DNA of 44,516 bases, the filler included, from Jimgerdemannia flammicorona (Eukaryota): NCBI GenBank assembly GCA_003990765.1. It is 2 parts of 2 records of this genome, joined end to end, with 100 filler letters (N's around TTAATTAATTAA, not from the genome) between each part and the next. Parts side by side here need not be neighbours in the genome. Positions count along the whole stretch, not along the records: positions 1 to 22,213 come from RBNJ01001318.1; 1 more part is not named here. One strand, given 5' to 3'. Positions within the stretch are counted from its first letter, which is position 1; the number at the start of each line of letters is the position of its first letter. Positions 1-44,516 of this stretch are shown here, in pieces. The notes beneath the pieces were generated by a model. The model had not been told where the DNA came from. It saw nothing but the letters and a program-made list of their open reading frames with translations, and did no database searches. The translations under genes were made by a program, and so were the position numbers.

Positions 1-1357
1 TAAAATAAATATAGAAAAAACTCTAGAAAACTCACTATTTACTAATATTATTGAATACCCAATTCCCATCCAAACTTCCCCTCTTTACTTCTTATATTCC
101 TTCTTTCCCACTATCTGGTATTTGATACAATCTTTGCAAATCTCATTAATATAGTAATAAAGCTCATCATCATAATAATGTAGTTCTCTTTATTGTTGAA
201 TACTCCAGCAGGCCAATAGGCTTCTTAATCAAGAATGATTGGCTCTGATTTAAATATAAACCCTAAGTTTTGATAATAATACTAGTATTACTCATACTAA
301 ATAACTTATTCTTGAACTTCTCTATTTGATCAGATGCTAGATATAGTCAAACTTGAGTAACTTTGAATCCTTCTCTGTAATAAAACTGAGTCTTGATCTG
401 AGTAAGTGGGCTAAGTTAAGTAAGCAGACAGATTATATATAAGTATTATGTGGGAGTTTTTAGGAGAGAATACATAGAAATAAAGTTAAATAAAATATAG
501 AGTAAGTATTCAGAAAAAAGAGCATAAGAATAGTTATTTGTAAATGAGTTATATATAGATGAGTTATGTAAAATTATTTATGAAGGCTTGCTTCTGATCC
601 TTTTAAGTTCTCTACTATATAATATATTGACTCAATAGCTCAGCCACCAAAAACATATCTCTCAACATTCTTCAGCCTTTCTTTATCTTGATCAGATATT
701 ATAAATAAAGTTAGCAGATCTTGCTATAGAGCTGTAGACTCTGAGAAAAAGAGAAATAGTATAAAATAAACTTGGTTATATTGTGAAAATTTAAATATAG
801 TGGTGAAAAGACAATCTACATCTACTATTGGTTACTCTAAAAAGACTACTACATATATAACTATAAGGTCTATGAATTCTGAGGTCTGAAGGATTACTAT
901 GAGTTATTTCTGAAATTTTCTCTTATTCTTATCACTATTATCATCACTATTGCTATCACTACTTTGACTCTCAATAAGTAGTTTATATGCTACTCATATG
1001 AGAAAAAATTTAATGTTGTCAGTAGAGAGTATTTTTTCCATCTCAAATATTCTCTCTTTTGATAATTATTAGGTAAAAAAATGAGTAGACTAATGTATGA
1101 TTAAGAGTTGCTATTTATTTGTTCATAATGTGGTAAGAGAAATAAAAAAGAAGTATTAAAGTATTAGAGGTAATAAAAAAAGAGAGAATAAAGAGAAAAT
1201 AAAGAGAGAATGATATTACTAAAGATTTTAAGTAATCCAGATCAATCTAGATCAATCCAGATCAGATCACAGAACCAATCTGAGTTGATTTGAATCTATT
1301 ATATAATGAATCTGAATTGAATCTCATCTAGATAAATTGCATCCATTTGGAACACTA
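1..1357 (-). mobile_element. End of a degenerate hAT-like DNA transposon running off the window start
   Basis: The minus strand begins TAGTGTTCCAAA at 1357, a TAGTG terminus like the other hAT ends here. Subterminal GATC/ATCCAG-type repeats lie at ~1235-1330. The interior is AT-rich and CpG-free. No transposase motif was recognised. Confidence 0.45.
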
Positions 1358-2104
1358 ACTGAAATATAGTATAATATTTAAAAAAGACTAGCAAAAAGAT
1401 ATAAAAAAGTATTAAGACTAAAATATAACTATAAAATTGATATAGAAATAGTTAAAATATTTTTTATAATTTTCAGACTTATGTATTTTCAAAAATTTAT
1501 AGCTAAATTTGATTATATTATTATCTAAAAGATATATATATCTATTTTATCTGAGTATTTTGTTTTAATTTAAGTATATATTTGAATAGTAGTAGTTATT
1601 TATTATTTAACTTAAAGTAAGAGATTTATCTTGAATTATTAGTCAATAAGTACTAAGTTATAATATAGTAGAAATATATAATAGAAGTATGATAGATTTT
1701 TTTATCTTAAATACTTAATCTTTTTTAACTTCTCAGAGTTCTAAAGAGTAGGTGAGTTTAAAGTATATCTACTTACAGACTTACTAGTTCCTTGTCTCTT
1801 TGCTAGAACTATTTTGATCTGAGATTTATTTATTCTAAATATTAAAGATATATATATATATTTATATATATAAGTTTACTAGCTATATAGTAATTAAGTT
1901 AAGACTTCTTTTTTTGTAAGTTATTTTATATAGTTAAGAGATCTATATATTTATACAAATTGAACATCTGGAAAATTTATATAATTGTGAGTTTCATATA
2001 GTTGTACTTTTTATATAATTATCAAGTGACTGCTAAACTATATATGATACTATACTATATTGGAAATTAGATTTAGATACTATGATTAATACTTGCAAAA
2101 AAAA

Positions 2105-2530
2105 CTGAATTAAGTTGAATTGACTCTTAATTTGATTCAACTTTCATTCAATTTGACTTTTATTTAGTTTGGCTTTTGTTCAATTCAATTTGGCTTTCAT
2201 TCGATTTTACCTTTATTTGATTTGACTTTTATTTGATTTGACTTTCATTCAATTCAACTTTCATTTGATTCAACTTTCATTTAGTTTGGCTTTTGTTCAA
2301 TTTGATTTAGTTTGACATGAGTCATGTGACTTTGAGAATCACATACTTTAAGAATATCTGAATTGAATTGATTCAAATTGATTCAATTCAGTTTCAAATC
2401 CAAGTCAAATTAATTCAATTCAGTTTCAAACCCAAGTTGAATTGATTTGATTTAGTTTGAAACCCAAATTGAATTGATTTGATTTGGTTTGAAACTCAAA
2501 TTGAATTGATTTGATTTGGTTCACACACTA
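2105..2530. repeat. hAT left subterminal repeat array (~16-bp and ~31-bp units, ancestral ATTCGATTCGG-like)
   Basis: Units alternate ATTCAATTCAG and ATTTGATTTGG, the two deamination products of ATTCGATTCGG. A similar array lies at 6400-6575. Confidence 0.8.
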
Positions 2531-2566
2531 TACTACTCACAATAAATACTCTCTTCCAATATATTA

Positions 2567-5062
2567 ACCATATCAGAGAAACCATTTTCACCACCACCAC
2601 TACCTATAGAAGATATTAGAGCAGCCTTGGTATCAGTAGATATAACTTCAACAAGTATAAATATAACCTCATTACAACAATCTAGTATAGAGAGAAGAAA
2701 AGAAAAAGAAAAAGAAAAACCATATAAATGCTCTAAGATTGGGAAAGAATTTACAAAGATAGACAAAAATAGTAAAACTAGAGTGAAATGCAATCACTGT
2801 TCAGCAACATATAAATTTGTAGATAGTTCAACAACAAATATGTAGGACTATTTTACTCAGAGCCATAAAGTTAAACAAGTAGGAGCAATGGATTTATTTC
2901 TTTCACAAGTATTATTAATTTACTTTATTTTTTTTTTTTTTTTTTTTATTTTATTTTATTTTATTTTTTCTATTTTATTCATTATTACTTAAAATTTTCT
3001 TATTATAATAATAGCCAAAATTCAGTATACAATTATTTCAAGAGAAGCTTATTCACTGGATTATTCAGAATAATCAGCCTTTTATAGTTGTTGAGAATTT
3101 GGAATTGAGAGATATTTTTTACCTTTTGAAATTGGATATTACTATTTCTTCTGCTGGAACAATTCAAAATGAAATCAGATCAACTTTCAAACAAAGTTGG
3201 AATGCTGTCAAAATTAAACTACAGGTAAATCTTAATAGTTTGAATGTTAATTCAAATAATCTGAATTTAATTTAATTCTAATAATCTGAATCTCATTTAA
3301 TTCATTGAAAACTAGAATATATCAGGTTGAATATCCTTTACTCTTGATACAGATATCACTGAATATGTAGAATTAATACATATTGGATCTGTCAGGATTG
3401 ACAACTCAATTCTATATTGATTGATTTTATTGAGCTGTCAGGATCTCACTCAGATGAAAATCTTGCTGATGTCTTCTTGAAGTATATTAAAGACTTTGGT
3501 ATATAGACAAAGATATATATTTTTCAAAAAGAGTATTTTTGTACTTTTGGATTATTGTTTGATATTTAAAAATTATCTTATATTTCAAATTATTTACTCT
3601 AAATATTGGCTATAATAACAGATAATGCAACCAACAATAATATTTTATTTTAAACAATTCAATCATATTGGTCTAAACCATCTATCAATATAATATACAT
3701 ATATAATATATGGCTCATATCATTAATCTGGCTGTTCAAGATTTTTTAACCTATCTGAAGACTGATCAAGATACTGTTAATATAACTGAGAGCAGAGAAA
3801 TTTCAATACTTCAAATGATCATTATGAAGATTTAATCATCTTTACTATTTCAAGAGAAATTTGTTAAGAAGTGCAAAATATTTGGACTCAAACCAAAAGA
3901 ACTTATTTTAGATATCAAAACTTGATAGAATTCAACATATTCTATAATTGAGCAGACCTTAGAATTTTCAGATGTAAGTCTTTTATTTATTTTTAAATTT
4001 GATTCAAAATTTGATTCAAAATTCAATTCAAATAATCTAATAAATTCATTTTCTATAATATATAGCCTTTAACTGCAACTGTTATCATAGATAAAGACTT
4101 AAGAAAATATACTATTGAGAGTCATACTTGGGAAATATTGAAAGATACTATGGAAATTCTAAAGAGCTTCAAAATGGCAACAGATCTTGCTACTCAAGAA
4201 AAATATCCAACAATCTATTCTACTGTTTAAATTTACAATTTCTTACTAGATATATTGGAAGAGTATGATGAGAAGATTCAAAAAACTATAGATAAGCAAT
4301 CAAATACTATAGGAGAGCAATTGAATACTACTAGAGAGCAATTGAATACTATTCATCTAGCACTAATGGTGGCTATTAATAAGTTGAAAATATATTATTT
4401 AATAACAGATATTCCAACTTATTATATTGATACTGGTAAGTAAAATTTTGAAACTTAAGAACTATATAAATTTTATATTTTGAATTTTTATATAAACAGC
4501 TTACTTGGCAGCCTCAACTCATTCAGACTCCCATTTATGAGATATATAATATAATAGTTTAAGTCTAAGGTCAAGTACTAGTATATTTGAAGAAAAATAA
4601 ATTAAAAATATAACTTATAATAAAACCTATACCCCTCTCTCTGGATTAGTTTATCAAGAATAGTCTAATATTGTAGATACTGAAATTAATGATATTGATG
4701 CTGTATTATAATAACATATATTCAATAAAAGACAAAAACTGATAGCAAACCTTGAGTATAAGATAGATATTTATTTGAAAAGTGAAATTATTGAATATCT
4801 GACAAGAATTGATATATTATCTTTAATTCAAATTGTATTTAAATTGAATCATATTTAATTTAAATCAAAATATATTCAAAAACATTAGAGCCATATTGAA
4901 GATTTTCCAAATTTAGTGAAAATGGCATGAGACTATTTAGCCATTCCAGCAATAAGTGCTCCAATTGAGAAAATCTTTTCTGATAGTAGAGATCTTGTAT
5001 CACTTAAAAGAGATACTTTAAAATTGGAAACAATTTGGGAATATATGTATTTAAAGACATAG
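2567..5062 (+). pseudogene. hAT transposase pseudogene with introns (BED zinc finger, DDE core, C-terminal dimerization domain)
   Basis: BED-like VKCNHCSATYKFVDSSTTNM*DYFTQSH at ~2780-2870. IT(D)NATNN and LAHIINLAVQDFL-type core motifs at ~3610-3750. FPNLVKMA*DYLAIPAISAPIEKIFS...KR..LKLETI at 4903-5062. Candidate GT..AG introns at ~2909-3014, ~3225-3315 and ~3974-4065. Many stops. Confidence 0.88.
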
Positions 5063-5569
5063 TAATCAGCCTAGTGCTAGCCAATCCTGAGATCTTGAAA
5101 TGTAACTATTTTTATATAATTAAATTGAAATACTTATTATAAAATCCCTCTGATATAGCACTTTGAAAGCTTAAGATATGGCAGACACTTTGAAAACAAG
5201 ATAGATATCATCAGGGTAGATACTTTGAAAGTGGGGTAGATGTTGTCAGAGTACTATAGATGCAGTTATAGGTCATGGGAATTGTGATGAGAGTTGTGTT
5301 GGAAATAGAAAGCTTAAGATATGGTGAGCACTTCAAAAGTAAGTGATTTGAAAGCTTAAGATATAGTAGATATGGGTATTTCAAAAGTACAGATACTTTG
5401 TAAAAGTGGGTACTTTGAAAGCTTAAGATATGATGGCCACTTCAATCTAAAATATATAAATAAGTACTTCTGATGTGAAAATTTCTATAACAAAAAAAAA
5501 AAAAAAAAAAAGTCCTCTTTCTCTCCCTATATCAATCTTCATATACTTATTAAAGATCTTATCAGAGCA

Positions 5570-6260
5570 TTGCAGAAAATGAATCAGAGAATCCATAAAG
5601 TCTCCAGCCAGCTCAATGAAGAAAATAAGTCTAGAGTTGAATATAAGAAAATAAGAATGAAGATTACCAATGTGATTCAAGAATTCAATTTAGATATAGA
5701 TAAAGCATTTGAGGCCAAACCCACTGCTACTACTATTGATCTAAATATAGATGAAGCATTCAAGGCCAAACCCACTATCACTACTACTGCTACCCCAAAT
5801 GCTGCTGCTGCTATTGCTGCTACTACCATAGTCCCCAATGCTACCATAGCCCCCAATACTGCTATGGCTCCCAATACTGCCACTGTCATAGCCCCCAATA
5901 CTGCTGCTGCTGTAGCCCCCAATGCTGCTGCTACCATAGCCCCCAATGCTACCACTGCTATAGCCTCTAATGCTGCCACCCCCAACACTGCTGTTATTGA
6001 CATTTCAGACTCAGATATTGAAGTGGAGGATAACATGCTCACCAATACTGCTGCCATTGAGATTTCAGATTCAGATATTGAAGTAAAGGTTAATGATATA
6101 TTGAAATTTCTGACAATGATACTCCAGACATCATAATTTTGAGTGATGGAGGTTCTGGTTCCAAAAAGAGGTCATCTATATACCAGTTGCTACAATTGTA
6201 GGTGATATAGAAAGAAATGTAGTATGATATCTTGAATCTATCAGAAGATCAACCCCTTGA
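5570..6260 (+). pseudogene. Second (cargo) ORF inside the hAT: coiled-coil, APNAAAT repeats, acidic motifs and a Cys cluster
   Basis: The 188-aa open frame 5570-6136 carries (I/V)APN(A/T)A repeats and a duplicated ISDSDIEV. In another frame, 6161-6240 reads PKRGHLYTSCYNCR*YRKKC. Confidence 0.45.
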
Positions 6261-7260
6261 CTCTGAATCTATCTTTCCAAAAAAGAGCATACAATAACAC
6301 TCATCAGGCAGCAGTAGCTAGATATAAAAGGAATCATTGATAGCCTGTGTCATTGATAGCATAGCCTATATTGTAATTAATAAAATTTTTATGATATTTT
6401 CATTTGATTTTACCCTAATTGAATCAAGGCTCCATTTGATTTGACCCTAATCAAATTGAGGCTCCATTCAATTCAACTTCTATTTGATTCAACTTCCATT
6501 CAACTTGAAAAAATCCTGATTTGATTTAACTTTTCAGATCTCCTATTCAATTCAACTCAATTTCATTCAATTCATTTGTGAGCACTAACTATAATCAAAT
6601 GTCTATCTTCTGATTATTATTCCTAATTCAGATCAACTATCTTACTACTATAGAAAATTTATTACAATATTATAAGCCTCATCTATAATATATTTCAAAA
6701 AGTTACTAAATTTAAATAGATAAGTAAATAATAATAAGTATTCAATTAACTTAAGATTAGATTAATCTAGACTTCTTCTTGAGAAGACCTAACTGGTCTG
6801 AAGAATTCACTTTTTAGATAGATATAAACTTAATTAAATTAGGAGTAGTTCTTATTTAAAAAAAAAGATAAGGTAAAAATATGATTGCATATCTTAGCTG
6901 AGGAATCTGTAAAGGAGAAAGGAAATATAAATTCTATAAGTTGAAATATCTCACAGTTATCTTGGAGTAAAATAGTTCTACTACTATCTCACAGAAAAAC
7001 ACTTCACCATCCAGACAGACTGATGAGGTCGACAGGTTTGGCCTGCTCTGGTGTCAATCATTCCAGGTGGGATTTTCGGGGACTATGCTGGTCGCAAAGA
7101 TCGAGTCCTCATCTCACTCGATCATGCTAAAATATCCTCTCCTCTCCTTGCTAAGTGCGTATCCCCAAAACTTCATCTCACGTCAAAATGTCCCTCGTCA
7201 TCTTTACCAAACAATTCTTTCCATGACTAAGACAACCTCCTTGATATCGACAACGAAGCC

Positions 7261-7337
7261 GTGAGTTAATTCCTCATCTTTCCTTTTTCCTCTTTCCTCT
7301 TTCCTCTTTCCTCTTTCCTTCCTGACCACTGTCTAAC

Positions 7338-7430
<93 letters not shown>

Positions 7431-7497
7431 AACCACTGTCTAACGCTTCACCTCCTCCTATTTTTTTTTTTTATTCACCTCCTCCTATTCTATACAG
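7261..7497 (+). other. Probable spliceosomal intron of a decayed gene, carrying poly-T insertions
   Basis: GTGAGT donor at 7261, CTAAC branch-type motifs, pyrimidine tracts, and a TATACAG acceptor ending 7497. Confidence 0.5.
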
Positions 7498-8719
7498 GAC
7501 GCTGTGAGAATTCTCCGCCACATCGCCCCCAAGCCACTTGCGTGGCGTGAAGCTAATTGCCGAGTCTGACCGAATGACGACGCCACCGAAGGAAGTATCA
7601 ACACTTATGAGGTTACGGGGTACGCGCGGCCTGCCATTCAACGCAAATAATCTGGAATTCGGAGATTTTCAGGCAGGTGCGTATGTTGAAAATGTTATGG
7701 CTTCTTTTGCTCCGCACGCCGGACTCATCCAACCTATTAATCCTGGCTTAAAAGATCTCGGCCCCCCTCCTTCCTGTGGCAATGGCACCCCTATGGAGCT
7801 TGAAGAGGCTGTTATCTTTTCTCTTTGTCGATCACCAACTATCCCTGGGCAATTCCTACCAAAGATAAACGCGTCAAGCTCAAGTTGCACGCCGATGGTG
7901 CCAAGACCCTTCCCAAGACCTATATACACCCCCGACTATCTTGAAAATGAATAATTCTACTCTCCGACACTACATCCACCTGATGCTATATCCATTCCCA
8001 ACTCTATGTCCAACACTACATTCACTCCAAACACCATACCCGAAATTACATTTACTCCGCGATTTCGAACAGAATAACCTTCAAGCTACAATCGATAGAC
8101 CGTCTGTCCTCAAAGTAACCCCGCCCCTTCACCCTGTTCAAGTGGTTCGAGGAGGACTTATCACAAGTTACGATACTAGACATTGAGCGTATGGCTGAAA
8201 AATGGTATGGCTTCTCTCACCAGACTCATCCAACCTATCGAACCTGGCCCAAAACATCTCGGCCCCTATCTCACGCGATGGCAGCGTCGGAGATGCGTGC
8301 GTTGGATGCGTCAGACCCAGCAATGCAAGACAGCCTCGCTGCGAAGAACGAACCAGACCTCATGCATATTGAACAGACCTGGCTCTACTGAATAGGAAAT
8401 GGTAGAGGCGGATGGCACGTGTGTAAGTGGGATGGGTGGGAGGGATGGCGCAAGGATTTTATGAAGCATCTTATCCAATTACGCGATTCTCATTCCACTC
8501 ACTGGTATTAATCTTGTCCTCCTCTGCCAACCAACCCAACCACATTTCAGAACGCGCACGCTCCACTGCAACTCAGATGCCTCCATTTCCACCTATTATC
8601 GCCAGCACTGTGATAAAACTCGTGACGAAGACGACGAAGTGAGGATTGCAGACGACGCGTCGGAGGACAAGGACGAGGACGAGAAGATCTCGATCAAGCC
8701 GACATCTTAAGTAATCACG

Positions 8720-10810
8720 ACGAGGTGTTTATTAATGCTGCAAAAAGCTGAGCAAGTCTGACCAGGTTGGACCTGAGGGACAATCACGAGCATGGATATG
8801 TTACAATATTGCGAGCTAATCAAGCAATTTCCAAATCTTCGAAGCTTTCGTCTCTCACGCGAGGTCAATCGGCAATCGTCGCACGATTTTATATCGGATG
8901 GTCTCATGAGCGCGATCACTAAAACGAACCAGTCTCTTAAAATAATTGAGTTCAACAACTGCATGTGACTTATGAACCCGTCGATACTTAATTTCTGTTA
9001 TAGTCTCTGCTCACCGAATGCAAGCGGATTTTGGGTATTACCATCGTCGAAGTCATCGCCGCCTGCCACCCCTTCGATACGTTAACGTCTCGCATTCATC
9101 CTTCGACGACATGGCATTCCACTACCTCTACGGCACCCATGCATCTGACGGCAGTCCCACTTGGACCTCACCGACATCTCAGGGATCGGTGTGCTCGAGT
9201 TCTGCGAAATTATCAAGCTCTTTCCAAACCCTCGCAGCCTTCGCCTGTCCTGACCGCATGTCAGACGGTTTCCTATGCGCGATCAGTATCCCACACGCCG
9301 ATTTCTCAATAATATAATCGAATTCAACAACTCCATCCTCGAGTGTTTTAAAAGTCTCGCCGACACCCTGGAGTGTCTCTTCATGACGGGGGTGCAGGTA
9401 AATCTTGGTCTTCGGCACACTCATGCCTTGGCAATCGCCGCCTGCGACTCCTTATGCACATCCTGTCCTTCCCCACCTGGGAGCAGGTTGTTTGGTGTTA
9501 TTCAGATCTTCCAACTACTATTGTAGACGCCGTCCTCCTGCGGCACTTCTCCCTGTCCAGCAAGAGTTGCATCCAGCCGCTGCATGTTTTCTCACACTTC
9601 TTCAAAACTTGGGTGGGCATCGAGCTCAATTTTGCCGTGTTGGATCTTATTGTGACTGGAGCCTGACCTGGCAAAGCCATGCTTTCCGGTGTATCACGAG
9701 TTATTGAATATATTGTCAACGATGATTTGCAGTCACAAGGATATATCAAAACCGTCCGACGCAAGAGTCCAACGACCTTCTCACAAGGCTTCGGGGGCAC
9801 CGGCCATCAACACCTACGTATCGGATACTTCTGTAAGATATCTTCAACCCAACAAACAGAAGATTTTCGAGTTGCGTCGGTACCTTTTTCATCGACCGAG
9901 TTGGAATACCTTTTAATAGCTTTTTTGGTTGCCATTTCCAGAACTCTCTCTCCGACACACCTGGTCTTACTGACATGTCGCAAATTACGAGCACAACAAG
10001 TGGTACAGAAGGCGTACCCGGATTTCCCTGCGCGGGACTTGATGGAAATTGCTGAAGACTGACAAGTTGCGTATGACGGAGTCGACGCTTTTTCAGAGCT
10101 TAGAAAGTATGAGCGAGGCTGAAGTGTATGTGACACTGTTGCAGGCAGACCTACTCATTCCCTGGTGGGAGTAGCCGCGATGATGCTGGGATTCGTAAAG
10201 ACCGACAACGGCTATGTCCGGAACATGCGCAACTTCGCTGTCGTCGAGTCATCGTGGCACAATCTCGCGAAGTGTCTGCTATACTCGAATCTCCACTTCG
10301 GCTGTTATCGGGACATCTTTCAACACCTTTGCAAACTGTGCAATAATCCCGAATTAGCCACAGAGCCCATACAATCTGCATCTCGCGTGTTTCGGAAACC
10401 TTAAACCCGGTGGTCGTCCTCCGCACTCTCGTGGACTCATGTCCTTATATTATCTCGCTTAAAATTTTCAGATGTCCGTTGACAAGGATATATGATGCCA
10501 TCATCATGAGCATGGGAACGATGTGGCAACACCTCGGCGAATTCACCATCGAAATAGTTTCCGCAGCGAGGAGTTATATAATGCTGCAAAAAGCTGGGCG
10601 GGTCTGACCAGGTTGGACCTTACGGACATATCCGGGATCGATGAACAGCACAATTGCGACCTAGTCAAACTCTTCCCAAATCTCCTGACCCTTCGCCTAT
10701 CTCGAGAGATCAACAGGCAGTCCTCCCTCGATCATATATCTGACGACATCCTGAGCGCCATTAGACTCTAACCTGTTTCTAAAGGTTATCGAGCTCAATG
10801 ACTGTGAATA
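8720..10810 (+). pseudogene. Three scrambled copies of an LRR-like module (~8720-8965, ~9150-9340, ~10410-10810)
   Basis: Shared peptide LTRLDLTDISGI...LVKLFPNLLTLRLSREINRQSS.D.ISD..LSAI...IIE(F/L)N. The DNA repeat TAATGCTGCAAAAAGCTG..GTCTGACCAGGTTGGACCT occurs at ~8733 and ~10579. Frameshifts and stops are present. Confidence 0.65.
9430..10250 (+). pseudogene. F-box-like pseudogene, paralog of 14904-16364
   Basis: LLMHILSFPTWEQVVWCYSDLPTTIVDAVLLRHFS vs VVIYILSLLTLEELIWCYSALPTSIVDAVFLQHFS. IKTVRRK is shared. QQVVQKAYPDFPARDLM vs QQVVWEIYPDFPAQDLM. Broken by frameshifts and a large deletion. Confidence 0.85.
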
Positions 10811-11998
10811 CGTCTATACTACAATTCTCCAACTGTCTCACGATTACACTCGAGTGTCTTGTATTGACTGGCTGTTAGCAAATTACGGGCATAACCATTC
10901 CCGGGATAATTAAAATATCTCCAGGTGAGCAACCATGGCAACGGAATCGTCGGCTGAATATCGTAGTATTCTTACTGATTGGTTTGATCCCGTGACATCA
11001 CCACAAAAGAGCAATTGTCTCCAATAAAAGAATTGTAAGCTTCTTGATGTGTATGAGAGTGACGAGATTGGGAATGACAAATTCGGGAAAGTGATTTCTA
11101 ACTAGTCTTTATTTCTTGTTTCTTGTTCGCATTTCAACACCATACACGTCGATCCAGGTAAAATTACATTTTAACCATGTTATCCGGCAATGCTCGTTGT
11201 ACTGGGTGAGTTTATGGGCTGTGATGGGTTATGATGGAATACTTCAATAGTTTGGCCAGCGATGTACGTGTGTATGATTAATCAGAATATTTGGGAATCC
11301 AGCAGAATTCACTTCTGTATCAGCATGCGAATGGACAATTTACATAAAAACAGGTTGTATTGGCTTGCCAATGTGTAGTTTATCTGTGGATTCTTGCAAC
11401 AGATGTCCTCGGAAAAATATAAATTGACAAAATGGAATCATCAACCAATTGTAGCTTCGGTAACCCCGCGAGAGGTCGATAATCATATCGAATGCATGGA
11501 CATGCGTGTGAAAGGGGTGCAACAAATGACACCGTTGCGCTACTGGTACTTTTTTAACCATGCACGCCGACATTTAATGTATGTAATTATGGTAGAATAT
11601 TTGGTGCACAAGGGACATTCTCATATAAAAACCCCATTCCAACGTAACTCTCTCTCCATCACACAACAGCCAAACGACTCTCCCTCCCTCCTTCTCCCCC
11701 CCCCCTCCCCCCCAAAAAAACATCCAACCAACCCTCTCTAAAAATAAAAAAAAGTGAAATCCCGCAATACCGCTACCGCCAGCTCCAACGCCAGCGCCAG
11801 CACCAGTACCACCAGTATCGTCGGCATGCTTTTCGGGATCGGCGCCGAGTCTAGCTCAGGAACCTTTGCGAATTCAGGGAGCTTGAGAGCCTCAAGGACA
11901 ACTTCACCAGGGGAAAGTGGTGCATCTTCAGGAAAACATTTTCATTTCACATCAGGCTGCTCACACACGTCGACGCCAAACACATCTAAACACATCTA

Positions 11999-12805
11999 AT
12001 GATTCCCTCGCGAAATCCCCGCAAACACATATGCAGTCTCGACTTTCTCCAGCAATATTTCCTCCTCTGGGCCCCCACAATTCAGGACGAGCGCGTCGTC
12101 TGCCGCGCCACCTACTTCGCCCTGACTCGCCACTACCGCAACGGCGACCATCACGGTGACCATGGCTGCGCCCAGGCCCGGGCCCATGTTAAGGAAACCT
12201 TGCAGGGTTTCTCATAGACGAGCGCCACCACCGCCGCGTGTACTGCCTCACGGGCTTCGAGGCCGTTTGCGACGATGAGATAGCGTGCATTCTCGGCGAC
12301 GCGATTGGTGAGTGCGAGATCCGGTTCAAGGATGTGTCACGTTCCGAGATGAGAGAGGAACTAGAGAAGTGGTGCGATGAGGATGGGAAGCATGGTAGGC
12401 GCGGAGGTGAGCGCCGGGACGATGAGCGTCACGATGGACGATGATGACGACGGAGAGCGCGACGACAACCGCCGCGATCGTGATGGCAAGTTCCCCCGCG
12501 GCAGGCCGCTGAGGAAGCACCTTACGAACACTCATATTGAAACCCTGCTCGATTTCTTTGAGTATGTCAAATTGGGCGACGCAGATTTTACTCCTGGTAG
12601 GCCCGTTTATGTGTCGTTACGTATATCCAGATACAATTCCACTAAATTCCTCCCTTAATGTGCAGGTGACCTACAGGACATCATAGACAAGAAGCCCGAA
12701 CCGCTTGAGGGATTCTTTAGGGAGCATCGTGACGAGTTCAGGGGCGGTGGTGATAGACTGTATGCTATAGTTACTAAAATATATGCACAGGTACTCAATG
12801 TATGA
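11999..12805 (+). pseudogene. Hypothetical protein gene, frameshifted, with intron 12597-12665
   Basis: GC-rich coding-like fragments lie in successive frames. The GTAGGC..TGCAG intron joins ...DADFTP|GDLQDIIDKKPEPLEGFFREHRDEFRGGGDRLYAIVTKIYAQVLNV* in frame. TATAAAA lies at ~11624. Confidence 0.45.
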
Positions 12806-13801
12806 TGACCTGCATGGCATTGGCGTTGGTGTCGCACCTGCGCTGCGGTTGCTCTATTGCTTGTCATGGGAGACACGGGGGTCTGGTTGTCTAGGAGCGT
12901 TACGCTGACGCTTGGCGGCGCGAGGCCAGAGCTCGGGAGGCGGCATCCTATCATAGTTGTTGGTAGACCTAACCATTTTGTCGACGTTGGGATTTTAGTG
13001 GATGGGGACGCGAACACGGGAGGAGCGCCGGCAGCTGCTTGGATTATCGACAATGGACCTAGTTTTATGCTTGGCCATGCGATCAACCTTGGGTCGGCCT
13101 CGCTTGCGGGTGGTTGGTGTAGAAGTGACACCGGTGTGTTGACTGATACTCTGCGCTGCCATATTCTCGGTCTTGCCGGGAAAGGTGCCCTTATCCTTGT
13201 CGTGGGACTTACCCTTTCCATTTCGCCTTGCCTCGTTCTCGCCGTCCCTGACATTACAAATTTGGCCCCTCTGTGTATTTTCTCTGCCTCCGGCCCGGCC
13301 AGGTCAATATCGTCGCTTTTCTTCTTCGCCAGTACTGACGGTCCCGTCGTGACCGCAATCTCCGAATACGCTTCCTGGTCCTCCGACTTCTTCGCTCTCG
13401 CCGCGGCCACAGTTCTGTTGCCTCCGCACCTTCCGCACAATGGGTGCATTCCAATCCACATGTAATGCAAGTCCTCTCTTGCGTGGAATTTGTTTTTGAT
13501 GGGGCATTTGCTCTCTCTTTTATTTCCATTCTCCTGCGTCTGTTCTTGGCTTCCCCGTACTGCCTTGCGAACTCAACGTCGACGCATCCCGATAGGCGGA
13601 CAAGGATGGATACGCGCTAGAAAGGTTTGTTGACTCCGCCGCCAAAGATGTCCCAGAATGAGGCAAGCCACTCAAGTTGCGTGTCACCGATGTTTGGAAG
13701 GCACTCGTGGCACCGACGGGACGGTGTTGAGGCATTGGGCTCCAAATGGGGGGATTGGAGGTAGAAGGTGGATTTTTGGAATCTTGTGGATTTGTGTTCA
13801 T
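12655..13801 (-). pseudogene. Hypothetical Ser/Pro/Thr-rich protein with a CxxC-x3-CxxC motif, apparently frameshifted
   Basis: Consecutive overlapping minus ORFs (13520-13906, 13254-13529 containing CITCGLECTHC, and 12655-13470) suggest one broken CDS starting at MNTNPQD (13801). Confidence 0.35.
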
Positions 13802-14903
13802 AGTGTTCAGGTGAGAGAAAGGGAAGTTGCTTAAGTATCCGTGTATGTTACAGTTAGGTATGATGTCACAGAGCGACTGGCACTGACTGACGGTTGTCAT
13901 CTTCATCTACCATATCTCGGATATTGAAAAGTGATAAATATTCAGTTATGCAAATGTCAGTGGAACAGAGGAAATGCTGGACATTGCAAACCATTTTAAA
14001 TGCCTAAATGTTCCAAGTTCTTTTTTACTGCAGTGGTTCCAGAATACCGAGGCGCTTGGTTCCATACGCGACATAAACGTGAGCCATTAATGTCGCGGGA
14101 GGGACACTCATCGCAGACTTTGGCCAGACCGACGACTTCGAAAACATATCTGGGAACGCGTTCCATACGCAAAATCTTACCCGCCTTTCCAAGGTAGTGG
14201 TAAAGAGCACTGGATTTATTTCAACTAATTTTCTCAACATGTACAGACATTTCGGAATCAAGTTCTTTTAATGATTTGTGGAATTGCAAACATATGTGAG
14301 ACGAGACTGGGATGTCCTAAGACGTCCCGATGTGATTATTGCCGTGATGTACCGTTAATTCTCTCTTTTTGAAATCCGATATATATGTACTGCAATCGTA
14401 ATTTACATAGATTAAAAAAAAACCCCCCCTTGTGAGCAAATATGACAACTATTTAATATATTCTCATAATCTTTCTACGTTTTGGATGACGGTAGTATAA
14501 TGGTGGCAGGGTAATAGATATCATCTGCAGACGTTTGTGGTTTGTTGGCAAAGAAGTGGCCCGTTTGGAAGACGGGTTGCGAATTAGAGTTATTTGTGGG
14601 TCGGTTTTTACGACAGCACTTATATCACACCCCAGTGATAATTCTTGCCATTTCGGCTGCACAAAGATCTAAAATCGAACACAAAAGGGCCAAATTCAAG
14701 TGAGTTATAAGAGCAAGCTTTTTCATCAAATAAAACAACCTATTAGTATTTATTATCGGAAATATTAAACAACAAAATAATATTATAATAATTTGAGCAC
14801 ACCCTCATTATTTATTTTATAATAACTAAAGCATTACTAAACTAAAGAACAATATATATCATCAGTGCAAAACCAAATACTACATTTCAAACTCGTCACC
14901 TCA

Positions 14904-16364
14904 CTATCTCTTGGCCATAAACCTCTTCAATCTCTTCACTTGTTGTTGCAAATCTCTCGCTCTTGTCCTAACTTCCGCATCCATCTCCGCTCCTCCGTAA
15001 ACCACCTCTGCTTGAAATAATGTTGCGAAAACATCGGCCTCGCTCATCCGTTCTAAGCTATGCGATACCATCGACTCCATCCTTCGTAATTTTCCAGTCC
15101 CCAGCATCATTCGCATAAGATCTTGTGCAGGGAAGTCTGGATATATCTCCCATACCACCTGTTGTATACGTTGAACTCGGCGCGGAAATATATTCGTAAT
15201 TTTCGACATATCTGTAAGCGCCGAGATATTCGAGAGCGGATCCTTAAAATGAAGGACAAATTTCTCCAGAAAACAATTAAACGGCATTCCGACACGGTCA
15301 ATGAAAAATGCCCCAACGCAAGCCGAAAATCTTCGATGCGGTGGGTTGAAAATATGGCTAGGAAGCACCCGATGCACAGGTGTTGTTGGCTGGTAAGGAT
15401 TGTCTAAGTTCTCGTGAGCCTCGATAACGCCTAATAATTCTTGATTTTGTAAATTGTCACGATGGTCGTCGATGTCATGTTGTACGGCTTCTTCTAGTTT
15501 CAAAAGATTGATTGACTGATCGGTGCACGCCGTTAGATAACCCTCGACAACATAATCTATACCGCATAATTTTACGTAACTCCCCCGAAGTCTTTTGAGA
15601 AGATCATTCGACGCCTCACCACACTTACGTCGGACAGTTTTGATATGTGGTATGAAATCCTTGTGACCGCAAATTAGAGGTGACAATATATCTAACGCTT
15701 CCTGATACACTGGAGAGCATGGTGTTGCTGGATCAGGCTTCAACCACAGAAAACGGTCAATCGGATCCAATCCGGCGAAGTCGAGATTAACACCCAGCCA
15801 GGATTTAAAAAACGGTGAGAAAATGTTCAGTGGGGGAATGCAACCCTTGCTAGGCCAAGAGAAGTGCTGTAGAAAAACAGCGTCGACGATGGAAGTTGGA
15901 AGTGCTGAATAGCACCATATCAGTTCCTCCAAAGTCAGTAATGACAGGATGTATATGACGACCTCGGAAGGGAGAGGGAGGATGCTAGAGGCCTCGGAAG
16001 AGCGAGGGATTGAGGGCTTAGACGAGCGGGAGATTGGGGCCTCGAAAGAGTGAGAGATTGAAGCCTCAGAAGAGTGAGAGATTGGAGCCTCGGAAGAGCG
16101 AGAGATTGGGGCCTCGGAAGAGAGAGGGGCCTCGGAAGAAAGAGGGGCCTCGGAAGAGAGAGGGGCCTCGGAAGAGAGAGGGGCCTCGGAAGAGAGAGGG
16201 GCCTCGGAAGAGAGAGGGGCCTCGGAAGAGAGAGGGGCCTCGGAAGAGAGAAGGGCCTCGGAAGAGTGAGGGGAAATGCAGAGAGCCTCGGAAGAGGGAG
16301 AGAGAATGCGAGAGAGTTCATAGATCGTTCTGATGCAGCGGCGTTTGGTGGAATGGGACTCCAT
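14904..16364 (-). CDS. F-box-like protein (486 aa) with an N-terminal SSEAPL repeat
   Basis: Intact single-exon ORF. F-box-like LPLPSEVVIYILSLLTLEEL motif. A diverged paralog at 9430-10250 supports real coding. A (TA)n TATA-like tract lies ~40 bp upstream. Confidence 0.8.
   Translation of the reverse strand: MESHSTKRRCIRTIYELSRILSPSSEALCISPHSSEALLSSEAPLSSEAPLSSEAPLSSEAPLSSEAPLSSEAPLSSEAPLSSEAPISRSSEAPISHSSEASISHSFEAPISRSSKPSIPRSSEASSILPLPSEVVIYILSLLTLEELIWCYSALPTSIVDAVFLQHFSWPSKGCIPPLNIFSPFFKSWLGVNLDFAGLDPIDRFLWLKPDPATPCSPVYQEALDILSPLICGHKDFIPHIKTVRRKCGEASNDLLKRLRGSYVKLCGIDYVVEGYLTACTDQSINLLKLEEAVQHDIDDHRDNLQNQELLGVIEAHENLDNPYQPTTPVHRVLPSHIFNPPHRRFSACVGAFFIDRVGMPFNCFLEKFVLHFKDPLSNISALTDMSKITNIFPRRVQRIQQVVWEIYPDFPAQDLMRMMLGTGKLRRMESMVSHSLERMSEADVFATLFQAEVVYGGAEMDAEVRTRARDLQQQVKRLKRFMAKR
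15985..16300. repeat. Coding minisatellite: 18-bp (GAGAGAGGGGCCTCGGAA) and 24-bp units
   Basis: About 9 near-perfect 18-bp units at ~16110-16265, preceded by 24-bp variants. They encode SSEAPL / SSEAPISR. Confidence 0.95.
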
Positions 16365-16501
16365 CTTCGGATGAAGAGATTGAAGACTGTGTTGGGCTTT
16401 TTAAATATATATATATATATATAAAGCAGTCACCAGCCCTTAGTATGAATTTTGATCAATGGGTGGTCGGGTTAGGATTGGGCAGCGGGTGTAGAGGTCT
16501 T

Positions 16502-16628
16502 ACCATGCACATTTGTACGCCGGTTTACGCCGGTTTTAGCTTGACCATGCACATTTTTACGCCGGTTTTAGGCGCCGCCGCTTGACTATGCACATTTGTA
16601 CGCCAGTTTTAGATGCCGCCTCATGACT
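16502..16628. repeat. Three ~41-bp tandem units (ACCATGCACATTTGTACGCCGGTTTTAG...) upstream of the F-box gene
   Basis: Units start at ~16502, ~16544 and ~16585. Confidence 0.85.
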
Positions 16629-16899
16629 TAGCATAGGGCTAGATAACATAGCGTAGAGTTATCTAGACATTTCCCTTTGCCACTTATTCTGGCTGCTTGA
16701 ACCTCCACCCTTCGCATTCGCTTTATTCACCTCCATTTTACCACTCGCCGAATCGCTTCCCTCCCATCTACACCTGTTCTATTTCTGTCATTGTATATCT
16801 ATGTGTAGGTTGGACGAAATTTTAGTGCCCTTTCCTTTTATGGACTTCCCAAATTAGATATATATATATATATATATATACATTTGTCATGCACAATTT

Positions 16900-18035
16900 G
16901 TTCAATAGTGGGTTAGTTGCATAGAGATATTGATTATTGACTTCTTTCTCTGCTACTATATCAGTTATAAAGTTTTGATAGATAATCTTCTAAGTTTCTT
17001 TTTTATAACTTATTTCTCCTCTATCTCAGATTGGTTTGTTATACCTGTTATAAGGTAGTAAAAAGGAGGCAATAGTGATAAGTTACTCCTTTATTTGATA
17101 TTAGATTAATGCTTTCTTTATTTTTTTTTATAATTTCTGATATCTCTGTCTATATCTGAGATATATCTGTTTTGATATAGTACTTTTTTTCTTTTGTTAT
17201 TATTAATAAGATATCATTATAGTATATTATAGACTATATAGAGTATTGACTGACCTTGGATATTAAGTACTAGTGTAGGTTATCTGCAGGTTATCAATAT
17301 CTATGATAGAGCTCTCTAAGCTTTAGTAAGTTTTTCAGTAAGTATAGTTCTGATATAGATAATTATTTTATAAATAGGATTGAATTAAGAGAGAAGATAA
17401 TCATCATAGATAAAAGAAAGAATGATAATAGTAAACTAGTTGAGTACTAGGCTGGGGATAGTTATTAGAGTTAGAGTAAGTATTATCTTGATAGAGTATT
17501 TTGATTGATTAGTAGATGTGAGACCTTCTTTATTTAATAATATCTAACTAAAACTAGAAACTGATATAGTAATGTAATTGAGATCTATAGGCTCAGAGAG
17601 TGAGATTAGAGTCTTTTTAGATCTTAGTCTATATATTAGTTCTTTTGAGAAGATCTCATATATAAGTTCTTAACTCATCTACTATAAATTCCTTATTGAT
17701 TGATTAGAGGGTTTTTTCTTTACCTTTGGATTTTATTTAGAGTCAAAAGGGTTATATTATTCAGTTTTAAAATCATTAGATCTAATATATAATATATCCT
17801 TATAGTATTGATCTGATGATTTAGCTCTAATAAATAGATAAGTTTGATTTATATATTATAAAAATAGAGATATACAATACTATTCTTATATAGCTAGAAT
17901 AGTAGAACTATTGATTCTCTTTATAGCTTAAGAATAATAGAGGAGTAATACTTAAGAGAAGGTGAAAGAGAATTTTGATCTATATATATAGTCTAAGTTC
18001 TCTTCTAATAAAAATTTATAAAAACCTAATTCTGT

Positions 18036-18081
<46 letters not shown>

Positions 18082-18958
18082 GTAGCTGTCTTATATTATA
18101 TACTATTTAAATATAGTAATATTTTTTAAAAAGTATATATCTTATAATTTCCAAAGCTTTATAAAGTTCTTTAGCTTTATCAAATAATTCTATTTAAAAA
18201 AGATAAGCTTTTACTATTGTAATATGTTAACTTAATAAAGACATATTATAAGATTAGGACTGGTATATAGATTGGCTTGAGTCTTTAGTTACTTTGTTAA
18301 AAAGTAATAAAATATTCAGTAGTTTCTTTTTTCAAAAATAAGTATAAGTTTTATTTGTTTAATATAGATAAATTTAATAGATAATTTTGATAGCATTTCT
18401 TAATTAGATAGAATTGGTATAATATAATAGATTTGTTAACTTCTTGAATAGTAGTAGACTTTACAAATATTACAGACTTCTCTTAAGTATTGCAACCTTT
18501 TCTTAGTAGTAAGTTATGTTAATTAACTATTTCATTTATATAAATGAGTTTACTATGAAGATATATCTGATTGACTAACTTTAGGCGAGAGATAGCAGTA
18601 TACTTCAAGTTTAAAATAGTAAAGTTCTCATATTCTTCTGGCTTTGTCTGACAAGTATACTAAATCAGATCTTTTCTTCTTTATATCATAAAATAGATCA
18701 GAGTATAAATTAGAATAAAGCTTATAATTTCTTAACAGTGACTTATTGGTAGATATTCTTCTTTTAAGTATATCAGACAATTGACTTTTACTTTAAATTT
18801 AGGTTTTTAAACTGAGATTTATTTACTCTTATTTCTGGAATATTTTATATAGTTATAGTTACTATCTGATTACTTTATAGCTAATTATAACTATATAATA
18901 AGACTAGTTTAAGAAGGATATATATAGATAAGAATATATATACTAATAATATACTTAT
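16900..18958. mobile_element. Unclassified, heavily mutated AT-rich transposon relic (host site of Gypsy A)
   Basis: Abrupt switch to very low GC, near absence of CpG and TpA excess, matching the signature of the identified TE relics. No domain recognised. Confidence 0.4.
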
Positions 18959-19476
18959 TGTAATATAGCGGACACTTACTCTTGAAAGTACATCAGATTT
19001 CTGTATCTTGAAAACTTGACCATTCTGACTCTCGAAGAGTCTCTTGAAGTTGTAGGGGAGAGTGGGTGAGTTTGAAGTGTATCTGTCCACAGGCTTACTA
19101 GTTCCTTTACTATCTCTTTGCTTTGAACTATTTTGATCTAAGATTTATTCACTTGAAGATACTGGGTTATTTATACAAGTTTGCTAGCTATGAGAGGGTG
19201 GCTAAGTAATAAATGAGTCATTTGGACTTTGTCGAAACATTTGGACAATGTCTAAATACTATACTAAATCGGGGTATTCGATTTGGATAATGGTTAAATG
19301 CTATACTAAATCAGGGTATTCAATTTGGATAATGTCTAAAATTTAGACAATATCTAAGGATTTAGACAATGTCGAAATCAAGGACTGCTAACTATAAGAC
19401 TATACTACTTTGGGACTGGGTGCGATCAAGTGTCTATTCCCTATTTCCTTCTTCCAAATTTGGCTGTACTATCACA
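18959..19476 (-). repeat. 3' LTR of element A (~518 bp)
   Basis: Termini TGTAATA (18959) ... TATCACA (19476) are imperfect inverted repeats. The PPT AGGAGGAAGT (minus strand, 19477-19486) abuts it. Internal 42-bp and ~20-bp tandem repeats at 19222-19378. Minus-strand TATAAATA at ~19168-19175. Confidence 0.8.
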
Positions 19477-19974
19477 ACTTCCTCCTGAATAGATGGTCTC
19501 GTCCCTGAGGCATCTATTCAAACTTCCAGGCTTCAATGGTCTATATGTCTTGTACTGTGCAATTTGCTATATGACTGTTTTCCAATGATGTCTCTTCACT
19601 TTCTTGAAGTCGGTGGGAGTTACTCCTCTCAGGTGGTCTATTACTGCTTCATCTTCTTGGAATAACTTGTGGATCCTTTTGGCAATAGTGATCTGTGAGT
19701 GGGAGAGTTGACACTCAGCAATCCAGTCCTCCTTGGTCTTTGCTGGATCCTGATTGAGCACCTGTCCAAGCTTGAAGTACTCTTGGAATTCTGCCCAATA
19801 TTGATAGGCTCTAAAGTGTGAGATCCGAGAGAGATGAGTCTGCACAATACTCTGAATATCCTCATAGTATGGCTCTATGGTCGGAGGCTCGGTGGTGTGC
19901 CATTGTCTTTCGATGGCTCTTTAGGCAGCACTAGTGATCTTGAGTGCCATCACAGTACTTTTGTTATTGGCCAT
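19441..19974 (-). pseudogene. Accessory ORF3 of element A (~177 codons, unknown function)
   Basis: The ATG at 19974 overlaps the end of IN (...AAA TAT CAT GGC CAA TAA). One frame runs to TAG at 19441-19443 with only two internal stops (TAA, TAG), both explicable as C>T. Homologous to the LTR ORF of element B. Confidence 0.75.
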
Positions 19975-22213
19975 GATATTTCTTGAGTCGGTTTTGATAA
20001 ATAGTGGTGGGGATTATTGTGCCTGAGGGTTTTTGTAGCCAAAAGGTGGTCCCTTTTATATCTTGCACAAGGTAAGGTCCTTCCTACTTGGGCTCCAGTT
20101 TTCGTGACCATGAAGCTTCTACTATATTCCGATACACTAGAACTTTGTCTCCTATCTTGATAATCTTCAAGGGCTTGTGGATCTTTTCCACATTCCTCCG
20201 TTATAGTGTCTGCATCTTGGTTATGTAATCCTCAGCCTTCTTCCTGATTTGGTATAGTCTCCGTATTTCCATATCTACATGTTTCCATACAGCATCTCCA
20301 TTGGATGATAGGGTTCCTTGAGAACATTCTTCTCTGAACAGCATTTCTCGAGAGGTAAAGTGGGTGCTTTGTGATCGGATATCCCAGAGAGCAGATAATG
20401 CTATTGGCAGATAGTGATCCCAGTTCTCGTAGTTATCACAGATCTTGGCGATAACATTCTTGAGGGTCTTGTTGGTCCTTTCTACTTGTCCATTTCCTTG
20501 GGGGTGATAGGCTGTGGTCCGAATGTACTGGATCTTATACTTCTTGTAGAGAACCTCAAAGAGCTGGTTCACGAATTCTGTTCCTCTGTCTGTAGTTACT
20601 TGTGTTGGGGTCTTGAACTAGCAGATGATTTCTTTGTGGAAGAAATCGGCAATTGACTATGCATTGGCTTCCTTGAGAGGTCCTGCTTCTATCCACTTCG
20701 TAAAAAGGTCTACAATAACAATGATGTATTGGTTACCAGTCAGGGTCAAGAGTAGAGGGCCGATTACATCCATTGCTATATGGGCAAATGGTACTGGTTC
20801 TATGTATACTGATCCTGGGGCTTGATTCCATTGATCTTATTTCTGTTTCTGGCATTTGTCACATGTCTTGATAAATTGTCTGATATCTTCCTCCATACCT
20901 GGCCACCATATTGTTCTTCTTGCCTTGTCATATGTATTTGTTCCTCCTAGATGGCCAAGTTCATGTACTGATTTTATCGCTTGCTCCTTCTTGTGTTCTG
21001 GTATGACTAGTAGTTTTTCTTTCTTTAGTGTTTCTCTGTCGGTTTCGAATTGTTTCCATGTCCTGTTGATAATCATTTGTGTCCATTCTTCCAGATGTTA
21101 GGGCATCTTTCACTGTCCCAGGTATGTGATAATCCTGTAGTAGAGCTCCTTATTCATGATTGATTTATTGGTTAGAGGTAGTTCAAGGTGTCCGTGAGAG
21201 AGCATCTGTATTGGAATTTGTTCTTCCAGGGCAGTGTATGATGGTTACATCATAGGCTTGTAACTTCATTATCCATCTGGCATAGATTCCCTTGGGTTGT
21301 CCAGTTGTCAGTAGCCAGATAAGAGCTGAGTGGTCTGTCTGGATAGTAAAGTGTCTTCCGGCCAGATAGTAGTGGAACTTTTCCACAGCCCAGATGACTG
21401 CAAGGCATTCCAACTTGTAGGACTCATATTCTTTTTCAGCCCCTCAGGTTCCACGGCTAAGATATGCAATGATATACTCTTTTTTGTCTTCTTTTTGAGC
21501 TAGGACTACTCCTAGTCCCTGTGGACTTGCATCCATCTGAAGGATAAATTCTTGGGTCTAATTGAGTCATCTGAGGATAGGTGCCTGAGTTTGTCTGACC
21601 TTGAGTTTGTCAAATGCTTTTTGTTGTCTGCCAGTCTACTGGAACTTGGTATCCTTCTTGTTGAGTTCGTAGATTGGACCTGCGATGTTGGAGAATCCTC
21701 TAATGAATCTGCAATAGTAGGAGGCAAGTCCCATGAAGGCTTGGGCTTCTGTGATGGTAGTGGGCCTTGGGTATACTGCTACCGCTCGTATTTTGAGGGG
21801 ATCCATGTGTGTTCCATCTCATTTGATGATATGGCCAAGATAGGAGATCTTGATTTCCACAAACTTGTACTTCTTGGGTTTGATATAAAGGCCATGTTGT
21901 CGTAGTCTCTCTATTATCTGCTGTATATGCTGCAGATGTTCCTCGGCTGTCTTGCTGTAGATAATTATATCATCGACATAGACTATCATCCATCTTCCCA
22001 TGTCATAGTGGAAGATTTTGTTCATCATTCGCTGAAAGCTTGCTGGTGCATTGTACATTCCGAATGGCATTCATAGGTAGATGTAGGTTCCGTCTGGGGT
22101 GATGAAGGCTGACTTTTCACTTGCCACTTCTGTGAGTCTGATTTGGTGGAATCCTGAGTATAAGTCCAAGGTGCTGTAGTACTGTGCTTCATCTTCTAGT
22201 GTTATAAGGATGT

Positions 22214-22313
22214 NNNNNNNNNNNNNNNNNNNNNNNNNNNNNNNNNNNNNNNNNNNNTTAATTAATTAANNNNNNNNNNNNNNNNNNNNNNNNNNNNNNN
22301 NNNNNNNNNNNNN
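22214..22313. other. Artificial contig-joining linker
   Basis: 44 N + TTAATTAATTAA (stops in all six frames) + 44 N, exactly 100 bp. Confidence 0.95.
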
Positions 22314-22422
22314 TTTTTTTTCTACCTCTGAAATTCTGGTGATTATCGGCTCCAAATCGTATAAAATGCAATATTTGTCGTACCTGTCCGGTGTGTTTTA
22401 GGTAGTTTATCCTCCCCAACTT

Positions 22423-22461
<39 letters not shown>

Positions 22462-22664
22462 TGTAGCGCGAGTGCGACATTGTGTACAACAATATAATGA
22501 CATTTAATTTGTGTTGCAATACATGCATAAATCTCGCCGCACCTCCCAAATGAGTATTTTTTCTAACCAACTTCATGGCTCAATCAGCCAACAGAAATTC
22601 ACATTGCACACTGCTCCGCAAACCGAAAAATTAAGGTAAAAGTAAAGCGGAATCTTTCGATTTC

Positions 22665-23471
22665 TTATTTCCCGTCGTTTGGATTTCTAAATATCAACAT
22701 TGCCGAAGAATTTTGCGCGTTCCTATAGAGTGCCAGTTTATGGGAAGCAAAGCTGTAAGGAATTCTTACCATCATGTCATTATTATTGTACGTGTTTCTG
22801 AAATCACGCAGAAAATTTCGGAGTGACCAACCGGACTTACTGTGTTGTATTGATTTTCCAGAGCGGCAGGGAGAGGGTTCATCTTGTGCATGTGGCGGTT
22901 GTGCATTCGTAACTAGGCCTTCCACTGCCAGATTCTCCTTGACCGCCACCGACTCCTCTTTTAAATTTGATTTCTTCGATTGGTTTGCCTCCGCCGGATT
23001 GGCCTTTTTAACTGCTTTCATTGTTGGCCGGAAATAGCAAAAACAAGCCGATTCAATCGGACCAAAAAAAAAAAAAAAAAAAAAATCATCACCGGATAAA
23101 TGACCAACCTTCTTCGCCGAGATAAATGTCACTACGATATTTTTCTTCAGCCTCGGCCGCTCATACTCCCGATGCCATAGCTCCTCTGCGTAAAATAACG
23201 CAAACAATAGTATCAATCATTCCGTATCTTCCAACGCATAACACACATATTTTTTAAGTAATGGCCAGCTGTTCAATCGTATCTATCCCACCACATCATA
23301 AAACTTAAATGTATGGCGCAGGTACTCAATCGTACTCAATGTGCGATACCAGGGTTTTGTGATGCGGCGTACGACTGGAAGCGTCCATTGCACGCCAGTA
23401 TCTGTTAACACGCTCATGCAGTCTGTCGATCCGTTTTCCCATCTGGTCACGCATATCTTCCACGAAAGCAC
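22665..23471 (-). other. Possible multi-exon hypothetical gene or gene fragment
   Basis: Coding-like segment VKKANPAEANQSKK...LRNFLRDFRNTY (~22775-23010) is bounded by a CAG acceptor and a GTAAGA donor. The upstream exons could not be joined cleanly. Confidence 0.25.
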
Positions 23472-23924
23472 CGCATAATTCGCGATTGCTAAAGTCCGAT
23501 CAGACGCATATCTTCAATCGAGTATCTCAAGAGGCGGAATGCCTCAATAACGAGGCTAAGTGAAAATGACGTCTGGCCGCCTCTTTTTATTTTTCACACC
23601 GTAAAAATTTTGCCCTGCAGGGTTGTCTGCGGAGATTCATTGTTCGGTTTGTTGTGGAACCGGGGGGCAGTGTCGCTATTCCAAAACAGCTACAAACGCT
23701 TATCAATGGAAAGAATCATTATGTTGTCAACTACATAAAGTCAACCTTAAATTGATTTTTGAGAGCGATGCATGACTCACTCACTTAACCCACCATCGAA
23801 TAGGCAGATTTGAGGCAGATTTGCGTCCTCGAATACGCATAAGTATATGCACGATCTAAACGTTATTTGGCATAGTCTTATTCTATATTAGTTGACTTTT
23901 GTGGCCGAATTGACGTGCTATATG

Positions 23925-24018
23925 TAGTGCTCCCAACGAATCAAACCGTATCGAAAACCTTGGTTCGATCAACCTGATCAAGCTTCGACTCAGATTCGAC
24001 TCAAAATTCGGAGCACTA
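23925..24018. mobile_element. 94-bp non-autonomous hAT MITE
   Basis: TIRs TAGTGCTCCCAA / TTCGGAGCACTA match at 11/12. The 8-bp flanks GCTATATG / GTTGTATG match at 6/8 and differ by transitions. The interior is made of TCGA/TTCGA motifs. Confidence 0.8.
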
Positions 24019-25160
24019 GTTGTATGTAATGGCGAAAGGGAAGGTTGGATGGCCCCCGAAGCGACGGCGGTCAAGAAATTGCAAACATAAGGCGCATGAA
24101 CGTTCTGGGAATCTCCGCAACATAATATGCAGCTAGGAGGCTGGGCCCCAGCACCACGCATCCCGCAACTTTCCGGGCGCCCTTACGAGAGTCGCCGATT
24201 CCCAAAAATACATCAATTGTAGACTGAAGTCGGGCTGGGGTATGATCAAGTGACAACCGTCCTTAAGAGTGCACACGCCACCATTTCAATCTGGGATTCA
24301 CGCTTAACTTCTGGCCCATTACTACCGACACGCCTTTATTAGCACAAAAAGGGGCATCACTTGTACCACACACAAGCGTCCTCCGCCCCGGTATATGGGA
24401 TCGACAGGATAATCACTTGCTTTTGTCAACTATTAGTGGTCTTCCGGAATTGGATGTATTCGCTGGCCGTCGTTTAGCTAGCCATCTTGAGGCTTCTAAG
24501 ACTATTTCTCACCCCGCTCATCAGCGCTTGATCCATCATGGAGACGGTAAGATACAAAATCTCCGACGTGACTGTGCAATATTCTCGCCCCACGCCGGGT
24601 TCAAGGTAACATTCCCGCATTCGCGTGGGGATGTCCGAATCCACGGACGTGGCGCATCAGGATATTCCTTCGTCACTACTCACCACTCTCGGAGTCGGTT
24701 GGTGGGAGATCGGCATCCCAAGTGTTACTGATCTTGAGTACAAATTTTTACGCCGCGCGTTGCAGACATCGCTATTTGTGTAATAACCTCGTTCGTCGCT
24801 GGCGTAACGGATCATTCCGCATTTCGTTGATGAGAGTTACATGACGGATCAACGTCCAAGAACAGAAAATAAATGGTGTTGGAGGTCCTACCAAATAATG
24901 TGCTGCGCTGTAGAGAAATAACAATAGTTGCAATATTCTGTAATTAATGAAAAAAAAAGAAGAAGAAAAGACTGCGTTTTGGAAAGAGTTAGACTTACGT
25001 GTGCGAAAGTGGACAATATAAATTATTAAATTATTCGCGTCGTACTGTTCCATGAAATGATTGCTTAATTTTTTTTGCCACTGGTCCCTCCCCCCACAAA
25101 AACAAAAAAAAAAAAAAATATAAATTCAAGGTCTAACGATAAATGTATTCATGGCGACTT

Positions 25161-25226
25161 ATCATTTCAACTTGCTTTCCGGTCAGCTGTCGAATCATTT
25201 CAACTTGCTTTCTGGTCAGCTGTCGA
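25161..25226. repeat. 33-bp tandem duplication
   Basis: ATCATTTCAACTTGCTTTC(C/T)GGTCAGCTGTCGA x2. Confidence 0.9.
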
Positions 25227-26161
25227 TTTTGGGAAGCATAAATTGCACACCCCGTTCAATAATTTGCCTACACTTCCGCACCCAGATTGCCGTTCACGTG
25301 GCTGACTAACTTTATCTGCCAGCTCTAGCAACAACGCACCATGACGACCCTCCCCTCGTCGCGATTGCGTCTTATCTTGATATCCTCTCTATTTTTGCCC
25401 TCCGTCTCTGACCACATGGTCTTCCGAGTATATTCCAATCGAAGACTACCATCTTCGTTTTCTAGGGAGCTCTTCCCCAATACCAAGTTGAGCCGCGCCA
25501 ATCGTCCCATCTGGTCCCGGCCCCTTCCGTCACAGCCATGCAAATAAAAGTCCTCTCTACGCACTCTACGCACTCTATCTTCATCTCATACAATTTGCCG
25601 GCCCTTCAATAGGCCATGGTCGGTACGTGAGGTACGTGGTGTCGTGCGGGTTGACCGTGGTGCATCAGGTGCTTTCATGCTCTGACGGAGAATGTCCGCG
25701 GGTAATTGAGACGGTGGTGGAGCAGGTCTATCCCTCAAAGTCGTGGAAAAGGGGACGACGGAGGTGTTGCGCACAGGAACAATAAATAGGTTTTGCATAT
25801 TGGGGCTGACAACCTTTCTCATTGTATGGGTATGGCCACTCGTAAAAAAATTAATATACAGTACTTATTAAGTAATACCCATTACAATAGCGATCGCCCG
25901 AACGGAGTTGGAATTTCTGCATAACGAACCGAAGTCCCGAGTAAACCTAACGCGTGACTCTGTGTCTGTCCGTCGTCCAGTGATTTCGCTTGGTAAGTTA
26001 AAATTTTCAAAAACATTCCGCCGAACGCCACTAGTTCCAATGCAAAGATAAACACACCAAAACCAACTCTCAACCCTGACAAACAATAGTAAACACGGCT
26101 CGTACTCGACTTCCATACCGGCCAACATCTATAAGCGCGCCCCTGTAAGAATTCTATTCGA

Positions 26162-27025
26162 ATGCCAAAGGTCACGGAAAAGAAGGTTGACGACGACGAC
26201 ATTCGTCTTGAGCGCGATCGAGAACGGCAGAAGCGTGCGCAAGCCCTCGGCGCAGAGCGTGAGAGGGACCGCCAGAGAAAGCAGCAACGACGTAAACAAG
26301 AGACCGCCGACGAGCGCAGCACTCGCCTCGAGAAAGACCGACTGAGAAAGCAGCAAAAGCGCGAGAAAGACGCCAACAAGGAGCGCGAGCGGGACCGCGA
26401 GAGGAAGAGGCAAAGACGTGCACAAGAGACCGAAGAGGAGCGCAACGCCCGCCTCGAGAGTGACCGCATAAGAAAGCAGCGAAAGCGTGAGAAAGACGCT
26501 GCCGACGAGAGAGAGAGGGACCGCGAGAGGAAACGGCAGCGGCGCGAGCAAGAGACCATCGACGAGCGAAACGCACGACTCGAGAAGGACCGACAAAGAA
26601 AGCGGCAAAAACGCGAGCAAGAAAGCATAGACGAATGCGACACTGGTATCCAGACGAGAACTGATGCAGAACAACGGAGGTCCGAGCAACAATCGGATTC
26701 TGACGAAGAACGAGAGCATCGCCTTGCCGGAGTCTACAAACGAGCTGATGTAGAAGTCCTGCAACCTCATCGTAATGCCCCACTGCCCCAGTCTGATCTA
26801 CAGCGACGTATTCCGGGGCTTACACCGCACGATCAATTGGTCCTGAGAGAAGTGATCAAGATTGAGCACATCCTCTGTCCGACATGTAACGAGTCCTTTC
26901 AGTCCGTCGCCGCTCTTGGTAAGGAAGAATGCCGACGCTGCATCGCGGTGAGGCCGGTACCGAGAAAATTGTCCACCAAAAAAACGAGAGCTCCGGAACC
27001 CGAAAAGTCTCTTTTGCCTAATTAG
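26162..27025 (+). CDS. 287-aa STPR-like repeat plus C4 zinc-finger protein, resembling the N-terminus of fungal Helitron RepHel proteins
   Basis: Intact ORF. Three 42-aa (126-bp) units containing ETxxERxxRLExDR (26261, 26387, 26513). LCPTCNESF...ECRRC...PRKLS resembles, from memory, the CPTCNERFP...ECRRC...PKKFS segment preceding DUF6570 in fungal Helitron-like proteins. Confidence 0.65.
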   Translation: MPKVTEKKVDDDDIRLERDRERQKRAQALGAERERDRQRKQQRRKQETADERSTRLEKDRLRKQQKREKDANKERERDRERKRQRRAQETEEERNARLESDRIRKQRKREKDAADERERDRERKRQRREQETIDERNARLEKDRQRKRQKREQESIDECDTGIQTRTDAEQRRSEQQSDSDEEREHRLAGVYKRADVEVLQPHRNAPLPQSDLQRRIPGLTPHDQLVLREVIKIEHILCPTCNESFQSVAALGKEECRRCIAVRPVPRKLSTKKTRAPEPEKSLLPN

Positions 27026-28265
27026 AACATTCCCCCGAATTGTGTGCAAAATATTATATTATGGATATCATCGCGCTTATTAATTATCATAGATTTGCGA
27101 TGTCCTGTTTGTAAATACGGAGTTGACTTTCCCATCCTTGTATAGCACACTTCACTAGGTTCAATCAAAGTTCATATTATAGTTCACATTTATATATATG
27201 CAGATAGCTGAAATTCAGGCTCTGCAAATATGCTCACGAGATAACATCGGAGTGAATATTTGAGTACAAGCCACGCGTGTACGACAACAATCAATTAGAT
27301 ACCAAATCAAGGGTTATAAACCTCGGCAAGTGCCTTAAATTATTGACGCTACGTACTGAAGTTCTCGTTTCGAATCATAAACTGAAACGTAAGTACAAGA
27401 GTGGATTGCTATTGCTGAGTTCATTTTTGGAGCTGCTTATTACTTATTGCTTTTTTTTTTTTTTTCCTTCGGAAGAGTCATCTCCACATTTTCAAATAAT
27501 AATTTCTATATTTCAAGCACATTACCCCAGGCTTGGTGAAGGACGGAGTCTGAAAGTATACCGTCCAGAAAATGCGACTACATATGGATGTCAAAATGCT
27601 GACATAATCAAATTGAATTATATAATCACTTCAGCTATCAAATAATTCACTTGACCATGTCTTTTTTTTTTTTTTTTTTTTTGTCCCAAGATGTATATTT
27701 GCCCCGGATGTCGGCTGAATTTGCAGGGAACTCCGTTTGGTTGCTCCAAACAGGCAACCACCCGGCTCTTCACGACTAAACTCGATTAGCAGTTTTGCGT
27801 GGGTGTCACACGTTACCTATTCGTTGACTACTGCCGATATTTCCTTCTCCTCCCGTAACTCTCAATGAAAAAACTTGCATGAAATGACGACAGGGTGCTT
27901 TTGAGGTGCTTTATTGCCAAGCCGTCATTGAAAATCGGCTGTAGCGCTCCACAACGTCAAGGTACGCCTGTTTCGTTTTAGCCACTGAATATCAGTGACA
28001 GTATCCACAATTGAAATCGACAGTTCAATTGCTGAGTCATACATTTCTTTTGTCTGTTACGAGAGCACCTTGTGTAGGTTTTTTCGGGCGGCAGACAATA
28101 ATAGACTGGTGGGCTTGAATGTTTCAGGAAGGGTGAGTGGCTTGGAAGGGGTTATCCTACATGTGTCAGTTCGCAATTTTACTTCGATTCCTCCCACACA
28201 GTACTTATAGACCTTCTCATACAGCCATTCCTCCATGGTGAAACCGGACCATTAGCGAATTCAAC

Positions 28266-29348
28266 ATGAATTCAACCAACTCCAACTCCTCCAGCCAGCT
28301 GCTAATCCCCGATGTTTTGATCACCACAATTGTGGCGTGGACCGGCGTGACTTTCTGCGCTCTCAGTTGTGCTGTTATCGGACGTCAGGCCTTCTTCGAC
28401 TTCAACAAGCTTCGGGTCTGCTGCGTCGTTATTGGTATTGTGGTGCTCGCGATGGAGGTCGCCAATGCCCTGCGCATCTCCGACACGGTTTCGGAAGACA
28501 CTTTTGCCGTGGTGAGGTCAACAAACTTAATCCTGTTCATCGACCTCCTGGTCGCCATCACGTTGGATTTGGGTGGCAGGTTATATTTCCACGATACAGG
28601 TCGTATCAATAGACTTTACTGGGCTACCGTCGTTGCGACAGCGCTTGCCACCGTCATGTTTATCGTCGACATAATCCTGCAAGAAATCCCGAGTACACTC
28701 GCGGCAGGCGCCGCCATCGACCACGTGGTGCGGATTCTTTGGCCAATTGCTGTATTCCTCGCCTACTGGTATGCCTTCAATCCGGTGATCACCCTAAGAG
28801 CGGGCGCGAATGCGGATTCAGAAATGTCAATTGTGCTTGTCGGGGTTTGGTGTGTGAATTTACTCTTACTCTTTCTTGAGCGCTGTAATTTTTTGCCTCG
28901 TCATCTCGCATTAAACTGGCGTGGGTATGTATTTTTCTGGAATAATTGATAGGTACCTCACTGGTATGGGCTTTTTTCTGCTCCTACATAGCATCGCGGT
29001 TACTGTTGCTATCCCATTCCCGTCCCAATATAAAGAATTGAGCATTATTGAAACCGCTATTGCGAGCTGCACCCGGTAATGTATCCACATTTAATGTCCA
29101 ATCCATTTTATTGTCTCCCAAATACATCTTTACTTTATTAATATATTGTATTTTTCAGAGCTGCTCTGCTCGATTTTTACAGCTTCCCACCCTCGAATGC
29201 AATCATCCTCGCCATGCGCCGGTATTTCTTCCCCCGGTCGCTCAGGTCAAAGAGCTTTTTCCCATCCAACTCGGTCCCCTACACGAGTTCTGGACATTTC
29301 GAGCTAGGTATGCAATCCAAGCAATCGGACGAAGTGGGTATGGTTTGA
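28266..29348 (+). CDS. 7-transmembrane (GPCR-like topology) membrane protein, 298 aa; exons 28266-28849, 28953-29075, 29159-29348
   Basis: Two GT-AG introns give an 897-nt open CDS. Seven hydrophobic segments. N-terminal N-glycosylation sequons (MNSTNSNSS) and a polar C-terminal tail. Confidence 0.8.
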
Positions 29349-30049
29349 TTCCGAAGAACCCGGCACGGTAATAAAAATACGCAGAAAGCGCAAGGCTGCC
29401 AACCTCGAGGTGGAAAATAATTATTTACTCCCGGAAAATCTGTAGAAAAAAAAAAAAAAAAAAAAACGACAACAAATAGTCTTTTCAATCTCAGGAGATT
29501 TAGACATTCACTGTCAACTAATTACGTGGCAGCGACGAAGTGGAAAAACAAGTAGTGGTTGGAAAAGGTGATATCGAGCGAGGAACACTCCCTGAATTGA
29601 CATTCAATGAAATTTCGCACGACGGGACCGCTATTACGAAATATAAACTTGGGGAAATAATGCCCAACAGATAGTAAATCTAACCAATGCACGAACAATT
29701 GGCGCAATGAATATTTCCAAAGTCTACAGATAATGGACGAATTTGTGAATTTGTAAAAATCTCGGAAGGCGACTAAAGAGGGTGCTTTAAATAAAAACCC
29801 GACCTTGTTTCATTGAGAGATAAGCTTGATTGTTTGATTTTAAAGCACTCATATCTTGGCGTATGAAATGTATGCTCAATCTGTTGCTTCATCAGGTTTC
29901 AAAGCGGCGTATAACACGTGGCTAGTTTTATCGGGTCTTTTAATAAAATTGCAGGGTCCTTGCGACGCCATGTATAAAATATAGCCGTCAAATTTGGGTC
30001 ACCAGAAGCAGAGCAAACCATACTATTACACCTGAAAAACCGCAACCAT

Positions 30050-31400
30050 AGTCACCACGCCAGACGTGAAAGAATCGACAAGGAGGCACACTTACAACCC
30101 ACATCGCCACGCTAATCCAAACACGCCGACACGATGGCCTTCATGGTTGGTCTCGTCGTCCCTTCGTCAAGCTCCACCACGCAGGAAGAAAAGGGAGGAG
30201 AAAGCAGTCTTCAGAATTACCTCCTCGAGCCCGACCAGCTTCTGCTCGGCTTGTTGACCTCAGCATCGAGCTCAGCGACCAGGGCTTGTAGCTCTGTAAT
30301 TTGTTTTTCAGCTCACCAATGGCCGTGCCGCGCTCTTCGACTTCTGCGCGTGCATTCGCATTCAGCTTGCGGATGACCGTATCGCGTTTCTCGAGCTCAC
30401 CCTTCAGCTTGCTGACTGCGTCTTCTTGAATGCTGCATTTGGACATGATATTCTCGAGCCGGCTAGCTCCTGCTCGGCCTGCCTGTTGACCTCGGCGTCG
30501 AGCTCAGCGGTCAGGGTCGTGATGGTTTGTTCATGCCCTTGGGTTGGACGAGATCAGCTTCAAACACGCGGAGCGAGGCAATTTCGCGGAGCGAGGCAAT
30601 TTCGCGGAGCTCAGCTTCGATCAATTGCAATTTTAGCTCACGAATGATGTCGCCTTTGTTTTGCATCTCGTTCTTCAGCTCCCTTACCAATCTTCTTCAA
30701 CTCACCCGCATCGTCTAACGACTTCTGCAAGACCGCTTTCTCCTCCTTCGGATTTCCCTTCTCTTCCTGCGCGGCGGAGCTTGACGGGGGAAAGACGAGA
30801 CCAACCAGAAAGCTATAGCGTTGGCGTGTTTGGATTGGCGGGACGATGTGGGTAGTGGATGTGCTTCGGTGACACATGAGGCTGGGCGAGTGGGTGGGCG
30901 AGGTGACGGAGATATGTGGATGAGTTTTGAAGTACTTGTCGATTCTTCCACGTCTGACGTGGTCGAAAACGCGATACGGCCATCTGCAAGCGGAATACGC
31001 AAACTGCGGTGGTGCAGGAGGAATTGGAGCATTCATGCGCAGAAGTCGAAGAGCGTAACACGACCATTAGTGAGCTGAAAGCGCAAATTACAAAGCTACA
31101 AGCCCCGACAACTGAGGTCAACAGGTGGACGCAGTAGCTGGCCGGACTCGAGAATATCACGTCCAAATGTAACGCTCAAAAGGACAATCAGCAAGCTGAA
31201 GAGCGAGATCGAGAGACGCGATACGGTCATCGGTGGCAAGCTGAATGCGCAAATTACGGTGGTGCAGAAGGAGTTGGAGCATGCACGCGCAGAAGTCGAG
31301 GGGCATGTACGTACAGAAGTCGAGGAGCGTGATACGGCCATCGGTAAGCTGAAAGCGCAAATCTCGGAGCTACAGGAAGAGTTGGCGGAGCTTAAGTGAT
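30050..31400. repeat. Scrambled inverted duplication of coiled-coil gene segments
   Basis: 30055-30210 is the reverse complement of ~30730-30965 with indels. 30245-30510 is the reverse complement of parts of 31030-31375. Confidence 0.8.
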
Positions 31401-32241
31401 GGCACAGAAGATTGAAAATGTTTACCTGAAAAATACCCTCGCGATGAGATTAAAAAGGTGGAGGCGAATTTTCAGCTTGCGCAACTTTGGGGACAGTTCG
31501 CAACGGCAGACTCCACGGGCAGGCAGTGCAAGGCTCAGTTGGATTGGACTAATGTACATCTGAGACAACAGATGTTCCGCACTGGCGAACCTAGGCAGGA
31601 GCGGAGGCCTGTCTTCGCGCAAGTGCAGGTAGTTCAAACAAGGCCAGCACAGATATTGGGATGATTGCTAGTATCAGGCCAAGCTCGCAGAAATTCGAGG
31701 CAAGCTTGTTTCGTCAAAGCAAGTAATGTCAGAGCTCGCATTACAGAATCAAATGCTCAAGGTGCAGGAAAGACGGTTGGAGGGCGCAATGGCTGATGTG
31801 CAGGTGATCTGGGTGGATGACAGAGGTTTTGTTGATGCAATTGGCAGTGTGCGAAGCGAAAATCACGGAGTTGGAGGCGGAAAAGAAGATTGCCGTCGAG
31901 ACGCAAGATTCGCACGCAGTGAGATATGAAGAGGTCGTCCGGATGAACAATCGTCTGATAAAATGGCTTGAGCAGGCCCAGTCCACTGTCGAGTTAAAAA
32001 AACGGCGATTTGGACGGTTCGAGGAAGAGAAGACGGGGCAGATGTATGTCCTGTCCAGGTCATTGGGAGAGCTGGAGAGGAAGCTGGAGTCCAAGGCGCT
32101 TGAGGAGGATGCCAACTCATGCAAGGACAAGGACACGATTGAGACCCTCCGTTTGGATCTTGCGGAGGCGCAAAACAAGTCCAAACAGCTTGAATAGACC
32201 GTCGAGGTGAGGAAGAAGATTAAAGATCTGGAGCTATATAT

Positions 32242-33647
32242 TGTAACAGTGATCTCAGAATAATGACATCATCACAGGAGACAGCCTTTCCTTGTAAGCC
32301 ACCATAGCAGAGCATAAGAAGATCATATGGCATGATTCACCCAGGTTATAAGATGAGTAATGATGACTAACCATGAGTCATCATGACCACAAGACAGATA
32401 TCTCAAAGAATATAAAAGAAGGATCAAGGAACTACAGTAGCAGCAATCCAAACAAAGCTCATAGAAATAATTTTAAAGATTTACTATAAATAAATATCTG
32501 TTGTTCACCAAATTTCAAGGTCTAGGAACTACCAAGGCCCCTCAGTCTAGGATAGGATGTTCTAAGATATTAGAAGAGCTATGAGGATCTATACAAGAAG
32601 AACTTCTAGCTTTAACCTGGATACTGGTGATCTTTATCATTATATCCTCTACCATCATGAAATGGAAACAAGAATTACTATTGTTATCAAATATCTTTAG
32701 ATGTAGCAAGAGTATGAAATAAGAAATCTCCTCTGCTGGAAATTTCTTTAGGCCAGTCTCCAAGAGATTCAAGATGCTACCCTCATGAATGTATATGAAA
32801 TAAAGATAGCTAAGAAGATTTATCAAGTCTTTAGATATACATTGTAGTTAATTCTCAACTTAAAATATACTAGGATCTCAGACTTTAAAAAACTATCAGC
32901 CTGTTATACAAATATACTAGAGGCCATAGTGGCCACAGAAGCCCAGTTTACTATTACTCTCAATAGTAATGAAGTAGAAGAGTTCTGGTATCCCATTCTC
33001 CAGGAAAATTCAGATCAATTTATATAAGAATTGATTTTAGCATTCTAAGGTTCTAGTATCCAGACTAGACCTCTCCAAGATCACATATTTATTTCTTATT
33101 TTGTAGAAGAGAATATTATAGATTAGAGAGCCTTTGCTGCTGCTGAACATGATAATGACATTAGCAATGATATCATCCTATACAACATATGCAAGATGTA
33201 TGAAGTATGTGAAATAGATAAAATATTCATAGATCTTATTTTCTTCAAAAATATCCTAACCTCTGACAGCAATGAAGATAAAGTTCCCATGGTCCTAAAC
33301 ATTCTGCTTTAAGTTCTTAGTAATACTGAAATCTACTGATATTCTGAACTTGTGCAACCATTCATACAGATACTTGAATTTATACTTACAACTATAGTAT
33401 TCTGTATTTTTTATTTAGTTATTGGAATTTATATTTAGCTTTATAACTTAGCAATTATTGAATTATATTTTGTATAAATACCCCTCTTATTTCCTTTGAA
33501 ATAAAGTCAGTTTCAGTTTACTTATACTCAATTTTATACAAGCAATCTAAGAGATAACAAGACAGTTTAAAGATAAGAAGTTTGAGGACTATAAGACCTT
33601 GAAAAGAATCTGATATATTTGAAGAACTCAGTAACTACTATATGACA
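32242..33647 (+). repeat. 5' LTR of element B (1406 bp)
   Basis: TGTAACAGTG...ATATGACA, collinear with 39331-40858. Confidence 0.93.
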
Positions 33648-33739
33648 ACTTGGTACTTATTAGCTGGTGATTTAAGATGAATCCCTCACTTTCAAGCTAA
33701 AAAATAAACAACTACCATAATAACTACTCTAACTACAAG

Positions 33740-34760
33740 AGTTATCCCCTGTAAGAATTCAAGATAAGATAAAAATGCATCCCTCTACATTCTATAGATA
33801 TATTACTGAAGAGTCAATTGAAGACTTTGAACAATTTACTACTATATAAGCTCTTGCCATAAATATACAATTGGCCCTTCTATCTATCAGTCTCAGAGGA
33901 CCTATCAGAGATAAGTTCAATGCAGCCACCATTACTAATGCTGGTGTAGCCAAACTTGCCAATATGAAGACCTTTCTCAGAACTACATACTATACTGAAG
34001 AGATCAAGTAAGCTCTCAAGAATCAACTCAACACTATCTACCAGGAACTCAGTAAAGATCCCAACTCATTCTATACCTGAATCTACTATCAGATTGTTTT
34101 AGCTGGCTATAATGATACCCTCAAGGAACAAATAGCTGATTCAATCTTCCTCAAAGGAGTTTATCCTGAAATTGCCCTAACAATCCAGTCTATCCTAACT
34201 GCTCTGACTCTTGACTAGAAAGTAGTCTTTGTACAGAGATATTGAACTGCCAGACACTCTTTTGAATACTCAATAGAGAAAATAACTGACATCAAGATAG
34301 AGCTATCAAAGCTAATCAGTATCATATCTACTACAGTTGTAAACAGACAATCATCCCCACCTACCCCCAAGATAACCAAAGCTGACCCAGTAGAAGAACT
34401 TACTAAGCAGTTTGCTAAGATGACTGCATATCTTAGTAATATTGTTAGAGAAGTCTGAAGTGCCAACAAGAGACCAGTACAGAGATTTGCAGTTACTACA
34501 AAAGAATATAATATCATATACTTCAGATGTGGAGAAGAAGGCCACTATGTAAAGAGTTGCATAATCAAAACAAGATATAAAAACCAACTAAGCAATGCTA
34601 TCAGAATCAGAGAACAAATCAATACAGTAGTCATCAAGGAGATTGGTAATACTGATGATAAAGAATACTATAAGGAGCCTGAATTCTACCCTGTTACTGA
34701 AGATACCAGAATCTGGTCCAAGCTCTATGACAAGAAGGGGGCAATAGCAAGCCAGTTGGA
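33740..34760 (+). pseudogene. gag with CCHC zinc knuckle
   Basis: Gag-like ...ALKNQLNTIYQE..DPNSFY...IFLKGVYPEI. The knuckle reads YFRCGEEGHYVKSC at ~34519-34560, with the first C mutated TGC>TAC. Boundaries approximate. Confidence 0.8.
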
Positions 34761-35139
34761 AGACTAAAGAAGACCCCAGCTATCACTATTCAAAGCAAGA
34801 TCCAATCTGAGGAGATTGATTAAGATATAGAGTTAGATGAAGCTACCTGCCAAATTATTGAAGGCACTACTCCAGTCTTAGGAGAAAGTGAAAGCAAGAA
34901 AGAACAAAAGCTGCACAAGAATAAGATCTATCAGTATAATACATATCTACAAGGATCTCAAGGAACAGAAGGTCAATGCTACTTTTGGACAACTAGCTGA
35001 AGTCCCTGCCTTCAGACAGCAGTTGAGAGTAGGACTTGCAATCACTGTCAAGAATCAAGAGTACAAGATTGTAGAAGCTCACAATATACAAGAAGAATCT
35101 GAAGACTCAGGCAAAGAATCTAAAAACTAGCATAAGATA

Positions 35140-35510
35140 TCAGCCTATACTCTATGTCAGATCAAAGATAGTATCTTTGATGCCATTATTGATACTAGTA
35201 CTGGAGGATACCTTATGAGTAAGAAGACAATTGACTATCTAGACTGAGACATTGAAGAGTCTACCAAAATAGTCTATATCACAGCAGATAGTATACAAGC
35301 TACCCCCCTAGGTAAGATCTGAGAAGTCTCCATCAAGATTGGAGGAGCTACTATTCCAGTATATATGATTGTTACAAGTACCACCAACTATGATATCCTA
35401 ATTGACAACTAATGGCTTCATAAGGCCAAGGCTGTTATTGACCTCAATGCCCAGAAGATACAGATCAACTATAAAGAAAGAAAGATATAAGTCTCTATTA
35501 ATATCTATAA
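35140..35510 (+). pseudogene. Aspartic protease
   Basis: DAIIDTSTGGYLMS (DTG>DTS by G>A), with YDILIDN*WL at the C-terminal motif. Confidence 0.85.
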
Positions 35511-35859
35511 AGAAGTACTGCTAGATATAGAAGAAGGAGATAAAGAAGATACAGAAGTCTTCATACACTCAGTGTATATATAAGAATAAGAGCAAGACAC
35601 CTAAGCTCACAGATGAGCAATAGTACAATAAGATTATTAATAACTATACTCCTCAAGAAAGATGCCCCCATGGTACTAGAATGTACTGCTCTAAACACCT
35701 GAATAACTGCTGGTCCTGTATCAGTGAAGTCAGAAAAATCTGCCAACAAAAGTATGAACAAGAAGCTGCTAAAGCAAAAAGGAAAGCCAAAGAAGATGAT
35801 CAGCTCTCAGAGCTTCAAGCTGATACTAAAGATAAGAAGGAACAAGAATCAGGCATCAC

Positions 35860-36226
35860 CCTCAAGGTCAAGAAGTTTCATCCCAAAGCCAAGATCCCAG
35901 AATACAAAACTGAAGAAGCTATAAGAATGGACCTTGTCAGTATTCAAAATGCTATCCTTGAACTACAGACCACTACTCTACTTAGTATTGAAATTGAAGT
36001 CAAGTTGCTAGAGAACTATACTAGAATTATCAAGACCAGGAGCAGTCTGGCCAAAAGTAAAATCTCAGTTGAAAGAGAAGTAATTGACCCTGATTATACT
36101 GGTGAGATCTTCCTTATAGTCAGGAATCACAACCCCACTACCCCATTGAAAGTTAAGAAGCATAACAGAATTGACCAGATACTGATCCATGAAGTCAAGA
36201 AGCTCAAGATCACTGAAGCCATTTAA
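35860..36226 (+). pseudogene. Trimeric-type dUTPase domain
   Basis: Motif I (AIRMDL), II (TRSSLA), III (VIDPDYTGEI) and IV (NRIDQILI). Motif V was not seen. Confidence 0.9.
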
Positions 36227-36459
36227 TTCATCAAGACTAAGAGAGGAGAATAAGACTTTGAATTTACTAGAAGAGGAGCCTATACTATCACTAAGATTAC
36301 CAAACTCAAGCACAAGAAAGACAAGAACCAGAATAAGTACATATATACTATTGGAGAAAACTTTCCCCTAGAGGAATAATTTCTCAAGATCCTGCACCAG
36401 AATAAAGGAATACTTGCTATAGACTTCAGGGACATCCACAATCAAGAACCCAAGTACTA

Positions 36460-37754
36460 CTATGAAGTTGATACTGACAATACCAAGCCTATCTATCAGA
36501 AAGCCAGACCCATACCACCTATCTACAGAGAATAGCTGTGAGCAAAACTCAAGGAAATGGAAGAAGCTAGAATCATCAAGCAAGCTATCAGCCTCTGGGC
36601 TTCACCCATTATCCTTGCTCCAAAGAAAGGAAGCAAGCCTGGAGAGTTTGCTCCAAGACTCTGTATTGATTACAGAAAGCTCAATACAATCACTAAAAAG
36701 AATAGGCAGCCTTTACCAAATATTCAAGAAATTCTTACCACTTAGCAAAGTCAAATACTACACTACCTTAAATCTGTTCTCAGGCTTCCATCAGATTGGT
36801 CTCACTCAAGATGCCAGTGAGAAGTCAGCCTTCATCACACCTAATACCACCTATGTCTACCTGCAAATACCATTTAGAATGTGCAATACCCCAGTAAGTT
36901 TTTAGTGAATAATAAACAGAGTCTTCAGCAATGAGATTGAAAAATAGCTCTTTGTCTATATCAATGATGTGATTACCTTCAGTAATACTGTATGAGAATA
37001 TGTCAACTATATATAGCTAGCTCTCAAGAAGCTCAAGGAATATGGCCTCTATATCAAGTCTAAGAAGTACAAGTTTATAACTCAGAAAATCACCTACCTA
37101 GGACACATCATCAACCAGACTGGAATTCATACAGACTCCATGAAGATTGAGGCTATTGTAGCCTACCCAAGACCCAGAACAACTATAGAAGTCCATGCCT
37201 TTCTTGGACTGGTCTCCTACTATAGAAGATTTATCAAAGGATACTCTAATATTACAGTATCTATCTATGAGCTACTGAAGAAGGAGACCAAATTTGAATG
37301 AACCAAGGAATGTCAAGAAATCTTCAATGAACTCAAGACCAGATTGACCCAAGCACTCATTCTTAAAAGACCAGATTGGAACCTAGAGTTCATCCTGTAG
37401 ACAGATATAAGCACTATAGGACTTGGAGCAGTCTTAGCTCAGAAGAAAGATGGACATAAATATATCATCTCCTATATAAGCTGAGGCACTCATGGAGTAG
37501 AACAGAACTATGAGTCATACAAGCTTGAATACTTAGCAGTAGTTTGGGTAGTAGATAAGTTCCACTACTACCTAGCCAAGAAATACTTCACTATTCAAAT
37601 AGACTATCCTGCTCTCACCTGGCTATTCTACACTCTGAACTCCAAAGAAATATATGCTAGATAGATCTACAGACTGTAAGAGTATAACTATACTATTAAG
37701 CACTGCTTAGGAAGAACCAATGCAAATGCTGATGCACTCTCAAGGATACTCTGA
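36460..37754 (+). pseudogene. Reverse transcriptase - RNase H
   Basis: WASPIILAPKK...RLCIDYRKLN, LNLFSGFHQI, VYINDV (YIDD>YIND), GLGAVLAQ, KFHYYL, ANADALSR. Confidence 0.95.
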
Positions 37755-37779
37755 AATACCCCCATAAAGACTATTCAAT

Positions 37780-38976
37780 AAGAATAAGGAGCTATACTAT
37801 GAATTAATCAGCTGTCTTGGGCAGTAGAAGATGCCTAACCATCTTGAACCCTAGACTATCACTATCATTAACCAGACTTGGAAACAATTTGAACTAGACA
37901 ATACCACACTCAGAAAAGGAGGAAAGCTTATAATACCTGAACACAAGAAGTATCAAGTAATGAAGAAAGTATACAAACAAGGATACCTAGGAAGAACCAA
38001 CATATATGACAAAGCAAGAAGAACCATATAGTGACCCAAGATGGAAGAAGACCTATGCCAATTTGTCAAAAGGTGTAATAAGTACTAAAAACAGAAATAA
38101 GATCAGTAAGACCAGGTACCCAGGTCATCAAGAATTGAGCTGATCCCCTTCTACCACATTGTGATAGATATCATTGGACTGCTACTAGTAATATTATCAG
38201 AAAACTGCTATATTATAGTTATCATAGACCTCTTTACCAAATAGATAGAAGCAGGAGTATTACAAGAAGTCAATGCTCTCTCTATAGCCAACTTCCTGCA
38301 CTGAGAAATCATTTACTACTACAAGACACCAAAGCAAATCACTACAGATTATGGTACAGAATTTGTCAATAGATTCTATAAGATAATATATCAGAAATAT
38401 AAGATTCAGTATATCAAGACCACTGTGTACCACTCTCAAGGAAATGGACAGACAGAAAGAACAAACAAGACTCTTAAGAACATCCTGGCAAAGATCTCAG
38501 ACATGTATGACAATTGAGATAACTACCTCTCAACTACTCTCTCTGTCCTATGAGACATATGGTCATAGAGTATATACTTTACCCCAAGAGAACTGCTCTT
38601 CAGAGAAGAAGATTCTAATGGAACCTCAGCTACAAACCTAGATCTAACTTAGAGATGAATTGACTCAGAAATCCAGAGACTGTACCAAATCAAGAAGAAG
38701 GCTAAAGATTATATCATCAAGTTACAAGTGCTGACAAGGAAGAATGTAGAAAAGAATTACAAGACCCTAGAACCCATCTAAATCAGAGAAAAGATTCTAC
38801 TGTATCAGAATATATTAGAAGTCTCATGGTTGTGAAAACTGAAGCTAAAATAGGAAGGACCCTTCTATATATAAAATATTAAGAGAATTATCTTCTGGCT
38901 TAGAAAACTCTCAGAAATCATACTGCCTACTATGATACATAAGAACAGACTCAAGAAGTACCATGAATCTATATAA
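37780..38976 (+). pseudogene. Integrase (HHCC, DDE core, GPF); no chromodomain seen
   Basis: Collinear with the integrase of A: YDKARRTI, TDYGTEFVN, TTVYHSQGNGQTERTNKTLK, EGPFY, NRLKKYH. Confidence 0.93.
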
Positions 38977-39330
38977 GAGAAGCAAAATATGATGATCACC
39001 TATGAGGTTCTAGTTCATGAATCATAACAGCATATCTTGTAACTAGCAGGCAATCTGTCTAGACCATTCTCTAAGAGATACAACACCAGTAACTACTCAT
39101 CTGTGAGACTTTCAAAGCCAGAGGAGTTCAAACTATCAATTGATTGATCAAGATCAGAATCAGGCCCTTGCTCTATATGAAGAGAGTGACTCTTCACTAT
39201 TATACCAAAATGTATAAAGAAGATGCTAGCTCATAAATACCACTTTTTGACCCCCTTAGAACCAGCAAATGTTTCAGACTGGACTAATGAATAAGGATGG
39301 TTAAGAGAAGATCCTTATTTAAGAGAAAGA

Positions 39331-40858
39331 TATAACAGTGACCTCAGAATAATAATATCATCATAGGAGATAGTCTTTTCTTGCAAGTCACTAGATTGGA
39401 GTACAAGAAGATTATATAGCATAACTCACCCAAGCTACAAGATGAGCAATGATGATTAACCATGAGTCATCATGACTATAAGATAGATATCTTGAGGAAT
39501 ATAAAAGAAGGATCAAGAAACTACAGTAGCTGCAATCCAAAATAAAAAAATATCTGCTGCTTGCCAAACCTCAAGGTTCAGGAATCACCAAGGTCTCTCA
39601 GTCTAGGAAAGGATGTTCCAAGACATCAGAAGAGCTATGAGGACTCATATAAGAAGGACTTCTAGCCTCAATCTGGGTACTAGTAACTCTTATCATTATA
39701 TTCTCTACTGCTATAAAATGGAAACAAGGATTACTATTGCTACTGAATGTCTCTGAATGTAGCAGGAGTATAAAATAGGAAACCTCCTCTGCTGGGAATT
39801 CCCTCAGATCAGTCTCCAAGAGATTCAAGATGCTACCCCCATAAATGTATGTAAAATAAGAATAGCCAAGAAGATTTATCAGGTCTTCAGGCATGTACCA
39901 TAGTCAATCCCTAACTTGGAGTATACTAGGATCTCAGACTTCAAGAAACTATCAGCTCACTATATCAATATACTAGAGGCCATAGTGGCCACAGAAGTCC
40001 AGTCCACTATTACTCTCAATAGTAATGAAGTAGAAGAGTTCTGGTATCTCATCTTTCAGGACAATCCAGATCAATTCATACAAGGATTGATCTCAGCATT
40101 CCAAGGCCCCAGCATCTAGGTTAGACATCCTCAAGATCCCACATTTGTTCCTTATTTTATAGAAGAGAATATTATAGATTGGAGAGCCCCTGCCACCACC
40201 AAACATGATAATGTCATTAGCAATGATGTCATCCTGCATAATATATATGAGATGTATGAAGTACATGAAACAGATGAAATGTTTATGAACCTCATTTCCT
40301 TTGAGGATATTCTGACCTCTGGCAGTAACAAAGATGAAGCCTCCATAGTCCTGAACATTCTGCTCTAAGTTCTTAGTAACACTGAAATCTTCTGGCATCC
40401 TTTTTCTGTATAACTGAATTCTACCAGCATTCTTTTTCTGTAACACCTGAATCTTCAAGCACTCTTTTTCTGTACCACCAAAATCTACTGATATCCTGAA
40501 CTTATACAACTATTTATACAGACACCTTACAACTGTAGTTTTCTGTGTTCCAGTATTTTATTTGGTTATTGGAATTTATATTTAGCTTTATAACTTAGAA
40601 ACCATTGAATTATATTTTGTATAAATACCCCTCTTATTTCCTTTGAAATAAAGTCAGTTCCAATTCACTTACACTCAATTCCATGCAAGCAATCTAAGAG
40701 ATAACAAGACAGTTTAAAGATAAGAAGTTTGAGGACTATAAGACCTTGGGAAGGCACTCTAATAAGAACTTGCTTATAACAAACTTGTGGTTAGTCTAAG
40801 AGATATACCTTGAAGAGAATCTGACATATTTGAAGGACTCAGCGACCACTACGTGATA
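39331..40858 (+). repeat. 3' LTR of element B (1528 bp)
   Basis: TATAACAGTG...ACGTGATA (termini TG>TA and CA>TA). Follows the PPT. Carries segments at ~40390-40480 and ~40750-40808 that are absent from the 5' LTR. Confidence 0.93.
39550..40500 (+). pseudogene. Accessory ORF inside the LTR of element B (second copy at ~32494-33340)
   Basis: A single frame of roughly 270-310 codons whose stops are TAG/TAA/TGA, several of them sense in the other LTR. TATAAAAG lies ~50 bp upstream (~39500; ~32411). Homologous to ORF3 of A. Confidence 0.75.
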
Positions 40859-43800
40859 ATATACACGAAAGATTACAAAATTACTGTGAACAAGATAAAC
40901 GTCACAATAGCCAAGCTGCGCGGCGAGTTGAAGATCAAGACGAAATCGATAGACGAACTGATAGCTAAACTCGAAAACGCAAAGGCCGCGGGCAACCAAA
41001 TACAGCAATCAATTGATGTGAAGGCGACTCAACTCAAAGCGCTGATAGCGGAAATAGACCCGTAACAGAGTCACAAGAATTGTCACGATCGCTGGACTGC
41101 CAAGTATAGGCAGACGGTGCATGATATCAGGGATGAGGTCGAGCGGCTGCGCAACAAACCGGGTGCCATTGTTATGAATGAGAACGCGGTGTTTCGGATG
41201 CATGAATTGGAAAAGGCCGTTGAAACAAGTGTGAAATAAATTGTAGAGCTTAAGGCCATGATGGCGGAGGTGGTCAAAGAAAAGCAAGTTCTTGAGAGGG
41301 ACATAGCTCAACTTGAGAAATCGGTGTAGGGTGAGGGTAAGAAGATAATCGAAGTGAGCGAGAAGCTGTTGGAAGCCGAGCAGGTAGTCGCTGTCAAGGT
41401 CGAGATGGATGCGGCGTTGGTGTTTGGGGTAGATTGATTGAAACATACCAAGCAGGAATTGCAGAGCAGACTTTGGGGAAAACTGTCAATAGAAAATAGG
41501 GGCGAGCTGGGCTTATAGTAATATGAACAAATGTGTGGCTCTTCGATTGCCTCATGCAAGGGGAACGGCCACATGTCCATTGTACACGTCGTCAAAAGGG
41601 ATTTCATTAATACATTTCCTGTATAGTTATATACAAGGTTTAAACATTCCGTGGCAGCTGATTGAATACCAGGGAAACGGCGTCGCAATAAGTGTTGTGT
41701 GACATAATTACTATAAGGTAGCTCGAAATTGCTTACTGCACAATAACATCAACCGTTCTCGATATGATAGTTGTGTCTATCGAAACAATGCCTTTACGTG
41801 TCAAATATTTTGCACTTTAAGGTATTCTAAGCCACCTATTCGTTTTCAACTTGGATGATTGTGACGGCACCTAACAGTTTTATATATGCGCTTAGCAATG
41901 TGGGAAGATCGTTATCTCAAATCCCGACATGGAAGAGGTTGAGACCAATTTTCCCGTGACCTTAATGTGTTCATTAGTCGGAGGGGAAAAAAAAAAGTCC
42001 TCGATGGCAGACTTTTGCGATCTGTAATTCACGAGTTTCAATAATACTAGAGCACACGTTTGACTTGCAGCGTCCTGCCGGAAACTTTCAGCCAATAAAA
42101 GTTTAACAATTTTAACCTGAATTTTGGTACGCGTCCTTGATGCCGCATGTACGATGGGCATGAGAAGACTCAGCACATAGAAAAGGTCAAGCATTAGTGA
42201 AGGTACACATACTGTAGTCTACTCTGCATCCAAGATTCACAGCGAAACTTGCAGTTTTATGAGTTTCTGGCGACATTGTTTTCTGTTTGGAATAGGGCAA
42301 ATAAATGGAGCACAAGAAAATAAAAATAATGCCAATATCTGGTTTTTTTTGGATCGCGCTGATATATAGTTATGTAGAGTGGTTGTCATTCACCAAATTA
42401 TGGTTCTCTATCAATCGAGTCCCTCACGACAGGTTCATTGTACCGCTAGAATCCATATGTGTATGCGTATATACGTGTTTGTTTCGATTCCCGGCACGGG
42501 ACCTGTCCGCAGCCGATTCGGGCGTTATTTTCATGGTTTATGAGATTAAATATATGCAATCGATTGGCAACTGGATGGTTTTTTTTTTTTTTTTTTTTTT
42601 TTGTCCTGAACTGACCCGAAATGCAACTGTGAAGTTCAGTTGACCATACTGTATTTACAATTAATGCACCGAGAATTTAGCAGTGCATAACCGCATTTGT
42701 GGCCTTCCTTACCTATTTTTAGAGCAAAAATGCACTCGGTAGCGAAGTGCCAGTGAAGGCGAAAGTTAATAAAATAATAAAATTAATCATTAATTCACAG
42801 CGAATGAGCCCGCTTTCATTTATTGAATAGAGTTGCGCGTTGTCTGTCAAGTTATCGGTGGTAACTGACTAGAAGATGGACTCAGGAACGTTCCCTTCAT
42901 TTATTAGGATCTGTCGTCACTTTTTCTGTGAACGATGAGAAAGTTTGCGGTTCGAGGAACAAATTAGCAATAAACTAATCAGCCAGCTACCCGGAGGATG
43001 GCATATGACGGTAAATTAATGAGATGGTAGCATAACGACCTGAAAACTCGAACAAGTTCAATATTTTATACTGCTGCAGTAACGTAAAAGTGCGAGGATA
43101 TGTTATAGATTCGATTTTGTGTCTATGTCCTATAGTTTAACATTATCACGTCAAATTCTTCGATATTGATATACGACTCCACGGCTCCTTGGTATCATAG
43201 TCGTGACGGTGAACTCCCACATTTATGACTCCGAACGAGGTAAGAAAATTATTATATTGTGGCACATAAGGTACTAAGTGCAAAAATGAAGGAAACTGGA
43301 GATGCCAAACATTATAGAAGGCATCTGGACTTCAAACCGTAGATCGAATGTCCTCTCATGCCCTAACGTGTTTTTCTATGGGAATATGCAAACATAATGG
43401 AATTTAGGAGAATGATAATGGGAAGTTCTTTTGGTCCGTACTAACATGTCACTGCTATGAACTATATATACATGTCGGACAATACGGTGAAGGTACAAGA
43501 ATAGGTGAGTTCTAAGGCCGCATATTTTTGGTTTGCTGTCAATACTCATTGCGTCTACCAAAACAACTACTGACATAAAACTTTATCCCTTGAGTTGGCT
43601 CGACGTAATTAAATTCATTTGTCGCGTGAATAAGTTGTCTTGGAAACATACTCTAGCTTAGCTCGGTTGAGCGAGTTAAATTAAAGGTGAGAAAATGACT
43701 CCGTTCGAAGAGGAAGCTCCTTGTTGATTGGTGATATCTGTCGTAATCGCCCTCCTCTTTTGTGCTGAAATCGCTTAGCCACGACCCTTAAATAATTGGT

Positions 43801-44114
43801 ATTTGCCGAGCGCGAAAAGAGTACTCGAAGGGGGGTTTTTTTTTTTTTTTTTTTTCTTATTGGAATTTTGTTCAATGAGGATACAGGGTTTATTAATACA
43901 ACTTCGAAGAATCTTGGCCGGGTACACTTGCACCTTGATTACTAGAGCTAGTTAATCATTCATGCGTGTACAGTTATGGAATGTTTGATGCAATGTTCTT
44001 GGAATACAACATCACAATCTGTATTCGAGGTAATGATAGTGTTATGTTTTAAAACATAATTAAGTCAGGAAGACAAATGAAAACGTGGGCAATCCCCGGT
44101 TTATTACAAATCCC

Positions 44115-44174
44115 CCGTTCGGCGCACCGTTCGGTGAACCGTTCGGTGAAACGTTCGGCATACCGTTCGGCGGT
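44115..44174. repeat. 12-bp tandem array x5 with core CCGTTCGG
   Basis: CCGTTCGGCGCA CCGTTCGGTGAA CCGTTCGGTGAA ACGTTCGGCATA CCGTTCGGCGGT. Confidence 0.9.
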
Positions 44175-44351
44175 TAACTCGCTATTACGTCGAGGGGGGA
44201 CACGGATATCAGTAAGCACATGGCAAGTTTCCCATGGCTCAGGGACCGTAAGCTCCTGGACTGCTCTCGTCAGAATAAATTAGCAATGCATTTTGGCCTT
44301 TCCCCCCCTGGGAAAAAAAAAAAAAAAAAAAAACTTAAACACAAAACGGAG

Positions 44352-44389
44352 CAACAAACAAACAAACAAACAAACAAACAAATAAACAA
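44352..44389. repeat. (CAAA)n microsatellite
   Basis: Direct observation. Confidence 0.9.
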
Positions 44390-44516
44390 TTTTTTTCAAG
44401 GCTATAGCGTCGAAATTTCATCATTTGGCTTGAAAAGAATTTGGCCAAAGTAATTATGATTCTAATAGTTATAAATGGCCGTTCCATGTCGATTTTTTTT
44501 TTTTTTTTTTTTTTTT

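Follow-up and report, generated by a model that had tools for sequence, protein, structure and literature searches.

An accessory gene probably placed inside or outside the LTR in two related Ty3/gypsy retrotransposons of Jimgerdemannia flammicorona

In a window of Jimgerdemannia flammicorona DNA (44,516 nt in total, consisting of two records of assembly GCA_003990765.1 joined through 100 filler letters), an open reading frame (ORF) that follows pol is probably the decayed remnant of a real accessory gene, one specific to a dUTPase-bearing lineage of Ty3/gypsy elements. In this reading the gene has two layouts, internal to the element (A type) and within U3 of the long terminal repeat (LTR; B type). 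The window holds one representative of each layout, elements A and B, which are two related, dead gypsy-type retrotransposons (Table 1).

Table 1. Coordinates of the features of elements A and B, counted along the window
Feature	Position	Strand	Remarks
Element A, 3' LTR (519 nt), TTGTGATAG...TATATTACA	18959..19477	-	TATAAATA box at 19175-19168
Element A, polypurine tract (PPT) AGGAGGAAG	19478..19486	-	inside block CTATTCAGGAGGAAGTTG; aligns to the PPT of B
Element A, accessory ORF ("ORF3") pseudogene, ancestral frame	19514..19974	-	stops at 19923-19921, 19566-19564 and 19543-19541; base lost at 19546/19547
Element A, pol remnant (RT, RNase H, integrase)	19964..22213	-	cut off by the N run 22214-22313
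Element B, 5' LTR (1406 nt), TGTAACAG...TATGACA	32242..33647	+	paired alignment with the 3' LTR; PBS/leader ACTTGGTAC next
B-type ORF copy in the 5' LTR	32353..33312	+	decayed, many stops; 33-nt insertion relative to the 3' copy
Element B, internal region	33648..38976	+	PBS/leader, gag, protease, dUTPase, RT, RNase H, integrase; pol stop TAA at 38974-38976
Element B, PPT AAGAGAAAGA	39321..39330	+	directly ahead of the 3' LTR
Element B, 3' LTR (1528 nt)	39331..40858	+	TATAAATA box near 40617-40631
B-type ORF copy in U3 of the 3' LTR	39442..40368	+	308 codons from the putative ATG; stop TAA at 40366-40368

Structure of the elements and of an intact relative

The pol sequences of the two elements are 67.5% identical at the nucleotide level over 2227 columns (19972-22181 in A against 38965-36756 in B). 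In element A, pol ends at the TAA at 19966-19964 on the minus strand and is interrupted by in-frame stops, six in the RT-RNase H frame and seven in the integrase frame. The dUTPase of element B was located at 35681-36226 (Pfam, E = 1.6e-14).

A scan of metagenome loci with the A-type protein P0023 as query returned one related locus among 87 matches. This locus, L001, is a contig of 6479 nt that contains a complete dUTPase-bearing Ty3/gypsy element with the accessory ORF intact. According to Pfam, its ORF at 843-4619 encodes a zf-CCHC gag, an aspartyl protease, a dUTPase, RVT_1 and RT_RNaseH, and an integrase (Integrase_H2C2) lies at 4516-5838 in the +1 frame of RT-RNase H and contains one stop; no chromodomain was detected by Pfam in this locus. 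The accessory ORF occupies 5795-6256 (153 codons), one frame on from the integrase, which it overlaps by 44 nt. Because it stands after the integrase in this gag(CCHC)-PR-dUTPase-RT-RNase H-IN element, the accessory ORF probably belongs to the retrotransposon.

Element A is colinear with L001 3557-6220, with zero indels across 2664 nt up to a base that is missing from the window, and the internal region of element B is colinear with L001 488-5796 in tblastx. The PR-RT-RNase H-IN order and the CCHC knuckle of gag, present in L001 and carried over to A and B by this colinearity, are those of Ty3/gypsy elements. Element B has both LTRs with TG..CA ends, a PPT ahead of the 3' LTR and a PBS/leader behind the 5' LTR, and element A is represented by its 3' LTR; the layout of a sense ORF placed after pol and before the PPT and 3' LTR is seen in the A type (window and L001) and not in the B type.

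The accessory ORF of element A

The original prediction treated 19441-19974 as a single frame that begins over the end of the integrase gene and reads through the PPT into the LTR. Its start was confirmed: the ATG at 19974-19972 (minus strand) lies within the last codons of pol, in the +1 frame, with an overlap of 11 nt that takes in the pol stop. The single frame, however, did not hold. Translation from this ATG gives 17 residues, a stop (19923-19921), 117 residues, a second stop (19566-19564), 41 residues and a third stop, and the longest stop-free stretch of the interval is the 117 aa encoded at 19920-19567. The read-through was correct as a reading of the letters, since 19563-19441 does give TCA GGA GGA AGT TGT GAT over the purine tract, but it is not native. 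Relatives have one extra base at 19546/19547, and once it is restored the frame matches that of relatives of 153 aa and ends at a native TAG (19516-19514), 27 nt ahead of the purine tract. The extra base behind 19546 is also present in contigs of the sequencing runs (three of X1 and one of X4). The ORF of the window therefore reads into the LTR because a one-base loss shifts its frame, a product of decay rather than a feature of the gene, and ORF3 is a pseudogene of a real gene.

Contigs from run X4 bridge both junctions of the ORF, one across the junction with pol (record 23, 19893-20084) and three across the ORF end, PPT and LTR (records 19, 22 and one of the twins 20/21). In run X9, which we guess to be RNA, no contig covered 19538-19939.

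A word-index protein search gave 12 candidates, 10 of which had E ≤ 0.01 (7e-54 to 7.5e-25, with 59-75% identity). Three A-type relatives (P0001, P0019 and P0023) are intact proteins of 153 aa that share the C-terminus EAWEFE. A longer protein search returned 35 candidates, none at E ≤ 0.01, and a metagenome locus scan with the A alignment as query returned 35 pattern matches and no relatives. An exhaustive phmmer search of 1.84 billion representatives gave four matches at E ≤ 0.001, namely close relatives and P0011. The latter, a protein of 776 aa with five near-identical repeats, was rejected as a relative (hhalign probability 0.4%; 17 of 19 Pfam rows without a self-standing passing stretch). 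A "DFKK" motif at 14365-14376 was likewise set aside as a chance occurrence, the family profile having no match there. Altogether 21 proteins related to the accessory families were found, and protein searches, phmmer and Pfam revealed no sequence relative of the A-type family outside its own group.

The comparison of the window with L001 indicates how this frame has evolved. Differences at codon positions 1/2/3 numbered 34/24/81 in the accessory ORF (141 codons), 59/46/155 in RT-RNase H (319 codons) and 53/35/125 in the integrase (391 codons). The excess at third positions in the accessory ORF implies that the A-type frame evolved as coding sequence, and the Nei-Gojobori estimates for 140 of its codons were pN = 0.20 and pS = 0.79, the latter saturated. 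Judged from these substitutions, the A-type protein has been retained by selection, with replacement positions changing roughly 1.5 times faster than in pol. The earlier argument that retention implies function thus stands for the A type through its codon-position pattern.

The same frame relationships could be read in another way, namely that the A-type ORF is a C-terminal extension of the integrase reached by a +1 frameshift, with no separate gene. Both in the window and in L001, the ORF lies at +1 relative to pol and the two overlap, and the integrase of L001 is itself at +1 relative to RT-RNase H. We consider this reading improbable. The overlap differs in length between the two copies, the ORF frame is open for just 13 codons ahead of the ATG in both of them, and in B pol and the ORF are separated by 344 nt and a PPT. 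In addition, 10 of the 15 A-family relatives listed start at this same Met (MAN/MAT), although gene callers favor Met starts. A separate accessory gene is the reading we retain.

Boundaries of the LTR of element A

The end of the LTR of element A is firm. Eight contigs of run X1 and one of run X2 leave the window at 18958, and the consensus of the contigs past this point (reverse-complemented by hand) matches the PBS/leader that follows the 5' LTR of L001 (L001 534-560) and resembles the leader of B.

Several observations bear on the LTR start. Two X9 contigs (records 29 and 31) cease aligning at 19477, record 31 continuing with 149 further unlike letters, and summed contig depth drops at this position in runs X9 and X2. 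The block CTATTCAGGAGGAAGTTG that surrounds the PPT has the same letters in element A and in both L001 copies, whereas its flanks are variable; the PPT of L001 is at 6288-6296, and the gap between ORF stop and PPT is 27-31 nt across the A type. Moreover, the inverted termini of the LTR change together, being TGTGATAG/TGTAATAT in the window and TGTGACGG/TGTAACGT in L001.

What lies ahead of the upstream LTR of L001 is an ORF tail of 40 nt and a PPT, not host DNA, so L001 cannot by itself fix the LTR start of A. As the window also contains no 5' LTR of element A, the start rests on its homology with the boundary in B, on the TG..CA ends and on the two X9 records, of which only record 31 continues. 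These same two circumstances would suit an arrangement in which the LTR of the A type, like that of B, actually starts ahead of the ORF, and does so within the end of pol. Both types would then carry the gene in the LTR and nothing would have been relocated; the ORF tail in L001 does have the look of an ORF-containing 5' LTR cut at the contig end. We give this arrangement little credence, however, since the homologue of the PPT and TG start of B sits downstream of the A ORF, record 31 departs exactly at 19477 where depth in X9 and X2 also falls, and the paired termini match and vary in concert. An LTR beginning downstream of the ORF is therefore assumed for the A type below.

A third decayed LTR was observed in the window at 1611-2075; it carries too many mutations to be of use in fixing an LTR start.

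The LTR-borne ORF of element B

The two LTRs of element B could be aligned from the TG site adjacent to the PPT to the ..ACA end, after which ACTTGGTAC follows. Short ATAT repeats flank the element (32238-32241 and 40859-40862) and may be a target-site duplication, a weak indication given their low complexity. A check for host-gene continuity found no open frame across the insertion site.

The B-type ORF starts 111 nt into U3, from putative ATGs at 39442 and 32353, and its end lies about 250 nt short of the TATA box, with stops at 40366-40368 and 33310-33312. Being wholly in U3, it is present as one copy in each LTR. The A-family profile matches the 5' copy at 32749-32892. In the 3' copy, 10 stops interrupt the 296 codons translated (39442-40329), and the Met of the relative P0014 aligns 36 codons downstream of the putative ATG, near 39550. 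A protein search with the B ORF, with X at the stops, gave four relatives among 227 candidates (E = 4e-105 to 6e-56; 64-69% identity), all of them intact, 174-271 aa long and ending in LN(F/I)LL. The intact B-type relatives are P0014-P0017 and P0024. A scan of viral contigs with the B alignment as query gave 164 pattern matches and no relatives, and at the DNA level the B type is represented by this window only.

Between the 5' and 3' LTRs of B we counted 214 transitions and 12 transversions, and at the five stops of B that fall in columns aligned with relatives, the relatives have W, Q or R in every case. Both window copies were killed by transition hypermutation, which in B is of the C-to-T type.

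Identity between the two LTRs is uneven, at 79-81% over the first 1038 aligned nt and 91% over the last 324. Such unevenness might be expected if the long "LTRs" were instead the ORF and short LTR that form the 3' end of a tandem or nested copy lying upstream, beside a full element. This is very improbable. The PPT-adjacent TG site at which the repeat exactly begins has its homologue at the start of the A-type LTR. Ahead of the 5' copy, the sequence shows no relation to the pol end and spacer that precede the 3' copy, and with transitions so far in excess of transversions, decay can be uneven where mutable sites differ in number. We therefore treat the repeats as true long LTRs that contain the ORF.

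Homology of the two ORFs

The original prediction had paired four motifs of the A and B peptides by eye, and hhalign paired all four identically. With the window rows included, the alignment of the A and B families had a probability of 90% and E = 1.6e-6 over 106 columns (A 23-129 on B 45-173); with these rows removed, it had a probability of 70.6%, E = 3.9e-5 and a score of 37.3. When the columns of the B alignment were shuffled 200 times, this score was never reached (the highest gave 33.8 and the next 21.2), and the reversed alignment scored 21.4. The significance against shuffled controls that had been called for was thus obtained at the profile-profile level, whereas within the window the tblastn match of the A peptide was marginal, at E = 6e-4 and 26% identity across 120 columns.

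The two ORFs could conceivably be unrelated, with motifs and profile match arising by chance between helical proteins of similar composition. The marginal tblastn value would agree with this, as would the 4.4 and 0.8 bits given to the two B copies by an HMM of the A relatives and the one shuffle that came to 33.8. Nevertheless, chance is a distinctly improbable explanation for 104-106 colinear columns at the E-values above with no shuffle reaching the score, and in each of these sister elements, with pol DNA 67.5% identical, the ORF is the first in sense orientation to follow pol. On the strength of the profile comparison, the A and B ORFs are homologous. B-type proteins have an additional C-terminal half that is highly conserved and acidic.

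Position of the ORF relative to the LTR boundary

The contrast drawn at the outset between a 0.5-kb LTR with an internal ORF in A and a long LTR containing the ORF in B was borne out, with lengths of 519 nt against 1.4-1.5 kb and an ORF in both LTRs of B. The order gag, pol, ORF, R in the genomic RNA is common to the two types. In the A type, the ORF of 153 codons ends about 30 nt ahead of the PPT and is thus internal; in B, pol is followed by a spacer of 344 nt and then by the PPT.

The PPT and LTR start of L001 align to those of B at 39314-39379 with a score of 44, which none of 200 shuffles reached (highest 37). The corresponding part of element A in the window maps to the same place in B, although not significantly (score 28.5, reached by 30 of 200 shuffles), and against the 5' copy of B none of the PPT/LTR-start queries reached significance once six tests were allowed for. 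Two other DNA matches between A and B are colinear and weak, one at the TATA box (19178-19164 with 40617-40631 and 33470-33484) and one at the R-U5 end (18999-18958 with 33607-33648). A relic PPT and LTR start after the stop of the B ORF, seen by eye, was absent from the best local alignments and was discarded.

The boundary module, comprising the PPT, the TG start and about 60 nt of U3, therefore follows the ORF in A and precedes it in B. Because this module appears to be homologous in the two types, the ORF would have switched sides of a conserved boundary. The mechanism originally suggested, a shift of the PPT/U3 boundary, does not fit as stated, since the same module is 3' of the ORF in A and 5' of it in B. 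As far as sequence comparison can tell, a new PPT born upstream would not explain the layouts, and either the module or the ORF would have moved. Such a rearrangement may have arisen in reverse transcription, with either the module or the ORF being duplicated or transferred; one route would be a template switch that duplicated the module, after which the old copy was lost. Once reverse transcription is complete, the side on which the module lies decides whether both LTRs receive a copy of the gene.

Protein properties and possible role

The original prediction described the product as lacking a transmembrane segment and unlike env. This view is supported by five intact relatives, in which the maximum Kyte-Doolittle mean over 19 residues was 0.19-0.74 and neither a signal peptide nor transmembrane segments of the env type were found. 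Pfam assigned no family to any of the five at E ≤ 1. Of two profile searches against the PDB, one gave a single chance-level match (asparaginase, E = 0.35) and the other gave none. Matches in the ESM Atlas were to unnamed or mixed clusters, and one Atlas feature row that names a helix-turn-helix cluster (score 0.92) is a lead only.

Both AF2 models are all-helical but poor, with pLDDT values of 48.6 and 39.5. That of P0001 has a helix at 81-88, a three-residue turn and a helix at 92-113 (pLDDT about 55-65), which fall within the best-conserved core. From this predicted secondary structure and our own reading of the motif, residues 81-113 of P0001 read like a helix-turn-helix. In the intact B-type relatives, the first 60 residues are net positive and the C-terminal half is strongly acidic, as in P0014, whose net charge is +4, +4 in the first 60 aa and -21 overall.

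We suppose that the accessory protein would be a soluble helical factor produced from a subgenomic message, and that it would act in trans on the nucleic acid of its own element. The conserved leader sequence CTG|GTGATT, located directly behind the PBS, is a candidate splice donor for such a message. Our best guess, a tentative one, is that it may be a helix-turn-helix-like, nucleic-acid-binding regulator of LTR transcription in which the acidic tail of the B type might serve as an activation region.

Among 3' accessory genes, lentiviral nef and foamy-virus tas/bet overlap the PPT/U3, Tas being an activator that binds DNA and contains an acidic activation region. The accessory ORF is likewise 3'-terminal and near the PPT, and by analogy Tas may serve as a working model for the B type. 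In contrast to these genes, the ancestral frame of the A type leaves 27-31 nt between its stop and the PPT, so that the two do not overlap. A more specific proposal, which we think rather unlikely, is that the gene encodes a Tas/Tat-like trans-activator that would bind its own U3, and that a duplicated module of PPT and LTR start took it into the U3 of B. If this were true, each LTR of the B type, even a solo one, would amount to a self-contained regulator gene, dispersed over the host genome and able to switch on sister elements in trans; Ty3/gypsy would possess an LTR-encoded regulator, and the A/B pair would show how a U3-borne sag or nef can arise.

Relation to known accessory genes

Accessory genes mark the step from a simple retrotransposon to a complex retrovirus, and to our knowledge very few of them are known outside animals and plants. 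The Sag protein of mouse mammary tumor virus (MMTV) is a membrane-anchored superantigen, a type II membrane glycoprotein. Its gene is described as LTR-encoded, with an ORF wholly in U3 (PMC12548423). In layout only, the B type resembles sag as presented there, having a complete ORF in U3, in both LTRs and at the 3' end of the genomic RNA (PMC12548423). It differs in belonging to Ty3/gypsy rather than to a betaretrovirus, and its protein has neither Pfam similarity (E ≤ 1) nor a membrane anchor.

Sense ORFs between pol and the 3' LTR (aORF-3S) are a known class of additional ORF in LTR retrotransposons, covered in passages of a review that deal with plants and with Boty of Botrytis (PMC7264820). 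The A type resembles this class, as characterized there, in having a sense ORF right after pol and before the PPT and 3' LTR that appears to be conserved among the copies seen, and differs from it in that the ORF has no env-like features, is 153 aa long and starts over the pol stop (PMC7264820). The phrases "in the LTR" and "inside the LTR" occur zero times in the same review (PMC7264820). Fungal Ty3/gypsy elements with a dUTPase between protease and RT have also been reported, some of them drawn with an "add. ORF" described there as being of unknown function (PMC2864245). They share the PR-dUTPase-RT-RH-IN order with the present elements, and their additional ORF, known from a figure legend, may or may not be the accessory family found here (PMC2864245).

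In a literature search, none of the titles or abstracts listed described a Ty3/gypsy element that carries an ORF within its LTR. If only the layout holds and the role of the protein proves mundane, the finding would still be useful for annotation, because ORFs within long LTRs are easily missed or masked. Beyond this, the lineage would offer an unnamed protein family, apparently under purifying selection, in a retrotransposon group whose sister lineages place the gene on opposite sides of the PPT/LTR boundary. Elements A and B may accordingly serve as a natural pair for asking how genes enter U3, as sag did in MMTV, and what an LTR-borne copy does to the element and its host.

Decay of the elements and other features of the window

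The two LTRs of element B (32242-33647 and 39331-40858), the plus-strand Ty3/gypsy element, are separated by 214 transitions and 12 transversions, and their identity is uneven, rising from 79-81% over the first 1038 aligned nt to 91% over the last 324. These differences follow a RIP-like or methyl-cytosine deamination pattern, and the divergence of the pair is therefore unusable as a clock. The sequences flanking the element (31817-32241 and 40859-41000) appear GC-richer, and both translate to a charged, heptad-like peptide. Insertion of element B thereby possibly disrupted a host gene. No frame runs through across the reconstructed empty site.

On the minus strand, homology of element A to L001, a metagenome contig carrying a relative of it, ends at 22213, and the sequence past that point is unrelated (poly-A/T at ~22400-22470). 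Element A is either 5'-truncated or interrupted where the sequence has a gap or is masked. At 22214-22257 and 22270-22313 lie two N runs, each 44 letters long.

Four further pieces of elements like A and B, all heavily decayed, are also present in the window (see table), and a short-unit satellite (GAAAGTTGAATCAAAT-like) precedes the LTR end at 1611-2075. A separate stop-to-stop frame contains three 126-nt tandem repeats (26220-26597) and encodes a very charged, ERDRERKRQRR-type product whose end weakly matches a C2H2 zinc finger (E 0.025).

Coordinates of the features described (window positions unless L001 is named)
Feature	Position	Strand
Regions of A matching the two L001 frame overlaps	21255-21148 and 19974-19964	
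Leader compared, B	33648-33700	
Leader compared, L001	534-590	
Leader compared, loose ends	18958	
U3 repeats, A, ~60-nt units	19220-19378	
U3 repeats, L001 upstream LTR, 21-nt units	174-277	
U3 repeats, L001 downstream LTR, 18-nt units	6396-6467	
Decayed piece, LTR end and mutated PBS/leader	1611-2075	-
Decayed piece	5121-7020	+
Decayed piece	8004-9433	-
Decayed piece	12718-13578	-
Charged repeat frame, 296 codons	26135-27025	+

Reading frames, U3 repeats and leader

In L001, RT-RNaseH, integrase and the accessory ORF occupy frames 0, +1 and +2, with overlaps of ~100 nt (4516-4619) between the first two and 44 nt (5795-5838) between the last two. Because element A is colinear with L001 without indels, the frame change from RT-RNaseH to integrase is common to both and is no private mutation. 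Integrase may be reached by programmed +1 frameshifting or have an ORF of its own.

Short repeats, tandem or palindromic, occur in the U3 regions and vary from copy to copy. The upstream and downstream LTRs of L001 differ strongly, and the contig is therefore a two-subfamily tandem or an assembly chimera.

Just 3' of the PBS, the A-type and B leaders are nearly identical (GCTGGTGATT.AAGA.GAATCCCTCACTTTCAAGCT); the LTRs themselves are barely alignable. Within this leader, CTG/GTGATT looks like a splice donor, which by analogy would be positioned as in retroviruses.

Follow-up and report, generated by a model that had tools for sequence, protein, structure and literature searches.

Accessory genes inside the LTR are textbook knowledge for a few retroviruses. 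Mouse mammary tumour virus (MMTV) carries sag, the gene for its superantigen, in the U3 of the LTR. Foamy viruses encode Tas/Bel1, an accessory transactivator of ~300 aa with an acidic C-terminal activation region, in a 3'-end gene that reaches into U3 and has a separate promoter. Among LTR retrotransposons, those of plants, rotifers, and insects are described in the relevant passage of PMC6431247 as having extra ORFs (env-like or otherwise captured) 3' of pol (see also PMC5408684). Fungal Gypsy elements with a dUTPase between protease and RT, e.g., Tmt1 of Tuber, appear in passages of PMC6431247 and PMC12581995 that cite Riccioni et al. 2008. The searchable full-text literature, which covers only a minority of subscription journals, yielded no description of a protein gene carried in the LTR of a fungal retrotransposon.

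Here, we describe such a gene in a window of 44,516 nucleotides, the whole stretch of Jimgerdemannia flammicorona DNA that was analyzed. The gene resides in element B, a Ty3/Gypsy (Metaviridae) LTR retrotransposon recognized by its paired LTRs, polypurine tract, short target duplication, and pol order. The features of the element are as follows.

32238..32241, strand not applicable, second copy at 40859-40862: target-site duplication ATAT, read from the sequence
32242..33657, + strand: 5' LTR of element B, with a length of 1416 nt and TG...CA ends, defined by direct repeats and LTR-LTR alignment
33658..39320, + strand: internal region of element B, with many stops and frame changes
about 34459-34767, + strand: gag CCHC knuckle, motif read from the sequence
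35188-35472, + strand: protease (PR), Pfam RVP_2, 8.5e-4
35885-36259, + strand: dUTPase, Pfam dUTPase, 1e-14
36714-37112, + strand: RT, Pfam RVT_1, 1.8e-14
37302-37685, + strand: RNase H, Pfam RT_RNaseH_2, 9.6e-28
37933-38415, + strand: integrase (INT), Pfam Integrase_H2C2, 1.7e-6, and rve, 9e-7
39321..39330, + strand: polypurine tract AAGAGAAAGA, abutting the 3' LTR
39331..40858, + strand: 3' LTR of element B, 1528 nt, ends TA...TA, defined by direct repeats and alignment

The TA...TA ends of the 3' LTR differ from the aligned TG...CA ends of the 5' LTR by transitions. When the internal region was read through its stops with Pfam, the domain order was gag, PR, dUTPase, RT, RNase H, and INT, and no chromodomain was detected in the element at E ≤ 0.01. 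Element B shares with Tmt1-type elements a dUTPase between protease and RT; the PMC6431247 and PMC12581995 passages on these elements do not mention an LTR gene. Elsewhere in the window, there is a second Gypsy element at about 19500-23300 on the minus strand, as well as blocks with 20-25% G+C. A Pfam search of the 102 other ORFs of the window returned nothing beyond pieces of this second element and, in the ORF at 31079-31396, two coiled-coil matches below threshold (PF13334 and PF25600). A search with an RNase H piece of the second element pointed no more narrowly than to Eukaryota.

The first-pass annotation of this DNA had proposed that a protein-coding gene, read in one frame from 39550, is carried wholly within both LTRs of element B. 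This is indeed what we found. The whole gene frame, from start to stop, lies inside the LTR in each of the two LTRs, and the gene has intact relatives.

39550..40368, + strand: LTR gene, 3' copy, 272 codons plus TAA (40366-40368), five internal stops, start reading ATA
32494..33312, + strand: LTR gene, 5' copy, same frame, nine internal stops

The length, originally estimated at ~270-310 codons, is narrowed to a single frame of 272 codons plus TAA in both LTRs. In the 3' LTR, the gene starts 219 nt past the LTR start and ends 252 nt short of the downstream TATA motif, in sense orientation. Columns 253-1071 of the LTR alignment, which correspond to the ORF, are gap-free, without any indel between the two copies. 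The copies complement each other's stops, as had been noticed in the first pass, with AF*GSSIQ in the 5' copy versus AFQGPSI* in the 3' copy. Over 819 nt, frames +0, +1, +2, -0, -1, and -2 contain 6, 16, 25, 8, 20, and 29 stops in the 3' copy, and 10, 18, 30, 13, 22, and 30 stops in the 5' copy. When each copy was shuffled with its dinucleotides preserved, the best of the six frames reached so low a stop count in only 4 of 2,000 shuffles of the 3' copy and 17 of 2,000 of the 5' copy. Restoring C or G at every transition between the LTRs leaves four stops including the terminal one, with the last 154 codons open.

How does this arrangement compare with the systems described above? Like MMTV sag, it is a frame of ~300 codons lying wholly in an unusually long LTR (~1.3-1.5 kb), so that each provirus has two copies, and it precedes the promoter of the genomic RNA. 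Unlike it, Sag is a membrane glycoprotein of a mouse retrovirus, whereas the LTR protein has no evident membrane segment and no Pfam match, and element B, unlike MMTV, is a retrotransposon without env. The features of foamy virus Tas/Bel1 match our working model for the LTR protein, in which an activator role is proposed, but we found no sequence or fold similarity between the two, and the foamy internal promoter is in env and not in the LTR. The nearest topology is that of MMTV sag and the nearest proposed workings those of foamy Tas. Element B also resembles the known extra-ORF elements in being an LTR retrotransposon with a gene beyond gag-pol; however, the known extra ORFs lie between pol and the 3' LTR, occur once per element, and are lost in solo LTRs, whereas the gene of element B is inside the LTR.

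The protein family to which the gene belongs was defined by database searches. Using the 3' copy as a query, with X at its stops, 110 candidates were scored out of 5.8 billion sequences. Five proteins were found at E ≤ 0.01, all five of which align with the frame. The best relative, P0003, is 271 aa long and covers the frame of the 3' copy end to end, with 67% identity over 100% of the length (E 3.4e-108; tblastn E 2e-117). The 5' copy matches the same protein with 58% identity (tblastn E 3e-96). When the window was searched by tblastn with five family members, only the two LTR copies were matched. A profile built from the first five proteins was run on 1.84 billion representatives at E ≤ 0.001, which gave six matches, and a wider profile matched 12 proteins. 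The profile searches added P0012, P0016, P0013, P0014, P0017, P0018, P0019, and P0020. Profile E-values of the relatives lie between 1e-32 and 1e-111, for a profile to which some of the relatives themselves had contributed. One of the six matches, P0015 (E 6e-4), is an internally repetitive protein that was dropped as spurious and is in no alignment, while P0007, the C-terminus of which departs from the family after the LISFE motif, was kept. A metagenome contig locus (L001), with 30% identity over 78 residues and ORFs that look unrelated, was rejected as a chance match.

Four subfamilies make up the family. The window copies belong to the P0003 group; P0012 and P0016 form another subfamily and P0013 one by itself; and the P0017 group consists of one six-member cluster (P0017 and P0021-P0025) together with P0014, P0019, and P0020. 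The longest relatives measure 259-342 aa, and identity to P0003 is 26-48% for members of the other three subfamilies. The relatives share an N-terminus of the form MP[PA]xR, an acidic tail, and four common blocks: WxEYEI, AKKIHQVFRHxP, WNPILQDNPDQ[FW]LQ, and F[QE]GPxI. The first-pass annotation had further supposed that the ancestor was open and that the initial ATA came from ATG, and had named stops not attributable to deamination as the observation that would count against it. In the alignment, the window ATA is opposite the Met of the relatives, intact members of which start with MPAAR, MPALR, MPPIR, or MPPTR, and each of the five internal stops of the 3' copy is opposite Q or W, so that none of the five is a stop that deamination fails to explain. 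Judged from this alignment, the ATA at 39550 is a decayed ATG, the ancestor of the gene was open, and the gene is a once-open member of an orphan family.

The family indeed resembles nothing else that we could find. No Pfam family was matched at E ≤ 10 by either window copy or by five intact members, and among these seven family proteins there was no Pfam match to the MMTV superantigen, foamy Bel/Tas, or lentiviral Nef families. A sequence profile search of the PDB gave no matches at E ≤ 10, and the ESM Atlas contained nothing usable (best feature score 0.83, best TM 0.33). Foldseek against the PDB, using an AlphaFold2 model from 16 sequences that is too poor for its matches to carry meaning, gave none at E ≤ 0.001 (best 0.95). 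A search for fused forms in the 600-2000 aa range was negative, which is weak evidence. Since the four diverged subfamilies stay open over 259-342 codons, with common aromatic, proline, and glycine positions, the existence of intact homologs with diverged protein sequences is an argument that the protein was under selection, as read from sequences that are a selected sample in that gene callers list open frames only. We are highly confident that each LTR holds the remains of a genuine 271-272-codon gene of a previously undescribed family, intact members of which survive in environmental assemblies.

The state of the two window copies is explained by directional mutation. The LTR-LTR alignment has 226 differing sites, 214 of which are transitions and 12 transversions, with 137 C/T and 77 G/A differences. 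About half of the 137 C/T sites are followed by A, and CpA is the commonest context (56-71 of 137, according to the treatment of sites where the following base differs as well). The 5' LTR is the more mutated copy, with T at 87 of 137 C/T sites and A at 48 of 77 G/A sites. This near-exclusive C-to-T and G-to-A change in duplicated DNA, biased to CpA, is RIP-like, with methylation-driven deamination as an alternative cause. The mutation pattern, together with the blocks of 20-25% G+C, points to a filamentous fungus as the host, as does the dUTPase-bearing Gypsy type to a fungal one. Both copies of the gene in the window are dead.

We next consider how the gene might have been expressed. The two TATA motifs and the AATAAA reported in the first pass are all present where it had placed them, and they are listed below with the other candidate regulatory features of the LTRs.

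39462..39470 (5' LTR: 32373-32381), + strand: palindrome ATGAGTCAT, upstream of the first TATA motif
39500..39507, + strand: TATAAAAG, 50 nt ahead of the start codon, a candidate LTR-gene promoter
32411-32418, + strand: TATAAAAG in the 5' LTR, 83 nt before the start, owing to a 33-nt indel
40381..40486, + strand: tandem array, 3.3 units of 32 nt, between the gene stop and the second TATA motif
40620..40627 (5' LTR: 33473-33480), + strand: TATAAATA, candidate genomic-RNA promoter, judged from its position near the LTR 3' end
40647..40652 (5' LTR: 33500-33505), + strand: AATAAA, putative poly(A) signal for genomic RNA and LTR-gene mRNA

In this layout, TATAAATA is followed 20 nt on by AATAAA, and an RNA starting ~30 nt past the TATA would contain the signal only at the 3' end of the genomic RNA. 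Under this assumed downstream start, U3 would extend from 39331 to about 40650, and by its position the gene would be located inside U3. A separate mRNA of about 1.1 kb would start after the upstream TATAAAAG and end at the LTR's own AATAAA. We give slightly less than an even chance to the proposal that the gene has its own mRNA running from TATAAAAG to the LTR AATAAA, in which case either LTR, or a solo LTR, would be a full transcription unit. It is also quite possible, if on balance not what we would expect, that the gene has no promoter of its own and is expressed from the 3' LTR only, as the 3'-terminal frame of a genomic or spliced subgenomic RNA, with the 5' copy silent. Retroviral sag and nef are expressed in this way, and it would suit a gene in the inferred U3, a region that every genomic transcript includes near its 3' end.

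The motifs themselves bear on this choice in both directions. The upstream TATA motif is statistically unremarkable, as expected if the gene were promoterless: in this A+T-rich DNA, TATAAA has 88 occurrences across both strands of the window versus about 56 expected, four of them on the + strand of the 3' LTR. Comparison with the 5' LTR suggests that two of the TATAAA motifs, inside the ORF (39712 and 39769), were made by transitions. The spacing from TATA to start, which differs between the LTRs (50 versus 83 nt), also fits the absence of a dedicated promoter. Against this, both LTRs retain TATAAAAG and the ATGAGTCAT palindrome, the latter 30 nt before the upstream TATA in each. The palindrome, which we take, as a lead only, to be an AP-1/Gcn4-type site, has five matches in the window versus 0.62 expected, a number reached by 1 of 100 shuffles. 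Its survival and that of the TATA in both LTRs proves nothing, however, since A and T are spared by such mutation. Expression from a spliced RNA is further disfavored in that no splice acceptor was identified. Finally, the contigs of the relatives range from 567 to 19434 nt (2.4 kb for P0008, 4.8 kb for P0013, and 19.4 kb for P0023), and 18 of the 20 listed relatives are on contigs of 0.57-1.6 kb, which fits a short transcript, in a collection whose contigs are short anyway.

We then asked whether the gene belongs to the retrotransposon at all. It is probably an accessory gene of the lineage of element B and not a passenger, although its LTR position rests on one element, element B. A passenger would come from the host, or from another repeat, and have been captured into the LTR of one lineage, where it would be idle for the retrotransposon, and the relatives would be ordinary genes of hosts or other repeats. 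We consider this improbable. Capture of ORFs by LTR retrotransposons is on record, in a passage of PMC6431247, the LTR placement is seen for the window element and not for any relative, and the second Gypsy element of the window has no copy of the LTR gene (tblastn, five family members), all of which a passenger would explain. The gene is, however, complete and in sense orientation, with the LTR start on one side and the downstream TATA and poly(A) motifs on the other. Moreover, members of a second subfamily behave as repeats do, in showing both deamination-type decay and several near-identical copies. When P0019 and P0020 were compared to P0017, deamination-type replacements, those that one C-to-T or G-to-A change can give, ran mainly in one direction, 27 against 5 and 11 against 2, respectively, and the P0017 cluster has six near-identical members. 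For the window copies compared to P0003, the corresponding counts were 45 against 8 and 58 against 6, whereas pairwise differences among the intact P0003, P0004, and P0005 were symmetrical (10 against 11, 7 against 17, and 9 against 16). Directional deamination is the typical fate of repeats in such genomes. The sources also speak against ordinary genes: all 20 listed family proteins come from ENA or JGI and none from a named genome, and none is named beyond "hypothetical protein." There were no relatives among 210 pattern matches in viral contigs or among 23 in prokaryote genome contigs.

That there is no gene, and that base composition or conservation of the LTR as regulatory DNA produced the frame, has next to no chance of being right: one antisense frame is also fairly open in both LTRs (8 and 13 stops, with a 101-codon run), but the observed depletion of stops is rarely reached by shuffles and the frame is open in relatives at 26-48% amino-acid identity with profile E-values of 1e-32 to 1e-111, so we regard this reading as refuted by the database relatives. 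Real sense frames commonly bring an open antisense frame with them.

Returning to the gene as an accessory gene of the element, what might its product do? The charge of P0003 is +8 in the first 60 residues, which include RRAMRTRTRR, and -14 in the last 61. A basic N-terminus is also present in P0004 and P0017, and acidic tails in P0004, P0016, P0013, and P0017, where the tail charge reaches -26. P0016 is N-terminally truncated, and the N-terminus of P0013 is near-neutral. The tails contain the hydrophobic motifs DLISF, DLIIF, DLINF, or DLITF (DLIxF), VLNF, and DDWPLFYPL. Acidic residues together with aromatic residues or leucine in a disordered tail are the make-up of acidic activation domains. 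AlphaFold2 models were poor, with mean pLDDT of 35.9 (5 sequences) and 45.2 (16 sequences), which may mean that the protein is largely disordered or that the alignment is too shallow. Both of these poor models predict two short strands, helices spanning residues ~18-184, and disorder in the tail from residue ~213 onward. A clathrin-box or Atg8-interaction pattern is seen in some members, inconsistently across subfamilies.

A basic N-terminus, a helical middle, and an acidic tail with bulky hydrophobic residues would be compatible with a nuclear regulator, an assignment that we offer tentatively and hold to be rather doubtful. Such a protein would stimulate the LTR promoter, raising transcription from the LTR, and a candidate target would be the array of 3.3 32-nt units between the gene and the downstream TATA. 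This array is missing from the 5' LTR, where there is an 83-nt gap, and since the 5' LTR lacks it, it is not essential to LTR structure. An anti-silencing or RNA-export role is also conceivable. Unlikely, but the most far-reaching version of these ideas, is that this fungal Ty3/Gypsy lineage is "complex" in the manner of complex retroviruses, each LTR being an autonomous gene, with its own promoter, a frame of 271-340 codons, and the LTR poly(A), for a Tas/Tat-like activator or an anti-silencing factor acting in trans on all copies. If this were true, solo LTRs would stay working genes, and the family would be self-sustained from hundreds of dispersed copies.

Taken together, what is new here is an LTR-borne accessory gene in a retrotransposon and a new protein family. 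Each element has two copies of a gene located inside the LTR, and solo LTRs retain it, which alters how one thinks about gene dosage, persistence, and any domestication by the host. The orphan family has intact members, which makes it directly testable. If the LTR protein is a regulator, it would be, to our knowledge, the first case of a fungal retrotransposon encoding a trans-acting regulator. If it counters silencing, it would bear on how elements expand in genomes defended by RIP or methylation.

The two long terminal repeats (LTRs) of element B, a decayed Ty3/Gypsy retrotransposon, were identical when it inserted. When the 3' LTR (39331-40858) is aligned with the 5' LTR (32242-33657), five indels appear, with lengths of 33, 83, 11, 6 and 64 nt, which is many for such a pair. 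One of these corresponds to the loss or gain of the entire 32-nt repeat array, and the 64-nt indel is a piece close to the 3' end. Between its protease and reverse transcriptase, element B also encodes a dUTPase domain (PF00692, 35885-36259; Pfam, 1e-14), an accessory domain on record in some Gypsy elements of fungi, rotifers and planarians.

Three further features of the window are the following:

about 19500-23300, minus strand: broken second Gypsy element
14904-16400, minus strand: open frame of 498 codons
26209-26622, both strands: open frames of 215-296 codons over a tandem repeat

The second Gypsy element was recognized by Pfam matches to RVT_1 (1.8e-21), RT_RNaseH (2e-20) and Integrase_H2C2 (2e-20), and blocks of 20-25% G+C lie on both sides of it. 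We looked for its LTR pair but none was recognizable, and no copy of the LTR gene, the decayed frame inside both LTRs of element B, was found in it. In the 498-codon frame, some ten SSEAPL repeats precede an F-box-like LPSEVVIYILSLL stretch. The tandem repeat comprises three copies with a 126-nt period and 73% identity, within a purine-rich stretch. Neither region has a match in Pfam.

At its two flanks (32195-32241 and 40859-41065), element B adjoins or lies within a coiled-coil-like ORF. On its upstream side, the frame 31808-32197 is closed by a TAG, with GTGAGG, a candidate intron donor, ~10 nt downstream, and a second coiled-coil-like frame continues past the 3' LTR. The insertion site may be in an intron of a host gene.

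Finally, we compared database relatives of the LTR gene within the P0017 subfamily, one of four. After ...ERND(E/K)VT, P0023 and P0025 share a C-terminus that differs from that of P0017, which points to the recurrence, in several copies, of a frameshift or an alternative end.
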